Shown here: one piece after another, positions 1 through 64,000 of the stretch | Position numbering within the stretch: position 1 is the first letter of the stretch | Layout of the letters: each line of letters opens with the position of its first letter | Virus record (IMG/VR): IMGVR_UViG_3300032050_000049 | Coordinates: 30,621 to 94,620 of that record | From: a virus | Lineage: Duplodnaviria > Heunggongvirae > Uroviricota > Caudoviricetes | Length of the DNA: 64,000 nt | Reading direction: 5' to 3' (one strand) | Notes under the pieces: model-generated | Seen by the model: only the letters and a program-made list of their open reading frames with translations | What the model was told of the DNA's origin: nothing | The model's database searches: none | Program-made: the position numbers and the translations under genes

Positions 1-809
1 CCAGCAGTTATGCTACAAATGCTTTGACTGCTAGTTATTCTTTAAAAAGTGGTAATGCTCTAAGAACGGGTAGTTTGTATCCAATTACTGCTAGTAGAGC
101 TGTTAGCAGCAGTTATTTACTTGGTGGAAGTCAAATATTAACTGAGGATAAAACAGTATCATTTAGTAGTTCATTTACTACTGCACAAATTCAAGCATTG
201 ATTGATGTGCAACCAAGAAATTTAGGTAACAAAACTTTAACATTTAAATTTGCTGATGGCAATTACAATTTATCCACAGGTTTGAGATTTTTTAATTTTT
301 CTAATGGATCGATTTATATAAGTGGAAATTCTTCAAATAACACAGTAGCGTTTGCTAAAAATGTAACACTAAGTGGATCGGTTCCTATTTATATTTCTAA
401 TAATTCTACATATACAGAAGTAAATTATTTAAGATTAGCAGTTAATACAAGTACGTATCAAACTGGATTGGTGATAGAAAATGGTAATGCAAATGTATAT
501 TATTGTTCGTTTACAAACCACCCAAGATCAGTTACAGTCGGCTCTGGAAATGGTGTAATGACTCAAGCTGGAGGAACTGCTTGGGTAAGATACTGTTATT
601 TTACTTCGATGGATAGATATATAGTTTCTTTATTCAACGGGATCATTACGGCTGATACAAATTCTCAAGGAACAAATTCAAATATTGCATATTTAGCATA
701 TGGGGGAATTATACAAGTACAAAATACAGGATTAACAGCGGTAACAACTTATTCAACTAGTGTAGGTGGTTTAATTGTAAGACCTAGTGGAACAACAATA
801 GGAACATAA
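1..809 (+). CDS. Fibre/adhesin protein, 5'-truncated by window edge; TASY and YPITAS motifs, then N/S/T-rich beta-helix-like region
   Basis: Open frame runs to position 1. Shares the 'TGSLYPITASRA..SSY' motif with the 4308 and 14242 proteins. Confidence 0.6.
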   Translation, partial: SSYATNALTASYSLKSGNALRTGSLYPITASRAVSSSYLLGGSQILTEDKTVSFSSSFTTAQIQALIDVQPRNLGNKTLTFKFADGNYNLSTGLRFFNFSNGSIYISGNSSNNTVAFAKNVTLSGSVPIYISNNSTYTEVNYLRLAVNTSTYQTGLVIENGNANVYYCSFTNHPRSVTVGSGNGVMTQAGGTAWVRYCYFTSMDRYIVSLFNGIITADTNSQGTNSNIAYLAYGGIIQVQNTGLTAVTTYSTSVGGLIVRPSGTTIGT

Positions 810-813
810 TTTT

Positions 814-1107
814 ATGATAGTACTATATAATGATATTACAGGTGATATTACACTCAAAGTGGTAGAAGGAACAGGTGATGCAGAACCAGGACCAGGACAT
901 TCTCGTATCATATTAAGTGATTGTGTGGGCAATGAAACAAATGTTAATCAAATTCCTAGTTTTGCATTAAGATTTTGTCAAGAAAATAGAAAAAAAGAAT
1001 ATCCTACTGTTAGTGAACAATTGGATTATATTTATCATAATGGAATTGACGCGTGGAAAACTAACATAATTGACCCAATAAAACAAAAGTATCCAAAGCC
1101 AAGTTAA
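814..1107 (+). CDS. Hypothetical small protein (97 aa) between fibre genes
   Basis: ORF tightly packed between fibre genes; no recognisable motifs. Confidence 0.4.
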   Translation: MIVLYNDITGDITLKVVEGTGDAEPGPGHSRIILSDCVGNETNVNQIPSFALRFCQENRKKEYPTVSEQLDYIYHNGIDAWKTNIIDPIKQKYPKPS

Positions 1108-1110
1108 TTT

Positions 1111-3909
1111 ATGCCATTACTAAAAATATTACCATCTTTAATATCTCAAGGATCTTTTACAGGATCTTTCAGTGGTACAGGCAGTTATGCTCGTAGAGCA
1201 TTAACTGCGAGTTATGTATTAGGCGGAGCAGCTGGTTCATCAGGCACAAGTGGCGCAAATGGTACAAGTGGTAGTAGCGGAAGTAGTGGTGCAAATGGTA
1301 CTAGTGGATCGTCTGGTACTAGTGCCACTGCTGGTAGTAGCGGCACAAGTGGTGTAGGTTCTCCAGGCACTAGTGGAACAGCAGGATCAAGTGGTACATC
1401 TGGTTCAAGTGGATCCAGTGGAAATAGTGGTACAAGCGGAAGCAGTGGTGCTACAGGCAGCAGTGGTACAAGTGGTGCTGGATCGCCAGGTAGTAGTGGT
1501 AGTAGTGGAACCAGTACCACTCCAGCTTTATCGTTGGGTCAAACTTATATAGGAAATGGTAGTACTACCACTTATGCTTTATCACAAAGTGTAGCTAATC
1601 GTGATCAAATATTGGTAAATGTAGATGGTGTGTTGCAAGGTAGAAGTGGTAATTATTATACTGTAAGTGGTACCACATTAACTTTAAGTTCCCCACCACA
1701 AAATGGTAGCATCATTGATATACGTTATATTAACGGCGGAAGTGGTATTGTCACAACAGGTAGCTTAGCTAAGCAAACCATATTATACAATGTAGTCTCA
1801 GGCAGTCAAAACACTATAACCGGCTTAAATTTGAACGGTAACAAGTGGGGTGTAGATATAAAAGAAGAGTGGGACGCTGTAATTATAGCTGGTGATCAAT
1901 ATTATAATAGTTGTAGTTTATTATTGCATTGTGATGGTACAAATGGAAGCACCACATTCACTGATAATAGCAAAAATGTTTTAATTGTTACATCGGTTAA
2001 TGGTACTGCAATTAGTACGGCGCAAAGTAAATTTGGTGGTGCTAGTGGATTATTTGATGGCACAAATGATTATCTTTCTATACCAGATAATGAATCCTTA
2101 GAACCAGGTACAAATAATTTGACTTGGGAGATGTGGATAAAAACTACAAGTAGTGTTCAATACGCTACTCTTTATTCTAGGACACCTTCTTCATTTGGCA
2201 GTGGTATGTGGTCGGTGATGATAAATCAGGCATCAAGCACTGCAGGTGATATTGCATTATATGTGGCTGATTATTCAGGTGTTGCACCTCTGTTATTAAC
2301 AACGGGTGTAAGTATTAGAGACAATGCATGGCATCATATTGCTATAGTAAGAAATGGTAGTGCGTGGGTGTGCTATGTTGATGGAACATCTCGTGCGACA
2401 GGCACTTTTAGTGGTAACATCGGTAATCTTAGTTCTGGTCCCAGAATAGGGGCGGACGAATTTTATGGTAGATATTTCAATGGTTATATAGATGAATTGA
2501 GAGTTACTAAAGGTATAGCTAGATATACTAGTAATTTTACACCACAAACATCGGAATTTCCAAATAATGCTAGTATAACGCAATATGCAACCAAATATGT
2601 AGGTTTGATTGGTGGTTTGAATGATAAAAGTGTAGATTATGGTGTGCAGAAGTTGAGTGATAGTTCGCTTAAAGTGGTAAAGATGAGTCAAACTACATCG
2701 CCATTTCCAAGTGGATCATTGAGTTCATCTGTGGACAGAGTGTATGTGAACGTATTGGATTATAGCAAAGTATATGTAACCAGCAGTTATTCGTTAAATT
2801 CAATTAATTCATTAGATATACCCAAAATAAAGTCAATTATATATACAAACAGTAGTTATACCCCAACCACAGCATCAGCTATAGATTTATTCAAACCCAA
2901 TACCAGTTACATTACTATATCAGGTAGTAATTTTAAGCCCAGTGCATCTATATTTATAGATAATACGTCTGGATCAGTGGTTACATATGTGAATAGCAAC
3001 AAACTTAATGTGAATGTAATTTCAAAAAATGAAGGTACTTATCCAATATATTTGATGAATACTGATGGTGCATCTGCATTTAAAATAAACGCTATAACAT
3101 ATATTACCAGCCAAGACCAATTTCAATATTTGGTTTTAGCAGGTGGAGGCGGCGGTGGACTTGCACACGCTGGTGGCGGAGGTGCGGGTGGTTTTCGTAC
3201 TGGATCTTTAGGTTTGAATCGATCTGTACCATACACTGTTTCAGTTGGATCAGGAGGATCTAGCTCACCATCTAGATCCGTAAATGGAACCAATGGAGGC
3301 AACAGTGTATTTGCATCAATTACATCGATAGGTGGTGGCGGAGGAGGATCTGAATACAAACCGGCTAACCCAGGCGGTTCAGGTGGAGGTGGTGCAACCC
3401 AGGGTGCAGGTGGATCTGGAACTGTGTCACAAGGTAATAATGGTGGAGCTGGTAGTCCTACTAGTCCGCCATATGCTGGTGGTGGTGGTGGTGGTGCTGG
3501 TGCTATTGGCGGAAGTTATACTCCTGGTTCAGGAGGTAATGGTGGAAATGGACTTATATCTAATATTTCAAGCACTCCAATATATTATGCTGGCGGCGGA
3601 GGCGGCGGTGTATATGGTGGACAAGGTGGTGTCACCAATCGCGGAACAGGTGGTCTAGGCGGAGGTGGAAATGGTAACTATGGAAATGGAAACGGATCTG
3701 CGGGCGAGGCGGCGCGTGGAGGAGGTGGCGGAGGTGGTGGATATCCAAATGAAAGTGCATATAATGGTGGATCAGGTATTGTAATTGTAAAATATTTATC
3801 TAGTAGAACTTTAACAATTGGGGTGGGTTTGACCTCATCGACTGTTATTACTGGGAGTTATAAAATTACTACGTTTACAGCTGGTTCAGACACAATAACA
3901 ATTTCTTAA
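1111..3909 (+). CDS. Modular fibre protein (932 aa): conserved N-terminal module, collagen-like Gly-X-Y run, LamG domain, C-terminal Gly-rich solenoid-like domain
   Basis: Gly-X-Y run of about 90 aa. 'FDGTNDYLS...YIDELRVTKGIARYTSNFTP' matches the LamG_3 signature. The C-terminus has GGGGGG blocks ending 'GGSGIVIVKY'. Confidence 0.75.
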   Translation: MPLLKILPSLISQGSFTGSFSGTGSYARRALTASYVLGGAAGSSGTSGANGTSGSSGSSGANGTSGSSGTSATAGSSGTSGVGSPGTSGTAGSSGTSGSSGSSGNSGTSGSSGATGSSGTSGAGSPGSSGSSGTSTTPALSLGQTYIGNGSTTTYALSQSVANRDQILVNVDGVLQGRSGNYYTVSGTTLTLSSPPQNGSIIDIRYINGGSGIVTTGSLAKQTILYNVVSGSQNTITGLNLNGNKWGVDIKEEWDAVIIAGDQYYNSCSLLLHCDGTNGSTTFTDNSKNVLIVTSVNGTAISTAQSKFGGASGLFDGTNDYLSIPDNESLEPGTNNLTWEMWIKTTSSVQYATLYSRTPSSFGSGMWSVMINQASSTAGDIALYVADYSGVAPLLLTTGVSIRDNAWHHIAIVRNGSAWVCYVDGTSRATGTFSGNIGNLSSGPRIGADEFYGRYFNGYIDELRVTKGIARYTSNFTPQTSEFPNNASITQYATKYVGLIGGLNDKSVDYGVQKLSDSSLKVVKMSQTTSPFPSGSLSSSVDRVYVNVLDYSKVYVTSSYSLNSINSLDIPKIKSIIYTNSSYTPTTASAIDLFKPNTSYITISGSNFKPSASIFIDNTSGSVVTYVNSNKLNVNVISKNEGTYPIYLMNTDGASAFKINAITYITSQDQFQYLVLAGGGGGGLAHAGGGGAGGFRTGSLGLNRSVPYTVSVGSGGSSSPSRSVNGTNGGNSVFASITSIGGGGGGSEYKPANPGGSGGGGATQGAGGSGTVSQGNNGGAGSPTSPPYAGGGGGGAGAIGGSYTPGSGGNGGNGLISNISSTPIYYAGGGGGGVYGGQGGVTNRGTGGLGGGGNGNYGNGNGSAGEAARGGGGGGGGYPNESAYNGGSGIVIVKYLSSRTLTIGVGLTSSTVITGSYKITTFTAGSDTITIS
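1249..1519 (+). repeat. Collagen-like Gly-X-Y coding repeat (GSSGTSGANG...)
   Basis: Glycine at every third residue across about 90 aa; 9-nt periodic ggnagyggn DNA. Confidence 0.8.
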
Positions 3910-3913
3910 AAAT

Positions 3914-4306
3914 ATGGCACATTACGCATTTTTAAATGAAGATTATGTAGTTACCGAAGTGATTGTCGGTAAAGACGAAAGACTTTTTGATTGGGAACAT
4001 TATTATACAATTAAAAAGGGACAGATATGTAAACGAACTAGTTATAATACTAAAGGGGGTATATATTATAATTCAATAACAAATTTACCAGATATCGATC
4101 AATCTAAATCATTTAGAAAAAATTTTGCTGGAATTGGATTTAAATATGATATGAACTTAGATGCATTCATACCACCACAACCATATCCAAGTTGGATATT
4201 AAATGAACAAATCTGTAACTGGGAGTCACCAATACCATATCCAACTGACGGACAATTTTATAATTGGGATGAAACAACACAATCTTGGATTTTAATTTCG
4301 GAATAA
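3914..4306 (+). CDS. Hypothetical protein (130 aa), possible fibre-assembly accessory
   Basis: Sits between two paralogous fibre genes. Confidence 0.4.
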   Translation: MAHYAFLNEDYVVTEVIVGKDERLFDWEHYYTIKKGQICKRTSYNTKGGIYYNSITNLPDIDQSKSFRKNFAGIGFKYDMNLDAFIPPQPYPSWILNEQICNWESPIPYPTDGQFYNWDETTQSWILISE

Positions 4307-4307
4307 T

Positions 4308-7300
4308 ATGTCATTACTTAAAATACGACCATATCTAATTAATTCAGGTTCATTCACAGGATCTTTCAGTGGTACAGGCAGTTATGCTCGTAGAGCACTA
4401 ACAGCTAGTTATGTATTGGGAGGCGCAGCTGGATCCAGTGGCACAAGTGGCGCAAATGGTAGTAGCGGTACATCAGGCAATAGTGGCACAAGTGGAACAA
4501 GTGCTACTGCTGGTAGTAGTGGTACAAGCGGAGTTGGTTCGCCAGGCACAAGTGGCACGGCAGGATCCAGTGGTACAAGCAGTACCGCAACGGTGCAAAC
4601 AGGCAGTATCGCGAAACAAACACTTTGGACCAATGTAACCTCAGGTAGCACAAACACCATAACTGGACTAAGCTTAAGTAGCAACAAGTGGGATGTAAGT
4701 GTGGTGGAAGAATGGGATGCTGCGACATTGGATCAATATTATAACAGTTCTAGCTTATTGTGCCACTTTGATAGTTTGAATCCTGCGGGAAGATTTATTG
4801 ATAGTAGCAGAAACAATTTTACGATTACTTCTAACGGTGATTCTAGATTAAGCACTTCACAATATAAATTTGGAGGAGCAAGTGCATATTTTGATGGCAC
4901 GGCTGATAATCTTTTAATTAACTATAATAACGCATTTAATTTATCGGGTGATTTTACAATTGAAGTTTGGTTTTATCCGATTACTTTAAATGGTGGAATG
5001 ATTTTAAATTTTGCAGGTGGATTGAATATAGCTTGGGCAAGTTACGAACTGGTTAATAACACAGATGGTATTAATTTCGCCGGTAGTTCTGCGAATAATG
5101 GATATGATATTGGTTCTGAAACAGGTGCTACTGGAAGAATAGGAACGGTTAGTGTAAATACTTGGAATCATATAGCAGTTACTAGACAAGGAAATGTATA
5201 TAGAGGATATATTAACGGTGTTCAAGGTTACACACAAACTTTGGCACTTACTCCATATAATCCAAACGCGAGAGGATTAGCAATAGGTAGTAATTATGCT
5301 ACTACTTGGGGTGTTACACCAGCAACTGTTTTAAATGGTTATTTAGACGAATTAAGAATTACCAAAGGTGTAGCTAGATATACTGCTAATTTTACCCCAT
5401 CTAATGCACCATTTCCAAATTCAAGAAATCAAGTGCTTACAAAGTATGTAGGTTTGGTTGGTGGTATTGATGACAAGTATGTGGATTATGGAGTGCAAAA
5501 GTTGAGTGATAGTTCGCTTAAATTGACACGATTAACTTATCCAAATCAACCTATAGTTGGTAGTGGGTCTTTAAGTGGTAGTGTGAATAGGGTATATGTA
5601 AATGTGCTTGATTATACAAAGGTTAGTGTAACGAGCAGTTATTCATTATTATCTAAGACTGCTAGTTATGCTTTAAATGCTTCTGGTGGGGGTGGTAGTA
5701 CATTAAGAACAGGTAGTTTGTATCCTATAACTGCTAGTTGGTCACGTAGAGCTATTACGGCTAGTTATGCGTTGAATGGTGGTACTGCTCTTGTAAATCA
5801 AACATTGAATTATGTGAGTGGTAGTAATTTATATACTTTAAGCAGAAGCGTAGTTTCCCCCAGTGATGTGTTGTTGAGTGTAAATGGTATTATACAAACA
5901 CCCATAACAGATTATACTGTAAGTGCTAGTAAAGTTACATTTACAGAAAGTTATCCTTCGGGTAGTAAAATTAATGCTAGATATTTGGTAACTGCTACAA
6001 ATAGTAGTGATGTTAATTTAGCCAATATAGTATTGACAGGCACAACAACAGGTGATGCTTATTATCCACAAGTTGCTGCATTGTTACACTTTGATGGTGT
6101 AAATGGTAGTACCACTATAACAGACAATAGCAAAAATAACTTAACTGTTACTTCAGTTAATGGCACTGCCATAAGCACTGCGCAAAGTAAATTTGGTGGT
6201 GCAAGTGTATTGTTTGACGGTACGAACGATTATCTTTCTATAGCAAGCAATTCAGTATTTGACTTACTTGGAGATTATACGATTGAATTTTGGGCATATA
6301 GTTCAAATTTTGCAGCCGGTAATATGGGATATTTACACAGAGGATTTTATACTACGGGTACAGCCACTTGGTCAGGACTATCATTTTCAATTAGAGGACT
6401 TAGCACATTAATAAGATTTTATTTTTATGCAACTACATCTGCGAATGAACAAAAAATAGATGTATCTCTTCCATCTAATAATGCATGGCATCATTTTGCA
6501 ATGGTAAAATCAGGTACAACTGGTACAGTTTATGTAGATGGAACATTAGCAGGAACAATTACTTCATTAAATACACCTGCGGCTAGTTCACAAACTTTGA
6601 GAATAGGAGTATGGGATTATAGTGCTGCATCAGAATATTTTAACGGTTATATAGATGAATTGCGAATAACGAATGGGTATGCAAGATATACCGGTAATTT
6701 TACGCCATCTACCACTGCATTTTCTAATACTGGTGGTGATGTAGGTAAATCGTTGGTAGTAAATAGTACTGCTACAGGTGTTAGTATTGGTACCGCTGGT
6801 TTTAATTTAAATTCTAGCAATATTAATCGTATTATTAATGGTGCTATGGCAGTTGACCAAAGAAATGCTGGTGCAGCACAAACAATTACTGCTGCGGCTG
6901 CATTAGCTTATACAGTGGATAGATGGTATGCATATTGTACTGGGGCTAATGTTACTGGACAAAGAATCACTGGTTCGGCTAATAATCAATTTGCTTATAG
7001 ATTTACAGGTGCGGCTAGTGTTACTGCTATTGGATTTGGACAAAGAATAGAAGCGGCTAATAGTATTGATTTGGCAGGATCTACTGCAACACTTGGTGTA
7101 GATTTGGCTAATAGTGTATTGACTAGTGTAACTTGGACGGCTTATTATGCTAATACTTCGGATACATTTGGTACATTGGCAAGTCCAACTAGAACACAAA
7201 TATCGACGGGTACATTTACTGTAACTAGTACATTGACTAGATATAGCGCACAAATATTTATTCCATCAGCGGCTATTACAGGTCTTGAAATTGTATTTAG

Positions 7301-7724
7301 TGTTGGTGCTCAAACATCTGGTACTTGGACTATAGACAATGTTCAATTAGAAGCAGGTCCATTAGCAACACCATTTGAAAGACGCATGATTGGACAAGAA
7401 TTAATATTGTGTCAAAGATATTTTGCATCTATTAATGGAGCTATAGGTGCAGGTAGCGAATTAAATACATCAGCTGCATATATAAAACTACCATTGTCTG
7501 TTACGATGCGAGCAGATAATCAAACCGTCACATTATCAACAGGAAATTCTATATCAGTTGATTTATTTGGTACCGGTACATCAACTACTTCTACCAGCAA
7601 TGTAACTATCACTGCGAATCGAGCCGGTATACTTTTTAATATTAACAGTTTATCACCATCACAAGGAGCAACTGGTGTACCCGCAACAATTTTAGGAACT
7701 GTTTCGGTTTCATCCGAATTATAA
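4308..7724 (+). CDS. Modular fibre protein (1138 aa) with collagen-like run and two LamG domains
   Basis: N-terminus is near-identical to the 1111 gene. Two 'FDGT.D.L...Y[IL]DELRITKG.ARYT.NFTP' LamG signatures. Carries one YPITAS/TASYALN motif. Confidence 0.75.
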   Translation: MSLLKIRPYLINSGSFTGSFSGTGSYARRALTASYVLGGAAGSSGTSGANGSSGTSGNSGTSGTSATAGSSGTSGVGSPGTSGTAGSSGTSSTATVQTGSIAKQTLWTNVTSGSTNTITGLSLSSNKWDVSVVEEWDAATLDQYYNSSSLLCHFDSLNPAGRFIDSSRNNFTITSNGDSRLSTSQYKFGGASAYFDGTADNLLINYNNAFNLSGDFTIEVWFYPITLNGGMILNFAGGLNIAWASYELVNNTDGINFAGSSANNGYDIGSETGATGRIGTVSVNTWNHIAVTRQGNVYRGYINGVQGYTQTLALTPYNPNARGLAIGSNYATTWGVTPATVLNGYLDELRITKGVARYTANFTPSNAPFPNSRNQVLTKYVGLVGGIDDKYVDYGVQKLSDSSLKLTRLTYPNQPIVGSGSLSGSVNRVYVNVLDYTKVSVTSSYSLLSKTASYALNASGGGGSTLRTGSLYPITASWSRRAITASYALNGGTALVNQTLNYVSGSNLYTLSRSVVSPSDVLLSVNGIIQTPITDYTVSASKVTFTESYPSGSKINARYLVTATNSSDVNLANIVLTGTTTGDAYYPQVAALLHFDGVNGSTTITDNSKNNLTVTSVNGTAISTAQSKFGGASVLFDGTNDYLSIASNSVFDLLGDYTIEFWAYSSNFAAGNMGYLHRGFYTTGTATWSGLSFSIRGLSTLIRFYFYATTSANEQKIDVSLPSNNAWHHFAMVKSGTTGTVYVDGTLAGTITSLNTPAASSQTLRIGVWDYSAASEYFNGYIDELRITNGYARYTGNFTPSTTAFSNTGGDVGKSLVVNSTATGVSIGTAGFNLNSSNINRIINGAMAVDQRNAGAAQTITAAAALAYTVDRWYAYCTGANVTGQRITGSANNQFAYRFTGAASVTAIGFGQRIEAANSIDLAGSTATLGVDLANSVLTSVTWTAYYANTSDTFGTLASPTRTQISTGTFTVTSTLTRYSAQIFIPSAAITGLEIVFSVGAQTSGTWTIDNVQLEAGPLATPFERRMIGQELILCQRYFASINGAIGAGSELNTSAAYIKLPLSVTMRADNQTVTLSTGNSISVDLFGTGTSTTSTSNVTITANRAGILFNINSLSPSQGATGVPATILGTVSVSSEL
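4437..4593 (+). repeat. Collagen-like Gly-X-Y coding repeat
   Basis: Same GSSGTSG periodicity. Confidence 0.8.
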
Positions 7725-7730
7725 AATTTT

Positions 7731-8828
7731 ATGGCAACCAAACCTTTTTTATCACAAATCGCAGTACCTGTTGGAACAACAACAGGTGATGTTTATTATC
7801 CACAAACCAGCTTATTGATGCATTTTAATGGTACAAATGGTAGTACCACTATGACAGATAATAGCAAAAATAACTTAACTGTTACTTCAGTTAATGGCGC
7901 TGCCATAAGTACTGCACAAAGCAAATTCGGCGGCAGTAGCGTATTATTTGACGGTACAAATGATTATTTAACTACTAATACAAATGCTAATTTAGCACTA
8001 GAAAGTGCAAATTTTACAATTGAGGGTTGGTTTTATTTTATTGACGGCACGGCTAATTCACTTCGTCCTGTTTTAGGTAATTATTCGTTATTTTCGTCTA
8101 ATAGTATTTATTTTGGAAAACACACATCTTATGGTGGTAAAATGGCACTTTGGATTGGTAACTATTCTGCCAACAATGCATTGTTGGCAGATCCAACTGA
8201 TCTTACAAATAATCAATGGATACATTTTGCTATAGTGAGAAATGGTTCAAATTGGACAATGTATAGAGATGGGGTAAGTGTTACAACTGTTACGTATAGT
8301 GGTGTAACAAGTACAACAAATTTCTTTTATATAGGAGCTAGTGGTGATGGATATTATTTTAATGGTTATATAGATGAATTAAGAATTACCAAAGGTATTG
8401 CAAGATATACCAGTAATTTTACGCCATCTACCACGCAATTTTTAGATAGTGCGGGTGATGCAAATAGTAGTGTAGTGGTTAATAGTACTGCAACAGGATT
8501 TGCAATAGGAACAGGTGGTATAAATGGCGCACAATTAGCAAAAGCTTGGGTCAACTTTAATGGAACAGGTACTGTAGCTATAAGAGATAGTTATAATGTA
8601 AGTAGCATAACAGATTTAGGGGTGGGTGAATATACAGTTAATTTTAGTACCGCATTAAATAATACAAATTATTGTGCTGTGGGGTCTTCTAGAATTGTTG
8701 TTGGGTCTAGAACTAGTGTAATCGGATTTACAAATTATACAACTACAAGTGTAAGAATCGGTGTAATTAATTTAACAAATAGTGTTCAAGATGAAGATAC
8801 TAACTGTGTATCTATATTTAGCAATTGA
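7731..8828 (+). CDS. LamG-domain structural protein (365 aa)
   Basis: LamG signature 'LFDGTNDYLT...YIDELRITKGIARYTSNFTP'. The 'VVNSTATG' C-terminal module is shared with the 4308 protein. Confidence 0.7.
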   Translation: MATKPFLSQIAVPVGTTTGDVYYPQTSLLMHFNGTNGSTTMTDNSKNNLTVTSVNGAAISTAQSKFGGSSVLFDGTNDYLTTNTNANLALESANFTIEGWFYFIDGTANSLRPVLGNYSLFSSNSIYFGKHTSYGGKMALWIGNYSANNALLADPTDLTNNQWIHFAIVRNGSNWTMYRDGVSVTTVTYSGVTSTTNFFYIGASGDGYYFNGYIDELRITKGIARYTSNFTPSTTQFLDSAGDANSSVVVNSTATGFAIGTGGINGAQLAKAWVNFNGTGTVAIRDSYNVSSITDLGVGEYTVNFSTALNNTNYCAVGSSRIVVGSRTSVIGFTNYTTTSVRIGVINLTNSVQDEDTNCVSIFSN

Positions 8829-9073
8829 AATTAACTATATATAAGAGTATGAGTGAAAAACGAATAATATACCCAACGGAAAATGGTGGAGTTGCTATAA
8901 TAATTCCATCCATAAGTGCAAAAAATTCCAATGAAACTTATGATGAATTTATTGAACGAATTGCTGCAAAAGATGTACCCGCAGCAACATCATATAAAAT
9001 TGTGCCGGTAGAAGATATACCAACAGATAGAACATTCAGAAACGCCTGGGAATATCCAACAGATACACTATAA
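8825..9073 (+). CDS. Hypothetical protein (82 aa; ATG at 8849 is a likely alternative start)
   Basis: ORF; no motif. Confidence 0.4.
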   Translation: MKLTIYKSMSEKRIIYPTENGGVAIIIPSISAKNSNETYDEFIERIAAKDVPAATSYKIVPVEDIPTDRTFRNAWEYPTDTL

Positions 9074-9077
9074 TTTT

Positions 9078-9326
9078 ATGATAACCATAAACCTTGATAA
9101 AGCCAAAGAAATACAAAAAAATAGATGGAGAACCGCAAGAAAACCTATCTTAGAAAAATTAGATACACAATTTATGCGTGCTGTTGAAACCGGAGACACA
9201 GCCAAACAACAACAAATCGCAACACAAAAACAAGCACTAAGAGATGTTACAACCACCGATTTATCATCCGTAACTACCCCAGACCAATTAAAAACAATTT
9301 GGCCAAGTATATTAAACGAATCATAA
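9078..9326 (+). CDS. Hypothetical protein (82 aa)
   Basis: ORF; charged, Q-rich. Confidence 0.4.
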   Translation: MITINLDKAKEIQKNRWRTARKPILEKLDTQFMRAVETGDTAKQQQIATQKQALRDVTTTDLSSVTTPDQLKTIWPSILNES

Positions 9327-9329
9327 TTT

Positions 9330-10013
9330 ATGTACTATAGCCCACGAATAGTCACAAGCGGTTTGGTATTGGCACTAGATGCAGCTGAACGTCTTAGCTA
9401 TCCTCGCACAGGCACAACGTGGCGTGATTTAAGCGGTAATAGTAACAATGGCACATTAACCAATGGTCCTACTTTTAGCGCGGGTAATATGGGTAGTATA
9501 GTTTTCGATGGTGTGGATGATTATGTTAATATGGGCACAAGCACTTATTGTAATCTTATTAATATAAGTGTTTCTGTTTGGGTAAGAGTCACTAGTGCAA
9601 GTGGATATTTTTTGGGTAGATATAATAACATTACTGCTTTTAATGGGTTTATTATGTATTATGATGTAGCATCAACTAAATTTGGTGTTGGTGGTAGAGA
9701 ATCGAGCGCCACATATTTAAATAGTGCAACGATAAATACATATCCGTTAAATAACTGGTATAATTTTACCTGGACAAAATCCGCAAATGTTTGGTCGCTT
9801 TATGTTAATGGTTCTTTAGATGTATCATCTGCACTTGGAAATGGAACCACACCATATTCAAATAATACTATGTGGCTTGGCGCAAATAATGAAGGCGGTA
9901 CCCAATATTATTCCGGTGGAAATTTATCTAATGTTTTTATATACAACAGAACAATAACTGCCGTTGAAGTATTGCAAAATTATAACGCAACTAAAAGTAG
10001 ATTTGGTAGATAA
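9330..10013 (+). CDS. LamG/concanavalin A-like lectin-domain protein, tandem paralog 1
   Basis: 'LDAAE..SYP..GT.WRDLSGN.NNGTLTNGPTFS..N.GSIVFDG.DDY' and the C-terminal 'IYNR.ITA.E.LQNYNATK.RFG' signature. Confidence 0.7.
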   Translation: MYYSPRIVTSGLVLALDAAERLSYPRTGTTWRDLSGNSNNGTLTNGPTFSAGNMGSIVFDGVDDYVNMGTSTYCNLINISVSVWVRVTSASGYFLGRYNNITAFNGFIMYYDVASTKFGVGGRESSATYLNSATINTYPLNNWYNFTWTKSANVWSLYVNGSLDVSSALGNGTTPYSNNTMWLGANNEGGTQYYSGGNLSNVFIYNRTITAVEVLQNYNATKSRFGR

Positions 10014-10024
10014 TTATAGTATAT

Positions 10025-10729
10025 ATGTCTGGTATATCAGGACCCAAAATAATTACAAGTGGATGTGTTTTATCACTAGATGCAGCTGATAAAAACAGTT
10101 ATCCTGGTAGCGGCACAGCTTGGCGAGATTTGAGTGGTAATGGAAAAAATCTCACATTAACAAACGGTCCTACATTTAGTGCTGGTAATCAAGGTAGTAT
10201 AGTTTTTGATGGTACAAATGATTATGCGGTTTTGAATCCAGTATCTGCATTTAATATATACTGTATTAGTATGTGGTTTAAACCAACAACAATAATTAAT
10301 TCTACATCGGCTTATAAACCTTTAATTCATTTCAAAAGTAGTACTGCTAAATATATAAGTTTTGGCGATACAACAAACCGTGTTGCGAATGAATATATTA
10401 CTATTGTACAAGAACCAGGTGACAGAAGAACGGCTGTTAACGATGGAGGGTCTTTATCTGCTGGTGTCTGGTATAATGTTGTTTTTAACTACGAAAGTTC
10501 TAAATACAATATTTATATAAATAATACATTAAAAAGTACAACTATTGGTTCTTCTTTAGGTGATGTCCCATTAATAACAGATCCAGATTTTATATATTTA
10601 AATTCTTATGAAGGAGTTTCTGGATATTTAGATAGTTCATTATCTATATGTACGATTTATAACAGAACATTAACCGCATCTGAATTATTACAAAATTATA
10701 ACGCAGTTAAAAATAGATTTGGATTATAA
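10025..10729 (+). CDS. LamG lectin-domain protein, tandem paralog 2
   Basis: Same conserved N- and C-terminal framework; divergent middle. Confidence 0.7.
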   Translation: MSGISGPKIITSGCVLSLDAADKNSYPGSGTAWRDLSGNGKNLTLTNGPTFSAGNQGSIVFDGTNDYAVLNPVSAFNIYCISMWFKPTTIINSTSAYKPLIHFKSSTAKYISFGDTTNRVANEYITIVQEPGDRRTAVNDGGSLSAGVWYNVVFNYESSKYNIYINNTLKSTTIGSSLGDVPLITDPDFIYLNSYEGVSGYLDSSLSICTIYNRTLTASELLQNYNAVKNRFGL

Positions 10730-10738
10730 TTATAGTAT

Positions 10739-11449
10739 ATGGGAATAGCCAGAGGTCCAAAAATTGTAACAAGCGGTTTATTATTAGCACTAGATGCGGC
10801 CGATAAAAACAGTTACGCTGGTAGCGGCACAGCTTGGCGAGATTTGAGTGGTAATAGTAATAATGGCACATTGACAAATGGACCTACATTTAGTGCGGGT
10901 AATCAAGGAAGTATCGTTTTTGATGGCACAAATGATTACGTTGATACAGTTAATACCGGAACAACTTTTCAATTTGCAAATGTCACATTTACTGTGAGTT
11001 TATGGATAAAAACAAGCGCTACAAGTGGTGTTATTATTTCTAAAGGTGCAACTGCTTCTACGGCAGGTTGGCTGTTTCAATTTAACTCCGAAGGAACAGT
11101 TTCTGGTACTACAAAAGGTTCTGATGGTACTAATACTTATAACAGAGCAAGCACAGCAACAGTCAATAATAATACTTGGAGAAATATAGTATCAGTATAT
11201 ACAACTAATACAACAACTCTTGCGAGTAATACAACATCAATATATATAGATGGTGTTTTAAGTAATGGTACAGGTACATTAGGCGGATTAGTATATGCGA
11301 CAACTACAGATACTGTTCAAATAGGTAGAAGACCTTCCGGTGCTTATTGGTCCGGCTCTGTATCTAATTTATTGATATACAACAGAGCATTAACCGCAAC
11401 AGAAATCTTACAAAACTATAACGCAACAAAAGGTAGATACGGACTATAA
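10739..11449 (+). CDS. LamG lectin-domain protein, tandem paralog 3
   Basis: Same framework; divergent middle. Confidence 0.7.
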   Translation: MGIARGPKIVTSGLLLALDAADKNSYAGSGTAWRDLSGNSNNGTLTNGPTFSAGNQGSIVFDGTNDYVDTVNTGTTFQFANVTFTVSLWIKTSATSGVIISKGATASTAGWLFQFNSEGTVSGTTKGSDGTNTYNRASTATVNNNTWRNIVSVYTTNTTTLASNTTSIYIDGVLSNGTGTLGGLVYATTTDTVQIGRRPSGAYWSGSVSNLLIYNRALTATEILQNYNATKGRYGL

Positions 11450-11454
11450 AATTT

Positions 11455-11727
11455 ATGAGTGAAACAAACGTAACAATATACGAGGATAGAGAATTTATGA
11501 TATTCAATGTAAGTGAATTGAATCTTGTAGATTTCACTAAAGTGGAAGAAACTTCAATCGATACTGTAAGAAAAAGTGTTGACCAAACCAAAACATTTTG
11601 TAAATGGGATGGCGCAACACCTGAATTCTTCAGTCAAATGACCACCAAAGAAGGTCCATACACTTACCCCGAAATATTAGATATACTAGCTACACCCGAA
11701 TGGACAGATCCTAATCCTCCATTCTGA
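11455..11727 (+). CDS. Hypothetical protein (90 aa)
   Basis: ORF; acidic. Confidence 0.4.
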   Translation: MSETNVTIYEDREFMIFNVSELNLVDFTKVEETSIDTVRKSVDQTKTFCKWDGATPEFFSQMTTKEGPYTYPEILDILATPEWTDPNPPF

Positions 11728-11766
11728 TCTATTTATAGTTTTGGTTTATAATATGTATATAAACCA

Positions 11767-14217
11767 ATGATATTTAGAGCTACAAATTCATCGTCGTTTC
11801 TATTTAATCCTATCTACCCAATCTTTCTTACCAGAAAGTATTTGGGTACGCCTCTTTCATTAAATAGACGCAATCTCATTTTCAGAGTAAAAGTAGTAGA
11901 AAGCGCAAGTTTAAATCTTACTCTTAATTCAGCGCTTACCGAATTAAACACAGAATCATCTACCAATAATATAACATTACGATCTGCTAATGTTATACCA
12001 TTATATACCCCAGCTACATTATACAGTTCTCTTAATAGTGTTTCTATACCATCGTCAATTGGAGATAAAATTGATTATGCACAATCACTAAACAGTGTAA
12101 CTTATACAAACGCAAATGTAGAATCTGTAACAATATCACCAGGCTTAAATAACATAAGTTTAAAACTTGACGGTGATAAATCAGTAAATTCAATTAATCT
12201 TTCAAATGTTCAATTAATTGACCCAAGAATAAATATTGGTAATCAAAATATAGCACTAAATAGTACCATATATGATACTCCAATATTAAACTCAAGTGCT
12301 ATATACAATACATTAAATAATGTTGATCATTATAAAAATATAACTGATCAAACAATAACTAATATAGCATTAAACGGTTCAAATTATTACACTGATATAT
12401 TAGATAGTGGTAATACAAACATATCACTTAATAGTATTATCACTTATAAGCCTGATATAGATAATTCAATAAACAGTATCAACTTACATAGCACATTACA
12501 TTTGCCTGTTCAAGTTGATATGGGAAGTAATGTTGTGCAGTTGTTGGGATCATCTTATTATACAAACATATATGATACATCTCAAACCGCAGTATCTGTA
12601 TTGGGATCACAATATTATGTAAACTACACAGATACGTCGCAAACCGCTGTATCTACATTGGGATCACAGTATTATGTGGATTTCTACGATACGTCACAAA
12701 CTGCAGTATCCACACTTGGATCACAATATTATGTTGACTTTTATGATGTATCGCAAATTGCAGAAACAGTACTGGGTTCACAATATTATGTAGATTTTTA
12801 TGACTCATCACAAACCGCAGTATCCACACTTGGATCTCAATATTATGTAAATTTTTATGATGCGTCGCAAAATGCGGAAACTGTACTGGGTTCACAATAT
12901 TATGTAAATTTTTACAATGCATCACAAACCGCTGTATCAACGGTGGGATCTCAATATTATGTAAACTATACTGACGCATCCGATACTTCATTAGCACTAA
13001 ATTCTTCTGGGTATTATGTAAATTATACGGATACATCAATTAATACAAGTAATATAGTTGGTTTAAACAATTATGTAGATTTTTCTGATATATCCAATAA
13101 TTCTATAGCTTTAAATAAATTAAGCAACTATGTTAATTTTGATGATGTATCTATTTCAAATAATGTTTTGGGTAGTCTAAATCATAATCCTGTACAACTT
13201 GAAATTGTAAATGAAAATCTAACTATTTCTAGTCTCAATTATAAATCAATTAATTTAGAAATTGTAAATGAAAATCTTACCATCAATAGTTTAAATTACA
13301 ATTATTATGCTACTGATTTAATTGCTCAAAATAATGGTTTAAATAGTTTAATATTAAAATCTGCTGATTATGATGACAGTGTTTCATTTGCAACATCTTT
13401 AAATTCTGTAACATTTGTACCAAACGAATACATAAAATCGGTTATCCAAAATAGTAGTGTATTGACCAATTTGAGTATGTTTCAAGGACCATATTCAAAT
13501 AATATGACATACAATGTAGCATTAACTAATTTGAATTATTCGTTGAGTGAATATAATAAATTGGTTAATACCACAGATAATTTGCGTAAATTGGTATATG
13601 AAGATGAATCCAACAATAAGTTGGTAAATCAATCATCTAACTTAAGATCGTTAAGATATGATGATACTAGATTTGAAGTAAATGTTAGTGAAAACAATAG
13701 ATTATCATCGTTAAGAAATTTACTTGACTCAAATAATAGCACAAAAATATCTGGGTCATTTAAAAATATATCATATAATGCAGCATTAATTGATACTGTA
13801 TTGGGTTCAAATACTACATTTAGACCATACAGTACCGCTTCAGCTGTTACATTTAATAGTGATTCACCCACAAATTATGTAAAACAAATCAATATTATTT
13901 ACTATATGAACGGGGGTAATTTAACTCAAAGTATAGTAAATTTTGGTGAAGATTTAGCATTTCAAGTAATAGGTAATTCTAATCCTGGCACATATGTAAC
14001 CAACTTTGATTATAATACACCCTACAGAGCCAGTTTTATTACAAAAAATTGGCCAGTATATCAATATGATACAGGTTCCAACGCAAACCTACCTGTTATA
14101 CTCAATTGTTCCAATGTTGAACGTAAAATAAGCGCAACATCAGGTATATGGGTAGAAGCATCATTGGAAGACGGTGGAACATTGGTGGATGAATACGGAT
14201 TTAGTATAGATATATAA
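11767..14217 (+). CDS. Repeat-rich structural or fibre protein (816 aa) with 9 x 17-aa tandem repeats
   Basis: 'LGSQYYV[ND][FY][YT]D.SQTAVST' is repeated. N/S/T-rich composition. Confidence 0.65.
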   Translation: MIFRATNSSSFLFNPIYPIFLTRKYLGTPLSLNRRNLIFRVKVVESASLNLTLNSALTELNTESSTNNITLRSANVIPLYTPATLYSSLNSVSIPSSIGDKIDYAQSLNSVTYTNANVESVTISPGLNNISLKLDGDKSVNSINLSNVQLIDPRINIGNQNIALNSTIYDTPILNSSAIYNTLNNVDHYKNITDQTITNIALNGSNYYTDILDSGNTNISLNSIITYKPDIDNSINSINLHSTLHLPVQVDMGSNVVQLLGSSYYTNIYDTSQTAVSVLGSQYYVNYTDTSQTAVSTLGSQYYVDFYDTSQTAVSTLGSQYYVDFYDVSQIAETVLGSQYYVDFYDSSQTAVSTLGSQYYVNFYDASQNAETVLGSQYYVNFYNASQTAVSTVGSQYYVNYTDASDTSLALNSSGYYVNYTDTSINTSNIVGLNNYVDFSDISNNSIALNKLSNYVNFDDVSISNNVLGSLNHNPVQLEIVNENLTISSLNYKSINLEIVNENLTINSLNYNYYATDLIAQNNGLNSLILKSADYDDSVSFATSLNSVTFVPNEYIKSVIQNSSVLTNLSMFQGPYSNNMTYNVALTNLNYSLSEYNKLVNTTDNLRKLVYEDESNNKLVNQSSNLRSLRYDDTRFEVNVSENNRLSSLRNLLDSNNSTKISGSFKNISYNAALIDTVLGSNTTFRPYSTASAVTFNSDSPTNYVKQINIIYYMNGGNLTQSIVNFGEDLAFQVIGNSNPGTYVTNFDYNTPYRASFITKNWPVYQYDTGSNANLPVILNCSNVERKISATSGIWVEASLEDGGTLVDEYGFSIDI
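12541..13000 (+). repeat. 9 x 51-bp in-frame tandem repeat
   Basis: 'ttgggatcacaatattatgtaaa.t..a..gat.cgtc.caaaccgc.gtatc' recurs. Confidence 0.8.
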
Positions 14218-14241
14218 CAGTGTTTTAATATTTATTAAAGA

Positions 14242-17200
14242 ATGAGAATAACAGATCTACCACAATTATTTACAGCGTCTATCAATGATTTGCTGTACGT
14301 AATTGATGTAAACGATACAAGTAGCTTTTTTTCTGGGTCAAGCAAAAGAATAGACATTAGTACTCTTTTTTCTTCACCTAGCATAACCGCTAGTTTTGCT
14401 AAAAAAGCATTAAGTGCTAGTTATGCTAAAACAGCCAGTTACGCACTAGTATCAAGATCATCCAGTTACGCATTTAATGCTACAACCGCAAGTTATGCAT
14501 TAAATGCTGGTACCAAAATATACACAGGCAGTGTATATCCAATAACCGCAAGTTGGGCTATCAATGGTGGCACCAAATTGTATACCGGCAGTACATACCC
14601 AATAACTTCCAGTTGGGCACTCAATGGTGGCACAAAGTTATATACTTCCAGTACATATCCAATAACCGCAAGTTGGGCCATAACCGCGAGTTACGCTTTA
14701 AATCAAACCACCAGCGGTACATCAGGCACTTCTGGCACCGCAGGTAGTAGCGGAACAAGTGGTACCAGTGGCACAAGTGGTACCAGTGGCACCAGTGGAA
14801 CAAATGGCACCAGTGGATCAAGTGGGTCAAGTGGATCAAGTGGTACATCTGCAACCGCTGGTACTAGTGGTTTAACAGGATCAAGTGGTACGAGTGGTAC
14901 AAGCGGCAGTGATGGTACCAGTGGGTCAAGCGGTAGCAGTGGCAGCAGTGGTACCAGCGGTATAGAAGGTGGTAGATTGTTTACCGTAACAAGTTCTGGA
15001 TTTAATTATAATATCGCTGGTTACACTGGATCATTTCCTACCATTACGGTGGTAAGGGGACAATTATATTACTTTGATGTAAGCGGTGTATCTGCGTCAC
15101 ATCCATTTGCCTTGAGATTGTCAAGTGGCAATACTAGTGCTGTACCTGGCACCACAAATAATGATCCTGTAAATGGATTGGCAAATACAAACACTTTAAT
15201 AATTTACAGAGTACCTGAAGACGCTCCTTCTAGTATAGTTTACCAATGTGTTGTACATTCAGGTATGATTGGAACTATAAATATAGTAAACCAATATGGT
15301 ACATCTGGTACATCTGGTACTGCGGGAACAGCCGGTAGTAGCGGAAGTAGTGGCACAAGTGGTAGTGATGGTACCAGTGGGTCTAGCGGTAGTAGTGGAG
15401 AATCTGGTACAAGTGGTAGCAGTGGAAGTAGTGGAAGTAGTGGTAGTAGCGGATCTAGCGGTAGTAGCGGTAGTAGTGGAAGTAGTGGTACAAGCGGCAG
15501 TGATGGTACCAGTGGATCCAGCGGTAGCAGTGGCAGTAGTGGAACAAGTGGTATAGAAGGTGGTGGTTTATTTACAGTAACTAGTTCTGGTTTTAATTAT
15601 AACATTGCTGGTTATTCTGGTACTTTTCCTACTATTACGGTAGTGAGAGGTCAGTTGTATTATTTTAATGTAAGCGGCGTATCTGCATCACATCCATTTG
15701 CATTGAGATTATCAAGTGGTAATACTGCAACAGTACCAGGAACAACAAACAATGATCCTGTAAATGGATTGGCAAATACAAACACTTTAATAATTTACAG
15801 AGTACCCAATGATGCGCCTAATAGTATAGTTTATCAGTGCGTTATACATTCAGGTATGATTGGAACTATAAACATAGTTGATCAATATGGTACATCCGGT
15901 ACATCTGGTACTACGGGAACAGCTGGATCAAGTGGTAGCAGTGGTAGCAGTGGTAGCAGTGGTGAAAATGGTACAAGTGGTACTAGCGGTAGTACTGGTA
16001 CAAGTGGTAGCAGTGGATCCAGTGGAAGTAGTGGAACAAGTGGTACGTCCGCAACTGCTGGTACAAGTGGTGAAACTTTTGGTACCAGTGGTACTAGCGG
16101 CAGTACAGGAACAAGTGGTACTAGTGGAGAATCTGGTACAAGTGGTAGCAGTGGATCCAGTGGAAGTAGTGGAACAAGCGGCACCAATGGTACATCTGCA
16201 ACTGCTGGTACAAGCGGTGAAACTTTTGGTACCAGTGGTACCAGTGGATTGACGGGAACTAGCGGTACATCTGGTAGTACCGGAACAAGTGGTAGCAGTG
16301 GTAGCAGTGGAGAATCAGGTACCAGTGGAAGTAGTGGACAATCTGGTACTAGTGGCAGTAGTGGTAATACTGGTAGCAGCGGTAGTAGTGGTGTGAGTGG
16401 TACTACGTTGTATACTGGTAGCACATATCCTATAACGGCTAGTAGAGCTGTTACTGCAAGTTATGCGTTGAATGCTACTGGTGGTGGAAGTTCTTTGTAC
16501 ACTGGTAGTACTTATCCGATAACTGCAAGTTGGGCACTGTATGTAGTGAATGGAACTAGTGGTACTGCTTCATTGAATTTAACTAACATTACACGTAGTG
16601 GCAATGGAAGTGGTTCTGTTTATAATTTAAATAACAATACATTTACCGGCACAAATTCTTTGGTATTTCTGGGTGGTATTACTTTAAATAATAATATTGA
16701 TTATACACTGAGTTCTGGAATATTAACATTTACTTCCCCACCACTATTAAATGAAGAAATACACGTTGTTAAATTTACAGGTGGTGGTGCAAATGGTACT
16801 AGTGGTACAAGTGGCATAGTTGGTATTGCCAATGCGCAAACATTCACAAGCAATGGTATTGCTACACAATACGCTCTTACACAAAGTGTAGTACGTAGTT
16901 ATGACATTATAGTTGCTATAAATGGTGTGGTTCAAAATTACAGTTCCAGTTATACTGTAACTGGATCTACACTTACATTAGCTTCTGCACCACCATTAAA
17001 TTCTAAAGTGGATGTCAGATTTTTAGGTAGCGCAGCTGGCGGTGGAGGAGGCGGTAGCGGCACAAACGGTACAAGTGGATCAAGTGGATCAAGTGGTACT
17101 AGCGGCACAAGTGGGTCAAGTGGAGAATCAGGTACAAGTGGATCAAGTGGAGAATCAGGTACAAGTGGGTCAAGTGGGTCAAGTGGAGAATCAGGTACAA

Positions 17201-17865
17201 GTGGGTCAAGTGGTACTAGCGGCACAAGTGGATCAAGTGGAGAATCAGGTACAAGTGGGTCAAGTGGTACTAGCGGCACAAGTGGGTCAAGTGGAGAATC
17301 AGGTACAAGTGGATCAAGTGGGTCAAGTATATCTTTGCAAACTGGCAGTTTATATCCCATAACGGCAAGTAGAGCTATTACTGCAAGTTACGCATTGAAC
17401 GCAACTGGTGGTGGAAGTTCTTTGTATACTGGTAGTACTTATCCCATAACAGCGAGTAGAGCTATTACTGCAAGTTACGCATTGAATGCTTCTGGTGGAG
17501 GTGGTAGTACATTACAAACTGGTAGCACTTATCCCATTACTAGTAGTTATGCTAATTTTGCAATAAATATTGCTGGTAGTGTTACTACATTGGTGGGTAC
17601 TGATATAAATTGGAACAATCCAACTTATGAAAAGAATATTTCAGTTGCAGAGACATATACATTTTCAAATGTTACAACTGGCAGTTCAATTGTGGTTATA
17701 TTGAATAATACAGGCAGCAACAGTATATTATCTACATTTCCAAATAGTGTAAAATGGGCCAATTCATTGCCACCCACAAATATACTATCAAATGCAACTT
17801 CAATTTATACATTTGTAAGAACCAAATTATATGTTCTGGGTAGTTCTACTGAAAACTATCAATAA
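14242..17865 (+). CDS. Giant fibre protein (1207 aa): N-terminal ITDLP module, YPITAS repeats, four collagen-like runs, two cupredoxin-like domains
   Basis: Gly-X-Y runs. Duplicated roughly 110-aa domain with 'SASHPFAL...YQCV[VI]HSGMIG' (H...C-x2-H-x2-M). Confidence 0.75.
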   Translation: MRITDLPQLFTASINDLLYVIDVNDTSSFFSGSSKRIDISTLFSSPSITASFAKKALSASYAKTASYALVSRSSSYAFNATTASYALNAGTKIYTGSVYPITASWAINGGTKLYTGSTYPITSSWALNGGTKLYTSSTYPITASWAITASYALNQTTSGTSGTSGTAGSSGTSGTSGTSGTSGTSGTNGTSGSSGSSGSSGTSATAGTSGLTGSSGTSGTSGSDGTSGSSGSSGSSGTSGIEGGRLFTVTSSGFNYNIAGYTGSFPTITVVRGQLYYFDVSGVSASHPFALRLSSGNTSAVPGTTNNDPVNGLANTNTLIIYRVPEDAPSSIVYQCVVHSGMIGTINIVNQYGTSGTSGTAGTAGSSGSSGTSGSDGTSGSSGSSGESGTSGSSGSSGSSGSSGSSGSSGSSGSSGTSGSDGTSGSSGSSGSSGTSGIEGGGLFTVTSSGFNYNIAGYSGTFPTITVVRGQLYYFNVSGVSASHPFALRLSSGNTATVPGTTNNDPVNGLANTNTLIIYRVPNDAPNSIVYQCVIHSGMIGTINIVDQYGTSGTSGTTGTAGSSGSSGSSGSSGENGTSGTSGSTGTSGSSGSSGSSGTSGTSATAGTSGETFGTSGTSGSTGTSGTSGESGTSGSSGSSGSSGTSGTNGTSATAGTSGETFGTSGTSGLTGTSGTSGSTGTSGSSGSSGESGTSGSSGQSGTSGSSGNTGSSGSSGVSGTTLYTGSTYPITASRAVTASYALNATGGGSSLYTGSTYPITASWALYVVNGTSGTASLNLTNITRSGNGSGSVYNLNNNTFTGTNSLVFLGGITLNNNIDYTLSSGILTFTSPPLLNEEIHVVKFTGGGANGTSGTSGIVGIANAQTFTSNGIATQYALTQSVVRSYDIIVAINGVVQNYSSSYTVTGSTLTLASAPPLNSKVDVRFLGSAAGGGGGGSGTNGTSGSSGSSGTSGTSGSSGESGTSGSSGESGTSGSSGSSGESGTSGSSGTSGTSGSSGESGTSGSSGTSGTSGSSGESGTSGSSGSSISLQTGSLYPITASRAITASYALNATGGGSSLYTGSTYPITASRAITASYALNASGGGGSTLQTGSTYPITSSYANFAINIAGSVTTLVGTDINWNNPTYEKNISVAETYTFSNVTTGSSIVVILNNTGSNSILSTFPNSVKWANSLPPTNILSNATSIYTFVRTKLYVLGSSTENYQ
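14509..14690 (+). repeat. 3 x 60-bp tandem repeat encoding 'GGTKLYTGSTYPITASWALN'
   Basis: Direct repeats visible in DNA and protein. Confidence 0.75.
14710..14950 (+). repeat. Collagen-like Gly-X-Y run 1 of the 14242 protein
   Basis: GTSGTSGTAGSSG... periodicity. Confidence 0.8.
14958..15300 (+). other. Cupredoxin-like domain copy 1 (amicyanin-like ligand spacing)
   Basis: 'SASHPFAL' His, 49 residues, then 'YQCVVHSGMIG' (C-x2-H-x2-M), then 'TINIV' beta-strand. Confidence 0.55.
15298..15548 (+). repeat. Collagen-like run 2
   Basis: GTSGSSG periodicity. Confidence 0.8.
15550..15890 (+). other. Cupredoxin-like domain copy 2
   Basis: Same ligand set 'SASHPFAL...YQCVIHSGMIG'. Confidence 0.55.
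15893..16400 (+). repeat. Collagen-like run 3 (longest, about 170 aa) with two 'SATAGTSGETFGTSGTSG' sub-duplications
   Basis: Gly-X-Y periodicity; internal duplicate blocks. Confidence 0.8.
17040..17330 (+). repeat. Collagen-like run 4 (GTSGSSGESG units)
   Basis: Near-perfect 27-nt sub-repeats 'ggtacaagtgggtcaagtggagaatca'. Confidence 0.8.
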
Positions 17866-17873
17866 TATGTTGT

Positions 17874-19241
17874 ATGCCTATATCAAGAATAACCAGAAAT
17901 AGTCTAGTATACGCCAATAACAAAACTCAAAACATTGAGTCTAGACTATTTGGCTTACCAACACAATCAGGCTCACTTTATTTGCAAAATAGTCAATCAC
18001 TATATTTGCAAGATTTAAGCGGTACATACGTACTAGAATATCCTTCCGCAATCGCATTATCCTATAACAGTTACTACAATAAATTCATAGCCGATAGGTC
18101 CACCCAAAACTCATTACTAACAACACGTTATTATACCAGTGAAAGTAAAGCTACTGGCGATTTTGGCTATATACTGTACCAAAATAGTAGATCAATGTAT
18201 ACTCAAGCTACCCCAGACATTTATTTGCTTGAATATAGCGCTACAAGCAGTTTGTTAACTGATACAGGATCAAGTGCTTTATCGCTCAAAACACGTTACT
18301 TTGTTAGTGAAAGTAAAGCTACTGGCGATTTTGGCTATATATTGTATCAAAATAGCAGATCAATGTATACTCAAGCTACTCCAGACATTTATTTGCTTGA
18401 ATATAACGCTACAAGCAGTTTGTTAACTGATACAGGATCAAGTGCTTTATCGCTCAAAACACGTTACTTTGTTAGTGAAAGTAAAGGAAGTGGTAACTTT
18501 GGTTATATACTGTATCAAAATAGCAGATCCGTATATCTACAAGATCCAAATAGTATACTTTTATTATATGATCCAGATATTATACCAGTTGGCACCAGTG
18601 CAAGTTTACAAGAAACTGGATCAAATGTTTTATCTTTTAGAACTCGTTATTATATCAGTGAAAGTAAAGCGTCAAGTATATATCTAGGTTATCAAAATGA
18701 TAGAAGCATCTATTTAGAAAATACTGCAAATCCATTTGTCATAGAATATAACGGTACAAGCAGTTTGTTAACTGATACCGGATCAAATGCTTTATCTTTT
18801 AGAACTCGTTATTATATCAGTGAAAGTAAAGCGTCAAGTATCTTCTTGGGTTATCAAAATGATAGAAGCATCTATTTAGAAAATACCGCAAATCCATTTG
18901 TCATAGAATATAGTGGTACAAGTAGTTTGTTAACTGATACCGGATCAAGTGCTTTATCGTTCAGAACCAAATACTATATCAGTGAAAGTAAAGCGTCAAG
19001 TATCTTCTTGGGTTATCAAAATGATAGAGCTGTATATTTGGAGAATACTGATAATCCATTTGTTATAGAATATAGTACTACGAGCAGTTTGTTAACTGAT
19101 AGCGGGTCAATTAATCAGTTATTATTAACAAAGTATTATCTCAGTGAAAGTATAGCGTCAGGTAGTTTATATATTGGATATCAAAATGATAGAAGTATCT
19201 ATTTAGAGAATTTAACCGATGTATTTGTTTTGGAGCCATAA
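17874..19241 (+). CDS. Repeat protein (455 aa), about 8 x 56-aa tandem repeats
   Basis: 'TRY[FY][IV]SESKA.G.FGY[IQ]...RS.Y...' recurs with a 168-171 nt period. Confidence 0.65.
   Translation: MPISRITRNSLVYANNKTQNIESRLFGLPTQSGSLYLQNSQSLYLQDLSGTYVLEYPSAIALSYNSYYNKFIADRSTQNSLLTTRYYTSESKATGDFGYILYQNSRSMYTQATPDIYLLEYSATSSLLTDTGSSALSLKTRYFVSESKATGDFGYILYQNSRSMYTQATPDIYLLEYNATSSLLTDTGSSALSLKTRYFVSESKGSGNFGYILYQNSRSVYLQDPNSILLLYDPDIIPVGTSASLQETGSNVLSFRTRYYISESKASSIYLGYQNDRSIYLENTANPFVIEYNGTSSLLTDTGSNALSFRTRYYISESKASSIFLGYQNDRSIYLENTANPFVIEYSGTSSLLTDTGSSALSFRTKYYISESKASSIFLGYQNDRAVYLENTDNPFVIEYSTTSSLLTDSGSINQLLLTKYYLSESIASGSLYIGYQNDRSIYLENLTDVFVLEP
18100..19210 (+). repeat. About 8 x 168-171-bp in-frame tandem repeat
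   Basis: Near-identical blocks, for example 18290-18460 and 18120-18290. Confidence 0.8.
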
Positions 19242-19302
19242 AAAATAAAGTTTATATCATAACATTCTTTATATTTATAAACAGAAATCGTAATTTTATA
19301 AA

Positions 19303-20670
19303 ATGTCAACAGGAATAAACAACAATATTGATTGTAAATTGCAAGGCAAAGTTCGTGTTGTGGTTATGGAAAAAGACAAAATCATACACGACACTGGTGA
19401 AATAAAAAATATGATCACCAATCAAGGTATGGATGAAGTTGCAAATAGACCATTTGCTGAATTATTCGCTTGTTGTGCAATTGGAACTGGAACTGCTGAT
19501 ACTAAAAAAACCAATGTTCCCATAACTGGTTCCATAACATCAGGCAATGGTTTTGATATTAATTTAAGAGGCAGTGTTTCTCGTAGATCTGGATCATTGG
19601 TAACGTTTCCCAGAACAAGTGTAGCATTTCCTATATCAGGCAGTGTTATTAGAGCAAGTGATGTGGGTAATATCATTAAAATAAACAACGATAATACTTT
19701 TAGAATAAGAGCACAAACTGGTATTAATACAGCCAGAAGTTGTAGTGTATTAAATATGGATGGTACTGTACCAACAGGATCCTCAAGTGATAATAATTAT
19801 ACCATTTGGTTTACCAATCAAATTAGTATGTCAAATGAAACACAAAGATGTGGTAGAACATCAGATGGCAATAACTTTCCTGCTGCATCAGGTAGTTATG
19901 GTACAAATTGTAATAGTCAAATTTATAGCAGCGGTATAATTCACAGTCGTCAATTTAATTTTGCAACCGCATTGGTTGATGATACAAATACAATCACTGA
20001 AGTTGGATTGAGTTGGTTACCATTTTATAGAAGTCCAGCATTGTTTAGTAGAATTCGTTTGACCCAAGGCAGTGCTGGTAATGCGATACCTGCTGTATTG
20101 GCTGGACAAAACGTGGTGGTATTTTATTCACTAAACGTTGGTATGTCGCCTACCACAGCTACAACCGGTTCTGTTAATATAACTGGTAGCAATAAAGGTG
20201 GTAATTCACAAATGAATTTGTATGGATTAAGCAAAGTAAGTAGCAGTGGAGTAACAACTTATTTTGATGGTGGGTTACACGGCAATGAACCATATTATTT
20301 TAACCAAAGAAGTAAATACGGACTACCAGATACAGTTTTTAGACCACTGTATATATTTACATCCGCAACTGATACTGCAAGTCCTACGTGGGGTACAAAT
20401 ATAACTAGAAATAGTAGTTTTATTACCAAATCAATTGATAAAACACCTGTATATAGTAGAGTATATCCCACCAGCAGTTATGGTTATACATTAACCAAAG
20501 TGGCTACATTCAATGATACTGAATCTATCAATGCAACTTGGAACAGTTTTGGTGTGGGTGTACATACAGCCAGTAACTTGATGTCATTTGTATTTGGTGC
20601 TACTCAAAATAAACAAAATGGATATTTGTTAGCAATATCTCAATCGTTTACTTGGAATAGAATATTTTAA
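19303..20670 (+). CDS. Hypothetical structural protein (455 aa)
   Basis: Long ORF after a 61-bp AT-rich gap; S/T/N-rich. Confidence 0.55.
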   Translation: MSTGINNNIDCKLQGKVRVVVMEKDKIIHDTGEIKNMITNQGMDEVANRPFAELFACCAIGTGTADTKKTNVPITGSITSGNGFDINLRGSVSRRSGSLVTFPRTSVAFPISGSVIRASDVGNIIKINNDNTFRIRAQTGINTARSCSVLNMDGTVPTGSSSDNNYTIWFTNQISMSNETQRCGRTSDGNNFPAASGSYGTNCNSQIYSSGIIHSRQFNFATALVDDTNTITEVGLSWLPFYRSPALFSRIRLTQGSAGNAIPAVLAGQNVVVFYSLNVGMSPTTATTGSVNITGSNKGGNSQMNLYGLSKVSSSGVTTYFDGGLHGNEPYYFNQRSKYGLPDTVFRPLYIFTSATDTASPTWGTNITRNSSFITKSIDKTPVYSRVYPTSSYGYTLTKVATFNDTESINATWNSFGVGVHTASNLMSFVFGATQNKQNGYLLAISQSFTWNRIF

Positions 20671-20690
20671 TATTAATAGTTATAAGTTAT

Positions 20691-21869
20691 ATGCCACAAC
20701 CAATATCACAATTAGCAGACTATACAACAATAACAGGATCCGCATTTGTTCCTATTGTTGATGTTAATGAAACAGTATCATCAAAAAACAAAAAGATCAG
20801 TGTAGATGATTTGAGAAAAACTTTCTTTAAAAGTGGAGTTCTTCTTTCATCTTCTTTCACAGAACATACGCCGGGTTTTTATTACTTTGGTGACAATCGT
20901 GATGGTCGTCTCAATTTAACAGGTTCAATTGCCACTGTTAGAACTTTTGTAAGCAGATCGTTCGCAAGTACACAAGATGGCGCACCTGTCGTTAAAAACT
21001 TTAGTTCGTTGTTCATTTCCAGAAGTGTGGTGGTGAGTCCAACCAATAGATGTAGAGGATTGTTGATATTTGTGGATGGTGATGCAACCATCAGTGGTAG
21101 CATAAGTATGACTGCTAGAGGAGCGAGGTTTACAGGAAGCGACGCTTCCTTCACAACAATAAATCCGCCATATTTGGGTGATTACTGGAGCACGCAGTTG
21201 TTTCCGTCTGCGAGTTATTTGAGCAGAGTATTTGCGGTTGGAGCGGCTGGTGGTACGGCTGGCCCCGCTCCATCTAGCGTTGGTGGCGTTGGTGTCACTG
21301 GTATACTGGGAAGAAGTGGAGGTGGAGGAGGCGGCGGTGGACAAGCAGCCGCGGGTGGAGCGGGATCAACAGGCACATCTTTTAGTGGTGGATCTGGTGG
21401 TGGAGGAGGTGGGCCATCTCCAGGAGCAAATGGCTTTGCATTTGGTGGTCAAGGTGGTCCAACGCTTGGTAGCGGCGGCGCCGGATCAGGCAATCCAGGT
21501 GGAATAACGCCAGCTCAGCCGCCCAGTAGTCCACTCCCAGTCTCAGCACCAAGTGGTACTGGTGGATTGTTAATATTAATAGTGAAAGGTAATTTAAGAA
21601 TTGGACCAAATGGATCAATTACGGCTAATGGAATCAGTGGTGGTAATGGACTTGCTGGTTTTGGAACTGCTGGTGGCGGTGGAAGTGGAGGTGGAGTGTT
21701 ATATATTTATTATGGTGGGTCTTTAACAAATAATGGCACTGTAACTGCTAATGGTGGGTCAGGTGGTTTAACTGGTACACCCTCGCCAGCTCTTAATCAA
21801 GGCGGAGCAGGAGGAGCTGGAACTGCGATAATATCAAAATTAAACGTTGCATTTCCAGTAGCAAACTAA
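20691..21869 (+). CDS. Gly-rich solenoid-like paralog 1 with N-terminal ITDL module
   Basis: 'NRCRGLLIFVDGDATISG', 'GTGGLLILIVKGNLRIGPNG', 'GGGGSGGGVLYIYYGG..TNNGTVTANGGSGG'. Confidence 0.7.
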   Translation: MPQPISQLADYTTITGSAFVPIVDVNETVSSKNKKISVDDLRKTFFKSGVLLSSSFTEHTPGFYYFGDNRDGRLNLTGSIATVRTFVSRSFASTQDGAPVVKNFSSLFISRSVVVSPTNRCRGLLIFVDGDATISGSISMTARGARFTGSDASFTTINPPYLGDYWSTQLFPSASYLSRVFAVGAAGGTAGPAPSSVGGVGVTGILGRSGGGGGGGGQAAAGGAGSTGTSFSGGSGGGGGGPSPGANGFAFGGQGGPTLGSGGAGSGNPGGITPAQPPSSPLPVSAPSGTGGLLILIVKGNLRIGPNGSITANGISGGNGLAGFGTAGGGGSGGGVLYIYYGGSLTNNGTVTANGGSGGLTGTPSPALNQGGAGGAGTAIISKLNVAFPVAN

Positions 21870-21881
21870 ATAATTATTTAT

Positions 21882-23006
21882 ATGCCTACAAGAATATCAG
21901 ATTTACCCGAATATACAACAATAACATCATCAGCATTTGTGCCTATTGTTGATGTTAATGAATTGGTAGCTTCAAAAAATAAAAAAATAAGAATTGACGA
22001 TTTAAGAAAATATTTTTTCACAGGCACAACCACCAGCAGTTCTTTCACAGAACATACCCCAGGCCTTTATTACTTTGGCGATAACAGCGACGGACCTCTT
22101 AACTTAACAGGCTCTATCGCCACCGTTAGAACTTTTGTAAGCAGATCCTTCGCAAGCACTCAAGATGGCGCGCCTGTCGTTAAGAACTTCAGTTCATTGT
22201 TCATTTCCAGAAGCGTAGTAGTGAGTCCAACAAATAGATGTAGAGGAATGTTGATATTTGTGGATGGTGATGCAACTATTAGTGGTAGTCTACGAATGAA
22301 CGGCAGAGGTGCTTCCGCGGTTGGAGCTGATGCGTCTTTTACAACAATAAATCCGCCATATTTGGGTGATTACTGGAGCACGCAATTGTTTCCTTCGTCG
22401 AGTTATTTGAGCAGAGTATTTGCTGTAGGCGCAGCAGGTTCAGGCTATGGAACTGATGGGGTAACTGGTGTAAATGGAAGATCTGGTGGCGGAGGAGGTG
22501 GGTCTAGTTATGGTGCACCGACAGCAGGTTCAGGCGCAACCGGCACATCGTTTAGTGGTGGTTCTGGTGGAGGTGGATCCCAGGTTAACGTCATCGCCGG
22601 AGGAAGTGCGAGTGGAAATGGTGGCGCAGGGGGAAATGGCGCAACCGGCCCCGGCGGTACCGGCGGCGGTGGAGCTGGAAATCCAGGCGGCACTCCAAAT
22701 GGAGGTGTAGGAACAGGTGGATTATTAATATTAATTGTACGAGGTAATTTAAGAATTGGGCCAAATGGCAGTATAACATCAAATGGTAGCAATGGCGGAA
22801 ATGCAAGTAGTCCAACGCAGGGCGGAGGAGGAGGTGGAAGTGGCGGTGGGGTGTTATATGTATATTATGGCGGTACACTAACAAACAATGGCACTGTAAC
22901 CGCATCTGGAGGCACCCGTGGCACGGGTGGAAACGTTGCTGGAAACGGTGGAGCTGGAACTGCTATATTATCAAAATTAAACGTTGCATTTCCAGCAGCA
23001 AACTAA
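21882..23006 (+). CDS. Gly-rich solenoid-like paralog 2
   Basis: About 75% identical N-terminal half to paralog 1. Confidence 0.7.
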   Translation: MPTRISDLPEYTTITSSAFVPIVDVNELVASKNKKIRIDDLRKYFFTGTTTSSSFTEHTPGLYYFGDNSDGPLNLTGSIATVRTFVSRSFASTQDGAPVVKNFSSLFISRSVVVSPTNRCRGMLIFVDGDATISGSLRMNGRGASAVGADASFTTINPPYLGDYWSTQLFPSSSYLSRVFAVGAAGSGYGTDGVTGVNGRSGGGGGGSSYGAPTAGSGATGTSFSGGSGGGGSQVNVIAGGSASGNGGAGGNGATGPGGTGGGGAGNPGGTPNGGVGTGGLLILIVRGNLRIGPNGSITSNGSNGGNASSPTQGGGGGGSGGGVLYVYYGGTLTNNGTVTASGGTRGTGGNVAGNGGAGTAILSKLNVAFPAAN

Positions 23007-23019
23007 TATTTAATAATAT

Positions 23020-24054
23020 ATGGCAAATAAACGTATAACAGATTTAACCGAAGCAACTTTTGTAAGTGCGAGTAATTTTTATGTTGTGTATGATCCTACA
23101 GCTACACAAGATCAAAATGCTGATGGTTATACTGATTTTAATAAAAAAGTAAAACTAAAAAATATTTGTACCCAAGTAAGTCAATCAGCCATCACTTGGT
23201 TTGGTACAGGCGCAAATGGTGCTTTAAATACAACAGGTAGTGTTACTTTTACCACTACAAATGATCAAGAAGTATTTGTGAGAAATTATACATCTCTCAC
23301 AGTAAATGCTGGTCATACAATGACTGTAAGCAACAGATGTAGAGGATTGTTGATATATGTTGGGGGAGATTGTACTATAAATGGTACAGTAACAATGTCA
23401 GGCAAAGGAGCCAACTCGGTTGGAACAGCTGCTCATTATGTATATCAATCTAAAAATTACTATGGCAACTTTATTCCCCAATATCAATTTAACAGCGTAA
23501 AATTATATGGATCTGGTAGTGCCGGTGGACCCGCAAATACTGCTGGTAGATCCGCAGGCGAAGGTTATACAGGTGGTGGAGGCGGTGGAGGTGGAACTGG
23601 TGGTGCTGGTGCAGCAGGCACCAGTTGGAGTGGTGGATCAGGTGGAGGTGGTGGACCATCTGCAACTGCAGGCACTATAAATGGTGGTGCTGGTGGTAAT
23701 GGTACAGCTGCGAATACTGGTGGTGGTGCTGGTAATGGTGGTGGCAGTGCTGGTCCAGGTGGTATAGCTGGTGGTACTGGTACAGGTGGTTTGATTATTT
23801 TTGTGGTAAAAGGTACATTTACATTGGGAAATACAGGTGCAATAACTGCAAATGGTGTTGCGGGTGGAAATGGTAGTGCAGGAGGAGGAGGAGGTAGTGG
23901 AGGTGGAAGAATAGTTGTATTATACAATCAAAATTATATAAATAATGGTGGTACTATTACTGCAAATGGTGGAGCTGGTGGAGGAACTGCTCCAACTGCT
24001 GGTGGCAGTGGGGGAGCCGGTAGCATAACAATAAGAGAAATAGGAATTTGGTAA
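23020..24054 (+). CDS. Gly-rich solenoid-like paralog 3
   Basis: Same motif set (NRCRGLLIYVGGDCTING; GGGGSGGGRIVVLY). Confidence 0.7.
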   Translation: MANKRITDLTEATFVSASNFYVVYDPTATQDQNADGYTDFNKKVKLKNICTQVSQSAITWFGTGANGALNTTGSVTFTTTNDQEVFVRNYTSLTVNAGHTMTVSNRCRGLLIYVGGDCTINGTVTMSGKGANSVGTAAHYVYQSKNYYGNFIPQYQFNSVKLYGSGSAGGPANTAGRSAGEGYTGGGGGGGGTGGAGAAGTSWSGGSGGGGGPSATAGTINGGAGGNGTAANTGGGAGNGGGSAGPGGIAGGTGTGGLIIFVVKGTFTLGNTGAITANGVAGGNGSAGGGGGSGGGRIVVLYNQNYINNGGTITANGGAGGGTAPTAGGSGGAGSITIREIGIW

Positions 24055-24071
24055 AATATTTATAAAGTTAT

Positions 24072-25313
24072 ATGGCAATACCATCACAAGCAATATCTCA
24101 AATGACTACCTTGGTAGGTAGTAATCGTAACGACAATTGTTTATTTACATTGTATAATGCATTAATATCGTCCAGTGTCAATCAAAATTTAAAAGCAAGA
24201 ATAAGTACCCACGAACAATTTTATAGCAACAACAATACCGTCATAAATCAAGGTACTTATAATAATTACTTTGGAACAGGCAAAGATGGTAGTGTAACCA
24301 TAAGTAGCAGTGCGCAAATAAGTTCATCCACATCTCCAGCTGGATTAAATAATATTAGTCGTGAATTTGGCGACCCAGTTATAAAAAACTTTCAAAATTT
24401 AACCATCAACAGTGGTGTATTGTTCAGCCCATTAAGAGCTTGTAGAGGAATGATAATATATTGTACTGGCAATTTAACAGTAAACGGCACTTTGAGTATG
24501 ACTGGTAAAGGTGGAGGCGTTGGTTCTAAAGTCGCGTCTCCTATTGGATTTGCTACAAGCACCGATTCAAGATATGATTTGGTGGATGCTACATTATATT
24601 TTAACAATTTTTCATCAAGCACTGCAGGTGGAAGAGGAATACCTACACATTGGAATTGGGCGCCTAGTGGTAGTATTTGGTTTAATAATTATAAGATTAG
24701 AGTGCCATTGAGTGGGAGTGCTGCTGGAGGAGGACCAAATAATGGTGGTAGTGCGGGAATATTTTGTTGTGGAGGTGGAGGTGGGGGTGGTCAATCAAAC
24801 CCTGGCGCGGTAAGGGCAGGAGGATCCGGTGGTAGCGGAACTATATTTCTAGGAGGAGGGGGAGGAGGAGGAGGATCATACGGCGGCGGCGCCGGCACCA
24901 ACGGCATATTTGAAGCTGGTGGAATTGGCGGATTTGGGCCTAATCCAGGATTAGGCCCAAATGGTTCTGGCGGAGGTGGAGCTGGAACACCTGCTGGACC
25001 TGGCTCCGGAGGCGCTGGTAATACAGGCGTTGGTGGATTAATTATATTAATAGTACGTGGTAATATTACAATAAACGGCACAGTTTCTAGTGGTGGCGCA
25101 AATGGAGGTAATGGAACTACTGGAGGTGCTGGAGCTGCTGGCGGTGGCGGTGGAAGTGGCGGTGGTAGGATAATAATTATTTACGGCGGTACATATAGTA
25201 ATGTTGGTACCATTGTGGTTAATGGTGGCTCCGGCGGCGCCGGTGGCCCCGGCGCACTCACTGGTGGTGCTGGTGGTGCGGGTTCTATAACTATAAGAAG
25301 GGTAAATGTTTAA
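24072..25313 (+). CDS. Gly-rich solenoid-like paralog 4
   Basis: RACRGMIIYCTGNLTVNG; GGGGSGGGRIIIIYGG. Confidence 0.7.
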   Translation: MAIPSQAISQMTTLVGSNRNDNCLFTLYNALISSSVNQNLKARISTHEQFYSNNNTVINQGTYNNYFGTGKDGSVTISSSAQISSSTSPAGLNNISREFGDPVIKNFQNLTINSGVLFSPLRACRGMIIYCTGNLTVNGTLSMTGKGGGVGSKVASPIGFATSTDSRYDLVDATLYFNNFSSSTAGGRGIPTHWNWAPSGSIWFNNYKIRVPLSGSAAGGGPNNGGSAGIFCCGGGGGGGQSNPGAVRAGGSGGSGTIFLGGGGGGGGSYGGGAGTNGIFEAGGIGGFGPNPGLGPNGSGGGGAGTPAGPGSGGAGNTGVGGLIILIVRGNITINGTVSSGGANGGNGTTGGAGAAGGGGGSGGGRIIIIYGGTYSNVGTIVVNGGSGGAGGPGALTGGAGGAGSITIRRVNV

Positions 25314-25319
25314 AATTTT

Positions 25320-26543
25320 ATGGCTACACAAATATCAAGTTTAACAACACTAGTTAATGGCGTAAACAGTTATGATTGTTTTTTGCCATTGGTTGATCCA
25401 ACATTAGCATTAGATTCTCGTAATGTTAAAATTAGAATAAGTACCCACAATGAAATGTTCAGCAACAACTTTGCTGTAGCTAGTTTGAGCAGTTATGCAA
25501 ACTATTTTGGAACAGGCAAAGATGGTAGCTTAACCATAAGCAGCAGTGCTCAAGTAAGCGCTTCATTGAATAATATTAGTCGTGAATTTGGCGACCCAGT
25601 TATAAAAAACTTTCAAAATTTAACCATCGGCAGTGGTATATTATTTAGTCCACTAAGAGCTTGTAGAGGTATGATAATATATTGCACAGGCGATTTAACG
25701 GTGAATGGTACCATAAGTATGACTGGTAAAGGTGGAGGCGTTGGTTCTAAAGTCGCGTCTCCTATTGGATTTGCTACAAGCACCGATTCAAGATATGATT
25801 TGGTGGATGGCACATTATATTTCAATAATTTTTCATCAAGTACAGCGGGTGGTTATGGAATACCTACGCATTGGAATTGGGCGCCTAGTGGAAGTGTTTG
25901 GTTTAGGAATTATAAGATACGAGTGCCATTGAGCGGAAGTGTTGACGGTGGCAATGGTGCATCGACCGCTGCGGCTTCGGGTAATGCGGGATCAGCTGGT
26001 ATATTTAGTTGTGGTGGCGGCGGTGGTGGTGGTTCCGGAGAATCGCAGTATGGTACTTTTGGATCAGGAGCTTCTGGAGGCAGAGGAACTATATTTTCTG
26101 GTGGTGGCGGTGGAGGAGGCGGCGGCGGTGGATGTTGTGGTGGCAATGTACCTGGTACATCTGGTATTCTTGAAAGAGGAGGAGCAGGGGGAGCTTCTCC
26201 TAACGGCCCAGCGGGTGGAGGAGCGGGAACTACAACTACTGGTGGAAACGGTACATTAGGTGTTGGGGGATTATTAATATTAATTGTACGTGGAAATATA
26301 ATAATTAATGGAACTATTAGTTCAAATGGAGCTAGTGGTGGAAACGGAGTACGTATTAGTAAAGGATCTGGTGGAGGAGGTGGAAGTGGCGGTGGTCGAA
26401 TAATTATAACTTATGGCGGTACATACACTAATGCGGGTTCCGTTGTTGCAAATGGTGGATCAGGTGGTTCTGCCAGCTCTGGCGGTGGTCCAGGTGCGTC
26501 TGGTGGTGCTGGATCTATAACTACAAGAAAGATACATATATGA
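25320..26543 (+). CDS. Gly-rich solenoid-like paralog 5
   Basis: Close paralog of 24072..25313. Confidence 0.7.
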   Translation: MATQISSLTTLVNGVNSYDCFLPLVDPTLALDSRNVKIRISTHNEMFSNNFAVASLSSYANYFGTGKDGSLTISSSAQVSASLNNISREFGDPVIKNFQNLTIGSGILFSPLRACRGMIIYCTGDLTVNGTISMTGKGGGVGSKVASPIGFATSTDSRYDLVDGTLYFNNFSSSTAGGYGIPTHWNWAPSGSVWFRNYKIRVPLSGSVDGGNGASTAAASGNAGSAGIFSCGGGGGGGSGESQYGTFGSGASGGRGTIFSGGGGGGGGGGGCCGGNVPGTSGILERGGAGGASPNGPAGGGAGTTTTGGNGTLGVGGLLILIVRGNIIINGTISSNGASGGNGVRISKGSGGGGGSGGGRIIITYGGTYTNAGSVVANGGSGGSASSGGGPGASGGAGSITTRKIHI

Positions 26544-26908
26544 GAGATAAAATTATAATATATAGCGTTCATGACAAAACGAGCAGAGAATTTGTTGCTG
26601 CATATGGTAACAGAAACGACGTTACTGTGTTGGAAGATGACGGATATAGTGTTCGAATAAAATATCCATACATTAGTGCTTTTCCAACTGTAATAATAAA
26701 TACACCTTCATATACGGAGTCTTTTATTGTAGATGAAGGTGGAGGCGGTGCATTTGTAAATTTAGATTCTATTGGAAATGAAACAATAGTGCCAGAAGAT
26801 GTAGAATATATTAGATCTCCTAAAGATTGGAATGAAGTACAACAACGTATTGATTATTGGGAAAACAAAGTGCCCAATTGGAAACAAACTGATACTAGAT
26901 ATTTATGA
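26540..26908 (+). CDS. Hypothetical protein; paralog of 28174..28503
   Basis: 'IHDK.SREFVAAYGNRNDVTVLEDDG...RIDYWENKVPNWKQTD' is shared with the 28174 protein. Confidence 0.55.
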   Translation: MRDKIIIYSVHDKTSREFVAAYGNRNDVTVLEDDGYSVRIKYPYISAFPTVIINTPSYTESFIVDEGGGGAFVNLDSIGNETIVPEDVEYIRSPKDWNEVQQRIDYWENKVPNWKQTDTRYL

Positions 26909-27579
26909 CAAGATATACCATTTTAGGCGAACGTAGATCAGGTACTAATTTTTTGCAACATTGTATAACTGACAACTTCAATTTACAATTAGATTGGTTA
27001 AAAGGATGGAAACATTTTTTTGGATGTAATGGTTATGAAGATAAATTGAAGAATAACCAAGACGTAATATACTTGTGTATTGTTAGAAATCCAATTGATT
27101 ATTTTGTATCATTTTATAATTCTAAATTGATGCAAAGTGAAGAACGTACAAAAGATATTGAAACGTTTTTATTATCAGAATTTTATTCAGTTTATAACTA
27201 TAAAAACGGATTAATTGACGTATCAGACGACTATAATTTTAAAAATAACAATAAGCGTTACAAAAACATATTTGAAATGCGATCCGTTAAATGTAAATAT
27301 TTGTTAGATGATATGCCTAATTTAGTGAGTAAATATCATTTTATAAGATATGAAGATTTAAAACATAATACTAATACTGTATTGAATACAATTAGTGATA
27401 AATTTAATCTTATAAAAAAGAATGACAATTATTTAATAAATACAAATTATGTCGGTGTAAAAATTAATGGAGGTGTTATAACAGAAAATTATCAAGTTGA
27501 AGATAAAATAAAACAGATAATATATAACAATATAGATTTATCGACAGAACATAGAATGGGTTATTTGACCGATATATGA
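26905..27579 (+). CDS. Putative PAPS-dependent sulfotransferase
   Basis: 5'-PSB-like 'ILGERRSGTNFL' and 3'-PB-like 'VRNPIDYFVSFY'. Confidence 0.6.
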   Translation: MTRYTILGERRSGTNFLQHCITDNFNLQLDWLKGWKHFFGCNGYEDKLKNNQDVIYLCIVRNPIDYFVSFYNSKLMQSEERTKDIETFLLSEFYSVYNYKNGLIDVSDDYNFKNNNKRYKNIFEMRSVKCKYLLDDMPNLVSKYHFIRYEDLKHNTNTVLNTISDKFNLIKKNDNYLINTNYVGVKINGGVITENYQVEDKIKQIIYNNIDLSTEHRMGYLTDI

Positions 27580-28139
27580 AATTATACTCATATGATATAA
27601 CTGAATTTAATTTTAAAGAGCAATTACAAACTGTTTTGAACGTGTCTAATTTAGATGATTTGGGGGAAAACAAAGATAAAGAGAAACTGTATTCTGAGTA
27701 TATTTTGGGTAAACAGTTTTTAGATATGTATGTACAGTTTATAAAAAAATATGTTAGAAATTTGTACGATGACGTTATAGCATATCAAACTAAACCAGTA
27801 TGTAGATTGGTATATAAAAATAAATTAAATATGCATAAACTTCATAAAGACAAGTGGTATAGAAGAAATACTATTTATAGTGATATGCAGATAGATAATA
27901 TTTTTTTACCATTTACAAATGCTTTTGATACAAACACAATTTGGACTGAATCAGTTGAAGACAGTCACGATTTTTTTCCGATAAATTGTGATTACGGACA
28001 ATTTGTACACTGGGATGGTTGCAATTTACTTCACGGTAATAAATTTAATAATACTAACAAAACAAGACTGAGTATAGATTTTAGAGTTTATAAATACAAA
28101 AATTTATTACACCCAGAGTATTCTTTATTGAATTTTTAG
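27576..28139 (+). CDS. Hypothetical protein with a weak HxD...H...RxS (Fe/2OG dioxygenase-like) pattern
   Basis: 'SHDFF', 'LLHG', 'RLSIDFR'. Functional call is speculative. Confidence 0.5.
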   Translation: MKLYSYDITEFNFKEQLQTVLNVSNLDDLGENKDKEKLYSEYILGKQFLDMYVQFIKKYVRNLYDDVIAYQTKPVCRLVYKNKLNMHKLHKDKWYRRNTIYSDMQIDNIFLPFTNAFDTNTIWTESVEDSHDFFPINCDYGQFVHWDGCNLLHGNKFNNTNKTRLSIDFRVYKYKNLLHPEYSLLNF

Positions 28140-28173
28140 AAGAAAAACTATTTATTAGTTACACAAAGAGATT

Positions 28174-28503
28174 ATGAGAGATACAATTATAATACATAAT
28201 ATTCATGACAAAGCGAGTAGAGAATTTGTTGCTGCATATGGTAACAGAAATGATGTTACTGTATTGGAAGACGACGGACTAAATGTACGTTTAGCGTTTC
28301 CTTATATCAGCGCTTTTCCTACTGTTGTAATACCCACACCATCTTATGAAAATACAGATGAAAATGGAACAGTAACCCAAATCGAAGGATCTATAGAATA
28401 TCTAAGAGCACCTGAAGATTGGAATACAGTACAAACACGAATTGATTATTGGGAAAACAAAGTACCCAATTGGAAACAAACTGATAGTAGATACAAACAA
28501 TAA
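28174..28503 (+). CDS. Hypothetical protein; paralog of 26540..26908
   Basis: About 60% identity with the 26540 protein. Confidence 0.55.
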   Translation: MRDTIIIHNIHDKASREFVAAYGNRNDVTVLEDDGLNVRLAFPYISAFPTVVIPTPSYENTDENGTVTQIEGSIEYLRAPEDWNTVQTRIDYWENKVPNWKQTDSRYKQ

Positions 28504-28508
28504 TTAAA

Positions 28509-28883
28509 ATGAATAATCAACCAACCGTAACTTGGAAAGTAACAAATTTAGATTGTTATCCTACATATCAACAAAACACCGATGTTGTATTTACAGTACA
28601 TTGGGATTGTTTGGGGCAAATTGTTGTATCCACTGGCAGTTTGAGTGGATCTACATACAACAGTAGATTATATGGTACCACTGGTGTACAATACCACAGT
28701 GGATCTTCATTTATACCATACAATCAATTAACTCAAGATGATGTGCTTGGATGGACATTTGATAGTATGGGAACTGGCAGCAAGTATAATATTGAAAAAG
28801 GAGCTGTATCAAGTTTATACACTCAGATAAATCCACCTGTAGTACAACCACCTTTGCCTTGGGTAACAACTGGTTCTATTTGA
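28509..28883 (+). CDS. Hypothetical protein (124 aa)
   Basis: ORF. Confidence 0.5.
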   Translation: MNNQPTVTWKVTNLDCYPTYQQNTDVVFTVHWDCLGQIVVSTGSLSGSTYNSRLYGTTGVQYHSGSSFIPYNQLTQDDVLGWTFDSMGTGSKYNIEKGAVSSLYTQINPPVVQPPLPWVTTGSI

Positions 28884-28931
28884 TTTATAATAAGTACTGT
28901 TGTGTAAATAAAAACTATATATTAAAAAGTT

Positions 28932-29111
28932 ATGGAAGAAAACAAACAAATAAATTTAGCTGATTTGACGCTCGTAGAATTAAAAGCAATATCTTATGAT
29001 GAAATTGTCAAATTGAATTTGGCACAAAACAACTTAAGAGTTTTAAATCAAGAATTATATAACCGTCAACAAAAAGGCGTAGAAGGTGCTTCGCCAGTAA
29101 ATCAAAATTAA
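28932..29111 (+). CDS. Small protein (59 aa), paralog of 29121..29315; below the ORF-track length cutoff
   Basis: Own translation: MEENKQINLADLTLVELKAISYDEIVKLNLAQNNLRVLNQELYNRQQ... Confidence 0.45.
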   Translation: MEENKQINLADLTLVELKAISYDEIVKLNLAQNNLRVLNQELYNRQQKGVEGASPVNQN

Positions 29112-29120
29112 AATAGTTTT

Positions 29121-29315
29121 ATGGAAAAAAAGATATCTGACTTAACCGTGATTGAATTAAAAAGTTTAGCATATGATGAATTGGCTAAAATTGAATTGTG
29201 CCAAAATAATCTTCGTGCATTGAATCAAGAAATTACAAATAGATTGCAACCACAGTCAAATCAATTGAGTGGGAATTTTGATAGCCCCCCCACCGCTACA
29301 ACCGAAACCGTTTAA
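29121..29315 (+). CDS. Small protein (64 aa), paralog of 28932..29111
   Basis: Shared 'DLTVIELKSLAYDELAKIELCQNNLRALNQEI'. Confidence 0.45.
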   Translation: MEKKISDLTVIELKSLAYDELAKIELCQNNLRALNQEITNRLQPQSNQLSGNFDSPPTATTETV

Positions 29316-29575
29316 ACGGGATCACCATAGATATTGAAGCCTTTGGGTGGTTGTGGTACCACTTCTTCTTCAATTGTCTTAATAGCATACAATTTGCTAT
29401 CTAGTGGGGCTAGTCTATATTCACACTTGATCTTGGTTTCTTTGAAATAAGATTCAAGCGCTTCAGTGATACTTGGATGAATGATTTTACGGTTATCATT
29501 CACAAGAGTCCATCTATCGCCAGGTGGTACTCTAGTAGCAATCAATTCATTGTGTTCTGTAATTTTTGTAGCCAT
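29312..29575 (-). CDS. Hypothetical protein (87 aa); first gene of the minus-strand block
   Basis: ORF; stop codon overlaps that of the convergent plus-strand gene. Confidence 0.45.
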   Translation of the reverse strand: MATKITEHNELIATRVPPGDRWTLVNDNRKIIHPSITEALESYFKETKIKCEYRLAPLDSKLYAIKTIEEEVVPQPPKGFNIYGDPV

Positions 29576-29581
29576 AATATA

Positions 29582-29875
29582 TTATCGGGGTTTGACAAAG
29601 AATATTTTGTGCATTCCTGTCATATAAAAAGTATTCAAATCCATATTCAACGCTTTACATTCCAATTCTCCCGGCCAAAATCCTTTCCAAGAAGCAAATT
29701 GTTTATCGTGGTTAGTACATTCACAACTTATTTTTTGACCACCACATTCACTACATCTTTCAATGTCACACTTTTTCTTGTGTATTTTACCCGCAACAAC
29801 TTTGCAACTAAAACAATTGTCTAGTTCCACTTTCTGACACACTGGAGTTTGTTTCTTTTTCATAATTAACAACAA
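29582..29875 (-). CDS. Cys-rich zinc-finger-like protein (97 aa)
   Basis: Multiple CxxC pairs. Confidence 0.5.
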   Translation of the reverse strand: MLLIMKKKQTPVCQKVELDNCFSCKVVAGKIHKKKCDIERCSECGGQKISCECTNHDKQFASWKGFWPGELECKALNMDLNTFYMTGMHKIFFVKPR

Positions 29876-30078
29876 TGTCCTTTCTTGTCATCTGCAGTAA
29901 AATTATTTAGATTATAGTTACTTGAACGTATATCCCGCAATCCATACAATTCTCTGTACATATCATATACGATATGATCCAAATCTTTTACTGTCATTGG
30001 AATGCTTTTGGTTTTATCTACTTCTTGCATTTTCAAACAATGTTTTTTGATGATAGAATCAATTTGTTCTTTCATCAA
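29866..30078 (-). CDS. Hypothetical protein (70 aa)
   Basis: ORF in tight overlap series. Confidence 0.4.
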   Translation of the reverse strand: MMKEQIDSIIKKHCLKMQEVDKTKSIPMTVKDLDHIVYDMYRELYGLRDIRSSNYNLNNFTADDKKGHCC

Positions 30079-30320
30079 TTTTTAGTAGTGTTAATAATTT
30101 TACCGTCACAATTATAATAGGCTCTATAATAATTGGTATGCACAGTATATACACTGTTTGTTGAATTTTCAATCATACTATAAGTAATATAGTCGTTGTT
30201 AATTGCATGTACTCTACTACAGGGTGGTAGATTTTCTAATGCTCTATTATAACTATATCTTAGATACATTCCACTAGTACAACCAGTAGACAACAATGCA
30301 ATAATCAATAAATTCTTCAT
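30075..30320 (-). CDS. Putative lipoprotein (81 aa)
   Basis: Signal peptide plus lipobox 'LLSTGC'. Confidence 0.5.
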   Translation of the reverse strand: MKNLLIIALLSTGCTSGMYLRYSYNRALENLPPCSRVHAINNDYITYSMIENSTNSVYTVHTNYYRAYYNCDGKIINTTKN

Positions 30321-30541
30321 TCTGTTAGCTCACGTTCTTCTACTGAATAATTATGACTTTCTTTGTACATATCACAATATTTCTGAGCATTTTCTTTTTT
30401 GAGATATACCTTCTCAATTGCCAGATCGTTTCCTCTATATGACATAATGAGGTATACCTTAAGTTTTGGTGGTTCTACTGTCATAGCAGTCAATAGAATT
30501 GCTGTTAGCCCCCCCACTATAATTTTATTAAAACGATTCAT
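30317..30541 (-). CDS. Hypothetical membrane-anchored protein (74 aa)
   Basis: N-terminal hydrophobic segment. Confidence 0.4.
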   Translation of the reverse strand: MNRFNKIIVGGLTAILLTAMTVEPPKLKVYLIMSYRGNDLAIEKVYLKKENAQKYCDMYKESHNYSVEERELTE

Positions 30542-30746
30542 ACTTACTTAGTTTGTTTTTATAACGTTGAATTGTAATGTGATCTTCATCCATATGATTG
30601 TTAGCTTTAACGATTTCTTTACTGAATCGTTCCACTTCATCACACAGATAACGAATGTCTTCACACAGTTTTGCATCAAGCAAATTATTGCAGTTGTAAC
30701 TTGTGAACTGTCGTAGTCTACTAATTACTTCTTGGTTAGTCTTCAT
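30528..30746 (-). CDS. Hypothetical protein (72 aa)
   Basis: ORF. Confidence 0.4.
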   Translation of the reverse strand: MKTNQEVISRLRQFTSYNCNNLLDAKLCEDIRYLCDEVERFSKEIVKANNHMDEDHITIQRYKNKLSKYESF

Positions 30747-30927
30747 TGGTTCTGTAAATTACTTTATCAATGGTAATACCCTTCTTGGAAGATTTGGGTC
30801 CATATAAAGCACCCCATTGATTTCTGCTATTGATATAAGTCATTAAATCTTTTTTAATAACTTCCGCATCCAAATCATTGAAATTTGGTGGTAGATTAAT
30901 TTTTAAATAATATTTTGGATCACTCAT
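30736..30927 (-). CDS. Hypothetical protein (63 aa)
   Basis: ORF. Confidence 0.4.
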   Translation of the reverse strand: MSDPKYYLKINLPPNFNDLDAEVIKKDLMTYINSRNQWGALYGPKSSKKGITIDKVIYRTNED

Positions 30928-30931
30928 AATT

Positions 30932-31129
30932 TTACCAGTGATGAATAATGTTTGCGATAATGAAAGCGCATGTAATAAAGTTTACCAGAACAATGATAAA
31001 TCTCAAGAAAAAACTAGCAAGAGCATAACTTACAGGCAATACAGGCACATCAGGCTTGCATTCATCTGTATGACCTACACGATGGTCAATAGTACGTGCT
31101 AGAGTTAAAAAAAACTTATTGGTTGTCAT
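30932..31129 (-). CDS. Hypothetical membrane protein (65 aa)
   Basis: C-terminal hydrophobic segment. Confidence 0.35.
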   Translation of the reverse strand: MTTNKFFLTLARTIDHRVGHTDECKPDVPVLPVSYALASFFLRFIIVLVNFITCAFIIANIIHHW

Positions 31130-31207
31130 CTTTTGTTAAAATAAAAAATCCACTGATTATTAAAATTAATCCAATAAAACACAATACATAATATAGTGTA
31201 TCAACAT

Positions 31208-31417
31208 TCATATAATGAGAAACCTTACAATTTGCAGATCACCATCAGCGTTCTTGGTTTCAAGAATTACATCAGGATTTGGACGATCACAGCTAAGATA
31301 AACCTTAGCATTAGGTATATTTAGTTCCTTAATCATCTTCTTTTCCACTGCGTTTTTAACCCATTCAATAATTTCTGATGTTTTTACAATAGTCATATAA
31401 TTTAATTTCCCATCCAA
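31208..31417 (-). CDS. Hypothetical protein (69 aa)
   Basis: ORF. Confidence 0.4.
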   Translation of the reverse strand: MDGKLNYMTIVKTSEIIEWVKNAVEKKMIKELNIPNAKVYLSCDRPNPDVILETKNADGDLQIVRFLII

Positions 31418-31605
31418 TTACTTACATTCTCTGGTCCATTTGATGTATGAATACCCAAATACTTTACCTTGGTCAAATCCATAGGCATCTTGATGCGTTT
31501 CCAATCCCATAGGGCTGGTAGATCACTATCATCAACAGCTTCCCATTCAATTTCCAATACAATTTTAGCAGATTTAGTTTTATTATTCATAACTTTCACG
31601 GTCAA
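31402..31605 (-). CDS. Hypothetical protein (67 aa)
   Basis: ORF. Confidence 0.4.
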   Translation of the reverse strand: MTVKVMNNKTKSAKIVLEIEWEAVDDSDLPALWDWKRIKMPMDLTKVKYLGIHTSNGPENVSNWMGN

Positions 31606-32680
31606 TGTTTGTCACATACGGAAATCTGGGCAGTTCATCACCAGGTGTAAGATTAAAATATTTCACCGTAGCACTCTTTCCAATAAGTTTATTTTTATTC
31701 TTCAAGAGTTCTTTTAGATATTCCCGAGTGCCTTTGATATTACTATGGAACTCAATTCCCTTATGATTCTTGAATACCATATATCCAGCCATACCACTCT
31801 TGTTGCCTATTCCTTCAACAATATCAAGAATTTTGAATTCACTATCTTGAAATTCTTTACGCTTGAGTAGGTATTTACTGCGCTTGTTTTCATATGGCCC
31901 ATCGGTACGAACCATCTGACCTTCGTAACCTTCGTCAATGTACTTTTCATACAACTCATTCAAATGTGTAATCGTGTCCACAAGGTGAGTCGGAACACGA
32001 CGAACCACATTGTTATTAACAAGATAAGTAGTAATGTCAGCATTACGATCACTAAAAGTCTTCTGTACAATCCAGTCATATACCCAATATTGAATATTCT
32101 TTGCACTCTCAGTCAAATCTTCTGGTGTAGGTTTGGTCTTCTTTACCAAACTACAAATAGCATTAAAATCATTGGCAAACTTATCCGCATACAACTCACC
32201 ATCAAGAATTGCATTTGGGAATTTAACAAAGAAATCCTTCAATGCTACCAATACGTGAGGAGCTGAAACAATAGGTTTACCATTACGACTCCACATACCA
32301 TCTTTCTTTACAACACAACGAATGCCATCCAACTTGGGTTGACTATAAACAGGATACTTCAAATCATCCTTATAATCGTCATAGTTCTTTGCCAACATTG
32401 GCTCAGTAAAACTAACTCCATCAATATCCGTGATTTTTTCAAAGTAACCACTTTCTTTCTTTTTCTTCCAAGTGGCTTTGGCTTCTTTTACAGCTTGATC
32501 TTCATTGGAAGTAGCATTCTTTTTGCCGGTATTTTTACCAACACAAAGAGTCCATTCTGTAATTTGAATAGCCCCATCAAGCTGACCATAATGGGTACGA
32601 TACTTGTTGCCATCAACTTCGATGGTCCAAGTTTGAATAGCACCCGTATTTGTACGGGCGAATAACATAGGTAGTTTCAT
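31583..32680 (-). CDS. ATP-dependent DNA ligase (small, T7- or Chlorella-virus-sized)
   Basis: Motif I 'KLDGIRCV' (KxDG). 365 aa with adenylation and OB-fold layout. Confidence 0.75.
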   Translation of the reverse strand: MKLPMLFARTNTGAIQTWTIEVDGNKYRTHYGQLDGAIQITEWTLCVGKNTGKKNATSNEDQAVKEAKATWKKKKESGYFEKITDIDGVSFTEPMLAKNYDDYKDDLKYPVYSQPKLDGIRCVVKKDGMWSRNGKPIVSAPHVLVALKDFFVKFPNAILDGELYADKFANDFNAICSLVKKTKPTPEDLTESAKNIQYWVYDWIVQKTFSDRNADITTYLVNNNVVRRVPTHLVDTITHLNELYEKYIDEGYEGQMVRTDGPYENKRSKYLLKRKEFQDSEFKILDIVEGIGNKSGMAGYMVFKNHKGIEFHSNIKGTREYLKELLKNKNKLIGKSATVKYFNLTPGDELPRFPYVTNIDRESYE

Positions 32681-32720
32681 ATCTTATATAATATTACCAC
32701 GGTGCAATAAAAAAGTCAAG
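32678..32720 (-). promoter_or_regulatory. Sigma70-like promoter TTGACT-17-TAATAT, 10 nt before the DNA-ligase ATG
   Basis: Minus strand: CTTGACTT TTTTATTGCACCGTGG TAATAT TATATAAGAT ATG. Confidence 0.6.
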
Positions 32721-32742
32721 GAGATTTTCATCGTCCTTGACT
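32708..32742 (-). terminator. Intrinsic terminator downstream of the DUF262 gene, overlapping the DNA-ligase promoter
   Basis: Stem GTCAAGGA/TCCTTGAC with an 11-nt loop; T-tract on the minus strand. Confidence 0.6.
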
Positions 32743-32752
32743 TTGGTGTGGT

Positions 32753-33934
32753 TTAAGCAGAAACCGTGTTGATTTTTGTTTTATACTTATAAACTGCGGT
32801 TACGTTTTCGTCTGTCATTACCTTTGACTTGACCAAACCATTGGAAAGCAATTCATATCGCTTTTGACACTTTGGTGTTTCTCGTCCACGAAGCAATGCT
32901 GCATATGTCATTTTTTTGTCACCAACCTTATGATCAGCTTCTGGATTCTTCTTTAGAAGAGCGTTGATTTCCACAAACTTATACATAAACGTCTTTACAT
33001 CCTTGATCTGATTGCGATGACGGTGATAAAACACGAACAAATCAAATACAGTTTGCTTACTTAGCTTCATACCGTCCTTGAATACATCTTCATTTGGAGC
33101 GACCCACGTATTGAAGAAGTTGTCTACATCATTTTTAAAAAGAGATGACTTGCTGTTTAGCTCAGATCCATCTTCGTATTCACTGCGAAGAATGCCATCA
33201 CTAATATTCTTCTTGAATCCAAAACTATGAAAGAATGCCATACCAGCAAATTGCGAGTCAATCTTACGACGGTTATAATCTTGTTCTGAAAAGATCGAAA
33301 GAATCCAACTACGTGTAGTGAAATCCCGATAATATCTTTCGCCAAATTCACGACAAATCTTTGAAATTGGACTAATAATAGCATTACGCTTTTCAGCCGC
33401 GTTCAATTCACATCCACTATTTACAGCGATGAAAATATCACTCAATTGTGAACGAGTTGCATTGGTATATACTTGAACTGTGATGGTACGAGTTAGAATG
33501 AAATCTTTAACTGATTCACTCAGATCCGCCCATCGTTGGTCACGCTTGATGGTAAACTTATTGTCCAGTTCATCTGAATATGTTCCAGCACGCAATTCAA
33601 GTTGATTTGTAAACAACAAACGCAACGTAGTAAAACGGTTGTTACTATCCAAATTGAGATAGTTAGCTCCCTTGGAAAGCCAACCAGAGTAATAGTTGAT
33701 ATCTTCTGCCAACATTGCACTCTTTCTACATTCAGGAACGTCAGCAAAAATAAACTTGCTTGGAGCAATTCCCTTAAGCAAATTGTGGAGATAACTGCGT
33801 GACTTTGTTGCATCCCAACGAGCGGGACTCTGAAAACTATCGTCGATAAACACACTATCGAGAAACTTCTTTGCATTAGAAAGTTCCCAGTTTTCGGTTG
33901 TGGACTTAACCATCTTTTGATTGTTATTAATCAT
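32753..33934 (-). CDS. DUF262/ParB-like nuclease-NTPase-domain protein
   Basis: 'NLDSNNRFTTL' resembles the DGQQR(L)TT motif of DUF262 and GmrSD N-domains. No HNH C-domain seen. Confidence 0.5.
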   Translation of the reverse strand: MINNNQKMVKSTTENWELSNAKKFLDSVFIDDSFQSPARWDATKSRSYLHNLLKGIAPSKFIFADVPECRKSAMLAEDINYYSGWLSKGANYLNLDSNNRFTTLRLLFTNQLELRAGTYSDELDNKFTIKRDQRWADLSESVKDFILTRTITVQVYTNATRSQLSDIFIAVNSGCELNAAEKRNAIISPISKICREFGERYYRDFTTRSWILSIFSEQDYNRRKIDSQFAGMAFFHSFGFKKNISDGILRSEYEDGSELNSKSSLFKNDVDNFFNTWVAPNEDVFKDGMKLSKQTVFDLFVFYHRHRNQIKDVKTFMYKFVEINALLKKNPEADHKVGDKKMTYAALLRGRETPKCQKRYELLSNGLVKSKVMTDENVTAVYKYKTKINTVSA

Positions 33935-34085
33935 ATTACTTTTTATTTTTTATACTGGAATTTTTGGTTATGACATAATTGTCTAATTAATAATTTTTAT
34001 CTCAGACAGCGTAATTGCTTTTTGGATTCAAATTATCAGTCGTGAACCAGTTACTCACAACAAAATCATCTTATCAGTTGTTTCT

Positions 34086-34607
34086 TTAAAAGTCAAGCGG
34101 AACATTGAGCGTTTTCCAAAACTTTTCGTTGAGAATTTTTATAGGTACTTCGTTTTTTAGCTCAAAATTAGGATGTTCATACACATAATCGAGCAAAGTT
34201 TTTGCTGAAATGTAAAACAACACAATTTTATCACTACACAATTTGGTGCAAAAATACCCACCATTGTTAAGAACTTCAGCTTTATCTTCCCAAATCAATT
34301 TTTTCAAATTGCCCGATGTATGTCCCAGATAAATTGTGTTTGTTGGAGATACACGACGAATGTCTACACGAACAGTGGGGTCATTTGTCAATTCAAAATC
34401 CCACTTACTATTTGCTGGACTCTTTTTGATATTGGTATATTCGCTTTTGGTGGTCAAATAATCCAATATCATTCGTTCAATTAGTTCACCACATCCGCCT
34501 ATTTTAACTTGATTGTAAACATAATCGTTGATCATCTTATAGCGTTTTAATTCTTTAAGATAAATTTCACCCATATTATATACTTCAGATTTGAATTCAA
34601 TATTCAT
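34086..34607 (-). CDS. Hypothetical protein (173 aa)
   Basis: ORF. Confidence 0.5.
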   Translation of the reverse strand: MNIEFKSEVYNMGEIYLKELKRYKMINDYVYNQVKIGGCGELIERMILDYLTTKSEYTNIKKSPANSKWDFELTNDPTVRVDIRRVSPTNTIYLGHTSGNLKKLIWEDKAEVLNNGGYFCTKLCSDKIVLFYISAKTLLDYVYEHPNFELKNEVPIKILNEKFWKTLNVPLDF

Positions 34608-34609
34608 TT

Positions 34610-35035
34610 TTAATTTTTTACAATTTCACCCTTAGCATCACTATACCACACTTCACCCACATTAAATTGCTTGACCACACTTTGACAACCACAACACGGC
34701 TTGCTGTTGTTCAACTTACCCGTTCGATCCACTCTAAGTACAACCATTTTAAAATCACTCAGATTCTCACGACCACTCTTCATACACACACTCAACTCAG
34801 CGTGAAGTCCAACAAGCTGATGGTTTTTATAATCATATTCCAAAGTCTTGGGATGACTCTTACAGCTGTTTGTACCAATATGTACAATTTTACCACATCG
34901 AATCAAAAAAGCTATATGACTACACCTATGCTCAATGTTGAGCGGACACATAGCCTTAGCAATGTCAATGGTACGCTTCAGAATCTTGCTGTTCATTACT
35001 AAACTCATACTACCATCGACTTTATAAAAAATCAA
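34610..35035 (-). CDS. CDA-fold zinc deaminase (cytidine, dCMP or tRNA deaminase-like)
   Basis: 'HAELSV' ... 'PCCGCQ' (H-A-E / PCxxC). Confidence 0.6.
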   Translation of the reverse strand: MIFYKVDGSMSLVMNSKILKRTIDIAKAMCPLNIEHRCSHIAFLIRCGKIVHIGTNSCKSHPKTLEYDYKNHQLVGLHAELSVCMKSGRENLSDFKMVVLRVDRTGKLNNSKPCCGCQSVVKQFNVGEVWYSDAKGEIVKN

Positions 35036-35086
35036 CTACATTTTTTATATTTTGAAATTTTGAGGTAGTTGTGATATGATATATTT

Positions 35087-35794
35087 ATGGAAAACCTTTA
35101 TGTTGAAAAAATACACAATTCGATTGCCAAAGAATTGATTGTTAAACATCATTATACACACAAGTGGACCATAGCCGAGTTGTGTATCGGAATTTACGAC
35201 AAAAGCAAACGTAGTGTATTTTTTGACGTTCCTACGCTGGTTGGCGCAGTTGTATTTGGACCCACTGCTGGCGCAAATGTGGCTAGAAGTGTGTCTCCAC
35301 TATTAAATCATTCCAATTTATGGGAATTGAAACGATTGTGGGTAGCAGATGAATTGGGTAAAAATACTGAAAGTTGGGTTATTGGTCAATGTTTGAAATA
35401 TATCAAACAACATCACAGTGAAATAAAGTGTTTGATCAGTTATGCTGATCCTGATGCTGGACACATTGGTACCATATATCAAGCTACCAATTGGCTGTAT
35501 CAAGATATTGAAAGACGCAAAGGCACTAGTGGTTATATTGTTAGTTTTGACGGTGGTATTAAATGGCAACACTCACGTACATTATTCAACAAATATGGAA
35601 CATTCAACTATAATAAATTGGTGGAAGTGTTACCCAGACCATTTAAGATCAAAGAATTATCAGTTAAAGAACGATATATTTATCCTTTGGGAAGCAAAGT
35701 GGAAAAGAAAAATCTGATTAAAAGTTTGAATTATCCCATTATAGAATATCCCAAACTCAAATCAGATAAAGAAACTGTAGTGGAATTTAATTAA
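35087..35794 (+). CDS. Hypothetical protein on the opposite strand within the minus block; weak GNAT/Mom-like resemblance (speculative)
   Basis: 'KHHYTHKW', 'WELKRLWVADELGKN'; orientation anomaly. Confidence 0.55.
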   Translation: MENLYVEKIHNSIAKELIVKHHYTHKWTIAELCIGIYDKSKRSVFFDVPTLVGAVVFGPTAGANVARSVSPLLNHSNLWELKRLWVADELGKNTESWVIGQCLKYIKQHHSEIKCLISYADPDAGHIGTIYQATNWLYQDIERRKGTSGYIVSFDGGIKWQHSRTLFNKYGTFNYNKLVEVLPRPFKIKELSVKERYIYPLGSKVEKKNLIKSLNYPIIEYPKLKSDKETVVEFN

Positions 35795-36635
35795 TAATCT
35801 TCAACTGAATGTTGCCAAGTGTAAGATTTTGCACAATAACATTGTTTGCACTCAAAAACTCATACTTGCTTTCAACTCGCTTTACTTTACGATTACCCTT
35901 TTTGCTCTTACGATACACAATAACACCACCACTATAACTGTTGATAATCATCTGCGCAACAGTCTTACGCCATTCATAAGCTGAAAAATTACCAACAGTA
36001 TCAATCAAAATATTACCAGCCACATTGTTCTTAAAATTGTCGTTGGTTTTGATCATAGTCAACAAGGTATCAAACAATTCAAAATCAGAGCTTGAAAATT
36101 CAGTGACCTTTTTACGAAAATATTGATTAAAATATTTGGTAATATCACTATCAACAAAATAGGTATTCAAAATTTTATCACAAAAAGATCGAATTGTAAC
36201 AAGCTCATTGTACTTGTCAGTAACATTGCCACGGGTTTTGATAGCAAAATCAATGATGCCACTTTCTTTCTTCAATTCATAAGACTTATCACCCAACGTA
36301 ACATCTCCAGTCTCACCACGCTTGATGATGCTCTTTCTTGAATTGGCAATCATCAAAAATACAGACAACTCACCACGACCAGTCTGATGCTTGATGTTTT
36401 CAGGTGACGCAAGCACATTGTCAATTTTATGTGCATCACTATTAACATCATTCACCTCTTTGAGAAATGTGTCTACGTTGTCAAATTGCGGAATGCTGTT
36501 GATACCAATATTGGTCAAAGACGCAACCAAAGTGTCAATTTTGGATTGATGTGATTGAGTCTTGAGCTTGTCAAGACCATTTTTGATTTGATCGCTAAAA
36601 AAAGTGGTAGAATTGGTGCTCATTACAAGAACCAA
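35787..36635 (-). CDS. Hypothetical protein (282 aa)
   Basis: ORF. Confidence 0.5.
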   Translation of the reverse strand: MVLVMSTNSTTFFSDQIKNGLDKLKTQSHQSKIDTLVASLTNIGINSIPQFDNVDTFLKEVNDVNSDAHKIDNVLASPENIKHQTGRGELSVFLMIANSRKSIIKRGETGDVTLGDKSYELKKESGIIDFAIKTRGNVTDKYNELVTIRSFCDKILNTYFVDSDITKYFNQYFRKKVTEFSSSDFELFDTLLTMIKTNDNFKNNVAGNILIDTVGNFSAYEWRKTVAQMIINSYSGGVIVYRKSKKGNRKVKRVESKYEFLSANNVIVQNLTLGNIQLKIIN

Positions 36636-36665
36636 TCTACCACACTTTTTTCAAATGTCAACAGC

Positions 36666-37046
36666 TTATTTTAAGACTTTATGGGTAATCATACTAATAA
36701 TAAGCGTATCGGAGAGTGAACCAGTTTGTGTATTTTTCATATGATCGTTAAACTGATTATAAACAGTTCTAAACACAGATATGTTATTTAAATCTTTAAC
36801 AGTTGCCTTTTTTCCATTTTCTAAATAACCAGTAATCAACGTAGAATATCGTTTTTTAACAGCTTCCTTTGTGGAAAATTCATCTACAAAAACTGTTTTT
36901 TTACGTCTAACCTTCAACATCTCTTTATCATTACGGTTAACAATCTCAAATGTAAGACCTTTACATTTATCAATTGGAACAGGCGGAAAAGTTTTTAACA
37001 TTTCCCACCAAATTTCAAATTTTTGATTTAACTGATGTTTATTCAT
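36666..37046 (-). CDS. Hypothetical protein (126 aa)
   Basis: ORF. Confidence 0.45.
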   Translation of the reverse strand: MNKHQLNQKFEIWWEMLKTFPPVPIDKCKGLTFEIVNRNDKEMLKVRRKKTVFVDEFSTKEAVKKRYSTLITGYLENGKKATVKDLNNISVFRTVYNQFNDHMKNTQTGSLSDTLIISMITHKVLK

Positions 37047-37053
37047 AATAATA

Positions 37054-37785
37054 TTATTTTAAAGCCTTATAATTGTTGATGGGTGTATGCTTTTTTGTAA
37101 GTAAATCCTGATCAAGTACATCAATAGCTTTCTTTTTAGACTTATAAAAAGCATTGGTCAATACACGAAGTTCATAGTCTTCAATATTATATCCCATCTT
37201 GATATACTTAACCAATCGTTTCAACGTAACACTTGGATAATTAATGCTCTTTGGATTGAACTTCAAATTGTTATTTTGAATCTGGTTCAATACATTTTCT
37301 TCAATAACTACATTGTTACCATCATAAGCAATACAACATAAATTGATATCAAATGACCTAAATAAATCTTCAATGGTATCAAAATACTTGAAACTCACAC
37401 ACTGAATCTTCCACTCTGTATCCATATAGGATATTACCATTGTATGATGCCACTCAGATACAATATAACTGTTGACACTATACTTACCAGTTGATAAAGC
37501 ATTGCTATTTAATTCAAGCAAATACTTATCCAATTGTTCTTTGTTCTTAAAAAAGACATCCACATCACTATCACTCAGTGGTAGTTTACGATAGGTTCTA
37601 TGTAAAGCACCCCCAGCAATCCAAGGTCCATCTTCATTACACTTGGGTAGAATCTCAATCAAATGTTCAAGTACACTACCAGTTGTCAAATGCTTTAGAA
37701 AAACATTCAACGACAGTTTATTTGTTTTAATTGGTACCACACATTCAGCTTGTGGCAGTTCTACGAATTTAACATCAGTTGACAT
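37054..37785 (-). CDS. Pol-beta-superfamily nucleotidyltransferase, CCA-adding / poly(A)-polymerase head-domain-like
   Basis: 'GGALHRTYRKLPLSDSDVDVFF' against the class II CCA signature 'GGAVRDxxLGLPxxDxD'. Confidence 0.55.
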   Translation of the reverse strand: MSTDVKFVELPQAECVVPIKTNKLSLNVFLKHLTTGSVLEHLIEILPKCNEDGPWIAGGALHRTYRKLPLSDSDVDVFFKNKEQLDKYLLELNSNALSTGKYSVNSYIVSEWHHTMVISYMDTEWKIQCVSFKYFDTIEDLFRSFDINLCCIAYDGNNVVIEENVLNQIQNNNLKFNPKSINYPSVTLKRLVKYIKMGYNIEDYELRVLTNAFYKSKKKAIDVLDQDLLTKKHTPINNYKALK

Positions 37786-38005
37786 AAATCTTCTTTAATA
37801 AATTTGGATAACAATTATCCTGATAAGTTTTGGTATTCTTTCCACTACTATAACTCAAACATACACTTTCGTCAAGTACAGGTTCAAACTTGTGTTTAGT
37901 CTTATAAAACATATTTACACTATTATTGGTACAAGTCTGATAAAAATCACAACGTACACTCATACACATACCCAGATCATTGGTCTTAATACTATACTTT
38001 TTCAT
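37775..38005 (-). CDS. Hypothetical Cys-containing small protein
   Basis: ORF. Confidence 0.35.
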   Translation of the reverse strand: MKKYSIKTNDLGMCMSVRCDFYQTCTNNSVNMFYKTKHKFEPVLDESVCLSYSSGKNTKTYQDNCYPNLLKKIYVN

Positions 38006-38045
38006 AAAAAAATAAGGGAGGTACTGTTATATACCTCCCTTTTGA

Positions 38046-39056
38046 TTATTCCTTACTTCCAAGTAGGTAAGTATTGCTAATAGCCTTGAAACTAAACTCC
38101 CGTTCAAGACCACGAACAACTACACCTTCACGGTCAACACCCATATTCAATACACTCTTACCTTCAGCATACTTCAACATATTATCAACCAAGTTTTCAT
38201 TGGGTAATACATATCCATACTTTTCAAGTACAGGTACCATTGGCACTTCCAACCTAAACAACAACCACTCCAGTTCATCAAAGAACATACGACGACCCTT
38301 ATCAATGTCATAACCAGTAAAGAAAAACAACTTGTGGTCGCTCAATCCATACAAATTACCATTGATATTTGAACCAATCAATTCTCCCTGAAGCGCAATG
38401 TTCTTGCCATACTTAGTCAACTTATCCTTCAACTCAAGCATATTAGCCATACGCCATAGACTATTGTCATTGGTTTCAGTCAACTCCCAATTACGTCCAC
38501 AAACACCAAATACACCATTATTGAAGTAACAAGTGAAACTAGTACCATCCAACTTCTCAGTGATATACACTCGTTCTCCAACAGGCACAAAACCAATGTC
38601 ACTTTCAAAGTTCTGAATACGAGTTTCATCCGTCTTTGGAATAAAACTAGGAAATGTACCCTTGATCTTTCCAGCCAATTGAGCAGGAATAGGAGGTTCA
38701 TACTTGACAATATCAAGAGCCTCTGTCAAATCATCACCTTCCTTTGGATCAATTATACCATCTGGAATTGGAGTCAATAGACCTTGACTCAATTGTCCAC
38801 GCAACTTGATGGTCTTAAGACGAAATCCTTCAGCGGTTCCCATACGCTTGAAACTACTCTTACGCAAGAATTCAAACTGAGGTCGGATAGGTAAGAAGCT
38901 GTCAATTTCATAATAAACAGCCAAGTCACCTACCTTATATTCTCCAACTTTCACGACTACATTCCACCCCTTTACCTTAGCCACAACAATGGCATCAGCA
39001 CCAACAATAGGTTGAATGTCAACAATCTTTACAACACTAGCTAACTTACGTTCCAT
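38046..39056 (-). CDS. ATP-dependent RNA ligase, DraRnl/DRB0094-like with N-terminal OB-like domain
   Basis: Motif I 'EKLDGTS'. N-terminus 'VVKIVDIQPIVGADAIVVAKVKGWNVVVKVGEYKVGDLAVYYEIDSFLP'. The ATG at 39054-39056 follows 'AAAGGA'; the ORF-track start at 39098 is a TTG overlapping the upstream gene. Confidence 0.65.
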   Translation of the reverse strand: MERKLASVVKIVDIQPIVGADAIVVAKVKGWNVVVKVGEYKVGDLAVYYEIDSFLPIRPQFEFLRKSSFKRMGTAEGFRLKTIKLRGQLSQGLLTPIPDGIIDPKEGDDLTEALDIVKYEPPIPAQLAGKIKGTFPSFIPKTDETRIQNFESDIGFVPVGERVYITEKLDGTSFTCYFNNGVFGVCGRNWELTETNDNSLWRMANMLELKDKLTKYGKNIALQGELIGSNINGNLYGLSDHKLFFFTGYDIDKGRRMFFDELEWLLFRLEVPMVPVLEKYGYVLPNENLVDNMLKYAEGKSVLNMGVDREGVVVRGLEREFSFKAISNTYLLGSKE

Positions 39057-39072
39057 ATTTATCCTTTCTAAA

Positions 39073-39390
39073 TTAATAAGAGTCAAACTCAACCTCAAGT
39101 GAATTGAAATTGATAGTAGACGGATCTACATTCAAATCAATACCACCATCAACAACAAAAACCTTCAAATCCTTCTTAATCTCGGTAGAAGGTCCACCAC
39201 TACAGCTACAACCAGAGCTATAACACCAAGTGACGTTACCATCCTTGTCTACACCAACACCCTCATAAGAGTGATGACCATAACCCCAATTCTCATTCTC
39301 AATCTCCTTGAAAATGACAACGATATCATCATCAAACTTGCTCTTAGGAAGAGCGTCCCAATTCTGTACAATGTAATCTACGATATTCAT
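39073..39390 (-). CDS. Hypothetical protein (105 aa)
   Basis: ORF with upstream promoter motif. Confidence 0.45.
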   Translation of the reverse strand: MNIVDYIVQNWDALPKSKFDDDIVVIFKEIENENWGYGHHSYEGVGVDKDGNVTWCYSSGCSCSGGPSTEIKKDLKVFVVDGGIDLNVDPSTINFNSLEVEFDSY

Positions 39391-39429
39391 TACTCATCTA
39401 AGTTACCACGGAGTTTATACAAAGTCAAC
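39388..39429 (-). promoter_or_regulatory. Promoter motif GTTGACTT-N-CCGTGGTAACTT before the 39073..39390 gene
   Basis: GTTGACTTTGTATAAACTCCGTGGTAACTTAGATGAGTA ATG. Confidence 0.5.
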
Positions 39430-39480
39430 AAAAAACCCGCAGAATTTCTTCAACGGGTCACCAATGTTACTTGTTATTTT

Positions 39481-40386
39481 TTACTTGTTGGTACTTCCAA
39501 TATTAATGAATGGAACAACACCTCCACCATTATACACCGGCAACTTACCATCCCACCTCTGAAGTGCTTCATACTGAACCAGTGACGGAGTTAGTGACTG
39601 TGCCAACACAAGGTTAGCTTTTGCTTGAGCCTCTGCCTTTAGAGCAATACTCCTTGCTTCACCTTCCGCCTTAGCAATATTACTTTCCTTCTCACCACGA
39701 GCCTTTTCAATCACTTGATCTGCCTCTGCCTTTGACTGCTTGACCTTAGTCTCAGCCTCAATAGCACGTTGTGATGCTTCAAGTACTGCATTGATACGTG
39801 CCTGAACACTTTGATCTACACGAAGACCACCGTGGAAGCTAATCAACTCAAACTTGAATCCCTTGGGGCCAAGATGGGCATTGAGATTGCTCTTTACATT
39901 GTCAAGAAGGTACTGCTTACGTTCACCAAAGATATCACTAGCTTTCATTGTACTAGCAACTCGGTTGAATGCATTATTGATTTCATTCCGCATAAATCCG
40001 TGGGTAATAACGTCTGGATCTTGTCGGAACTCAACAAAGATTTGTGGAACCTTATCTGCCACAAATGTATAAGCAAGTGCAATATCTGCATTAACTACTG
40101 CACCCTCAATACTATTGAATGTAACACTATCATCACCGGGACTTTCCTTTGAACCAGCTGCCCTATCCCACACAGCATTTTGCATAAATGTGGGGAACTT
40201 ATAGATATCTTCTGTAAGAGGATTATAGAAGACACCACCAGTCACAAGAGGAAAGTCATTGACTCCCTTCTGACTACCCCACTGATTTACCTTGATGCCA
40301 ACATAACCAGGTTCAACCCTGTCACAACCAGTAAAGGTTGAAATGGCGACGATACCAGCAATAATACTAACAATGTTCTTATTCAT
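39481..40386 (-). CDS. SPFH/band-7 (HflK/C-, prohibitin-like) domain lipoprotein
   Basis: Signal peptide plus lipobox 'STFTGC'. SPFH core and C-terminal 'AEGEARSIALKAEAQAKA' coiled-coil. Confidence 0.55.
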   Translation of the reverse strand: MNKNIVSIIAGIVAISTFTGCDRVEPGYVGIKVNQWGSQKGVNDFPLVTGGVFYNPLTEDIYKFPTFMQNAVWDRAAGSKESPGDDSVTFNSIEGAVVNADIALAYTFVADKVPQIFVEFRQDPDVITHGFMRNEINNAFNRVASTMKASDIFGERKQYLLDNVKSNLNAHLGPKGFKFELISFHGGLRVDQSVQARINAVLEASQRAIEAETKVKQSKAEADQVIEKARGEKESNIAKAEGEARSIALKAEAQAKANLVLAQSLTPSLVQYEALQRWDGKLPVYNGGGVVPFINIGSTNK

Positions 40387-40627
40387 TTTCTTTATTTTCT
40401 GACTTGATGTTCTTGACCAACTTGGTCACATCACTTTTTAAGATTATCAGCGACCCGATAAAAAGTCCAGCGAAAAGTGCGGTTCCAACAAGATTTGCAA
40501 CGTCACTCTTTTGATTAATTAAATTAGTGGATTGATTAAACAAACAAGCGCCCACTGTAAGTACAACAAAATACTTTGCACAATACTTTACAATATTTTT
40601 ATTACTAAACATAAATTTTTCATTCAT
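40379..40627 (-). CDS. Small membrane protein partner of the SPFH gene
   Basis: Two hydrophobic segments; 8-nt overlap with the SPFH start. Confidence 0.4.
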   Translation of the reverse strand: MNEKFMFSNKNIVKYCAKYFVVLTVGACLFNQSTNLINQKSDVANLVGTALFAGLFIGSLIILKSDVTKLVKNIKSENKENE

Positions 40628-40644
40628 ATCAAATAGACTATACT

Positions 40645-40680
40645 ACAAAAAAGAGGAACTGTCAAGTCCCTCTTAAATGT
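40645..40680 (-). terminator. Intrinsic terminator after the 40683..41327 gene
   Basis: Stem AAGAGG/CCTCTT; minus-strand T-tract 'TTTTTGTAGTATAG' then ATG of the next gene. Confidence 0.5.
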
Positions 40681-40682
40681 TT

Positions 40683-41327
40683 TTAATGATGTTTATCTTG
40701 CTTAACGTGATTCTTGTTCATCATAATCTTCTGAATCTCTGGAAAAGACAACGGCTTGCCGTGACCATCCCAACCCACATCCAGAATTTTATTGTCTGGG
40801 TTATCAAGTTGAGTAGTTGGATTGGTATAGTGGCTGTGACCACTCAACTGCCAAGCACCCTTTTGCATCTGATTAAAAATCTGATGTGGGTAATGATGAA
40901 TAACAATCATATGACCATTTACAATTAGTTCCTTGTAATAACCCAGATAAGTTATCTTACCAACTGCATATGGATACACTTCAATATCTTTACCATATTC
41001 AGTTGCAATAGCTTCTTCATACAATCTACGAATACAACTGTTATGATTACCCCAAATATAAGCAATATTTTGACAATTGATTCGTGCTAGAATTTCATTG
41101 AACTCTGGAGGGGTAATGTTTAGACAAAAATCACCCAGATGAATTAGTGTATCTTCTGGACGCACTACTTCATTAATCTTTGCAATCAAAGCATCATCGT
41201 GTTCATAACGATCTTTATAACCTCTAGCTTCAAATATGAAACTTTGGTTATGCCGGAAATGAGTATCACTGGTAAAGAATACCTTGTGACTATCATTATG
41301 TGTTAGTTTTAGAGGTCTTTCAAACAT
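40683..41327 (-). CDS. Calcineurin-like metallophosphoesterase (phosphatase partner of the Pnk-type kinase)
   Basis: 'SDTHF', 'GDFCLN', 'GNHN' metallophosphatase motifs. Confidence 0.7.
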   Translation of the reverse strand: MFERPLKLTHNDSHKVFFTSDTHFRHNQSFIFEARGYKDRYEHDDALIAKINEVVRPEDTLIHLGDFCLNITPPEFNEILARINCQNIAYIWGNHNSCIRRLYEEAIATEYGKDIEVYPYAVGKITYLGYYKELIVNGHMIVIHHYPHQIFNQMQKGAWQLSGHSHYTNPTTQLDNPDNKILDVGWDGHGKPLSFPEIQKIMMNKNHVKQDKHH

Positions 41328-41778
41328 AAATCATTACATCAATTCCTTCATTAAAGGATGGATCTTCATATTTTGATAGCATCCTATCAATAATATTTGT
41401 AGGCACAACTCTACCACCTTGTTCTCCTCGTTTCTTGTTTCTTTCAATTAATCCTTGACGATCCATCTTGAAAACAATAGCAACTACTTTTGCACCATAT
41501 TTCTTTGCAGTCTTAATATAGTCACTACGTTCCTTACGGTTTACACTGGTTGCGTCAACCAATACATTTTTACCATCTTTTAGAAATTCGTCAACCTTTC
41601 TTTTGATGTGACCGAAAACAAGTGGGGTAACAGTTTGATCTTCTTCACTTTTACCATATACAGCACGTAGTGAATCACTACTTAGATATTCAATATCTTT
41701 GTCTTTAATAAAGTTTTTTGCATATGTGGATTTACCACTTCCAGGCAATCCAACCGCAATATAAAGTGTATTATTCAT
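41320..41778 (-). CDS. Polynucleotide 5'-kinase (T4 Pnk kinase-domain-like)
   Basis: 'GLPGSGKST' Walker A, 'SSDSLR', 'NRKERS', 'ERNKKRG...VP'; collinear with the T4 Pnk N-domain. Confidence 0.75.
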   Translation of the reverse strand: MNNTLYIAVGLPGSGKSTYAKNFIKDKDIEYLSSDSLRAVYGKSEEDQTVTPLVFGHIKRKVDEFLKDGKNVLVDATSVNRKERSDYIKTAKKYGAKVVAIVFKMDRQGLIERNKKRGEQGGRVVPTNIIDRMLSKYEDPSFNEGIDVMIYV

Positions 41779-41813
41779 ATGTACATCTTAACTCAACTTG
41801 TTATAAAGTCAAG
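41776..41813 (-). promoter_or_regulatory. Promoter motif CTTGACTT-16-TAAGAT before the Pnk-kinase gene
   Basis: CTTGACTTTATAACAAGTTGAGTTAAGATGTACAT ATG. Confidence 0.5.
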
Positions 41814-41882
41814 AAAATTGTTAAGGGTAGGTAAAAGATGTTTATTTGGGGTACAATCTATGGTATATATGTAGTGTAATCA

Positions 41883-42254
41883 ATGGTTGGTTACAGAGTA
41901 ACAAAAGGTAAATATATGTTAAAGTATCTATTAGTATTGACCGCAGCATTGTCTTTAAATGCTCAACAAGGTCCAAAACAACCAAAAACAGGTGGACCAG
42001 ATCCAGTACCACCACATTTGCGTCCTGAACGTCCCAAGTTGACTGAAGAACAAAAGAAGCAACGTAGTGAACTTGTTGCTAAATATGATGCAAATAAAGA
42101 TGGTAAGTTGGACAAAGAAGAACGTATCAAGGTTAGTGACGCTGATCGTAAGTTAATGAGAAGTTTTGGTCCACCTCCAAGAGGTCCAAAACACGATGGT
42201 CCTCCTCCAACAAAAGATGGTGAAAGACCAGGTAAACCACACAAGAAGAACTAA
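41883..42254 (+). CDS. Secreted Pro/Lys-rich small protein (likely start ATG 41916 after 'AAGGT')
   Basis: Signal peptide 'MLKYLLVLTAALSLNAQQ'; followed by an intrinsic terminator. Confidence 0.5.
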   Translation: MVGYRVTKGKYMLKYLLVLTAALSLNAQQGPKQPKTGGPDPVPPHLRPERPKLTEEQKKQRSELVAKYDANKDGKLDKEERIKVSDADRKLMRSFGPPPRGPKHDGPPPTKDGERPGKPHKKN

Positions 42255-42263
42255 AACAAATAA

Positions 42264-42291
42264 CCCCACTAAATTAGTAGTGGGGTTTTTG
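42264..42291. terminator. Bidirectional intrinsic terminator between convergent genes
   Basis: CCCCACTA-AATTAG-TAGTGGGG then TTTTT; A-tract on the other side. Confidence 0.75.
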
Positions 42292-42306
42292 ATTTATACT
42301 TAAAAA

Positions 42307-43380
42307 TTACGGTGTTTGTATAGCATTGAGTAATGCTCTTGCTACAACACGATCTTTTTCTTTTTCTTCTTCAGGAAGTGAAGAATAATTTACATTTGAC
42401 AATTTTCTTCTTTGTTCAATTTTAGCGTCCAATTTACCATTATCTCTCAACTTTTGAGTATCACTGAATTGGTCTGGGTTTGCCACAAACTTTTTAGCAG
42501 TTTCATTCCAACCACTATGAATTGCATCCGAAATCTTTTCTATGTCAGTTACACCCGCGTCAATTACTCTTTTGGCAAATTCCGCTGATTTTAAATTGGC
42601 TTGCCATCCAAATGTATTACCCGGAGTGCTTCTACCATAATGATAAGCATTATCCAATGCTTCATCACTAACGGTTGCCAAATCTTCTATTGACATATTT
42701 TCATTCAACTTCTTGTGTAGAAGTTTAAGATGCTTTTGAAATGTTTCGTTTAAAATATTCTGGTTCATATGATTATAAGTATCTTCGGTTATATGTAATT
42801 GTTTTAAAAAAAAGTCAACAATTTCTTTTATTATAGGTGCTAATCCTTTCGTGGAAAACATAATATCAGATTCTTTTTCAACGTCATCAAAATCTAAATC
42901 ATAACTTCCAAGCTTTAAACCATTAGTAATGATATCACGTATACTTTTAAGTGCAGCTCCATCACCACTCAATCCTTTTTTATACAATATCAACTTTGCA
43001 ACTTTCATTAATAAACCAATTGTAATTGTATAATATATCGTAATAGCAATATGTTTTAATTCAGATTCATCTTTTGTTTTTAGTTTTGGTATTTTTTTCA
43101 ATACAAACACCAATCCATTAATATATGATGTAGCCCATTTATCAATATTATCTATTGCAATTTGAATTTTTGGTAACATAGTTTTTGTTACAAAATTTGC
43201 AGTCTTCGATTTGTTAGAATCAGCAAACAAATTTTTAGGCATAATTAATGCAATTAAATTTTTTACTATATTAAGAAATGCAGCAGATATTACTGGTAAG
43301 GTAAGCAGCAATGTCACAATTGATACTACATCTCCAATTCCTTCTACATATAGTTTTTTCTTATTTACATTTTTAGCCAT
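42307..43380 (-). CDS. Membrane-anchored hypothetical protein (357 aa)
   Basis: N-terminal TM segments. Shares the 'NETFQKHLKLLHKKL' module with the 43460 gene. Confidence 0.5.
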   Translation of the reverse strand: MAKNVNKKKLYVEGIGDVVSIVTLLLTLPVISAAFLNIVKNLIALIMPKNLFADSNKSKTANFVTKTMLPKIQIAIDNIDKWATSYINGLVFVLKKIPKLKTKDESELKHIAITIYYTITIGLLMKVAKLILYKKGLSGDGAALKSIRDIITNGLKLGSYDLDFDDVEKESDIMFSTKGLAPIIKEIVDFFLKQLHITEDTYNHMNQNILNETFQKHLKLLHKKLNENMSIEDLATVSDEALDNAYHYGRSTPGNTFGWQANLKSAEFAKRVIDAGVTDIEKISDAIHSGWNETAKKFVANPDQFSDTQKLRDNGKLDAKIEQRRKLSNVNYSSLPEEEKEKDRVVARALLNAIQTP

Positions 43381-43400
43381 ATTGATATAAATATATCTAC

Positions 43401-43439
43401 AAAAAAATAAACCCCACTAAATTAATAGTGGGGTTTTTG
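43401..43439. terminator. Intrinsic terminator, same stem as 42264
   Basis: AAAAAAATAA-CCCCACTA-AATTAA-TAGTGGGG-TTTTT. Confidence 0.75.
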
Positions 43440-43459
43440 CTTATTAAATTGATATAGTT

Positions 43460-44119
43460 TTAAACTAATACAGCGTCATATAACTGGTTTGAATTGGCTG
43501 CTTTTATTCGTAGTTCCACTTTGCCAGCACTTCGAATTACATCAATTACCACGGCACCCATTAAACCATCTGGTTCATTACCTTCATTAGTTACTTCATC
43601 AACTGGTCTTTTTAATCCGCCGGCTGTATAGAGTATATCTAATAATTGTTTAAAGTTTTCGTCACTCCAATTTGGAAAGTTGCTTCTAACATCAGGATCC
43701 CCGCCTCCTTGACTCATACTTACAAAATCTCTAGCGGACATTTGCAAAGATGATGAACCTTTACCAAAATGTTTTATATATTGATTAGCAGTGTTTTTTA
43801 CTTTTTCATCTGAAACACCACTGCCTTTTTTAACAATTTTTACAAACTCATTTCCTTTCAATTCAAAACCACTTTCTTTGAATGCATCCACCAATTCATT
43901 AAATGCATCCGTACCTTTTTCAATATCTAAATCATTCAAAACGGTATCAACTTCAAATGAAGAGGTATAACCACTACTATTTTGATCTAACCAAAAGGCT
44001 AGTTTAGCATCTATAGTGTCGTCGTCAGGCTCAAATAATCCTTCATTCAACTGAAGTTTTTTATTTAGAAGACCCAAATGTTTTTTAAATGTTTCGTTAA
44101 GTAAATTGCTCATATACAA
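43460..44119 (-). CDS. Hypothetical protein (219 aa), partial paralog of 42307..43380
   Basis: Shared 'NETFKKHLGLLNKKL' module. Confidence 0.5.
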   Translation of the reverse strand: MYMSNLLNETFKKHLGLLNKKLQLNEGLFEPDDDTIDAKLAFWLDQNSSGYTSSFEVDTVLNDLDIEKGTDAFNELVDAFKESGFELKGNEFVKIVKKGSGVSDEKVKNTANQYIKHFGKGSSSLQMSARDFVSMSQGGGDPDVRSNFPNWSDENFKQLLDILYTAGGLKRPVDEVTNEGNEPDGLMGAVVIDVIRSAGKVELRIKAANSNQLYDAVLV

Positions 44120-44130
44120 TAAATATATAC

Positions 44131-44164
44131 AAAAAAATAAAACCCATCAAATTAATGATGGGTT
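44131..44164 (-). terminator. Intrinsic terminator after the Rnl1-like gene
   Basis: AACCCATCA-AATTAA-TGATGGGTT; minus-strand T-tract 'TTTATTTTTTTG'. Confidence 0.7.
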
Positions 44165-44170
44165 CTACTA

Positions 44171-45262
44171 TTAGTTCTTTAAGACTTGGAACATCAACTT
44201 CTTATATTCTTCCTTACCTAATGGACGATTATCCAAGAGTTTAAATACAAAAGCAGCTCTGTTTGTTTCACCATAAGATGAAATAACCAGTTGTGCTTGT
44301 TCTTTTCTGGTAGGCAATGAACGAAGTCTGTTATTCACAAAACTATTCATACCATCCACAATCTTGTTTACTTCCTTCTTACCATCCGCAATACGGCTAA
44401 TAGTACCTTTAATTTGTTCTGCTAACTCGAAATCAAAGGTGGTAAAGATATAGTTATAAAAAGTGTTGTAGTCAGGCATACCCTGTTCCAACCACACATC
44501 CATAATTTTTTCCAGTGAACTAAGTTCAGACTTTAGATGATGTAACAGGAGATATTTAGATGCTTTAATCTTATGAATAGTCTGATCATTCTTACTATAT
44601 AAGCATACGCCTTCTTTATCTTGCCACTTATCTACAATCTGTAACATATCAGTTATATCAGTAAAAGTATAGATTTCCGGACGAAGTAAATCATACTTCT
44701 TAGCCATAGCATCCAACATATCTTGTTGTGCAAGTGAATAGTTGATATGATTAATAAAACCAATCAACTTCCACATAGGTTCATCGCCATACGATAACAC
44801 AATTTTATTGATTGGAGACAGCCATTCCCAAATGATAGAATAACCCCAAGTATCATTGTTATCCTGTAACTTACTTAGAATAGTTGACTTGAACAATTCT
44901 AACTCAAAACCATTAGCCATAGTAGAAGCATCAACAGTTCCACGGGTTCGTAGAATATATTGACCCTTATACTTGCTAACAATCAAAGTGCTACCGTCCA
45001 ACTTTTCAACAACAGTGCAATGCTTCAATGAAGCAGGAACAGGAAAGTGTTCAGGATTCTCCCCATAGTTAGTAAACTTCGGAAATGATGCACTAATAAC
45101 TTCACCCTCATAATTCACAACCACACTACGCATGTGCTTGTTGTCTTGCGTCCACTTAGTGCCAATATTTTGGGGTTGAATCAAATGGACAATTTCACCG
45201 AAAGCGTGGAAATGGTGCACCATAAATTGAGTGCGGTCAACCTTATCTATGTCAATTTTCAT
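44171..45262 (-). CDS. RNA ligase, T4 Rnl1-like
   Basis: Motif I 'VVEKLDGSTL'. N-terminal 'NYEGE...PKF.N.GENPE' parallels T4 RnlA 'FEMDGEKP...EKFFNLNENP'. Confidence 0.7.
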   Translation of the reverse strand: MKIDIDKVDRTQFMVHHFHAFGEIVHLIQPQNIGTKWTQDNKHMRSVVVNYEGEVISASFPKFTNYGENPEHFPVPASLKHCTVVEKLDGSTLIVSKYKGQYILRTRGTVDASTMANGFELELFKSTILSKLQDNNDTWGYSIIWEWLSPINKIVLSYGDEPMWKLIGFINHINYSLAQQDMLDAMAKKYDLLRPEIYTFTDITDMLQIVDKWQDKEGVCLYSKNDQTIHKIKASKYLLLHHLKSELSSLEKIMDVWLEQGMPDYNTFYNYIFTTFDFELAEQIKGTISRIADGKKEVNKIVDGMNSFVNNRLRSLPTRKEQAQLVISSYGETNRAAFVFKLLDNRPLGKEEYKKLMFQVLKN

Positions 45263-45298
45263 AGATTTATCTTACAACAGATTTTAAAGAAAGTCAAG
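45260..45298 (-). promoter_or_regulatory. Promoter TTGACT-17-TAAGAT before the Rnl1-like gene
   Basis: CTTGACTT TCTTTAAAATCTGTTG TAAGAT AAATCT ATG. Confidence 0.55.
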
Positions 45299-45626
45299 GT
45301 TCATCTTCAACATTTTCACCACATTCTTTGCAACTATCAAATAGTAGAAACAAAGACAGTTTTTCTTCCATTTTTTCTTTGCTTCCAAAGTGTTCTGTAA
45401 GTATTTCGTCTGCTTTGATATCATCTTTCCAACCAGCCCAATTTCCGTCACCGGGAGTTCCACCCAATTCCAGATAATTACACCAAGGAAATTCCACACC
45501 ATTGACATTTTTTACATCATAGTATGGACACCGATTTACTGTGCCACGATAGTTGTTACTTTCACTAGGAACCTCTTTCCAAGTGTAACAATAATCTCCT
45601 TTGGGTATGACACTAGTGTCTTTCAT
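45294..45626 (-). CDS. Hypothetical protein (110 aa)
   Basis: ORF with promoter motif. Confidence 0.45.
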   Translation of the reverse strand: MKDTSVIPKGDYCYTWKEVPSESNNYRGTVNRCPYYDVKNVNGVEFPWCNYLELGGTPGDGNWAGWKDDIKADEILTEHFGSKEKMEEKLSLFLLFDSCKECGENVEDEP

Positions 45627-45662
45627 ACAACTACATTACTACACAGTTTAGAATAAGTCAAG
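45624..45662 (-). promoter_or_regulatory. Promoter TTGACT-17-TAATGT
   Basis: CTTGACTT ATTCTAAACTGTGTAG TAATGT AGTTGT ATG. Confidence 0.55.
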
Positions 45663-46065
45663 CCAAATATTTCAAAATGAAATAATTGCAAATTAGATGA
45701 TAGGTATTATCACTTATAATGTATAGCCAAGTGCTAATAAACTTGGGTCTAGCATCTGGATCAGTATTTTTCCAATCGTCATAATAACCAGTAACGTTGC
45801 ATTTATCATATGATGGATATGACCAATCTGGTCCAATTCGATTTTTATACCAAACAAAGTATTTGATAATACACCATCTATCTTGAATAAAGTGAGTGGC
45901 AAATATTAGAAATAGTGCTAGTATATTTTGAGTAAGCAACAAAAATGGTACAGTATATAACAAACAGTGAACCAAACAAGGAATAGATCGCTTGTTTTTA
46001 TTCAAAGCCATCCAATCGCTTTGGAAATAATAATCTGCTACTAAATGTACCAATAGTTGTTCCAT
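45658..46065 (-). CDS. Membrane protein (135 aa)
   Basis: Several hydrophobic helices. Confidence 0.45.
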   Translation of the reverse strand: MEQLLVHLVADYYFQSDWMALNKNKRSIPCLVHCLLYTVPFLLLTQNILALFLIFATHFIQDRWCIIKYFVWYKNRIGPDWSYPSYDKCNVTGYYDDWKNTDPDARPKFISTWLYIISDNTYHLICNYFILKYLA

Positions 46066-46066
46066 A

Positions 46067-46588
46067 TCAAAGTAGAGTTATATCTTCGTATCTGATTACC
46101 CAACCACCCTTTTTATTAATATCATCATTCACAGTTACTTCATAAGTTTCTGGTTTAATGCCGGTAATATAGTGATTTTCATACTTCTTATAACCTTGTT
46201 TGGCATTTACCTTTTTGCCAATTACATCACTAGGAATCTCTAGAAAATTCTCTTTGGTCCATTGTCCAATAATTTCTTTGGTCAAACTATCCTTGATAGT
46301 ACTAACACCATCCAGAATATATACCAATTCACTATCTGGTTCAATATACTTATATTCACTCAAATATTGAGCAAGTGTAAATCCATCAGTATCAGATTCA
46401 AACAAACAATCAATAATGTCTTGTTCATAGGTTTCCTGTGTTTCTTCATAACCGCCACCAGAGGTACACCAATTTATATATTGATCAACAACACGATTAA
46501 AGTGTTTGTTTTCACGGTTAATATTTTCCCTTGAAAATTTAGGACGCTTAACCTTGTCTTGTAGCTTCATATAGGTTTGTTCACTCAT
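46067..46588 (-). CDS. Hypothetical protein (173 aa)
   Basis: ORF with promoter motif. Confidence 0.5.
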   Translation of the reverse strand: MSEQTYMKLQDKVKRPKFSRENINRENKHFNRVVDQYINWCTSGGGYEETQETYEQDIIDCLFESDTDGFTLAQYLSEYKYIEPDSELVYILDGVSTIKDSLTKEIIGQWTKENFLEIPSDVIGKKVNAKQGYKKYENHYITGIKPETYEVTVNDDINKKGGWVIRYEDITLL

Positions 46589-46627
46589 AACTTTATAAGA
46601 TTACCACACAGTTTATAACAAGTCAAG
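46586..46627 (-). promoter_or_regulatory. Promoter TTGACT-17-TAATCT
   Basis: CTTGACTT GTTATAAACTGTGTGG TAATCT TATAAAGTT ATG. Confidence 0.55.
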
Positions 46628-46973
46628 AAATTTCTGGACACAAAGTTGCATCATACGCTCTTGGTAAAGAATCATCTCTACCATCTTTAAATGGAAATTT
46701 ATGACAAACTGATGGGTAAAATTTATGAGAATGTATTTTACATCCATTATTCCAAAATATACATCTTCCATTCCAAGTTTGGGTTCTATATTCTTTTTTA
46801 TCATTATCAAAGAAAATAAAATTATCCCCAAACTCATTTAACAGACCCTCACCTTCTTCTTTTGATAAGAAAGTTCCCCACTTACAACATACAGAGTTGT
46901 GAGGACACGGATTACATGGTAATATATTCATATTTTTGGCAGTTTGTAGTCTGGAATTTGACTTGGAAACCAA
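46623..46973 (-). CDS. Cys-rich metal-binding small protein
   Basis: 'NPCPHNSVCC', 'CIFWNNGC'. Confidence 0.45.
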   Translation of the reverse strand: MVSKSNSRLQTAKNMNILPCNPCPHNSVCCKWGTFLSKEEGEGLLNEFGDNFIFFDNDKKEYRTQTWNGRCIFWNNGCKIHSHKFYPSVCHKFPFKDGRDDSLPRAYDATLCPEIS

Positions 46974-47137
46974 AAGAAGTCTTCTTCAAAACTATAAAAA
47001 AAGTTTTGATTAGTAGCATGATTATACGCTTCCATTACAGTTCTGTCATTTAATGTACGTTGTTTACCCCTAAATTCCATGTGGGGATATTTTTTCTTAA
47101 TTTCTTCTGGAACGTGAATATTCATTTGGCAATCCAA
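46928..47137 (-). CDS. Hypothetical protein (69 aa)
   Basis: ORF. Confidence 0.35.
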   Translation of the reverse strand: MDCQMNIHVPEEIKKKYPHMEFRGKQRTLNDRTVMEAYNHATNQNFFYSFEEDFFWFPSQIPDYKLPKI

Positions 47138-47448
47138 TCGTGAAATCGTTGCGGTAAAAACATATAAATTGTTATTGTTGCAAGTGAAATTGTAACGGGT
47201 GATACATCTACCTTAAATAGATGATACAACAATATACTTGTACCCAATGACAATATCAAATTAACAATAAACGCTAAAAATAATTTCATAGAAATATTGA
47301 TTGAATGCTCTTTAACTTACGATTAAGTTCTTTATTTTCTTCTTTCAGTTGTTCAACTTCTTGCATTAATCTAGAGTTTTCTTCGTGTAAATTTCTAATG
47401 TTATCCATTAAATCTCGTAAGATATCTTCATTACTTTCAAAGTCCATA

Positions 47449-47661
47449 TTATTCTACCTTTCCATATACAGTTTCAACATCAATATAATAATTAGGCAAT
47501 CCAAATGGACGAATAGTGAACTTCCAAGTCTTTTCCCTATCCTTGAAGTTATAACCACTAATAAATCCAATACCACGGTTAGTGTTTACCTTGTCACCAA
47601 AATGATAAGGAAGAGGATTTTCAGCAAGAACTTTGGCGAACAACTCATTATTATTGATCAT
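47449..47661 (-). CDS. Hypothetical protein (70 aa)
   Basis: Preceded by TTGACA-17-TAAAGT. Confidence 0.4.
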   Translation of the reverse strand: MINNNELFAKVLAENPLPYHFGDKVNTNRGIGFISGYNFKDREKTWKFTIRPFGLPNYYIDVETVYGKVE

Positions 47662-47698
47662 ATAACAACTTTACCCCAACTTTTTTTAAATGTCAAAC
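47659..47698 (-). promoter_or_regulatory. Promoter TTGACA-17-TAAAGT
   Basis: TTTGACA TTTAAAAAAAGTTGGGG TAAAGT TGTTAT ATG. Confidence 0.55.
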
Positions 47699-48213
47699 AC
47701 TTTTCCGTCAAAATATGCTTTACATCCCAAAACTCGGTCAATCGCAAAGATTTTCACATCAGCTTCACTAAACATAGTAAATGTAGCATTATCGTGTCCC
47801 TTCCATTGTTCACGTTGTGCCTCATTACACAAATCATTAAATTGCCGGTGTATATAAACATCTTTGATGCCACTTTGGATGATTCCCCTAGCACAGTCTG
47901 CACAAGGCAAAGCATTGGTATAAAGAATTGCGCCATCGGTGTTTATACCGTACCTAGCAGCTGCGTAAATCGCATTGCGTTCACCGTGTTCGTACCATTT
48001 GTACTTTTCTGGTCGTTCGTTACGAATTTCATTTTTGTCTGCTACCCCAATAGGAATGCCATTGAAGCCAGTAGATATGATTCGTTTGTCTTTTACAATG
48101 AGAGCACCAATCTTTGTCTTGGGATCTTTGGATTTACTTGCAACCCAATAGACTCCTTGTAAAAACCATTCGTTCCAATCTGGTGGTGTATAATTTAATC
48201 CCATAAGTGACAA
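47686..48213 (-). CDS. dCMP deaminase
   Basis: 'HGERNAI', 'LPCADCARGIIQSGIKDVY'. Confidence 0.8.
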   Translation of the reverse strand: MSLMGLNYTPPDWNEWFLQGVYWVASKSKDPKTKIGALIVKDKRIISTGFNGIPIGVADKNEIRNERPEKYKWYEHGERNAIYAAARYGINTDGAILYTNALPCADCARGIIQSGIKDVYIHRQFNDLCNEAQREQWKGHDNATFTMFSEADVKIFAIDRVLGCKAYFDGKVFDI

Positions 48214-48740
48214 TAGTATTTTGCAAATAGTTCTAGACCTTTTTGTTTGCGTTCTTGTAATTCATTGTGTTTTTTCATCCACTCATCAAAAGATTGTTTT
48301 TGTTCTGGAGTTTTTCCTTTATTTAGAAGCCATTCTGTATCTCCAAGATAATGTGGAAATGGATTGAATCGTTCGTCATCATTTAGATATTCAAATGTCC
48401 AAATAAGTTCATCAAGTACATTTTCCCATTCTTCTGGTGTGAAATCTGGATGATAACCATACCGTTTCATTTTCTTGAAGTGTTTTAGTCTGGGTAGAAT
48501 AAACTTACTGAATGTACCATCCAAACTCCAACATTCTTCATTACTTACACCATAACGCATACGTTGATATGTACTAATAAACCATCGTTTAATGTCATGA
48601 CATTTGTAATATACACGCCAACCATATGGTACTGTATCAAACAACCAGTCACCAAATTTATTGGTTCTATACCATTTTTCTTCTGAAAGAGGTGTGTTTT
48701 CAGAATCTTCTAATCGTTCGTTGATTTTTTTGAGATCCAT
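48195..48740 (-). CDS. Hypothetical protein (181 aa)
   Basis: ORF with terminator-promoter unit upstream. Confidence 0.5.
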   Translation of the reverse strand: MDLKKINERLEDSENTPLSEEKWYRTNKFGDWLFDTVPYGWRVYYKCHDIKRWFISTYQRMRYGVSNEECWSLDGTFSKFILPRLKHFKKMKRYGYHPDFTPEEWENVLDELIWTFEYLNDDERFNPFPHYLGDTEWLLNKGKTPEQKQSFDEWMKKHNELQERKQKGLELFAKYYCHLWD

Positions 48741-48775
48741 ATTACAACTATATCACAGAGTGTATATGTGTCAAA
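48738..48775 (-). promoter_or_regulatory. Promoter TTTGACA-17-ATAGTT immediately after a terminator
   Basis: TTTGACA CATATACACTCTGTGAT ATAGTT GTAAT ATG. Confidence 0.45.
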
Positions 48776-48803
48776 CAAAAAACCCCACATTTTACTGTGG
48801 GGT
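48771..48803 (-). terminator. Intrinsic terminator after 48829..49050, fused to the TTTGACA promoter of 48195..48740
   Basis: CCCCACA-TTTTAC-TGTGGGG with a minus-strand T-tract. Confidence 0.7.
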
Positions 48804-48828
48804 ATGATGAATAAACAAACAAATGAAA

Positions 48829-49050
48829 TTATTTAACGTTTTTCAAACCAGGATGTGCTTTGTGCCAAGGCATTTCGTGTACAACTGTTGGTGCTTGGTT
48901 AGACCATCTAGCTTGTTGTGGTTGTTGGGCTTGTTGTTGAGCTTGATCCATTTGTTGAGCAGCTAACATAGCATTTGCGGTACCTGGATTGTTGCTGGTA
49001 AGACCTACAACTGGATTTTGTGTTTTGATTCCTAAATAAAGACCTGACAT
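48829..49050 (-). CDS. Hypothetical Q-rich protein (73 aa)
   Basis: ORF ending at a terminator. Confidence 0.4.
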   Translation of the reverse strand: MSGLYLGIKTQNPVVGLTSNNPGTANAMLAAQQMDQAQQQAQQPQQARWSNQAPTVVHEMPWHKAHPGLKNVK

Positions 49051-49079
49051 AGTGTTATACCTTTTGTTAAATATAACTA

Positions 49080-49277
49080 TTAAGCTTTATCATCATTATA
49101 CACAAAATTATCACTAAACATAGAATATAAATAATCGTGATGTTTATCTTCTAAAAGATATTCACGTATATCAATAATGCGACGGTCATCACAACAATGA
49201 CACTGCATATAAATCTTATCCCGCTTTAATTTAGCTGGCATATCACAATAATTGCAAGTAATTTGAAGGTTGTCCAT
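49080..49277 (-). CDS. Zinc-ribbon small protein
   Basis: CNYC...CHCC. Confidence 0.4.
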   Translation of the reverse strand: MDNLQITCNYCDMPAKLKRDKIYMQCHCCDDRRIIDIREYLLEDKHHDYLYSMFSDNFVYNDDKA

Positions 49278-49360
49278 ATACTATAAAAATATCATACATT
49301 TTAAATAAAACAAGGGATGTCACTGTTACGTAACATCCCCCATTATATTGTAACATTAGG

Positions 49361-50140
49361 TTACAGATCGCTATAGTTCTTCAGTTCAATCTTACCATTT
49401 AGTATGGTAATATACTGACTAAGATTACAATCAATACAAATGTTGTTTGCATCAACGATATTAGCAAATCCTTCTCTATGATATTGTGCGGCTTTACCAG
49501 TTCGCCATTGATTTGTATGACCCACAATTTGTCTCAACTCTTCAATGGGTTGAAACTCTTCGTTAAAATCACACCAAACAATACCACCACATTTGTTTCT
49601 ACCACCCCTTGCATATCCAGCGCCATAAAACCAATGTGGTTCATTGATCTTTAGTTTGGTTCTAGCATCATTATCACTTTGATCCAGATACTTGAAGATA
49701 ACTTCATTTGTGGCACAAATTGGAGGTAACAAACGTTTATCCAATCCAGCGTGGGTTAATAGAATATCATCTACAACAATCGACCAGTGAAACTTATCTT
49801 GTATATCACCTCTGACCTTGCCAATAACGTTATCAATTGCATCATACTTCCATTGTTCATAACCACTACACCAAGATGTAGAAGCATTAAACAGATAGTG
49901 TATATCGTGATTACCAAATAGAGTATAGTTCTTTGGGTTAGGAAGAAATACATCTCTTAGATATTTGGCTGTAGCAACATAGTCAGTAACATCATCCAAA
50001 TTGAAACTATCAAACCAATCACCCAAACAAATGTTGATATCGCCATCTTCTTTGGTAAAGATGGTATCCAACTTTGTGTAATGATTATGTGGATCAGCAG
50101 CAATTACAATCTTTTGTTTATTGGAACTAAACTTTAGCAT
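49361..50140 (-). CDS. Calcineurin-like metallophosphoesterase (Ser/Thr-phosphatase-like)
   Basis: 'AADPHNHY', 'GDWFDSF', 'GNHD'. Confidence 0.65.
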   Translation of the reverse strand: MLKFSSNKQKIVIAADPHNHYTKLDTIFTKEDGDINICLGDWFDSFNLDDVTDYVATAKYLRDVFLPNPKNYTLFGNHDIHYLFNASTSWCSGYEQWKYDAIDNVIGKVRGDIQDKFHWSIVVDDILLTHAGLDKRLLPPICATNEVIFKYLDQSDNDARTKLKINEPHWFYGAGYARGGRNKCGGIVWCDFNEEFQPIEELRQIVGHTNQWRTGKAAQYHREGFANIVDANNICIDCNLSQYITILNGKIELKNYSDL

Positions 50141-50176
50141 ACTGAGAGTATAACACGATTATTTTTAAAAGTCAAG
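50138..50176 (-). promoter_or_regulatory. Promoter TTGACT-17-TATACT
   Basis: CTTGACTT TTAAAAATAATCGTGT TATACT CTCAGT ATG. Confidence 0.6.
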
Positions 50177-50410
50177 TGATTTGGTCTTAACTTTTGTTAG
50201 TAGCCATTTGACCATTTGATATTTGGTAGATGGATCACCATACTTTTTTATATTAAAGTGATCCAGTTCCAATTCATAGAGTCTACGAGTAGTGTCCATT
50301 TTTTCAAACCATTTTGAATCTACTGGAGAGTCATCTGTGTGTTTCTCTAGTTTTTCTAAACATTCGATTAGAAATTCGTATTCAATTTTGGTAAGAATTA
50401 CTTTTTTCAC
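50165..50410 (-). CDS. Hypothetical protein (81 aa)
   Basis: ORF. Confidence 0.4.
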   Translation of the reverse strand: MKKVILTKIEYEFLIECLEKLEKHTDDSPVDSKWFEKMDTTRRLYELELDHFNIKKYGDPSTKYQMVKWLLTKVKTKSLDF

Positions 50411-50467
50411 TTCTCGGTAGATTTAGACTTCTTTTTATCTCCCCAGTTAATTTTATCGTAATTAGAA

Positions 50468-50899
50468 TTATAGGTTTTCTTGTTCACTGGTCTGGGAGAC
50501 GATCCCTTCCCGTTCTGATGTGATTGATTGCTCATAAAAATGTTGATATCCTTTCTCTATTGTACTAAAAAATGAATTGTTCGCATACATATCTGAAGCA
50601 ATTGCTTTATCACTTTTGATATATTGTGCATTTACGTTTTTCAAAGTAAATTTTCCGTTTGTGTCGTCGGTTTTTTCGTATCCTACAAATAAAACACTGA
50701 AATATTTTTCATGAAGCACATCATCAAATGCTCCATCGTAATCTTGGATGTAAACAATGTCTGCTTCGCTCCACTTATTATTAATACGTGGACACACACA
50801 TAGTTTGTATTCGTTATCAATGAATGCTTTGAATACAAAAGCATTGGGTTTGGTTAATTCACTCATATTTTTCAGCACATTTACTGCAAAGTTGACCAA
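50468..50899 (-). CDS. Hypothetical protein (143 aa)
   Basis: ORF. Confidence 0.45.
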   Translation of the reverse strand: MVNFAVNVLKNMSELTKPNAFVFKAFIDNEYKLCVCPRINNKWSEADIVYIQDYDGAFDDVLHEKYFSVLFVGYEKTDDTNGKFTLKNVNAQYIKSDKAIASDMYANNSFFSTIEKGYQHFYEQSITSEREGIVSQTSEQENL

Positions 50900-51041
50900 C
50901 TCCTTCTACATAGTTGTAACGATAGTCGATATGTTTGTCTTTGGGTTCATTTGTTTCGACTCCACAAACAATACATTCTTCCATTTCAGACATTACTTTA
51001 AAGTCACCATTGGGTAATTTTTCAATTTTATTATTCATAAT

Positions 51042-51383
51042 TTATTTCCACAAAACTTGTAATATAACTATTAATGCACTCAATGCAATTAGTGTTAATG
51101 TTTTAACACTTATCTTTTCATTGAAATAAATATGTGTCAATATTGTAAACATAACTATACCAATGCTAAATGTAAAAATTCTATTTGGCCACATTTTTCC
51201 ATTAAAATATTCTGCTAGTAATTTCGTAGCATATATTGATAACAACGTACTAGGTACACTTAACCATATCAACCACATTTCATATTTTTTATAAAATACA
51301 TTAATAAATTGTCCATAAATTTGATGCCAACCAATAATATAAACAAATACTAGTATTGACAATGCAAATAATAACTTAATCAT
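51042..51383 (-). CDS. Multi-pass membrane protein (113 aa)
   Basis: Three to four hydrophobic helices. Confidence 0.45.
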   Translation of the reverse strand: MIKLLFALSILVFVYIIGWHQIYGQFINVFYKKYEMWLIWLSVPSTLLSIYATKLLAEYFNGKMWPNRIFTFSIGIVMFTILTHIYFNEKISVKTLTLIALSALIVILQVLWK

Positions 51384-51574
51384 TTTTTTCTCAATATCGT
51401 ACTATGTTTATTAACAACTTCTTTGCAAACAATACTACCTTTACTTAGTTTAGCATAAAAGTTATCATATATATGAACTAAATCAGCAACTTCAATCTTG
51501 ATACCCTCTTTTAACTTGGTATACTTTTTGATATCTGATTCAGTTAATTCAACTACATTATCAGCGCTCTTCAT
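51380..51574 (-). CDS. Hypothetical protein (64 aa)
   Basis: ORF. Confidence 0.35.
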   Translation of the reverse strand: MKSADNVVELTESDIKKYTKLKEGIKIEVADLVHIYDNFYAKLSKGSIVCKEVVNKHSTILRKK

Positions 51575-51951
51575 ACAGATTTATTATAGGACTCTATATA
51601 AGATTCTATGTTGAGTTTTCCTACGGGATTCATAGAGTGTACCATATAAGGCGGATGTTTAACACCCTTGTTCATACAATATTCCACAAGCCATTTTGCA
51701 CAATCATATCCAGTCTTTTCATTGTATGAATCATATGGAATATCATCACCACTCAACCCATGACCATAGTGGCAGTCTGATAAATCGTGATCATAAGTTA
51801 CAAACTTAGGAAGACCACGCAGTGTAATTATATTAACAAACTCTTGATAATTTCTTACCACAGAGTAATGTTGATCTTTTGGAATATTAACCCAAGTGAC
51901 ATTCGTTGGAATGCGGTTGTCATCGAGAAATAAATTATAGTTGGTTATCAT
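51571..51951 (-). CDS. Hypothetical protein (126 aa)
   Basis: ORF. Confidence 0.45.
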   Translation of the reverse strand: MITNYNLFLDDNRIPTNVTWVNIPKDQHYSVVRNYQEFVNIITLRGLPKFVTYDHDLSDCHYGHGLSGDDIPYDSYNEKTGYDCAKWLVEYCMNKGVKHPPYMVHSMNPVGKLNIESYIESYNKSV

Positions 51952-52141
51952 ATTTTTTAAGTGATTCTTTTAGTGTTTTTAATGCACTTTCTGTACAAGT
52001 CCAAATTACATCTGCTTTATGTTTCTTACGATACTTATTTGCTTCAGCTAATGATGCGTCTTCACTGAGACATTCGCCTAATGAATCAACACATAGATTG
52101 TTGTTTTGATCTAAAATAATAACGTAGTAATTTGTTTTCAT
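51935..52141 (-). CDS. Hypothetical protein (68 aa)
   Basis: ORF. Confidence 0.35.
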   Translation of the reverse strand: MKTNYYVIILDQNNNLCVDSLGECLSEDASLAEANKYRKKHKADVIWTCTESALKTLKESLKKYDNQL

Positions 52142-52323
52142 TTATTAATCTTCTTTTCCAAGTATACCACGAACTTTTTCATCGGTCTACCACTTTCAAA
52201 CAAATCACCAATAAATTCTGCTTTGACTACACGATATCCGTTTGAACCATAATCATTCATTACATTCTCAAGTTCTGAATAATCAATTACATTATGTATT
52301 TTTATTGAATATTTGTATTTCAT
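52138..52323 (-). CDS. Hypothetical protein (61 aa)
   Basis: ORF. Confidence 0.35.
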   Translation of the reverse strand: MKYKYSIKIHNVIDYSELENVMNDYGSNGYRVVKAEFIGDLFESGRPMKKFVVYLEKKINK

Positions 52324-52563
52324 TGTTTGTGCATCATCAAACCACTTAAGTTTGGCATTGTATAACCTTGTTTAATTAGCTCACGGGTATCTTTGACAAT
52401 TTTATCAAAGTAAGCCAACTTCATCTTGATTTCTTCACGTTCTTTTTTTGTAAGCTTCTTCATATAGTAATAATACTATCGTTAGTGATAAAACACAAGA
52501 TTTATTTTTCACACCGTGTCACATTTTATTTCATTTTTTAAAAATGATTAATATTTATTATAT

Positions 52564-53244
52564 ATGAAAATAATATCTGGAATTTATAAACTCACATCAC
52601 CGTCCGGAAAATGTTATATTGGTCAAAGTAAAAATATATATCAAAGATTTCGTGATCACAAAAGAGCTAATAAACATAAACATTGCAAGTTATATGTTGC
52701 AATTAAAAAATACGGATACGAAAATTTTAAAAAAGAAATAATAGAAGAATGTAACAAAGAAATTTTAGATAAAAAAGAACAATATTGGATTAAATATCAC
52801 AACTCCGTTGATAACGGATATAATTGTGATTATGGTGGACAAATTCATAAAGAATTTGGAAAAGAACATAGAGAAAAATTACGTGCAGCATTTTTAGGAA
52901 AGTATAATGGCAACCAAAATATTGAATTTTACATAGATAACATTTTGTATAAATCAATTGGTGATGCTAGTAAAAAATTAAATATACCCCCTAAAACGAT
53001 ATATAATAGGTTAAATTCTAAAAACATAGAATTTGATAATTATAAATATAAAGATGTAAATTTAATACCAACCAGAAGTATTAGAAAATACGCATCACAA
53101 CCTTTTATTATTGATGGTATAAAATATACCACTATAAAAGAAGCGTCTGAAGTATTAAATATACCATCATCAATATTGAGAAGAAAATTAAAATCTGGTA
53201 AATTGTCAAATTCATCATATATTACACCGCAACATCCGCTTTAA
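52564..53244 (+). CDS. GIY-YIG homing endonuclease (I-TevI-like, free-standing)
   Basis: 'GIYKLTSPSGKCYIGQSKNIYQRFRDHK' GIY-YIG core plus NUMOD-like basic C-terminal repeats. Orientation opposite to neighbours. 3' end overlaps the thyA 3' end. Confidence 0.8.
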   Translation: MKIISGIYKLTSPSGKCYIGQSKNIYQRFRDHKRANKHKHCKLYVAIKKYGYENFKKEIIEECNKEILDKKEQYWIKYHNSVDNGYNCDYGGQIHKEFGKEHREKLRAAFLGKYNGNQNIEFYIDNILYKSIGDASKKLNIPPKTIYNRLNSKNIEFDNYKYKDVNLIPTRSIRKYASQPFIIDGIKYTTIKEASEVLNIPSSILRRKLKSGKLSNSSYITPQHPL

Positions 53245-54373
53245 TTGTTGGGTGTGATTGATAATCTATTAACTTAATATCATCATATTTAAAATCAAAT
53301 AATGATTTTATTTCAGGATTCAACCACAATTTTGGTAACTTCATTGGTTCTCTTGACATTTGTAGTTTAATTTGATCCAAATGGTTCGTATACAAATGTG
53401 CGTCACCGATTGAGTATGTCAATGTACCAGTAGCCATATTGCTTACATGCGACATCATTGCTACCATCAGTGCATATGATGCTATATTAAATGGCTTCCC
53501 AAGAAAAATATCATTTGATCTGATTGTCATCATTAAATTCAAACGACGGGTTGGAATATTAGCGTCATTTAATACTTTTTCATTCATTTCAGGCACAGAT
53601 ACCCATCCTTTATTTCCTCCTGATTTTCTGTATAAATCAAATCGTTCTTCCAGTGTCAATTCTTCTGTATTAAAAATTAGAAAACAATGACAGGGCGGTA
53701 AGGCGCAATGATCTACCCAATGTGGATGCCATGCTGATACGATCATACGACGATCATCTGGATTGGTTTTTAGCTTGTCAATTACTTTTTGTAGTTGATC
53801 TATTCTACCAAAAAACCACGATTCGGCATAATCACCTTTTGTTCCACTCACAGTACCTTTGGGACAAGTGCTTGCATCATTATCATTCACGGTGGTATAA
53901 AACGGAAAATTTCTCCACATTCCGCCATACGTTCCTTCACCTAATTCACCCCATAAAAGTGCAAAATTTGGGTCATCTTTAATTTCTTGAATGAAACGCT
54001 CTTGAGTCCAAGAAGACCGCCACCGATTCCCACCCAAATCGCCATACGGATTTGCTTCATAGGTTTCTTCAGGATGAGATTTGCAAAAATCAATATAGCG
54101 TTTATATGCCCACTCATTCCAGATTCTAACGTTATTGTCAACCAGATACTTGATATTTGTATCACCACTAATGAACCACAGCAATTCGTGAACAATAGCT
54201 GGCCAATGAACTTTCTTTGTGGTTAATAGAGGAAATGCATTTAGATCCACATTGTATTTGGCTTGAGCACCAAAAATGCCAATGGTATCTACCCCAGTTC
54301 TGTTCTTTTTAAGTTTTCCGTTTGTCAAAATATCATTGACAATTCTGAAATATTCTGTGTCTACTTTGTTCAT
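53222..54373 (-). CDS. thyA: Thymidylate synthase (ThyA, long form with two insertions)
   Basis: 'RTGVDTIGIFG', 'DDRRMIVSAWHP', catalytic 'PPCHCFLIFN', 'FNIASYALMVAMMSHV', 'GDAHLYTNH'. Confidence 0.85.
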   Translation of the reverse strand: MNKVDTEYFRIVNDILTNGKLKKNRTGVDTIGIFGAQAKYNVDLNAFPLLTTKKVHWPAIVHELLWFISGDTNIKYLVDNNVRIWNEWAYKRYIDFCKSHPEETYEANPYGDLGGNRWRSSWTQERFIQEIKDDPNFALLWGELGEGTYGGMWRNFPFYTTVNDNDASTCPKGTVSGTKGDYAESWFFGRIDQLQKVIDKLKTNPDDRRMIVSAWHPHWVDHCALPPCHCFLIFNTEELTLEERFDLYRKSGGNKGWVSVPEMNEKVLNDANIPTRRLNLMMTIRSNDIFLGKPFNIASYALMVAMMSHVSNMATGTLTYSIGDAHLYTNHLDQIKLQMSREPMKLPKLWLNPEIKSLFDFKYDDIKLIDYQSHPTIKADVAV

Positions 54374-54411
54374 ATTATTTAGTATACATTATAACTTTGT
54401 GTAGGTCAAAT
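54371..54411 (-). promoter_or_regulatory. Internal promoter TTGACC-17-TATACT for thyA, inside the DHFR 3' end
   Basis: ATTTGACC TACACAAAGTTATAATG TATACT AAATAAT ATG. Confidence 0.5.
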
Positions 54412-54866
54412 TCTTTTACAACTTCTTTATGTGTAAACGTATGTTCAAACTCAGGCATAAATGTATCACCATCATAATTACCATTTATATGCGTAACATA
54501 GAACTCCTTAATGTATGGTAACAACTTAATATAAGTTTTAGCACCACCAGCAACAATCAAATAGTCTTTTCTAAATTGACTATATGATTCAAAATCTGTC
54601 ATTGTAATCAGTTGACCAGTCATAGAGTTATTGTTTACCAGATATTGATTTGGATTTGCAGCCATTATTTTGTCTTCTTTGACTAGTACAAGACATTCTC
54701 TATTTTTTAGAAGTGGTAGTGTATCAAATGTATTTTTACCTACCACAATAGTATTACCAACGGTAAATTCTTTAAAGTGCTTAAAATCCTCTTTTATAGA
54801 TGGCCAGGGTAATCCACCATTTTTGCCTATAACCCTATTTTGTGCCATTGCAAGTATTGCTTTCAT
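54375..54866 (-). CDS. folA: Dihydrofolate reductase
   Basis: 'ILAMAQNRVIGKNGGLPWP...DFKHFKE.T.GNTIVVGKNTFDTLP'. Stop directly abuts the thyA start, in frd-td order as in T4. Confidence 0.85.
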   Translation of the reverse strand: MKAILAMAQNRVIGKNGGLPWPSIKEDFKHFKEFTVGNTIVVGKNTFDTLPLLKNRECLVLVKEDKIMAANPNQYLVNNNSMTGQLITMTDFESYSQFRKDYLIVAGGAKTYIKLLPYIKEFYVTHINGNYDGDTFMPEFEHTFTHKEVVKEFDLHKVIMYTK

Positions 54867-55300
54867 TGTATATAATTTAAAATTAGTTTGATTGATTGTT
54901 CAATAGAATTTTTATCGGTGTCAATATCAAGATAGTTATTTAATGGCGGTTCATAATAATCCACCATCTTACCCTCCCTTAATCTGTTACTATGTAGATA
55001 TACTTCTTTTACAATATGTGTAGAATCATTTTTTAATGAGTCTCTTAAATTTCTGAACGGAGATACTAACGACATTATTGTGTAATTATATAATTTGTTG
55101 CTAGTTTTTGCCATTTCTATAGCTAATCTCACATTACTTTTTCTGCCACTAATACTATAGTCTTTATTGTTACTAATACTACGTAACGTATCCCCATCAA
55201 TAGTTACAGCTGTACGATTTGTTTTTGTTAAAAGTGTTTCTAATGTTAACGCCAATGTGGTTTTACCACTATTTGGTTGACCTGTTAATATAATAATCAT
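54863..55300 (-). CDS. cysC: Adenylylsulfate (APS) kinase-like P-loop kinase
   Basis: 'LTGQPNSGKTTLA' and 'IDGDTLR...NKD..S...R..NVR...E.AK...SLVSPFRNLRD' parallel the CysC 'LDGDNVRHGLNKDLGFS..DR.ENIRR..EVAK...SFISPYR.DRD'. Confidence 0.65.
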   Translation of the reverse strand: MIIILTGQPNSGKTTLALTLETLLTKTNRTAVTIDGDTLRSISNNKDYSISGRKSNVRLAIEMAKTSNKLYNYTIMSLVSPFRNLRDSLKNDSTHIVKEVYLHSNRLREGKMVDYYEPPLNNYLDIDTDKNSIEQSIKLILNYIQ

Positions 55301-55944
55301 AACAATATTTTCTTTTCGTGTTTTACCACAACTTCAGGATGTACCCAAACATCAATACCACATTCTTTTACCAAATGACAAAAGCTTACGTCTTCCATTG
55401 TAAACTCCGTAACATTGCCAAATTGTTTCCAAATTGGTCTAAACCATGGATATTTCAATTTTTCAAATACACCCCGTTTTATAAGTATAAAGCCAAATCC
55501 AGTGTAGTCTACTGTAAATGGATCTTTGAATTGTTTTAATTTATCGAAAGTTAAAAATTCAAAACTACCATACTTCTTAAAATGATCTTCGTTCCAATCT
55601 TTTACAGTAGCATAGTGCGTACCATCTTGCATTAGATATAAACCAGATGCAATATCTTTCTTTATATTGAATAGCTTAATGAAGTCATCCACTTTGAACA
55701 TATTGTCACTATCAATCCAAAGTATATAATCATATTCGATTCTACCTTGCCATGGCTTTTGATTTTCTCCAGCATTAGAATCACCACCCAAACACATATT
55801 ACGTACATAATAGATGTTACACGATTCTCTACGAGAAAGTATAGGAGTTATTTTGTTATGAATACACCAATTATAAAATGGTATAAAACTATCTAACCAC
55901 TGACCAGAGAAATTATTGCCGGGTAAACAAATTATTAATCTCAT
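55297..55944 (-). CDS. Glycosyltransferase (DxD type)
   Basis: 'ILWIDSDNMF', 'ASGLY'; paralogous to the next gene. Confidence 0.55.
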   Translation of the reverse strand: MRLIICLPGNNFSGQWLDSFIPFYNWCIHNKITPILSRRESCNIYYVRNMCLGGDSNAGENQKPWQGRIEYDYILWIDSDNMFKVDDFIKLFNIKKDIASGLYLMQDGTHYATVKDWNEDHFKKYGSFEFLTFDKLKQFKDPFTVDYTGFGFILIKRGVFEKLKYPWFRPIWKQFGNVTEFTMEDVSFCHLVKECGIDVWVHPEVVVKHEKKILL

Positions 55945-56690
55945 GATTTAAAAAACAAATTGTTTTGTACAAACAAGTTACCTTTATAACCTTTCCAACC
56001 ATAGTGAGTCAAGTTACAAGTGGTATCTACATATATCTTACCACCGATACTTCTATAAAGATTACAAAAGCCATAATCTTCACTTTCATATTTCTTTGTC
56101 TTTTCATTTATTTTACATGGAAAGAAATCATAGAACTTATCCCCATATCCCATATACCCATCAATGTCATTCTTATATGCTATATTAGGCATTTCTCTAG
56201 AAATTTGATTGAAGACACGTTTCTTGAATAACATGAATCCAGTAGCAGCATAATTTACTTCTTCAATGTTTTTCATTTCGGGATTGAGTTTAATTTCTGT
56301 AGCAAAGTCGGTACATAGTTCTTCGTAATTATCACCGATCATTTCTGGTCCTTGTTTTGCTAACAACTTTACTTTAGACGAATTAATATACTTCTTGGGA
56401 TATAAACCTGAAATAACATCTTTATCAGCCTTTAACAATGAAAAGAAACTCTCGGGTTCAAATGATATATCACTATCAATGAACATCATATAATCACAAT
56501 CCGGTTGATTTAGAAAATTAGCAGCTGCAGCATTTCTAGCTCTAGCAATCAAACTTTCAAAGTATATACAATCCAAACTAAATGATATACCCCTACGTTG
56601 TCCCTCAAATATCAACTTCATCACACTAAACATAAAGTGTGATAGTACAGTATGATTATAACAAATCACAGGCAAATAAACTTTGGTCAT
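55941..56690 (-). CDS. Glycosyltransferase (DxD type)
   Basis: 'MMFIDSDISF', 'ISGLYP'. Confidence 0.55.
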   Translation of the reverse strand: MTKVYLPVICYNHTVLSHFMFSVMKLIFEGQRRGISFSLDCIYFESLIARARNAAAANFLNQPDCDYMMFIDSDISFEPESFFSLLKADKDVISGLYPKKYINSSKVKLLAKQGPEMIGDNYEELCTDFATEIKLNPEMKNIEEVNYAATGFMLFKKRVFNQISREMPNIAYKNDIDGYMGYGDKFYDFFPCKINEKTKKYESEDYGFCNLYRSIGGKIYVDTTCNLTHYGWKGYKGNLFVQNNLFFKS

Positions 56691-56923
56691 AGTATGATCT
56701 TTTCCTTCTCAAAATATTCAGTAACTTCATCATTCCAAGGCTTGTTGATGTCATCTAACTTATTAGCAATAGAACGCATTATATGTGACGGCCAGCAACC
56801 ATCATTACTTGGCCAGAAATAATAATAACCATCAACATCCATAATAAGTTCACCAACTAAATGATTATTCGGAGTCAGTACGTGGAACTTCTGGTTGTTG
56901 ATCTGTTTGTAAATTAGATTCAT
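56687..56923 (-). CDS. Hypothetical protein (78 aa)
   Basis: ORF. Confidence 0.35.
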   Translation of the reverse strand: MNLIYKQINNQKFHVLTPNNHLVGELIMDVDGYYYFWPSNDGCWPSHIMRSIANKLDDINKPWNDEVTEYFEKEKIIL

Positions 56924-57365
56924 TTTTTTCTAAAACAATATTTGTAGTACCCTCGTAATTTACCCCACCAATAACATTAATAATAAATTTGTTGGTGATG
57001 GTTCCCTCCAAGTTACTAGTAACAATATAACTCTCTTGTACGCTTCCGTCAAGAAAAAACACAATTTTGGTAGAACTTGATTCAAGTATCTTCAAGTCAT
57101 TTGTAACAGCATCCATCAAATAAACATCATCAAATGAACTATACATATTATAGTTTTCATCAAACGTAAGTTCAAACTCACGTTGTTGAAATGCTGCTTG
57201 ATGTTTGAGATTAATCAATAGTGTCTTTAAGTTTTCTCTAGCTTCAAAATATCTATTGTTACCAACTAGACTATCATAGTTGATAACAATTGCACCAATA
57301 ATACCAAGCAATATGGTTATGGCTAATACTAACTCTATTAGTGTAAATGCTTTATTGTTTTTCAC
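56865..57365 (-). CDS. Type IV pilin/pseudopilin-like protein
   Basis: N-terminal 'MKNNKA|FTLIELVLAITILLGIIGAIV' (prepilin-like leader, Glu at +5, hydrophobic helix). Position -1 is Ala rather than Gly. Confidence 0.5.
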   Translation of the reverse strand: MKNNKAFTLIELVLAITILLGIIGAIVINYDSLVGNNRYFEARENLKTLLINLKHQAAFQQREFELTFDENYNMYSSFDDVYLMDAVTNDLKILESSSTKIVFFLDGSVQESYIVTSNLEGTITNKFIINVIGGVNYEGTTNIVLEKNESNLQTDQQPEVPRTDSE

Positions 57366-57609
57366 GAATTAGTTTTAATTTTTGTTGACGGGTCAATTGT
57401 TTGATTTGATACTCCCTCTTCATTGCTTCACTTTTACTATTAAAACATTCGGTATATACTAATCTAACTGGTAATCGTGTCTTAGTATATTTAGCACCAC
57501 ACCCTCTAGAATGATCACTAACTCGTTTTTCAACATTATTAGAGTAACCACAATAGAGGGTGTTGTCCCCACAAATAACTATATAGCAACAATGATTCTT
57601 AACTATCAC
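57352..57609 (-). CDS. GIY-YIG nuclease-family small protein (YhbQ/UPF0213-like)
   Basis: 'YIVICGDNTLYCGYSNNVEKRVSDH...EYQIKQLTRQQKLKLI' matches the YhbQ pattern. Confidence 0.7.
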   Translation of the reverse strand: MIVKNHCCYIVICGDNTLYCGYSNNVEKRVSDHSRGCGAKYTKTRLPVRLVYTECFNSKSEAMKREYQIKQLTRQQKLKLIREKQ

Positions 57610-57988
57610 ATCGTATATCTAATTTCGCTGTAGGAGTATAAGTGCCCAATCCAATATTGCCATTTGAAGCAATGGTCAATCGTGATTCTACACCATAATA
57701 TCCAAATGAATTTGTTTCTGCTTTAACTACAGCTGGTTTATTTAGTGGCGAACAAATATTGATTGAAATATTCTCACTATTATTAACTAGGATTTCAAAG
57801 TTATCACTATCTCTGAATTGCATTACACAAGTAGCACCATCACTACGAGTAAATACAAGTTTTTCACAAGTTAATACTTTTTCAGACGAAGAAGCTGGTT
57901 CTGATGCTTTAACAGTTGAACCAGCAACAACACCTGCGATTCCTCCAAATAGGGTGGAGAAAAACCCTTTACGATTTAGTTTTTCCAT
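57599..57988 (-). CDS. Secreted hypothetical protein
   Basis: N-terminal signal peptide. Confidence 0.45.
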   Translation of the reverse strand: MEKLNRKGFFSTLFGGIAGVVAGSTVKASEPASSSEKVLTCEKLVFTRSDGATCVMQFRDSDNFEILVNNSENISINICSPLNKPAVVKAETNSFGYYGVESRLTIASNGNIGLGTYTPTAKLDIRCDS

Positions 57989-58028
57989 ATAATATACTAT
58001 ATCATAGTATGGATACTAAATCAATATT

Positions 58029-58346
58029 TTATTTCTTAAATAGTTCTTTGATACTAACTCCGTGTTTGTTGTCTTTGAAAGACCAAATGGATGGTTTCTT
58101 TTTTAGATATAGATCTTGATTAGCATACAACTCTTTTACACAATTATCTGTTTTAACGATGACCACTTTGTGTTTACCATCTGCGTCTAGTTGGTTTTTG
58201 AATTGAACTAAATGACCGTCTGACCAAGCCATTTGTTGTTTACATACAATACAAGTTCTACCAGACTTTTTCTTGGCAAAGATACTTGCATTTGCATTTG
58301 TTGCGGTTAATACTAATAGTCCAACAATTAATAATACTTTATTCAT
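58029..58346 (-). CDS. Secreted hypothetical protein
   Basis: Signal peptide 'MNKVLLIVGLLVLTATNANA'. Confidence 0.45.
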   Translation of the reverse strand: MNKVLLIVGLLVLTATNANASIFAKKKSGRTCIVCKQQMAWSDGHLVQFKNQLDADGKHKVVIVKTDNCVKELYANQDLYLKKKPSIWSFKDNKHGVSIKELFKK

Positions 58347-58380
58347 AATAACTCAAAGATAACATATATCGAATACAATG

Positions 58381-59406
58381 TCAACGTATATAATAAAGAA
58401 CACGTTGCAAAACATATTGATAGGTATCAAACCATTTTTTATTACCCAACTGATATTTTGGTATCTTACTCAAGTCAATTGATTCACTATAAATTGCATA
58501 TGAACTTAAATAAGCATCATTACAATTGGCGTGTTGTTCATAATGATTAGGCATTGGTATCATCAACAATGGTTTGTTTTGATATATAGCTTCAGCACTT
58601 GTTTCAAATCCACCACTACATACTACTGCCTTACATACCTTCATCTTTTCTTGAAATAGTTTACCATCAAGATTAAATAATTTTAAATTTGGTAGTTCAT
58701 CATATTGTTTGGTTAATTTGGTAAAACAATGAATATTGATATCTGGATATTTTTTTGCTTGATTAATCAATTGCGGTAACATATCTTCATTCATTAGATA
58801 TACCAACACAAAGTCTTCTTGTTTGTGTGATACACTATAACTTTCACTTCTTAATATTGGAGGACTTGCAATCATAACATCATCATTAAATTCATAATAA
58901 CTTAATGCTACGATTTTGGATCTGATACTAGTGATTTTGTTTATGATATTTAAAAATAACTTTTGTACAGGATATCCATTGATTCGTGGATATATAATAG
59001 AATCCATTGCGTATTGATGTCCAAAGCTTACATACTTTATGTTTTTAAAGAATAATGCGGTTAGACCTACCAGTGGTTCATAATAGTTGAATATAGCATC
59101 TGGTTTTTCTTTTTGGATGATGCTACAGATTTTAATGAATGATACAATTAAGCGTGGTAATTCAAATGTGTTGTTCAATATGGTTTTCCAGATAACAACT
59201 CTACCTACACTATCAAATACAAAATCAAATCCATCATAGTCTACTACGTTAAATTCGTCTGTAAAATATTTAGATAACCCCCGTTTCTTTTTAGCTGCAA
59301 AAGCAGTTGTTACCTCAATGCCTTGCGATTGTAGATATTGTTTGGTTGCTATAGCTTGTGTAATGTGTCCATTACCTTCAGTTTGAACTCCGAATAATAT
59401 CTTCAT
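58381..59406 (-). CDS. GT28-family glycosyltransferase (UgtP/MGDG-synthase-like diacylglycerol glycosyltransferase)
   Basis: N-terminal 'QTEGNGHITQAIATKQYL' against UgtP 'ANYGNGHVQVAKTLYEQ'. C-terminal GT-B motif 'VCSGGFETSAEAIYQNKPLLMIPMPNHYEQHANCN'. Confidence 0.65.
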   Translation of the reverse strand: MKILFGVQTEGNGHITQAIATKQYLQSQGIEVTTAFAAKKKRGLSKYFTDEFNVVDYDGFDFVFDSVGRVVIWKTILNNTFELPRLIVSFIKICSIIQKEKPDAIFNYYEPLVGLTALFFKNIKYVSFGHQYAMDSIIYPRINGYPVQKLFLNIINKITSIRSKIVALSYYEFNDDVMIASPPILRSESYSVSHKQEDFVLVYLMNEDMLPQLINQAKKYPDINIHCFTKLTKQYDELPNLKLFNLDGKLFQEKMKVCKAVVCSGGFETSAEAIYQNKPLLMIPMPNHYEQHANCNDAYLSSYAIYSESIDLSKIPKYQLGNKKWFDTYQYVLQRVLYYIR

Positions 59407-60113
59407 AATTTGATTAGTTTTATGTCACCTTCTAATGTCTCAATTATATACGATGTATTTTCTCCAACAATAAAACTACCACAATTGTAATAGTTTATAC
59501 CATCAATAATGGTACATTCTGGTTTGTGTATATGACCGCATAAAATACTATCGTGTCCACTATTTTTACAATAGTGTACAACGGTAGCTTCATAATTGCC
59601 TATGTACTTAACTGCTTCTTTTGCTTTTTGTTTGAGAAAGTTACTGAAGCTAAATTTGAATATTCTAAATAGTTTATTTACCGACAAACTATAATCGTAT
59701 ATTACTGAACCAATATGTTGTATCCACTTATTTTTGGTTACTAATCCATCAAATTGATCTCCGTGAATAATTAATATTCTTTCGTTTTTTAATGTGGTAT
59801 GAGTGATTTCTCTTACAACTTGTATATTATCGCCAAAGTATATGTCATTGAATGGTTCGATAAAGTCATCGTGGTTACCCCAAATATAATATACTTTGGT
59901 TCCTTTACGACTCATACGCAATATTTTTTGCAATATTGTGTTATAATTGCTATGCCACTTAAACTTTCTACTCAATAACCAACCATCAATAAAATCACCT
60001 ACAATATACAAATATTCACATTCAACTTCACTTAATAGTTTCAATAATTTTTCGTGGTTACAAAAATCACTACCTATATGACAATCACTTATAAATAATG
60101 TGCGTACTTTCAT
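59403..60113 (-). CDS. LpxH-family metallophosphoesterase (UDP-2,3-diacylglucosamine hydrolase-like)
   Basis: Collinear LpxH motifs 'TLFISDCHIG', 'YIVGDFIDGW', 'YIWGNHDDF', 'LIIHGDQFDG', 'LCGHIHKP'. Confidence 0.7.
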   Translation of the reverse strand: MKVRTLFISDCHIGSDFCNHEKLLKLLSEVECEYLYIVGDFIDGWLLSRKFKWHSNYNTILQKILRMSRKGTKVYYIWGNHDDFIEPFNDIYFGDNIQVVREITHTTLKNERILIIHGDQFDGLVTKNKWIQHIGSVIYDYSLSVNKLFRIFKFSFSNFLKQKAKEAVKYIGNYEATVVHYCKNSGHDSILCGHIHKPECTIIDGINYYNCGSFIVGENTSYIIETLEGDIKLIKL

Positions 60114-60144
60114 TATTTATAAATATTCATACACTTGTTACAGA

Positions 60145-60546
60145 CTAGTTACGATTTTTTCGGAACTGGCAATCGGTCATCCAGCAATCGCAATGGATAC
60201 ATTCTCCATTGTGGTCTGGTTTGCATGGCAATTGAAAGATATTACCAATCACTTCTAAATTTTCTGAAAGTAAATTACAAAATGGAATGCTTTCTTTACC
60301 ATTTTCAGTAATAGCCCATCCAAAGTCTTTTGATACAACTTCAGCAGCATATCTTACATCATACTTATCGTAAGTTGCTTTATTATAAATAATATCCCCT
60401 TGGTAAATTTCTTTACCATTTTTATCTTTTAAGCCGGTAAACCATTGAATAGTTCTACCTTGTTTCTTAAATTCTTCATATGGATAACAAGTAATTGGAG
60501 ATTCATCCCAACAATTGTATTTTTCGTCCCAAGCTCTGTATTTCAT
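60145..60546 (-). CDS. YopX-domain protein
   Basis: 'MKYRAWD...FTGLKDKNGKEIYQGDII...VIGNIFQ'. Confidence 0.65.
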   Translation of the reverse strand: MKYRAWDEKYNCWDESPITCYPYEEFKKQGRTIQWFTGLKDKNGKEIYQGDIIYNKATYDKYDVRYAAEVVSKDFGWAITENGKESIPFCNLLSENLEVIGNIFQLPCKPDHNGECIHCDCWMTDCQFRKNRN

Positions 60547-60547
60547 A

Positions 60548-60883
60548 TTATTTCTTTGTTTTCTTTAATGTTTGATGAATATTACCCACAACAAGTAGAT
60601 CTTCATCAAACATTGCTAGAGGAAATTCATCTAAATACCACCCATAACTATCCCAGATTACATTACTATAATGGTTTTTACGCCCAAACTTTTGTCTGAC
60701 GATATCACCTTCGAAGATTCTAGTGCCTTTGATATCATTTAGTCCAGTATATTCTTCAATGATGGTTTCATTGCGATTAAAGCATTGTGCTAGATGTGCA
60801 GTACCTTCACAACCATAAAGAGAACCAGTCATAGTGTACTTGTTTTCTTTGATGTTAAAGATTCTGTAAATGAATTGTCTCAT
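60548..60883 (-). CDS. YopX-domain protein
   Basis: 'YTGLNDIKGTRIFEGDIV...VVGNIHQ'. Confidence 0.6.
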   Translation of the reverse strand: MRQFIYRIFNIKENKYTMTGSLYGCEGTAHLAQCFNRNETIIEEYTGLNDIKGTRIFEGDIVRQKFGRKNHYSNVIWDSYGWYLDEFPLAMFDEDLLVVGNIHQTLKKTKK

Positions 60884-61254
60884 AGTAGTTTTAGATGTTT
60901 AGTGACTGGATCTATAATGGAACTATAATTAGGTCCAATAGATATACAAGTGATAGTAGGTTCATCAAACAAGTCATTTTCTTGAATATAATAAACTTTT
61001 AGTCCAATAGCAACAGCTTGATGTCCAATATCAAGCAATTCTTTTTCATCCTTTGCTGCTAAACAAACCTTATAGAAGGTTCCGTTAATCCATTGTTCTT
61101 CACACTTATAGAATGGAATAATATCGTCGGGATATGCTCTGACTAGATTGGTTAAGAAAGCAATACTTGCGTGAGCACCTTGAACAACCATTTGTCCTTT
61201 GCTCAATTTTATATCCTTACGAAACACAATAACTTGTTTTACTTTATCGTTCAT
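60880..61254 (-). CDS. Peptidyl-tRNA hydrolase, PTH2 family
   Basis: 'KQVIVFRKDIKLSKGQMVVQGAHAS' against PTH2 '[25 protein letters not shown]'; 'ISIGPN...IDPVTKHLKLL' against 'LGIGPG..DLIDKVTGHLKLY'. Confidence 0.75.
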   Translation of the reverse strand: MNDKVKQVIVFRKDIKLSKGQMVVQGAHASIAFLTNLVRAYPDDIIPFYKCEEQWINGTFYKVCLAAKDEKELLDIGHQAVAIGLKVYYIQENDLFDEPTITCISIGPNYSSIIDPVTKHLKLL

Positions 61255-61453
61255 TTTTTACTTTAATTGGATATAACCAAAATTCGTTATTACACACTTC
61301 ACATTTGGCTTTTGACATTCTGGTATGATCGTTTGGGTCACTTACAATATTAACCAATTCACCTTCAAGTGCTTCAAATTTGGAACTGCAATTATAACAA
61401 TCACCAACCCACACTCTTTGTTCTGGAGGAGTGCCTCGTTTGATACATTTCAT
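61244..61453 (-). CDS. Zinc-ribbon small protein
   Basis: CYNC...CEVC. Confidence 0.4.
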   Translation of the reverse strand: MKCIKRGTPPEQRVWVGDCYNCSSKFEALEGELVNIVSDPNDHTRMSKAKCEVCNNEFWLYPIKVKNER

Positions 61454-61456
61454 ATA

Positions 61457-61897
61457 TTAGTGTCCTTTACTATTATCAATTTTGACGGGAGCAGTTAGTA
61501 TTTCTTTATTTTTGTTATAATTGCCTAGATACTTGTATTCACGTTGAACAAATTGTAGAACACCACCGGTTCGTTCATATACCATAAAGCCAAAGTGTTC
61601 ATATACGACTCTACCAATGGTAGTTTTGATACCTAGAGGTAGTTCAACGATATCACCCTCATATAGATATTCACCGTTTGTGGCTTTAAAGCCGGTACAC
61701 AGTTCAATTTTATAAGCTTCTTGGTCTACATCACATTTTGATGCATCGTCTTGATTAGTACCAATAGATGTTACAAAGTCAACAAGATTACCATTAGGGT
61801 CTAGGTAATAGTTTGATGTGCAATGTAGTGATGAACCGGGATATTCAGGTTCGTGAGTATAACATTCAGCATTTTTGCTCCAGATACGATATTTCAT
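61457..61897 (-). CDS. YopX-domain protein
   Basis: 'MKYRIW...CTGFKATNGEYLYEGDIV'. Confidence 0.6.
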   Translation of the reverse strand: MKYRIWSKNAECYTHEPEYPGSSLHCTSNYYLDPNGNLVDFVTSIGTNQDDASKCDVDQEAYKIELCTGFKATNGEYLYEGDIVELPLGIKTTIGRVVYEHFGFMVYERTGGVLQFVQREYKYLGNYNKNKEILTAPVKIDNSKGH

Positions 61898-61900
61898 AAA

Positions 61901-62158
61901 TTAATAACCAGTTTGTCTAGTGACACTAAACCCAAATCCAAACAATGTCAACTCAAAATAAGTCCAAACATCATCTTTTCGATAACTTAGTGTGGTATTG
62001 AAGTTTACATCAATAAATTTTGTTGCATAGTTGTTTATCCAAGCGTCACCGGGTTTAGTTCCAAATTTGATTATGGGTAGATGAAGATGAATTTCAAAGA
62101 TATCAAATAGGTCTTCTTTATTTTTTTTAGAGTATAAGCGCATATATTTTATCTCCAA
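61901..62158 (-). CDS. Hypothetical protein (85 aa)
   Basis: ORF. Confidence 0.4.
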   Translation of the reverse strand: MEIKYMRLYSKKNKEDLFDIFEIHLHLPIIKFGTKPGDAWINNYATKFIDVNFNTTLSYRKDDVWTYFELTLFGFGFSVTRQTGY

Positions 62159-62496
62159 GTTCTATGTTCTTCCGCAATATATTCTCCCCCACCTTGTTCA
62201 CGGTTGTCAATATACCATTTGATACCATCTGGTATTTCGACTACTTTAAGTTTGCAACGTTTTCCGTGACTTGATTTTTCACCCAGAGTTTCTACAACTT
62301 TTACAAGATCTGGGTCACTTCTGTCGAATGTCCATTCATCAATTATATTTTCTTCACTTTCTTCATTTTTATAGAAATCCCTATAAACATCATTTCCATC
62401 TTTAATTAGATTATAACCTTTAAATTTAGCGTATAAAGCATGAGCTTCATCACTTAATCTAAAAGCTCCATAGCTTGAGTTGATAACCACTTTCAT
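62149..62496 (-). CDS. Hypothetical protein (115 aa)
   Basis: ORF with promoter motif. Confidence 0.45.
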   Translation of the reverse strand: MKVVINSSYGAFRLSDEAHALYAKFKGYNLIKDGNDVYRDFYKNEESEENIIDEWTFDRSDPDLVKVVETLGEKSSHGKRCKLKVVEIPDGIKWYIDNREQGGGEYIAEEHRTWR

Positions 62497-62532
62497 AGTC
62501 TTACTTTACCACGGGTTTTTATGAAAGTCAAG
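62494..62532 (-). promoter_or_regulatory. Promoter TTGACT-17-TAAAGT
   Basis: CTTGACTT TCATAAAAACCCGTGG TAAAGT AAGACT ATG. Confidence 0.55.
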
Positions 62533-62737
62533 TGTTAGTTTTTTTACCACCGCCTTGATTTATCCATTTGTGTAGGTCATCTAGTTTAGCTTTTAGCTCT
62601 ACATTTTCTGCTTGTAGAGTAGTGGCTTTCAGCATTAGAGCTTGGTAGTCTAATTGTAGTTGATAGTGTGTTTCTCTGATTGACTTGGTTAGGTCAATTA
62701 CATCTGGTTGTTTAGTTGGTAGATTCATATAGGTCAT
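62528..62737 (-). CDS. Coiled-coil small protein
   Basis: Heptad-like 'LQLDYQALMLKATTLQAENVELKAKLDDL'. Confidence 0.4.
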   Translation of the reverse strand: MTYMNLPTKQPDVIDLTKSIRETHYQLQLDYQALMLKATTLQAENVELKAKLDDLHKWINQGGGKKTNT

Positions 62738-63086
62738 TATCTTTGATTATAATTTTTGCATTAACAAAGTCAGACTTTTTGAAAAGAAATACTTTTTGCA
62801 CCATAATATATTCACTTGAATTGTCTTTTAGTTGTTCATTAATATTTGAAATTACCTCTTGATATACTTTAATTGATTTATTTTTTTGTTCAAGAAAAAC
62901 TACATTATCGTCACTTTCAATATTTTCATATTGTCTGTATTCGTGATAACCATCAGTATCTAGTTGATTGTAGGTAATATGTAAAGATACATTGGCTCTA
63001 TATTTAGCTAAATAATAGTTATTTTTCGGTTGTTCTACCGGCGTTGTTTCTGGTTTCTTGAATAGATTCTTTAGATAGTTTATCAT
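62712..63086 (-). CDS. Hypothetical protein (124 aa)
   Basis: ORF. Confidence 0.4.
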   Translation of the reverse strand: MINYLKNLFKKPETTPVEQPKNNYYLAKYRANVSLHITYNQLDTDGYHEYRQYENIESDDNVVFLEQKNKSIKVYQEVISNINEQLKDNSSEYIMVQKVFLFKKSDFVNAKIIIKDNDLYESTN

Positions 63087-63216
63087 ATAACTCTTGTGCT
63101 TGTTTGGACAATGGTAACACTTGTTTTAGTTGTTGTAAAGCAGTAAGTTCATCTTTTAATGGATTATTTAGTCTATCTTGTAGTGTTGGCCATTGAGGTT
63201 TATTCATAATGATATT

Positions 63217-63405
63217 TCACTCAATAATTGGAGCGCCGATTAGTATACCAAATCCAAAAAATAAATTAATTATTGATATTACCAAACAGGCAAAAGATGT
63301 CCAATATAGATTTGTAGTGTCTGCTACTATACCGGCTGTCAATAAAAACAGAAATCCTAGTATAATCATTAAGTAGCTTTTTGGTTTATTATTCATATTC
63401 TTCAT
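63217..63405 (-). CDS. Small membrane protein
   Basis: Two hydrophobic helices. Confidence 0.35.
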   Translation of the reverse strand: MKNMNNKPKSYLMIILGFLFLLTAGIVADTTNLYWTSFACLVISIINLFFGFGILIGAPIIE

Positions 63406-63769
63406 GCATTCCTATTTCAATTGCAATGAATTGGTTTTTGTGGATGACAAGTACATCTGCAAAATTGAATATATCTGTATCTGATATTGTATCAAGTTTT
63501 TGGTATGTTTGCGTACCTATTGTTTGTAGTTTTTTATATGATACTTTGGCTTCTTCTTCAGTATAGTTTTTATAGTAGAGTCTTTTTTTGTTCATCAGGT
63601 CTGTTCCTACGCCGCAGTATGTTAATACTAGAGTGCTGACATAGACTTTCTTTTTGGTTGCGTTTTCTTTAGCTTGGTTGCGTTGGTATAGTGCGGCACC
63701 AACAAAATATAGTGGTATTGCTGCAATTACAAGTAGTAGAAAACCGCCTAATATATATAATTCTAACAT
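63389..63769 (-). CDS. Membrane-anchored hypothetical protein
   Basis: N-terminal TM segment. Confidence 0.4.
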   Translation of the reverse strand: MLELYILGGFLLLVIAAIPLYFVGAALYQRNQAKENATKKKVYVSTLVLTYCGVGTDLMNKKRLYYKNYTEEEAKVSYKKLQTIGTQTYQKLDTISDTDIFNFADVLVIHKNQFIAIEIGMHEEYE

Positions 63770-63780
63770 ATTATGATTTT

Positions 63781-63969
63781 TTAATGGGCTTTACCATTAG
63801 GATTGCATTTACCACACGGATTATAATATCCGTCATAAGTGACATAATATTTATTTCCTTCACAAATGTTGCATTCTTCAGATTTGTTTTCTGCTTTAGC
63901 GTCTTCCAAATCTTTTAAATATTTTTCTGATAATTCTGTGATATACTTGAGTTCATCTATATCGAACAC
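63781..63969 (-). CDS. Zinc-ribbon small protein
   Basis: 'CNICEGN...CGKCNPNG'. Confidence 0.4.
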   Translation of the reverse strand: MFDIDELKYITELSEKYLKDLEDAKAENKSEECNICEGNKYYVTYDGYYNPCGKCNPNGKAH

Positions 63970-64000
63970 TCCGTTTAATTCTATGCATTTATTATTAATA

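Follow-up and report, generated by a model that had tools for sequence, protein, structure and literature searches.

The 64,000-nt stretch of viral DNA analysed here (hereafter the window) carries three consecutive genes, termed g1, g2 and g3, that probably constitute a three-slot array of lectin-fold proteins located in the host-recognition (tail-fibre) region of a large, as yet uncultured, aquatic phage, where they would be displayed on the virion as adhesins that derive their binding specificity from swapped cores. The conservation of the protein ends and the divergence of the cores among g1, g2 and g3 are far beyond chance, and the diversity is generated by the replacement of whole cores through recombination within these conserved ends. 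Identical cores are present in unrelated phages, and close strains keep the three slots, their leaders and the flanking genes, yet differ in their cores.

All three genes are located on the + strand and each encodes a single LamG_3 protein. Gene g1 (slot 1) occupies positions 9330-10013 and encodes 227 aa, g2 (slot 2) occupies positions 10025-10729 and encodes 234 aa, and g3 (slot 3) occupies positions 10739-11449 and encodes 236 aa, in exact agreement with an earlier note on this DNA that had described three consecutive ORFs of about 230 aa. Each gene can be divided into an N-terminal frame, a core and a C-terminal frame, whose approximate limits are 9330-9530, 9531-9917 and 9918-10013 for g1, and 10025-10228, 10229-10633 and 10634-10729 for g2. 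For g3, the N frame covers 10739-10939, followed by the core at approximately 10940-11353 and the C frame at approximately 11354-11449. A Pfam profile search assigned all three proteins to Laminin_G_3 (PF13385) with scores of 59.5 bits for g1 (E 5e-16), 58.2 bits for g2 and 78.4 bits for g3, all above the gathering cut-off of 27.6 bits.

These Pfam matches, together with the alignment and the structural model described below, bear out the view taken in the earlier note that g1-g3 are paralogues built on a LamG jelly-roll, conserved at both ends and divergent in between. In the alignment of the three proteins, 48 of the first 65 residues of g1 and 17 of the last 24 are invariant, and pairwise identity is 69-82% over the N-terminal ~67 aa and about 70-80% over the last ~30 aa. 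Thus, the ends are indeed conserved, but the description of them as near-identical overstates values of 69-82%. Likewise, the cores are strongly divergent (12-18% pairwise protein identity), but they are not essentially unrelated as had been claimed, since they match LamG_3 and retain its hallmark residues W88, W148, Y166 and N168-G169 (numbered by HMM columns). Nor can the conserved ends be equated with the LamG_3 scaffold, given that the PF13385 match spans aa ~60-220 in g1-g3, which is mostly the variable part.

At the DNA level, the N frame forms a 186-nt direct repeat (family D10) in three copies with 73-85% identity, located on the + strand at positions 9338-9523 (a putative homology arm), 10039-10224 and 10753-10938, with spacings of 701 and 714 nt. 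The N frames of g2 and g3 are mutual nearest DNA neighbours (85%). The spacers that separate the three genes are near-identical and read TAATTATAGTATA(TA)TG.

An AlphaFold2 model of the g3 protein (pLDDT 87.6, pTM 0.88) depicts one compact jelly-roll domain, organized as a two-sheet beta-sandwich of 16 strands plus a C-terminal helix. The assignment of frames and cores to this fold used predicted secondary structure. The frame elements comprise strands at residues 14-19, 32-34, 42-46, 50-52, 58-62, 67-71 and 205-214 and the helix at 220-234, such that the N frame (the first ~67 aa) supplies the predicted first five to six strands and the C frame the last strand and the helix. The core of ~135-150 aa supplies 10 strands. 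Because 10 of the 16 predicted strands fall within the variable segment (aa ~68-205), most of the sandwich is variable, including core strands, and not its loops alone. Moreover, the breakpoints fall inside one jelly-roll domain, and therefore a chimeric domain has to fold even though its frames and its core differ in origin.

A Foldseek search with the g3 model recovered LamG-like jelly-rolls in the PDB and among viral models. The best structural matches are the HCN subdomain of clostridial neurotoxins, the lectin-like domain of trans-sialidases and CBM40, with E values of about 1e-10 to 1e-8 and TM scores of 0.6-0.7 for the toxin and trans-sialidase domains and 0.47 for CBM40; weak Pfam hits to PF07953 and PF02973 were also observed. 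Sequence identity to these proteins is 14-25%, and the likeness is at the level of the fold alone, with no common ligand implied.

The clearest case of core exchange involves g3, whose core DNA is 99% identical to a core in L004, an otherwise unrelated T4-like contig. The two sequences differ at 5 of 456 positions in the core versus 76 of 255 in the remainder of the gene (Fisher p 1.7e-31), and the best two-breakpoint model delimits the recently exchanged cassette to aa 69-220 (positions 10943-11398, + strand). DNA identity is 99-100% over positions 10957-11346, drops to the level typical of the frames on both sides, and is random beyond the gene, where L004 and the window are unrelated. The synonymous differences follow the same course (pS of 0.03 in the core, 0.79 in the N frame and 0.35 in the C frame), with the frames saturated at synonymous sites. 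Other pairs exhibit the same trend of conserved cores, including g2, whose core is 83-86% identical at the protein level to cores of L052 and L028 with an N frame near third-position saturation, although the reverse mosaic was also found. Across 37 g3 orthologues, divergence is lowest in the core (6%, versus 25% and 21% for the two ends), and dN/dS within one core type is 0.1-0.4.

Strain comparisons reveal how variable the locus is. In the syntenic relative L017, flanking genes are 93-100% identical and all three cores have random-level identity. More broadly, metagenomic strains with flanks of 93-100% identity carry at least five different core triplets, as do contigs that encode an identical 90-aa protein immediately downstream of the array; the survey of population-level variation that the earlier note had proposed therefore uncovered a highly variable locus. 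The contigs stem from freshwater time series (JGI 3300027816, 3300032116 and 3300032093, for example). One core type resides in slot 1 of one strain and in slot 2 of another. At least four different cores occur in slot 1, with the leader MYYSPRIVTSGLVLALDAAERLSYPRTG kept in all strains, and at least five core types occur in slot 2 among close relatives. Slot-specific leaders are kept and the slots are replaced independently. The concern that these genes might be pseudogenized in relatives is justified to the extent that g2 is disrupted in two metagenome contigs (L098 and L100), with a 1-nt deletion in one and a ~140-nt deletion in the other, but both disruptions may be assembly errors.

A wider family set comprises 195 members from about 70 viral contigs, and these fall into 148 core clusters. 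Identity across this set is 58-65% for the frames and 17% for the cores, and conservation of the frames extends to thousands of family members. Arrays most often contain three genes (36 of 91 arrays), and arrays of one, two, four and more genes are also common. In four ORFs (L019, L035, L071 and L088), two modules are naturally fused. Core types are not tied to array position, and we rejected the idea that slots 1, 2 and 3 represent old clades, given that cores occur at any position and that the 195 members yield so many core clusters.

A segment has its nearest DNA neighbour within its own locus in 22% of N frames, 13% of C frames and 1.6% of cores, where 1% is expected by chance, showing that frames are partly homogenized within a genome. 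Recent tandem duplication or gene conversion was nevertheless rejected as the sole cause of the conserved ends, because identity at third codon positions across the three paralogous frames is only 0.5-0.8, and purifying selection is needed as well. We also set aside the idea that the frames are under general selection at the DNA level to serve as recombination signals or arms, since codon usage at conserved frame positions is near expectation (0.64 versus 0.58). The stretch encoding QNYNA is an exception and is oddly codon-biased.

With the exception of a weak match to S-SKS1, no near DNA relative of the region was found in 50,697 phage records. The DNA ligase is closest to that of an uncultured phage record (48%) and of Caulobacter phage Cr30 (45%). 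Metagenome-assembled genome bins that contain family members are mostly assigned to Bacteroidota or Patescibacteria; these could reflect phage contigs binned in error, or LamG proteins of a generic kind.

The genes surrounding the array place it within a tail-fibre or host-recognition module. Its neighbours include collagen-like fibre ORFs with PHROG matches to tail fibre and baseplate-wedge families. Fibre ORFs of the window include those at positions 4308-7724, 7731-8828 and 14242-17865. Four LamG domains of a second class are embedded in long collagen-like fibre proteins (positions 1888-2580, 4725-5435, 6048-6743 and 7782-8462, all on the + strand), and these have the same layout of conserved frames and variable core as g1-g3. 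The DNA repeat families D7 (four copies of 161 nt) and D15 (four copies of 98 nt) mark their N and C frames. At the protein level, mean pairwise identities are 57-81% for the N frame (alignment columns 1-60) and 65-82% for the C frame (columns 211-240), as against 9-25% for the centre (columns 91-150).

Directly upstream of g1 is an 82-aa gene (positions 9078-9326, + strand) that matches phrog_20196 (E 3e-17) and, weakly, the tail fibre assembly families phrog_4912 and phrog_8746 (E 4-7e-4), with a further match to PF16778 (Phage_tail_APC, E 0.005) that is under the cut-off. Across strains whose cores differ, this conserved flank mostly retains 93-98% DNA identity, apart from a single stretch of 45 nt at 82%. 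The preceding gene (positions 8825-9073, + strand), also of 82 aa, has no family match in Pfam or PHROG and is 96-100% identical in DNA to its counterpart in L017. Directly downstream of g3, and absent from the earlier note, is a conserved partner gene that we term w90 (positions 11455-11727, + strand), whose 90-aa product has a small alpha+beta fold. This gene is highly conserved and accompanies the array in more than half of the roughly 70 array-bearing viral contigs.

Homologues of the module provide some indication of where the proteins act. In S-PM2, the module forms a C-terminal fusion with p176, which its depositors annotated as a 'virion structural protein', and in Synechococcus phage S-SKS1 it is part of large tail-region proteins beside genes annotated as 'baseplate wedge subunit' and 'tail fiber protein'. 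Flavobacterium phage immuto has two stand-alone copies annotated by its depositors as 'structural protein'. The available literature on immuto and on S-PM2 proteomics yielded no confirmation of the virion status of these homologues. T4-like pelagiphages and cyanophages are reported to possess a hypervariable host recognition cluster with concanavalin A domain proteins (PMC7029224). Given the genomic context, the fold and the annotated fusions, we infer that g1-g3 bind glycans or receptors while displayed on the virion.

In the mechanism we propose, the virion would carry g1-g3 on or close to its fibres or baseplate. Their conserved frames would form the constant structural or assembly side, possibly helped by the 90-aa neighbour, and the exchangeable core would set specificity for a host-surface glycan or receptor. 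Homologous recombination within the frames swaps entire cores, such that a phage population would carry a combinatorial repertoire of adhesins. Swapping most likely changes what the virus sticks to. Frames are also conserved in fusions within larger proteins, and thus the docking of free subunits alone cannot explain their conservation. A bolder proposal, which we regard as possible but rather doubtful, is that the frames, perhaps with w90, constitute a dedicated plug-in adapter for hundreds of divergent LamG cores, and hence a combinatorial, reshuffled code for host range. In its strongest form, exchange would be actively promoted by w90, by homing endonucleases or by a DNA signal such as the QNYNA stretch. 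The array of L004 has neighbouring homing endonucleases.

Several other explanations deserve consideration, beginning with the one favoured in the earlier note, which pictured a constant jelly-roll whose loops are diversified in place, either through point mutations driven by diversifying selection or through a diversity-generating retroelement (DGR). LamG and other lectin folds can bear variable binding loops, and the conserved ends and very divergent centres of g1-g3 fit this model. However, the variable segment extends over 10 of the 16 predicted strands, an outcome that the note itself had named as counting against its proposal. Mutation as the source of a hypervariable core is contradicted by the g3 orthologues, wherein the core is the most conserved part within one core type at low dN/dS, and the differences between cores reflect exchange of the entire segment rather than changes at individual sites. 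DGR targets such as Mtd of Bordetella phage BPP-1 do resemble g1-g3, being phage receptor-binding proteins in which the scaffold is constant and the ligand-binding portion variable. Such an element depends on a reverse transcriptase and a template repeat, and it alters specific adenine-templated positions, most often within a C-type lectin fold; none of these features was found at g1-g3. No reverse transcriptase (RVT families) was detected among 39 of the window ORFs, those scanned against Pfam, in agreement with the earlier note. In addition, a repeat search of the whole window found the frames repeated but never a core, and thus no candidate template. On the scanned ORFs and this repeat search, together with the replacement of whole cores, we rejected a DGR or other in-place hypermutation, and consider loop diversification in general to be already largely refuted and to have very little chance of being correct. 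Alternatively, g1-g3 could be Hoc-like head or neck decorations that adhere non-specifically to particles, mucus or cells, with core exchange merely tuning stickiness. The proteins are small, stand-alone and single-domain, they match phrog_8510, which is filed as 'head and packaging / virion structural protein', and the array of L004 lies between the major capsid gene gp23 and the neck gene gp13, a position that fits head or neck decoration equally well. However, the array resides among LamG-bearing fibre-type proteins in the window, in L011, L021 and L038 and at many other loci, and the S-SKS1 module belongs to large proteins beside baseplate wedge and tail fibre genes. Furthermore, the replacement of all three cores between near-identical strains is the pattern expected of an arms race with hosts, and the region preceding the neck genes of pelagimyophages and cyanomyophages is itself the reported host recognition cluster (PMC7029224). 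On this evidence, we consider head or neck decoration unlikely.

The number of genes raises the further prospect that the three paralogues are obligate subunits of a hetero-oligomer, for example a heterotrimeric fibre tip, with the frames serving as the interface. Three is indeed the commonest array size, slot-specific leaders are conserved and two-module fusions exist. This arrangement is nonetheless quite improbable as an obligate one, considering that arrays of other sizes are common too, that the same core type occurs in different slots, that slots are replaced independently, that g2 is apparently dispensable in two contigs and that g3 is modelled as a compact monomeric domain. Assembly into a hetero-oligomer and our main explanation are mutually compatible. 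Finally, g1-g3 might function not on the virion but in or on the infected cell, perhaps to exclude superinfection by attaching to host glycans or blocking them. Glycosyltransferases are common in array regions, and in L005 and L006 the array adjoins several of their genes; genes of the hypervariable cluster may also modify the host surface (PMC7029224). Against such a role, inspection of the g1-g3 sequences revealed no evident signal peptide or membrane segment, modules homologous to g1-g3 form part of proteins that are annotated as virion structural or lie in tail regions, the array is tightly spaced on the same strand as the fibre genes and its upstream neighbour is weakly similar to tail-fibre-assembly proteins. 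We consider a non-virion role very unlikely.

The organization we favour, virion-displayed adhesins with exchangeable cores, resembles the modular adhesin exchange known for gp38 of T2/T6-type phages. In gp38, conserved segments flank hypervariable specificity segments, and the conserved segments are thought to provide a structural core that eases exchange (Trojet et al. 2011, PMC3157838). Both gp38 and g1-g3 are small proteins encoded beside fibre genes, with conserved segments flanking variable ones, but the likeness is organizational. No gp38 family is among the Pfam or PHROG hits of g1-g3, and gp38 is not a LamG jelly-roll. A single gp38 gene carries four short hypervariable segments between glycine-rich motifs (PMC3157838), whereas each of g1-g3 has a single ~140-aa core replaced as a block, usually in three tandem genes with a 90-aa partner. 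Attachment to the fibre tip has been shown for gp38, whereas for g1-g3 we infer it. A further parallel is provided by the receptor-binding proteins of the lactococcal siphophages p2, TP901-1 and bIL170, wherein carbohydrate-binding beta-sandwich heads are swapped by recombination onto conserved shoulder and neck anchors, with a change in host range. The exchange boundaries in those proteins lie between separate domains of a trimer, whereas the breakpoints in g1-g3 lie within one globular jelly-roll.

The g1-g3 locus also shows the strain-level variability that defines the metaviromic islands of large aquatic myophages. These islands and the host recognition cluster are hypervariable and include fibres, glycosyltransferases and concanavalin A domain proteins, and they are described at the level of gene content (PMC7029224, PMC3909814); the available sections of these two reports do not describe the LamG array, its frames, the intra-domain breakpoints or w90. 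A functional analogy can also be drawn with UmbA of Streptomyces umbrella toxin particles, where paralogous lectins combine a constant assembly part with diversified glycan-binding parts (PMC13274773; bioRxiv 10.1101/2025.04.24.650519). The lectins are mounted on one particle, giving it a repertoire of target specificities (PMC13274773). UmbA belongs to a bacterial toxin system of other architecture, and the similarity to g1-g3 is a functional analogy alone.

How the large, uncultured phages that predominate in lakes and oceans recognize their hosts is for the most part poorly understood. The conserved frames and w90, with thousands of homologues, offer a compact marker for searching reads and contigs, one that lets core types be catalogued and their turnover tracked through time series. 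The five to six N-terminal strands and the C-terminal strand and helix must pack on 10 foreign strands from lineages that are ~15% identical, and such intra-domain breakpoints are relevant to the engineering of chimeric lectins and of phages with swapped binding modules. Given that the module is present in the cultured Synechococcus phage S-SKS1 and Flavobacterium phage immuto, the hypothesis that exchangeable LamG cores set what these viruses bind is testable.

Three plus-strand ORFs, g1 (9330-10013, 227 aa), g2 (10025-10729, 234 aa) and g3 (10739-11449, 236 aa), are packed closely in the ORF map of the window, and all three proteins pass the gathering score of PF13385 (Laminin_G_3) in a Pfam profile search. 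Together with the alignment, these results confirm an earlier description of the locus as three tandem LamG genes with conserved ends and a divergent centre. The alignment is invariant at 48 of the first 65 residues of g1 and at 17 of the last 24, and the centre is poorly aligned. Pairwise identity is 69-82% in the N-terminal part and 12-18% in the core; 'near-identical' and 'unrelated', as used in that description, are both somewhat overstated. At the DNA level, a repeat search recovers the N-terminal part as a 186-nt repeat in three copies with 73-85% identity, and the g1/g2 and g2/g3 spacers are almost alike in sequence. The conserved ends had also been equated with the LamG_3 scaffold, which does not hold, given that the Pfam model matches residues ~60-220 and so mainly the variable part.

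An AlphaFold2 model of g3, computed with 87 family sequences as input, forms one compact domain (pLDDT 87.6, pTM 0.88). The conserved N-terminal segment (the N frame) contributes strands at residues 14-19, 32-34, 42-46, 50-52, 58-62 and 67-71, the core adds ten more between 83 and 195, and the C frame consists of a strand (205-214) and a helix (220-234). On the basis of these strand positions, the conserved ends are predicted to be integral to the jelly-roll, and the variable part to make up most of the sandwich, beyond its loops. By the criterion set in the earlier note, the model thereby refutes its proposal of variable loops on a constant scaffold. The top matches among solved structures are the lectin-like HCN subdomain of tetanus and botulinum toxins, the trans-sialidase lectin domain and CBM40; among viral proteins, uncharacterised ones labelled 'concanavalin A-like' match best.

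More than 6800 homologues of g3 are present in the protein collection, and an IMG/VR scan for the family returned 80 loci. Among stand-alone members of 213-270 aa on ~70 non-redundant viral contigs, arrays of three are the most common (36), followed by 29 singletons, many of which are truncated by contig ends, 23 arrays of two and three arrays of four. Other modules are fused pairwise, sit N-terminal to a glycine-rich domain, or form the C-terminal end of long proteins, among them p176 of S-PM2 ('virion structural protein') and large S-SKS1 tail-region proteins. In the alignment of 195 members, conservation is high at columns 7-67 and 204-234, where the top-residue frequency averages about 0.65-0.8, whereas columns 68-203 are variable (0.18-0.44), retain only the hallmarks of the fold and separate into 148 core clusters at 35% identity. 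The asparagines of the QNYNA motif in the C frame (10634-10729 and its equivalents) are encoded by AAC in 63-72% of these members, where their overall codon usage would predict 23%. Codon usage at the other conserved positions is as expected, and this bias may reflect a constraint at the DNA or RNA level.

Comparison of orthologues reverses the paralogue pattern. Among 37 g3 orthologues (81-96% identical), the core is the least diverged part, at 6%, compared with 25% for the N frame and 21% for the C frame. Between g3 and its counterpart in L004, a related locus in a T4-like relative, synonymous differences per site amount to 0.03 for the core and 0.35 for the C frame, and the N frame is saturated at 0.79. 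DNA identity is 99-100% across 10957-11346, falls to frame level on either side and is random beyond the gene. Scanning for two breakpoints delimits the exchanged block as 10943-11398 (residues 69-220), with 5 mismatches in 456 positions inside and 76 in 255 outside (p 1.7e-31). Similarly, between g2 and locus L052, third-position identity drops from 0.80 in the core to 0.45 in the N frame. Further pairs repeat the g3/L004 trend, and the opposite is also found, as in the pair L011/L012, where near-identical C frames accompany older cores. Cores thus travel between phage genomes through recombination inside the frames.

The L004 array is located between gp23 and gp13, with a homing-endonuclease-like gene on each side, at 9164-9916 (GIY-YIG with NUMOD3) and 12964-13785 (NUMOD3); these two genes could promote local exchange.

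Strain-level comparisons yield similar breakpoint maps. L017, the syntenic locus of a close relative, shares 93-100% DNA identity with the window over both 82-aa genes upstream of the array, the initial ~90 nt of g1, the junctions between genes and the 90-aa gene downstream, and identity in each of the three cores is no higher than random. Among contigs that encode one and the same 90-aa protein, no fewer than five different triplets occur. Slots 1, 2 and 3 hold at least four, five and three core types, respectively, with slot-specific leaders kept, and a single core type occupies slot 1 in one strain and slot 2 in another. Frames are partly homogenised within a genome: 22% of N frames and 13% of C frames, against 1.6% of cores (chance, 1%), have their nearest DNA neighbour in the same locus, and the N frames of g2 and g3 in the window are mutual nearest neighbours. 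The 115-kb contig IMGVR_UViG_3300035670_000056 carries two LamG triplets (L011 and L017) ~17 kb apart, one syntenic with the window array and the other with a g3-type core. On two metagenome contigs otherwise nearly identical to the window, g2 is damaged by a single-base deletion (window 10275; L098) or by a ~140-nt deletion that removes its start and N frame (window ~10030-10170; L100), which may represent errors or a dispensable g2. Slot 2 of L096 lacks eight residues within the N frame.

Directly 3' of the array is a plus-strand 90-aa ORF (11455-11727) that the earlier note missed. A homologue adjoins or lies inside the array, sometimes interleaved between its members, in 43 of ~80 non-redundant loci, including those of S-SKS1 and immuto. 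The protein has 3674 homologues, and the best 120 of these are 70-99% identical to it, none of them named or assigned to a Pfam domain. The model shows a small alpha+beta fold, for which the structure search gave no informative match. Given how well it is conserved next to such variable genes, the protein may act with the constant part of the system, perhaps as an assembly factor or adaptor.

The array sits within a block of plus-strand structural genes. Upstream ORFs at 1111-3909 and 4308-7724 (LamG domains and collagen-like repeats) and 7731-8828 (LamG only) have PHROG tail fibre or baseplate-wedge matches. An 82-aa ORF directly before g1 (9078-9326, plus strand) has weak, sub-threshold similarity to tail-fibre-assembly families (Pfam, PHROG), and 14242-17865 encodes a collagen-like fibre protein with nine collagen-repeat stretches. 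Elsewhere the window encodes DNA and RNA ligases, thymidylate synthase, a Mom-family protein and glycosyltransferases, and therefore derives from a large virulent phage. Comparisons of DNA with phage records and of the DNA ligase revealed no close isolate relative; one relative with a g3 orthologue encodes a T4-type portal, gp23 and gp13. The layout fits the 'host recognition cluster' described for T4-like pelagiphages and cyanophages, in which fibres occur together with glycosyltransferases and concanavalin A domain proteins (PMC7029224).

Several neighbouring genes are also variable or repetitive. Four LamG domains of a second class in the long fibre ORFs (plus strand; 1888-2580, 4725-5435, 6048-6743 and 7782-8462) share the layout of g1-g3, with a conserved 161-nt N frame (repeat family D7) and a 98-nt C frame (repeat family D15) around divergent cores. 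An 816-aa ORF without a family match (11767-14217, plus strand) contains at least eight tandem 57-nt (19-aa) repeats at 12488-13114, and its counterparts in identical-flank strains (L093, L100, L092) are 791 or 513 aa long. The collagen-like fibre measures 1207, 1150, 1244, 1706 or 1724 aa among the near-identical strains L091-L099; the L008 contig runs into bacterial genes within this ORF and is probably a chimeric assembly. Seven consecutive glycine-rich ORFs of 344-455 aa (17874-26543, plus strand), without Pfam or PHROG matches, have repeated segments in common (families D12, D14, D16, D17) and thus represent a further family of tandem paralogues; at 18612-19097, a 162-nt unit occurs three times in tandem.

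Gene orientation and GC skew both change sign at ~28000-31000, and a boundary near 29-31 kb separates the plus-strand structural genes from minus-strand replication and metabolism genes as two transcription blocks. Within the latter are three minus-strand ligases in 14 kb (31583-32680, 38046-39098 and 44171-45262), namely an ATP-dependent DNA ligase and two different RNA ligases (PHA02142/Rnl-type and T4 RnlA-type), and a plus-strand Mom-family DNA modification gene (35087-35794, E 6e-44). The thymidylate synthase (53222-54373, minus strand) is unusually long, at 382 aa on a 266-position profile, implying a large insertion; its end is overlapped by an opposite-strand GIY-YIG/I-TevI-like homing endonuclease gene (52564-53244).

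Cassette exchange takes the place of the mechanism proposed in the earlier note; diversification of loops, or of a target of a diversity-generating retroelement, is essentially excluded. Decoration of the head or neck by the three proteins is possible in view of the L004 array's position, and a role outside the virion is unlikely. Assembly of the three proteins as subunits of a hetero-oligomer would be compatible with cassette exchange, which does not require it.

Lactococcal receptor-binding proteins swap entire head domains, whereas the breakpoints of the LamG array fall inside one domain. The system with the most similar logic is the T2/T6 gp38 adhesin (PMC3157838), though the fold, the number and size of the variable segments, the number of genes and the partner gene all differ. 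The locus fits what is reported of the host recognition cluster as a hypervariable region and of metaviromic islands (PMC7029224, PMC3909814), within which the array is a specific resolved unit, and the lectins of umbrella toxins offer a functional analogy (PMC13274773). The proteins of the LamG array would be displayed on the virion, where the core would set binding specificity and the frames, with the 90-aa protein, would supply constant folding and mounting.

What the first reader, a model, noticed from the sequence alone, without database searches (positions are those of the whole stretch)
14958..15890. Two cupredoxin-like domains with a full type-1 copper ligand set inside a collagen-like phage fibre protein
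The 1207-aa protein (14242..17865) carries a duplicated module of about 110 aa. Each copy has 'SASHPFAL' (the N-terminal His) and, 49 residues later, 'YQC[VI][VI]HSGMIG' followed by a beta-strand. That is C-x2-H-x2-M, the amicyanin- or pseudoazurin-type Cu-ligand loop at canonical spacing. Collagen-like Gly-X-Y runs flank each copy. Soluble plastocyanin genes are known in cyanophages, but a tandem pair of cupredoxin-fold domains built into a tail-fibre or adhesin is unusual. It could be a metal-binding or redox-sensing adhesin, or a co-opted binding scaffold. Both copies conserve all four ligands, which argues for selection on the metal site.
Basis: partly seen in the sequence, partly recalled or inferred. 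Interest (0 to 1): 0.8.

Follow-up and report, generated by a model that had tools for sequence, protein, structure and literature searches.

The report
Blue-copper-type domains in phage fibre
A collagen-like fibre protein of an uncultured phage carries two copies of a small domain with the fold and the complete copper-binding residue set of blue copper proteins; the same unannotated domain is widespread in baseplate and tail-fibre proteins of marine cyanophages, suggesting that these virions carry copper sites.

Summary
ORF 14242..17865 (1207 aa) contains two 113-aa modules (aa 240-352 and 437-549, 91% identical). Each has His...Cys-x2-His-x2-Met and is inserted directly between long Gly-X-Y runs.

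- A family profile hits almost only cupredoxins among PDB sequences (best E 7e-6).
- hhalign puts the four residues exactly on amicyanin His53/Cys92/His95/Met98.
- Across 232 domain instances, 195 are H-C-H-M, and whenever Cys is lost the second His is lost too (27 of 27).
- The whole protein has only 2 Cys, 5 His and 2 internal Met. All but one His are these positions.
- The two copies are under strong purifying selection (dN/dS 0.08, dS 0.72).

The module is not unique to this window. It defines a large family (3768 clusters at 50% identity) that Pfam and NCBIfam do not curate. The family occurs in gp9-like baseplate connectors and tail fibres of 310 cyanophage records, and as secreted, membrane-anchored small proteins in bacteria.

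Copper binding and ligand geometry were not tested. My best reading is metal-stabilised knobs in a trimeric fibre. A redox or sensing role is not excluded.

The parts
14242..17865 (+). ORF of 1207 aa: collagen-like, presumably trimeric, phage fibre protein that carries the two modules
   Evidence: ORF listing. Pfam Collagen E 7.5e-50 in 9 stretches. PHROG tail-fibre families match through the collagen parts. The identical protein occurs on 9 metagenome contigs. Upstream genes match baseplate wedge and virion structural PHROGs.
14959..15297 (+). Cupredoxin-fold module 1 (aa 240-352)
15550..15888 (+). Cupredoxin-fold module 2 (aa 437-549), 91% identical to module 1
   Evidence: 112 bits. dN/dS against module 1 is 0.077 at dS 0.72.
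15100..15102 (+). His287 codon: proposed N-terminal His ligand of module 1 (motif SASHPFAL)
   Evidence: The column is 90% His in the family. It aligns with amicyanin His53.
15247..15267 (+). Ligand loop of module 1: Cys336-x2-His339-x2-Met342
   Evidence: The columns are 88%, 87% and 91% conserved. They align without gaps to amicyanin C92/H95/M98 and to the fused cupredoxin of the nitrite reductase 9cck. In the model, Cys ends strand 92-97 and His and Met lie in the loop before strand 104-110.
15691..15693 (+). His484 codon: proposed N-terminal His ligand of module 2
   Evidence: same column as His287.
15838..15858 (+). Ligand loop of module 2: Cys533-x2-His536-x2-Met539
   Evidence: same columns as in module 1.
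14716..14976 (+). Collagen-like Gly-X-Y segment (aa 159-245, 28 triplets with one break) that runs straight into module 1
   Evidence: Gly-X-Y run analysis; Pfam Collagen.
15298..15567 (+). Collagen-like segment between the two modules (aa 353-442, 30 uninterrupted triplets)
15889..16407 (+). Collagen-like segment after module 2 (aa 550-722, 51 triplets in three runs)
   Evidence: 147-nt tandem repeat.
17041..17328 (+). Distal collagen-like segment (aa 934-1029, 32 triplets)
14518..14706 (+). Three 'LYTGSTYPITASWA' repeats at the N-terminal border of the first collagen segment. Five more copies lie at aa 723-765 and 1032-1105, always at collagen borders.
   Evidence: Motif search; 60-nt and 87-nt tandem repeats. 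Their role as helix-nucleating or registration elements is inference.
16549..17040 (+). Two small non-collagen domains (aa 770-933), uncharacterised
   Evidence: Read from the sequence. No family match.
17557..17865 (+). C-terminal non-collagen domain (aa 1106-1207), the presumed distal tip
   Evidence: Read from the sequence. No family match. The role is inferred from its position only.

Best explanation
Each module is a true cupredoxin domain. It belongs to a large cupredoxin family that no domain library curates, and it keeps an intact type-1 (blue copper) metal site: His-Cys-His-Met with the short ligand loop seen in amicyanin.

The host protein is a collagen-like fibre and is therefore presumably a trimer. 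The two modules interrupt the triple helix without linkers, so they should form two nodes of three cupredoxin domains each, giving up to six metal sites per fibre.

The most likely working model has three parts:
- The site binds copper with very high affinity, as mononuclear cupredoxins do.
- The bound metal locks the C-terminal ligand loop and stabilises a compact knob that must survive outside a cell.
- The knobs act as rigid registration or adhesion nodes of the fibre. In cyanophage gp9-like and wedge proteins, the same module would act at the junction between baseplate and fibre.

Shown here: the fold, homology to cupredoxins, ligand positions aligned to solved copper proteins, conservation and correlated loss of the ligands, purifying selection on both copies, and the module's distribution.

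Inferred: trimer formation, copper as the metal, stabilisation as its role, and adhesion or registration as the module's role.
For: Fold:
- AF2 model with pLDDT 95.4 and pTM 0.88.
- Foldseek against PDB returns AcoP, laccases, nitrite reductase and rusticyanin.

Homology:
- The profile of 60 family members, searched against PDB sequences, hits Cu nitrite reductase fused cupredoxin domains at E 6.8e-6 and 4.3e-5. Plastocyanins, auracyanin, amicyanin, pseudoazurin and laccases follow.
- 12 of 60 members reach Pfam Copper-bind weakly.

Ligands:
- hhalign aligns the four residues to amicyanin H53/C92/H95/M98 without gaps.
- The plastocyanin alignment needs only the expected 2-residue loop insertion.
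- The positions are canonical in the model's strand layout.

Selection:
- H-C-H-M in 195 of 232 instances.
- Cys and the second His are lost together: 27 of 27 cases without Cys also lack it, and 202 of 205 cases with Cys keep it. Fisher p = 3e-32, not corrected for phylogeny.
- Variants at the axial position (HCHF five times, HCHY, HCNL) resemble the natural axial variation of type-1 sites.
- The ligand columns are among the dozen best conserved of 135.
- The protein contains no other Cys or internal Met and only one other His.
- dN/dS between the copies is 0.077.

Cellular relatives have a signal peptide, the module and a C-terminal membrane anchor, which is the layout of membrane-anchored blue copper proteins.

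Context: phrog_677 'baseplate wedge tail fiber protein connector'. 310 cyanophage records carry the module in gp9-like, wedge and tail-fibre proteins. 34 of 156 representative proteins have it next to Gly-X-Y runs.

Precedent for metals in phage fibres: the iron sites invoked by the Ferrojan Horse hypothesis (bioRxiv 10.1101/674382; PMC11705849, found).
Against: - No metal was measured, and side-chain distances in the model could not be read.
- The window's own modules reach no Pfam or NCBIfam model, even at E 10.
- The His is followed by Pro-Phe rather than the Asn that is common next to the first His in plastocyanin and amicyanin.
- Virion proteins fold in the host cytoplasm, where free copper is essentially absent and cupredoxins are not normally loaded (established knowledge). 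Loading would need a chaperone or uptake after lysis.
- 16% of family instances lack the full set, so the fold can function without the site.
- The tail-fibre assignment rests on collagen-driven PHROG hits and on the neighbourhood, not on a virion proteome.
Confidence: 0.6

Rival explanations
1. Redox-active or sensing site. The copper centre cycles between Cu(I) and Cu(II) and couples the state of the fibre or baseplate to the redox or light-dependent state of the host surface or the surrounding water. It might gate adsorption or baseplate triggering, or it might exchange electrons with a host envelope component.
For: The complete type-1 ligand set is the electron-transfer site of cupredoxins. 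In cyanophages the module sits in gp9-like connectors and wedge proteins. In T4 these are the parts that relay fibre binding to the baseplate (established knowledge). Among cultured phages, the module was found only in phages of photosynthetic hosts: 310 of 310 records.
Against: No partner, no second redox centre and no electron pathway is evident in the protein, which has no other Cys and only one other His. The domain is embedded in an inert collagen-like rod. 16% of copies have lost the site. The restriction to cyanophages may reflect which phages have been isolated, and the search used a single sequence.
Confidence: 0.12
2. Metal-free scaffold. The module is only a cupredoxin-shaped, Ig-like spacer or binding domain, like the copper-free cupredoxin-like domains of SufI/FtsP or the ephrins. 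Under this reading the four residues are conserved for packing, or are inherited from a cellular ancestor.
For: Ig-like beta-sandwich decorations are common in phage structural proteins (established knowledge). 37 of 232 instances lack the full set, including copies within otherwise intact multi-copy proteins. Cytoplasmic assembly makes copper loading hard. The closest Pfam entry by member count is PF25489, a domain of unknown function.
Against: An unpaired, solvent-facing Cys kept in 88% of copies of an extracellular protein that otherwise avoids Cys, His and Met entirely is hard to explain without a ligand role. Losses of Cys and the second His are coupled. Purifying selection is strong on both copies. 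Ligand conservation holds down to about 30% identity and across phage and cellular members.
Confidence: 0.12
3. The same site holds a different metal in vivo. Because the protein folds in the cytoplasm, the His2-Cys-Met site is occupied by Zn(II) or another available ion, which serves a purely structural role.
For: Recombinant cupredoxins made in the cytoplasm are often recovered as Zn forms (established knowledge). T4 fibres use Fe and Zn structurally (established knowledge; iron-in-fibre literature found).
Against: A conserved Met thioether (91%) and the Phe/Leu-type axial variants are hallmarks of copper sites, not zinc sites. Cellular family members are exported, which is where cupredoxins receive copper.
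Confidence: 0.14

Closest known systems
Amicyanin and the cupredoxin domains fused to Cu nitrite reductases (PDB 1aac; 9cck, 6hbe, 6tfd)
   Different: Identity is only 13-18%. The His is followed by Pro-Phe instead of Asn. The module has a longer segment between His and Cys (49 residues against 39 in amicyanin). It has no signal peptide and no redox partner, and it sits inside a collagen-like virion fibre rather than in a periplasmic electron-transfer chain.
Cyanophage gp9-like 'baseplate wedge tail fiber connector' C-terminal domain (phrog_677) and tail-fibre-like proteins of P-SSM2, P-SSM4, ACG-2014d and Sf-CH8
   Same: Homologous module at 37-43% identity, E down to 1e-15, with H-C-H-M kept. 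The predicted fold is the same in BFVD (E 8e-10, TM 0.76-0.80).
   Different: In those proteins the module is a single C-terminal or internal domain of baseplate or fibre proteins without collagen flanks. Here it is duplicated and spliced between Gly-X-Y runs. None of those records names the domain or a metal.
Cyanophage plastocyanin (petE auxiliary metabolic gene)
   Same: Cupredoxin fold with a type-1 ligand set, encoded by phages of the same ecological group. The family profile reaches plastocyanins at E 1e-3 to 3e-2.
   Different: petE is a soluble, exported electron carrier that works in the host thylakoid lumen. It has a C-x2-H-x4-M loop and is not a virion component. The fibre module is no closer to plastocyanin than to other cupredoxins.
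Pfam PF25489 'At5g54830-like domain' (named after a plant DOMON/cytochrome b561 protein)
   Same: Most frequently hit Pfam entry: 26 of 60 family members, with matches that span profile positions about 30-126 of 126. Two family proteins carry a precomputed PF25489 hit.
   Different: All matches seen here are below the 27-bit gathering score, and the window's copies do not match at all. I could not establish the function of that domain or whether it has ligands.
Metal sites in T4-type tail fibres (Fe in the gp37 tip, Zn in gp12) and the 'Ferrojan Horse' idea
   Same: Metal ions built into phage fibres as structural cofactors, with possible consequences for trace-metal pools (bioRxiv 10.1101/674382; PMC11705849).
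   Different: Those sites are formed by His residues contributed by three chains on the fibre axis. Here the site lies within one globular cupredoxin domain and has copper-type ligands.

Membership tests
Cupredoxin fold (blue copper protein superfamily) | Greek-key beta-sandwich of 7-8 strands | tested here: met
Cupredoxin fold (blue copper protein superfamily) | Detectable sequence homology to established cupredoxin families | tested here: met
   Family profile against PDB sequences: E 6.8e-6 and 4.3e-5 (nitrite reductase cupredoxin domains) and 1e-3 (plastocyanin). About 50 of the 60 listed hits are cupredoxins; the rest are mainly antibody Fab chains above E 0.06. hhalign to amicyanin gives E 1.5e-4. 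The single window sequence alone finds nothing significant.
Cupredoxin fold (blue copper protein superfamily) | Match to a curated model (Pfam PF00127 Copper-bind, PF13473 and similar) above the gathering score | tested here: not met
   The window modules give no Pfam hit at E <= 10. 12 of 60 family members hit PF00127, but below its cut-off (15.5-16 bits against 21.2). There is no NCBIfam hit.
Type-1 (blue) copper site | His, Cys, His and an axial Met (or Gln/Leu/Phe) at the canonical sequence positions: the first His before strand 4, Cys at the end of strand 7, and His and Met in the loop before strand 8 | tested here: met
   Gapless alignment to amicyanin H53/C92/H95/M98. Alignment to plastocyanin and nitrite reductase ligand loops. 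Positions relative to the strands of the model.
Type-1 (blue) copper site | The ligands are conserved across homologs | tested here: met
   H 90%, C 88%, H 87%, M 91%. 195 of 232 instances are H-C-H-M, with correlated loss. The ligands are kept in cultured cyanophage copies and in cellular members.
Type-1 (blue) copper site | The four side chains converge on one point in 3D | not testable with these tools
   The model's coordinates are not exposed; only pLDDT and secondary structure are returned. The ligand loop has pLDDT of about 98.
Type-1 (blue) copper site | Binds copper: absorption near 600 nm, a small parallel hyperfine splitting in EPR | not testable with these tools
   An experiment is needed.
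Type-1 (blue) copper site | Export to an extracytoplasmic compartment, where copper is loaded | tested here: not met
   The fibre protein has no signal peptide and is a phage structural protein. Cellular family members do have signal peptides and membrane anchors. A crude count gives 42 of 102 short members.
Collagen-like phage tail fibre | Long uninterrupted Gly-X-Y repeats | tested here: met
   146 triplets in 8 runs, the longest being 32. Pfam Collagen E 7.5e-50. PHROG tail-fibre and collagen-like minor tail families, E down to 5e-62.
Collagen-like phage tail fibre | Presence in the virion, attachment to the tail, trimeric state | not testable with these tools
   This is inferred from neighbouring baseplate wedge and virion structural PHROG matches and from collagen chemistry. 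No proteome or structure is available.
Pfam PF25489 At5g54830-like domain | Score at or above the 27-bit gathering threshold | tested here: not met
   The window modules give no hit. The best of the ten members scanned individually scored 25.9 bits. 26 of 60 match at E <= 1.

The most novel reading that the evidence does not exclude
Virions of marine and freshwater cyanophage-type myoviruses carry functional blue-copper centres in their baseplate connectors and fibres. The copper would not be merely structural. It would make adsorption or baseplate triggering depend on copper availability or redox state, which could offer a mechanism for light- or redox-dependent adsorption. It would also make phage particles a distinct, protein-bound copper pool in the sea, a copper counterpart of the Ferrojan Horse idea.
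Probability: 0.12. Interest if true: 0.9.

Novelty: new variant of a known kind. Interest (0 to 1): 0.68.

Why it matters
Blue copper sites are known as electron-transfer centres of exported cellular proteins, and in cyanophages as the soluble plastocyanin gene. A conserved, complete type-1 ligand set built into virion parts would be a new setting for this classic metal site. Those parts include collagen-like fibres, gp9-like baseplate connectors and wedge proteins.

The family is large: 3768 clusters at 50% identity, and 310 cyanophage genome records. It appears to be uncurated and undiscussed, and it has no solved structure.

It is directly testable. The 113-aa domain can be expressed and examined for colour and EPR signal, and purified cyanophage particles can be measured for copper.

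If copper is bound, this bears on three things:
- the stability of virions in seawater;
- how cyanophage baseplates and fibres are built;
- trace-metal budgets of very abundant marine viruses whose hosts are notably copper-sensitive.

Tried and rejected
- Single-sequence searches of the module against Pfam, NCBIfam and PDB sequences gave nothing significant. Only the profile and the fold comparison revealed the relationship.
- Megablast of the ORF and of 20 kb of the window against cultured phages found no match.
- A protein search with the RNA-ligase/tail-fibre attachment homolog found only relatives at 31% identity or less, in unrelated phages. Neither host nor lineage could be assigned. I therefore dropped the label 'T4-like cyanophage' for the window itself and call it an uncultured large tailed phage with cyanomyovirus-like structural gene families.
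Cellular membership rests instead on metagenome contigs and MAG names.
- I looked for further or degenerate copies of the module in all six frames of the window and found none beyond the two.
- I suspected that the two adjacent 455-aa ORFs were paralogs. They are not.
- I considered that conservation of the ligands merely reflects a recent duplication. I rejected this because dS is 0.72 with dN/dS 0.08 and because of the family-wide data.
- I considered descent from phage petE. This is not supported: plastocyanins are not the nearest cupredoxins, and their loop length differs.
- Ten literature searches found no paper that links cupredoxin or blue copper domains to phage fibres or baseplates. 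The library lacks most subscription journals, so this is not proof of absence.
Full report
**1. The observation**

ORF 14242..17865 (+) encodes a 1207-aa protein. 'SASHPFAL' occurs at aa 284 and 481, and 'YQCV[VI]HSGMIG' at aa 334 and 531. The putative ligands are therefore H287, C336, H339 and M342 in one copy and H484, C533, H536 and M539 in the other. His to Cys is 49 residues, and the loop is C-x2-H-x2-M.

The repeated unit is 113 aa: aa 240-352 (nt 14959-15297) and aa 437-549 (nt 15550-15888). The two copies share 103/113 aa and 288/339 nt.

Each copy is fused without a linker to Gly-X-Y runs on both sides. The protein holds 146 Gly-X-Y triplets in eight runs, and Pfam Collagen matches at E 7.5e-50.

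The composition is striking. The whole protein has only 2 Cys, 5 His and 3 Met including the initiator. Both Cys, four of the five His and both internal Met are the proposed ligands.

**2. What the module is: fold**

An AlphaFold2 model of module 1, built on an alignment of 60 family members, is very confident (mean pLDDT 95.4, pTM 0.88). It has eight beta-strands.

- small laccases;

Foldseek against the PDB agrees: AcoP, laccases, nitrite reductase and rusticyanin at about E 2e-4.

In the model, Cys97 (module numbering) is the last residue of strand 92-97. His100 and Met103 lie in the short loop before strand 104-110, and His48 precedes strand 50-53. This is the canonical placement of type-1 ligands. 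The tools do not expose coordinates, so I could not measure the convergence of the side chains.

**3. What the module is: sequence**

The single sequence matches no Pfam or NCBIfam model, even at E 10, and finds nothing significant among PDB sequences. The best of the weak hits that is a cupredoxin, a COX2 chain, aligns SASHPFAL with the CuA motif DVIHSFAL.

PHROGs places the module in phrog_677, 'baseplate wedge tail fiber protein connector', at positions 317-410 of 412 (E 5e-20).

An exhaustive profile search of 1.84 billion cluster representatives found 3768 proteins at E <= 1e-3 and 728 at E <= 1e-10.

A profile of 60 trimmed, diverse domains (alignment A2) was then searched against PDB sequences. 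Most of the hits are cupredoxins:
- fused cupredoxin domains of Cu nitrite reductases, E 6.8e-6 and 4.3e-5;
- plastocyanins from E 1e-3;
- two-domain laccases, auracyanin, pseudoazurin and amicyanin.

The family's Y-x-C-x2-H-x2-M-x-G stretch aligns on their Cys-His-Met loops.

hhalign of the profile with amicyanin puts the family's four residues exactly on His53, Cys92, His95 and Met98, with no gap in the ligand loop (E 1.5e-4). With plastocyanin, the expected two-residue insertion appears between His and Met.

Scanned one by one, 12 of 60 members reach Pfam Copper-bind (PF00127). 26 of 60 reach the recent entry PF25489 'At5g54830-like domain'. All the individual scores I saw are below the gathering scores.

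**4. Selection on the site**

In 232 domain instances from the 156 family proteins then in hand (the nine plus the best 150 representatives), the pattern at the four columns is H-C-H-M in 195. The columns are 90%, 88%, 87% and 91% conserved, which places them among the dozen best of 135.

Losses are coupled:
- All 27 instances without Cys also lack the second His.
- 202 of 205 instances with Cys keep it.
- Fisher p = 3e-32. This is not corrected for shared ancestry, so it is an indication rather than a probability.

Variants that change only the axial position occur (HCHF five times, HCHY, HCNL). Such variation is natural at type-1 sites of laccases and related oxidases (established knowledge).

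The two copies in the window differ at 51 of 339 nucleotides but at only 10 residues. That gives dS 0.72, dN 0.055 and dN/dS 0.077. The duplication is old, and both copies are maintained by selection.

**5. Where the family occurs**

Among cultured phages, a tblastn with module 1 finds 310 records, all phages of Synechococcus or Prochlorococcus. The matches lie in several kinds of protein:
- the C-terminal domain of 'gp9 baseplate wedge tail fiber connector' in P-SSM4 and ACG-2014d;
- a 'phage tail fiber-like protein' in P-SSM2 (PSSM2_028);
- a 1197-aa tail fibre in Sf-CH8.

All of these copies keep H-C-H-M. The next gene, 'baseplate wedge subunit', holds further diverged copies that also keep it.

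BFVD shows the same predicted fold in many cyanophage connectors, proximal long-tail-fibre proteins and peptidase-domain fibres (E down to 8e-10). None is named as a copper protein or cupredoxin.

Multi-copy arrangements are common: 66 of 149 proteins have two to six copies. In 34 of 156 representative proteins the module abuts Gly-X-Y runs, and 14 instances are flanked on both sides. The design seen here is therefore recurrent.

The family also has cellular members. These are proteins of 110-220 aa from bacterial MAGs and long non-viral contigs, with a signal peptide, the module, a Pro/Ala linker and a C-terminal hydrophobic anchor followed by Arg residues. All of them have the ligands. That is the architecture of membrane-anchored blue copper proteins.

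Public sources call almost all members 'hypothetical protein'. JGI's pipeline labels two of them 'plastocyanin'.

**6. The host protein and its genome**

The order along the protein is as follows:
1. An N-terminal region with Ala/Ser/Tyr-rich repeats.
2. Three 'LYTGSTYPITASWA' motifs.
3. Collagen (aa 159-245).
4. Module 1.
5. Collagen (aa 353-442).
6. Module 2.
7. Collagen (aa 550-722).
8. Two more YPITAS motifs.
9. Two small globular domains (aa 770-933).
10. Collagen (aa 934-1029).
11. Three YPITAS motifs.
12. A C-terminal domain of about 100 aa.

Only this ORF in the window carries the module.

Upstream genes match cyanomyovirus-type baseplate wedge and virion structural PHROGs. The other half of the window encodes DNA ligase, two RNA-ligase-family proteins and thymidylate synthase.

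The window has no nucleotide match to any cultured phage. Its RNA-ligase/fibre attachment homolog is at most 31% identical to anything cultured. The identical fibre protein is present on nine metagenome contigs. This is an uncultured large tailed phage, and its host is unknown.

**7. How it most likely works**

Shown: cupredoxin fold, homology to cupredoxins, a canonical ligand set under selection, and a location in virion structural proteins.

Inferred: Gly-X-Y runs form triple helices, so the fibre is a trimer, and each module position is a node of three cupredoxin domains.

My preferred mechanism is that each domain binds one copper ion at the His2-Cys-Met site. The metal would lock the ligand loop and raise the stability of a knob that must persist outside cells. 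The knobs would serve as registration or adhesion nodes in the fibre. In cyanophages they would serve at the baseplate-fibre junction. Structural metal sites in T4-type fibres are a precedent (papers found).

The main difficulty is metallation, because virion proteins fold in a cytoplasm with essentially no free copper. Loading may need a host chaperone, or it may happen after lysis. Alternatively the site may hold Zn in vivo.

Rival readings are a redox or sensing role, a metal-free scaffold, or a different metal. None is excluded, and they are scored separately.

**8. Comparison with what is known, and novelty**

The module works like, and by fold and profile belongs to, the cupredoxin superfamily. 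By loop length it is closest to amicyanin and to the cupredoxin domains fused to nitrite reductases. It fails membership of every curated sequence model that I tested.

No solved structure belongs to the family. No paper in the searchable library links cupredoxins or blue copper to phage fibres or baseplates. That library omits most subscription journals.

I therefore rate it a new variant of a known kind: an uncurated cupredoxin family with an intact type-1 ligand set, deployed as a building block of phage baseplates and fibres. The sequences themselves have been in public cyanophage genomes for years, and the window's copy is one instance among thousands. This tempers the score.

**9. Verdict**

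Copper binding and its role remain to be shown by experiment. Interest 0.68.

Noticed in passing
window 14518-14706, 16408-16536, 17335-17556: Eight copies of a roughly 14-aa motif, 'L[YQ]TGS[TVL]YPIT[AS]S', usually followed by 'A.TASYALN', always sit at the borders of the collagen-like segments of the fibre protein. They may nucleate or register the triple helix. No family match was found.
   Followed up: partly
window 11767-14217 (+): The 816-aa ORF just upstream is very AT-rich (GC 0.28). It carries about 7 tandem 57-nt (19-aa) repeats, 'VLGSQYYV[DN]FYD.SQTAVST', and matches no PHROG family. It is probably another fibre or decoration protein.
   Followed up: partly
window 17874-19241 (+) and 19303-20670 (+): Two adjacent ORFs of exactly 455 aa each. 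The first consists of repeats of about 55 aa (162-168 nt, up to 94% identical). Despite the equal length the two are not paralogs (BLASTP E > 3). Neither has a PHROG match.
   Followed up: yes
window 9330-11449 (+): Three consecutive paralogous ORFs (227, 234 and 236 aa) all match the same PHROGs (24074 and 8510, virion structural). This is a tandem triplication of a small structural protein.
   Followed up: no
window 20691-26543 (+): Five consecutive ORFs of 344-413 aa lie in a region of raised GC (0.41-0.45) and strong GC skew. Three were scanned against PHROGs (20691-21869, 21882-23006 and 24072-25313) and none matched; the other two were not scanned. This may be a further block of unknown structural genes.
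   Followed up: no
window about 28000-31000: Gene orientation and GC skew flip here: the + strand structural block ends and a - strand block of nucleotide-metabolism and ligase genes begins. No tRNA genes occur anywhere in the window.
   Followed up: partly
window 38046-39098 (-) and 44171-45262 (-): Two RNA-ligase-family genes (phrog_968 RNA ligase; phrog_562 RNA ligase and tail fibre attachment catalyst). The second is at most 31% identical to any cultured phage protein.
   Followed up: partly
L001 2795-5285 (P-SSM4) and L004 2795-5291 (ACG-2014d): The 'baseplate wedge subunit' gene that follows gp9 in cultured cyanophages contains additional, more diverged copies of the same module with long insertions. 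They still keep His...Cys-x2-His-x2-Met.
   Followed up: partly
P0243 (209 aa): A cellular family member joins the module to C-terminal EF-hand or dockerin-like repeats (PF00036, PF13405). It has extra Cys residues, which suggests a cell-surface or scaffold-attached form.
   Followed up: no
L006 (ENA contig NODE_2837) against L005 and L007: One metagenome contig encodes the identical 1207-aa fibre but has a 292-aa gene downstream where the others have the repeat-rich 455-aa gene. This points to repeat-number variation in the neighbouring gene between populations.
   Followed up: no

Follow-up and report, generated by a model that had tools for sequence, protein, structure and literature searches.

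Host range in T-even phages and haloarchaeal myoviruses is determined by glycine-rich adhesins, and the only solved structure is of the small gp38 type. T-even gp38 combines a beta-helix with a polyglycine sandwich (PMC6851490), and the predicted anatomy of the proteins described here runs parallel to it. In haloarchaeal viruses, the gene for a glycine-rich adhesin tracks host range in plating assays, and the hypervariable segments of the hafunavirus adhesin have been likened to those of T-even gp38 (Liu et al. 2021, PMC8651126). In HRTV-15, this adhesin (gp33, 334 aa) is encoded directly after the tail fibre gene gp32 and the baseplate genes.

A locus with five consecutive genes for glycine-rich proteins was analysed in the window (the whole stretch of viral DNA under study, 64,000 nucleotides). 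These five genes of a large uncultured tailed phage rather probably encode modular host-recognition adhesins (putative receptor-binding proteins), whose location in the virion, binding to receptors, oligomeric state, docking partner, and polyglycine-II geometry are presumptive.

The five-gene array and its surroundings

The array consists of p1 (20691–21869, 392 aa), p2 (21882–23006, 374 aa), p3 (23020–24054, 344 aa), p4 (24072–25313, 413 aa), and p5 (25320–26543, 407 aa), all on the + strand and with gaps of 6–17 nt between successive open reading frames (ORFs). Identities were 77% for p1–p2, 71% for p4–p5, and 39–44% for the remaining pairs; p1/p2 and p4/p5 are recent duplicate pairs. A family HMM detected p1 at E 2e-81 and also matched p2, p4, and p5. 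The glycine-poor N-terminal halves were aligned with SEG switched on (E 1e-10 to 1e-16), and the paralogy is therefore not an artefact of composition. The five proteins are true paralogs, as stated in an earlier note made from the sequence alone, and the coordinates given there for five consecutive genes of 344–413 aa (20691–26543) proved exact. The three spaced motifs listed in the same note were retrieved by regular expression from all five proteins, one copy each and in the same order (for example NRCRGLLIFV, GTGGLLILIVKG, and GGGGSGGGV), and the poly-Gly tracts placed between them are present as runs of 4–11 Gly. No DNA tandem repeats scoring 80 or more were found inside the five genes, so that slippage-prone repeats are not evident.

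The N-terminal module of the paralogs (N-module) was represented by an HMM built from 63 N-termini, with p4 and the fibre ORF 14242 left out. Both omitted proteins were matched, p4 at E 7.9e-8 and ORF 14242 at E 8.9e-8 (25.5 bits), and none of the other window ORFs (132 in all) scored better than E 0.21; the module is therefore common to six proteins. It had been assigned to only four of the five paralogs, a count to be corrected to five of five, with a diverged module in p4, whereas its assignment to the start of the 14242 fibre protein was borne out. This ORF (14242–17865) encodes a collagen-like protein of 1207 aa (PF01391, E 7.5e-50; tail-fibre PHROG match) with the module at aa 1–42 (14242–14367, + strand), and it was aligned to p2 N-terminus to N-terminus (BLASTP, E 4e-4). 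The module of 45–55 aa would probably dock all six proteins at one kind of virion site, and its sharing with the fibre fits the common attachment adaptor that had been suggested. Only chance matches (E ≥ 3) were obtained by tblastn with the 48-aa N-module, and a protein-database search with the N-module alignment, made somewhat circular by the inclusion of ORF 14242 in the alignment, returned 11 short fragments only.

A + strand block (about 26 kb) of fibre and virion-structural genes ends with the array, which is preceded in the window by 11 fibre-like ORFs. Collagen-like, LamG, T7-tail-fibre-N, and Gly_rich_2 proteins are encoded in the block, and its PHROG matches were to tail fibre, baseplate wedge, and virion structural proteins. 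All five genes are kept in related contigs (one of 251,660 bp), p2 is identical to a protein (P0002) found on contigs up to 184 kb, and orthologs of all five are recognisable in lineages about 68% identical. A diverged relative (L032) has a four-member array with the same flanking genes. The ORF upstream of the array (19303–20670, + strand, 455 aa) is a conserved syntenic partner, with 48% identity to the ORF preceding the L032 array and a position kept in six contigs (L001–L006); it had no Pfam, PHROG, or NCBIfam match.

On the 3′ side, a conserved small gene (26540–26908, + strand, 122 aa) overlaps the stop codon of p5. Its product is 64% identical to that of a paralog at 28174–28503, a 96-aa homolog of which (54% identity) directly follows the L032 array; in another contig (L005) the array is followed by a 109-aa ORF. 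The 26540–26908 ORF matched no family and did not resemble gp34, the small hafunavirus gene that follows the adhesin; that it serves the assembly of fibres or adhesins is only a conjecture. A sulfotransferase cassette is located just downstream of the array. The T4 late-promoter motif TATAAATA was not enriched (19 found vs 14.4 expected), and scans for sigma-70 promoters and terminators were uninformative.

Predicted fold and sequence variation

The structure of p3 was modelled with AF2 from a 71-sequence alignment (mean pLDDT 86.7, pTM 0.81; pLDDT about 96–98 across residues 61–344). An ordered fold is predicted for the paralogs instead of disordered low-complexity sequence. The model of p3 comprises the N-module (aa 1–60), predicted with low confidence on its own, as would be usual for a segment whose folding depends on a partner, followed by rungs (aa 68–125), a hairpin (aa 138–162), the Gly-rich insert (aa 165–257, nt 23512–23790), and further rungs with Gly arcs (aa 258–340), about 5 rungs in all. 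In p1, the N-module (aa 1–49) precedes the beta-helix/Gly domain (aa ~56–392), which contains the central Gly-rich insert (aa 190–292, nt 21258–21566, 41% Gly). The corresponding inserts are located at aa 182–280 of p2 (nt 22425–22721), aa 214–322 of p4 (nt 24711–25037), which also carries a larger insertion after rung 2, and aa 212–317 of p5 (nt 25953–26270). The Gly content of this central extended turn is 41–50% in the paralogs.

The insert of 90–110 residues and two arcs of ~20 residues were modelled with very high confidence and no regular DSSP structure, a feature that is no more than compatible with a polyglycine-II arrangement. Known beta-helices were aligned over about 110 residues only, about one third of the domain. 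The glycine-rich beta-solenoid proposed in the earlier note therefore holds for the ordered fold with its beta-helix core, but not as a plain solenoid. The top structural matches were secreted non-enzymatic adhesins, and fold-level matches to the domain were found in giant-virus collagen-like proteins. The beta-helix adhesins of the TPS/autotransporter type (EtpA, HMW1, FHA, HxuA, VacA p55) are 12–17% identical to the paralogs and, unlike these, have no Gly-rich insert. Membership of the TPS or haemagglutination-activity domain families was judged by sequence match, not by the beta-helix fold alone, and was rejected, no Pfam match to either domain having been obtained.

Population variation was followed in 117 metagenomic homologs of p1/p2 type. 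Column entropy was low (0.04–0.6) across the N-half and the strands of the rungs, and high (1.2–2.2, with indels) only in short stretches between the glycine motifs. Part of this inter-motif variability could stem from weaker constraint and from uncertain alignment of low-complexity sequence. The N-halves fell into 10 classes and the C-halves into 25, several of the latter being common to p1-type and p2-type N-halves, and among 301 pairs whose N-halves were ≥95% identical, 106 had C-halves of ≤65% identity. The Gly-rich half is shuffled independently of the N-half.

An adhesin of this kind would carry, beyond the docking module, a short right-handed beta-helix stalk composed of N-proximal and C-terminal rungs, and a Gly-rich block formed by the 90–110-residue insert between rungs 2 and 3 together with the two ~20-residue arcs on the turns of the last rungs. 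The conserved glycine motifs would provide a rigid, closely packed scaffold, probably a lattice of extended or polyglycine-II-like character, and the hypervariable segments between them would be exposed as loops touching the host receptor. New specificity could be gained by point changes and indels in the loops, and recombination could swap the whole Gly-rich half between alleles and paralogs. With five diverged copies on a single anchor, the phage would have several receptor specificities at once.

Distribution of the domain and families excluded

No Pfam or NCBIfam model was found for the domain of roughly 290 aa, and PDB sequence searches with two profiles returned artificial Gly/Ser linkers only. 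The domain is nonetheless abundant in metagenomes (2118 clusters at 50% identity) and occurs in phages and in bacteria, Patescibacteria among them, as well as in one or more archaeal (DPANN) MAGs; in Patescibacteria and DPANN it is found on surface proteins. It is C-terminal in proteins with collagen and F5/8-type-C domains, in pilin-like proteins with Ig domains, and in PKD/cadherin surface proteins. In L027, an unrelated contig of phage-like character, it is C-terminal in the product of the fourth gene downstream of one that resembles a tape-measure gene. A search of viral contigs for related loci, dominated by the GGGGSGGG pattern, yielded 2. No cultured relative is known; among GenBank phages (50,697 records), no match was found by tblastn of p1 and p4, and none by megablast for the array or for 24 kb of the window.

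Several glycine-rich families were excluded. The RTX calcium-binding beta-roll had been dismissed earlier on the grounds of many glycines and no Asp; the dismissal stands, since the five paralogs contain no GGxGxD nonapeptides (Pfam HemolysinCabind: none at E ≤ 1), but Asp is absent only from the glycine motifs, with 6–12 residues per protein. A collagen triple helix was rejected for the paralogs (longest G-X-Y run 0–4 triplets; no PF01391 match). The C-terminus of the fibre ORF 1111–3909, which had been taken for the same domain, was found to be Gly_rich_2 (PF21722; 3109–3795, + strand; 73.3 bits, E 3.9e-20) and lies outside the family: the hhalign probability against the family profile was 2%, the family HMM did not report it at E ≤ 10 with all filters off, and none of the three motifs was present. 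Neither PF21722 nor PF12810 matched the five paralogs at E ≤ 1. The ALK_LTK_GRD domain (PF12810), PF21722, and the Pam3 gp24 fibre tip are, as proposed for the paralogs, extracellular or fibre-tip recognition domains of stacked Gly-rich motifs, but the PF12810/PF21722 type has a TNF-like beta-sandwich in place of the beta-helix scaffold. A PF12810 protein adjoins a family member in one contig (L026). The NCBIfam match to AgmC_N was far under the cut-off and limited to 1–2 members, and at most a possible remote relative is indicated.

Function and comparison with known adhesins

Side fibres or decoration proteins had been suggested earlier for the array. The fibre-gene context agrees with this suggestion, but a receptor-binding adhesin is favoured by the shuffling of cassettes and by homology with the adhesin of hafunaviruses. 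Structural or decorative fibre subunits without receptor specificity (whiskers, head/neck fibres, or baseplate ornaments), of which the five would co-assemble as a hetero-oligomer with the Gly lattice as a rigid block, are considered unlikely. The stable retention of five orthologs in the lineages about 68% identical is what a complex of fixed stoichiometry predicts, the shared N-module could drive co-assembly, and beta-helices are common in purely structural fibres; however, the L032 array has four members, not five, both closest pairs were duplicated recently, and the characterised hafunavirus relative is a host-range determinant. Free exchange of Gly-rich halves among alleles and paralogs, moreover, typifies specificity cassettes, not co-adapted subunits.

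Tailspike-like enzymes, that is, beta-helix depolymerases or esterases acting along the helix face on host capsule or S-layer glycan, are highly improbable. About 5 rungs and ~110 alignable residues are far below the size of known depolymerase spikes, only 2–4 Glu besides the 6–12 Asp are present per protein, and no enzyme family was matched in Pfam, NCBIfam, or PHROGs; the best structural matches, as noted, were non-enzymatic. In favour of an enzyme are the Asp of a DGD motif (D82 in p3), which hardly varies, and a Cys-Arg/Lys-Gly motif that is largely conserved; glycines, however, make up most of what is conserved in the wider family, and the Cys itself is sometimes replaced. Marginally less credible still are non-virion proteins made in infection and acting on the host surface or on competitors (superinfection exclusion, receptor masking), with bacterial homologs as ordinary cell-surface proteins. 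The many cellular members from Patescibacteria and other bacteria, in which Ig, PKD, or cadherin domains accompany N-termini resembling signal peptides or pilins, speak for such a role, as does the sulfotransferase cassette. None of the five paralogs, however, has a signal-peptide-like start; their N-module is shared with a collagen-like fibre, their genes are co-directional and closely spaced inside the fibre block, and the viral relative occupies the tail-fibre/adhesin slot after baseplate genes.

With host-recognition adhesins as the preferred reading, a broader proposal may be put forward tentatively. The ~290-aa module is possibly an undescribed, very widespread cell-surface recognition domain of viruses (tailed phages and archaeal tailed viruses) and of host-attached episymbionts (Patescibacteria/CPR, DPANN), with pilin-like and Ig-rich surface proteins as its carriers in the latter, and diversified by the exchange of cassettes delimited by glycine motifs; at this locus, five adhesins and one collagen fibre in a common socket might form a multi-receptor "bouquet" that swaps modules between paralogs in natural populations. 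Definition of the domain, which has no curated family model, would annotate thousands of "hypothetical" receptor-binding proteins and would point to the specificity-setting segments in uncultured phages. The locus, with five paralogs, one anchor, and shuffled cassettes, is a natural system for the study of multiple phage specificities.

By sequence comparison, the closest characterised relatives are the Gly-rich tail-fibre adhesins of haloarchaeal Hafunaviridae. In tblastn searches, a family member (P0142) matched genes annotated as "putative adhesin" in nine Hafunaviridae (best E 3e-5). The family profile was aligned to HRTV-15 gp33 by hhalign with a probability of 96% (E 3e-9) over 59 N-terminal columns only; in the rest of the match the motif order is co-linear, with a HMMER bias-corrected score of about zero. 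Both types of protein are encoded in the tail-fibre region and are of similar size (334 aa vs 344–413 aa), with the motif order of an N-proximal beta-helix part (YG.G..GD...Y.NLTIN.G.T.T), a Gly-rich centre, and rungs (GGL.VII...TI.A..GG.GGNG...GGSGGGGGG.I.I), and in both, conserved glycine motifs alternate with hypervariable segments. In contrast to the paralogs, the hafunavirus adhesin begins with the domain itself, without the N-module, lacks the NRC(K/R)G motif, and is encoded by a single gene after one fibre gene instead of a five-gene array.

The comparison with T-even gp38 is one of design. Both S16 gp38 (PDB 6F45) and the paralogs have an N-terminal attachment segment and a small beta-helix assembled from N- and C-proximal strands, the turns of which extend into a Gly-rich block with conserved glycine motifs and hypervariable loops, and modular shuffling of the Gly-rich part recalls the recombination-hotspot idea for gp38. 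The Gly-rich portion is about twice as large here (roughly 130–150 residues vs 73). Whereas gp38 is a monomer at the distal tip of a trimeric fibre, the N-module of the paralogs is shared with the N-terminus of a fibre protein (ORF 14242), which suggests proximal docking. Sequence homology to gp38 was rejected (hhalign against S16 gp38, 0.5%; no Pfam GP38 match at E ≤ 1). Judged in this way, the paralogs would represent a larger version of the gp38-type design, sequence-unrelated or very remote, and current understanding is not overturned, because the design principle is already known from the earlier adhesins.

The five-gene array

The array consists of five consecutive ORFs on the + strand, p1 (20691-21869, 392 aa), p2 (21882-23006, 374 aa), p3 (23020-24054, 344 aa), p4 (24072-25313, 413 aa) and p5 (25320-26543, 407 aa); neighbouring genes are 6-17 nt apart. 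Their full-length alignment contained 66 invariant columns, and pairwise identity was 77% for p1-p2, 71% for p4-p5 and 39-44% for the remaining pairs. Glycine makes up 22-26% of residues; the glycine-poor N-terminal parts (N-halves) still matched with low-complexity filtering on (E 1e-10 to 1e-16), so the likeness is not a composition effect, and the family HMM, with every filter disabled, matched p1-p5 alone among the window ORFs. Each of the three motifs quoted in the earlier note occurred once per paralog, always in a constant order, and the poly-Gly tracts that it placed between them were recovered as runs of 4-11 Gly. Its remark that Asp is lacking held for the glycine motifs (zero GGxGxD matches) but not for the proteins overall, which contain 6-12 Asp each.

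The C-terminus of the fibre protein ORF 1111 had been assigned the same domain. It was matched instead by Pfam PF21722 Gly_rich_2 (E 3.9e-20), with a Laminin_G_3 domain ahead of it, and carried none of the three motifs. Neither PF21722 nor any other Pfam family matched p1-p5 at E<=1, and alignment of the p1-p5 profile with the ORF 1111 Gly_rich_2 domain in hhalign gave a probability of 2%. The two are thus distinct glycine-rich domains.

An HMM of the shared N-terminal segment (N-module) was built from 63 distinct homolog N-termini, p4 and the collagen-like fibre ORF 14242 being left out, and was run on residues 1-60 of each of the 132 window ORFs starting with ATG. It recovered p4 (E 7.9e-8) and ORF 14242 (E 8.9e-8), the next best window ORF scoring E 0.21; in BLASTP, residues 4-41 of p2 aligned to 2-42 of ORF 14242 (E 4e-4). 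The module is therefore common to the fibre, as had been proposed, and to all five paralogs rather than to four: p4, thought to start differently, carries a diverged copy.

ORFs of 90-140 aa rich in Pro or Val, on the minus strand and in other frames of p1-p5 (20882-25331; e.g., 23565-23927, minus strand), are by-products of GGN-rich coding sequence and not genes. On a related contig (L003 12191-14450, corresponding to window 24072-26543) the p4 ortholog is split into 135+271 aa and the p5 ortholog, ~190 nt shorter, into 70+274 aa, which could be an artefact of assembling glycine-coding sequence, or else true frameshifting or decay affecting two copies out of five.

Phage and gene neighbourhood

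No GenBank phage matched the window at the DNA level. The nearest relatives of its DNA ligase were those of an uncultured 595-kb phage (48% identity) and Caulobacter phage Cr30 (45%); RNA ligases, thymidylate synthase, an SPFH protein and a glycosyltransferase are also encoded. Near-identical and ~68% identical versions of the locus were found in metagenomes, the contigs reaching 184 kb and 251,660 bp, so the source is a large uncultured phage. From position 24 to ~29 kb all genes lie on the + strand. This block, apparently a module for fibres or the virion, holds collagen-like proteins, LamG proteins, a T7-tail-fibre-N match and Gly_rich_2, together with many PHROG matches in the categories tail fibre, baseplate wedge and virion structural.

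The five-gene array was kept in all related loci. In a diverged relative (L032), a homolog of ORF 19303 (48% identity) is followed by four family members, all with the N-module, by a homolog of the small ORF after the window array, and by a LamG fibre; the cassette is thus old and its copy number variable. Downstream of the array, small paralogous ORFs of 122 aa (26540-26908) and 109 aa (28174-28503), 64% identical, bracket a sulfotransferase-like gene (26905-27579; Pfam Sulfotransfer_1, E 3e-6) and a 187-aa ORF without annotation (27576-28139). A 251-kb relative (L005) lacks this insert and has a single small ORF after the array, so that 26540-28503 looks like a duplication-bounded cassette gained beside it.

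Repetitive ORFs lie upstream. ORF 17874-19241 (455 aa), between ORF 14242 and the array, has no family match and comprises approximately seven ~55-aa units (...SLLTDTGS.ALS..T.Y..SESKA...GY..QN.RS.Y....) encoded by 162-168-nt tandem repeats of 85-94% identity; it could be a repeated docking platform. ORF 11767-14217 (816 aa), where GC falls to 28%, has no Pfam or PHROG match and contains a 19-aa unit (LGSQYYV.FYD.SQTAVST) approximately seven times over, its DNA forming 57/114-nt tandem repeats. The motif GS.YPITAS[WR]A(I/V)TASYALN recurs across fibre proteins (24-809, 4308-7724 and 14242-17865), and a fragmentary homolog of the N-terminus of ORF 14242 matched 26 positions of Pfam PF24243 Phage_tail_C ('phage tail tip domain'). 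This suggests a repeated shaft or tip motif common to the fibres.

Predicted fold, variation and spread of the family

The earlier note had named predicted disorder without a repeat fold as a result that would refute its reading; in fold prediction the paralogs came out as ordered, so the reading is not refuted on this ground. A model of p3 from 60 sequences of close homologs reached a mean pLDDT of 70.6 (pTM 0.71), and one from 71 diverse family members 86.7 (pTM 0.81). The latter had pLDDT ~96-98 over residues 61-344, with a dip at 141-160, and confidence still low for the first 60 residues. DSSP placed rungs of three strands at 86-103 and 110-125; a hairpin occupies 138-162, where the larger insertion of p4 and p5 falls. 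Later rungs, at 258-276 and 297-314, each lead into a glycine arc of ~20 residues, and the last strand is at 335-340; the insert at 165-257 is 49% Gly and has no regular secondary structure. Fold matches in BFVD were uncultured Caudovirales proteins and collagen-like proteins of Orpheovirus and Pandoravirus (E 1e-5 to 1e-8, TM ~0.4). Layout and matches together point to a predicted small right-handed beta-helix as the core. No solved structure matched the ordered glycine-rich block of ~130-150 residues, which may adopt polyglycine-II geometry.

Variation was analysed in 117 p1/p2-type homologs. Column entropy was 0.04-0.6 across the N-half and the rung strands, and values of 1.2-2.2 with indels occurred only in short segments between glycine motifs (about 186-200, 211-228, 241-256, 271-290, 315-328 and 358-370 in p1 numbering). 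The N-halves fell into 10 classes at >=88% identity and the glycine-rich C-halves into 25 at >=75%; N-halves of p1 and p2 type each occurred with 13-16 C-half classes, several common to both. Among 301 pairs with N-halves >=95% identical, 106 had C-halves <=65% identical, and 59 of 268 pairs with C-halves >=90% identical had N-halves <=85% identical, comparisons in which glycine-rich sequence aligns imperfectly. This decoupling indicates that the glycine-rich half acts as an exchangeable cassette. That C-half identities of both ~98% and ~57% occur at equal N-half identity speaks for discrete alleles and against noise.

Searched by profile, a set of 1.84 billion cluster representatives yielded 2118 proteins at E<=1e-3, 330 of them at E<=1e-30. 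The conserved unit of ~290-320 aa (profile positions ~55-370) usually starts with NYFGDGSDG...DGDMVVKNY..LTIN.G.T.T..NRCKGL.IYV.GD.TINGT.SMTARGA and occurs alone (proteins of 320-400 aa) or C-terminally in proteins of up to 7394 aa, with partners such as Collagen and F5/8 type C (P0158), an N-terminal type IV pilin methylation motif and Ig-like domains (P0174), or DUF5122, PKD, cadherin and TIG (P0149). Across 71 diverse members, no Pfam or NCBIfam model covered the domain, the sole match being a sub-threshold AgmC_N; one PHROGs family without annotation (phrog_13336, 339 positions) matched its first ~70 positions, and no PDB entry was related by sequence. A genome scan for NYFGDGSDG, with candidates verified by the family HMM, placed the domain in Patescibacteria, Kaiserbacteria, Anaerolineales, Desulfohalobiaceae, a deltaproteobacterium, Cohnella silvisoli and a Pacearchaeota MAG. 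In the Patescibacteria SAG AM-311-P01 (L017 4780-7323), the 848-aa protein MFC1653590.1 has a signal-peptide-like N-terminus ahead of two complete tandem copies; these copies and the pilin motif of P0174 hint at a role in episymbiont-host attachment. On an unrelated 96.8-kb contig (L026 10001-11989), a stand-alone 345-aa member precedes a 314-aa PF12810 ALK_LTK_GRD protein, so that two different glycine-rich recognition domains co-occur there, as do ORF 1111 and the array in the window.

Interpretation and relation to characterised adhesins

We consider it probable that p1-p5 are modular receptor-binding adhesins, in which the shared N-module would dock each of the five proteins, the beta-helix would serve as the stalk, and the glycine-motif scaffold would present hypervariable loops. 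A hetero-oligomeric structural or decorative appendage built from the five paralogs appears unlikely; a small enzymatic spike is a good deal less probable, and least weight is given to a non-virion protein acting on the surface.

Glycine-rich fibre adhesins with conserved motifs and hypervariable segments are already known as a kind of protein, as is the adhesin label of the hafunavirus relatives. What is new is a large family of unsolved structure, missing from the curated libraries Pfam and NCBIfam, its extension to surface proteins of CPR and DPANN, and the arrangement of five paralogs per phage on one anchor, also common to a collagen fibre, with cassettes swapped among them.

For p1-p5 as adhesins, the link to characterised proteins was made with the consensus-like member P0142, which in tblastn matched 'putative adhesin' genes of nine Hafunaviridae. 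In HRTV-15 this gene (gp33, 334 aa) directly follows the tail fibre gene gp32 and baseplate genes. The family profile aligned to gp33 in hhalign with a probability of 96% (E 3e-9), limited to the first 59 columns; in the remainder the motif order is co-linear with the family, but the score is cancelled by HMMER bias correction. According to Liu et al. 2021 (PMC8651126), this glycine-rich hafunavirus protein resembles T-even fibre-tip adhesins in its typical features, hypervariable segments included; its phylogenetic groups follow host range in plating assays, and they identify the gene as the key determinant of hafunavirus host range.

In the T-even adhesin S16 gp38, a domain for attachment at the N-terminus leads into a beta-helix of five rings, from which two turns (18 and 77 residues) extend as a polyglycine-II sandwich with three layers and 10 glycine motifs; the loops between these motifs are hypervariable and tied to host range (PMC6851490, PMC12032242). 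S16 gp38 has no sequence homology to the family (hhalign probability 0.5%), yet the predicted anatomy of the paralogs follows its design on a larger scale. Exchange of the glycine-rich part has long been described for gp38, and the p1/p2-type homologs behave likewise.
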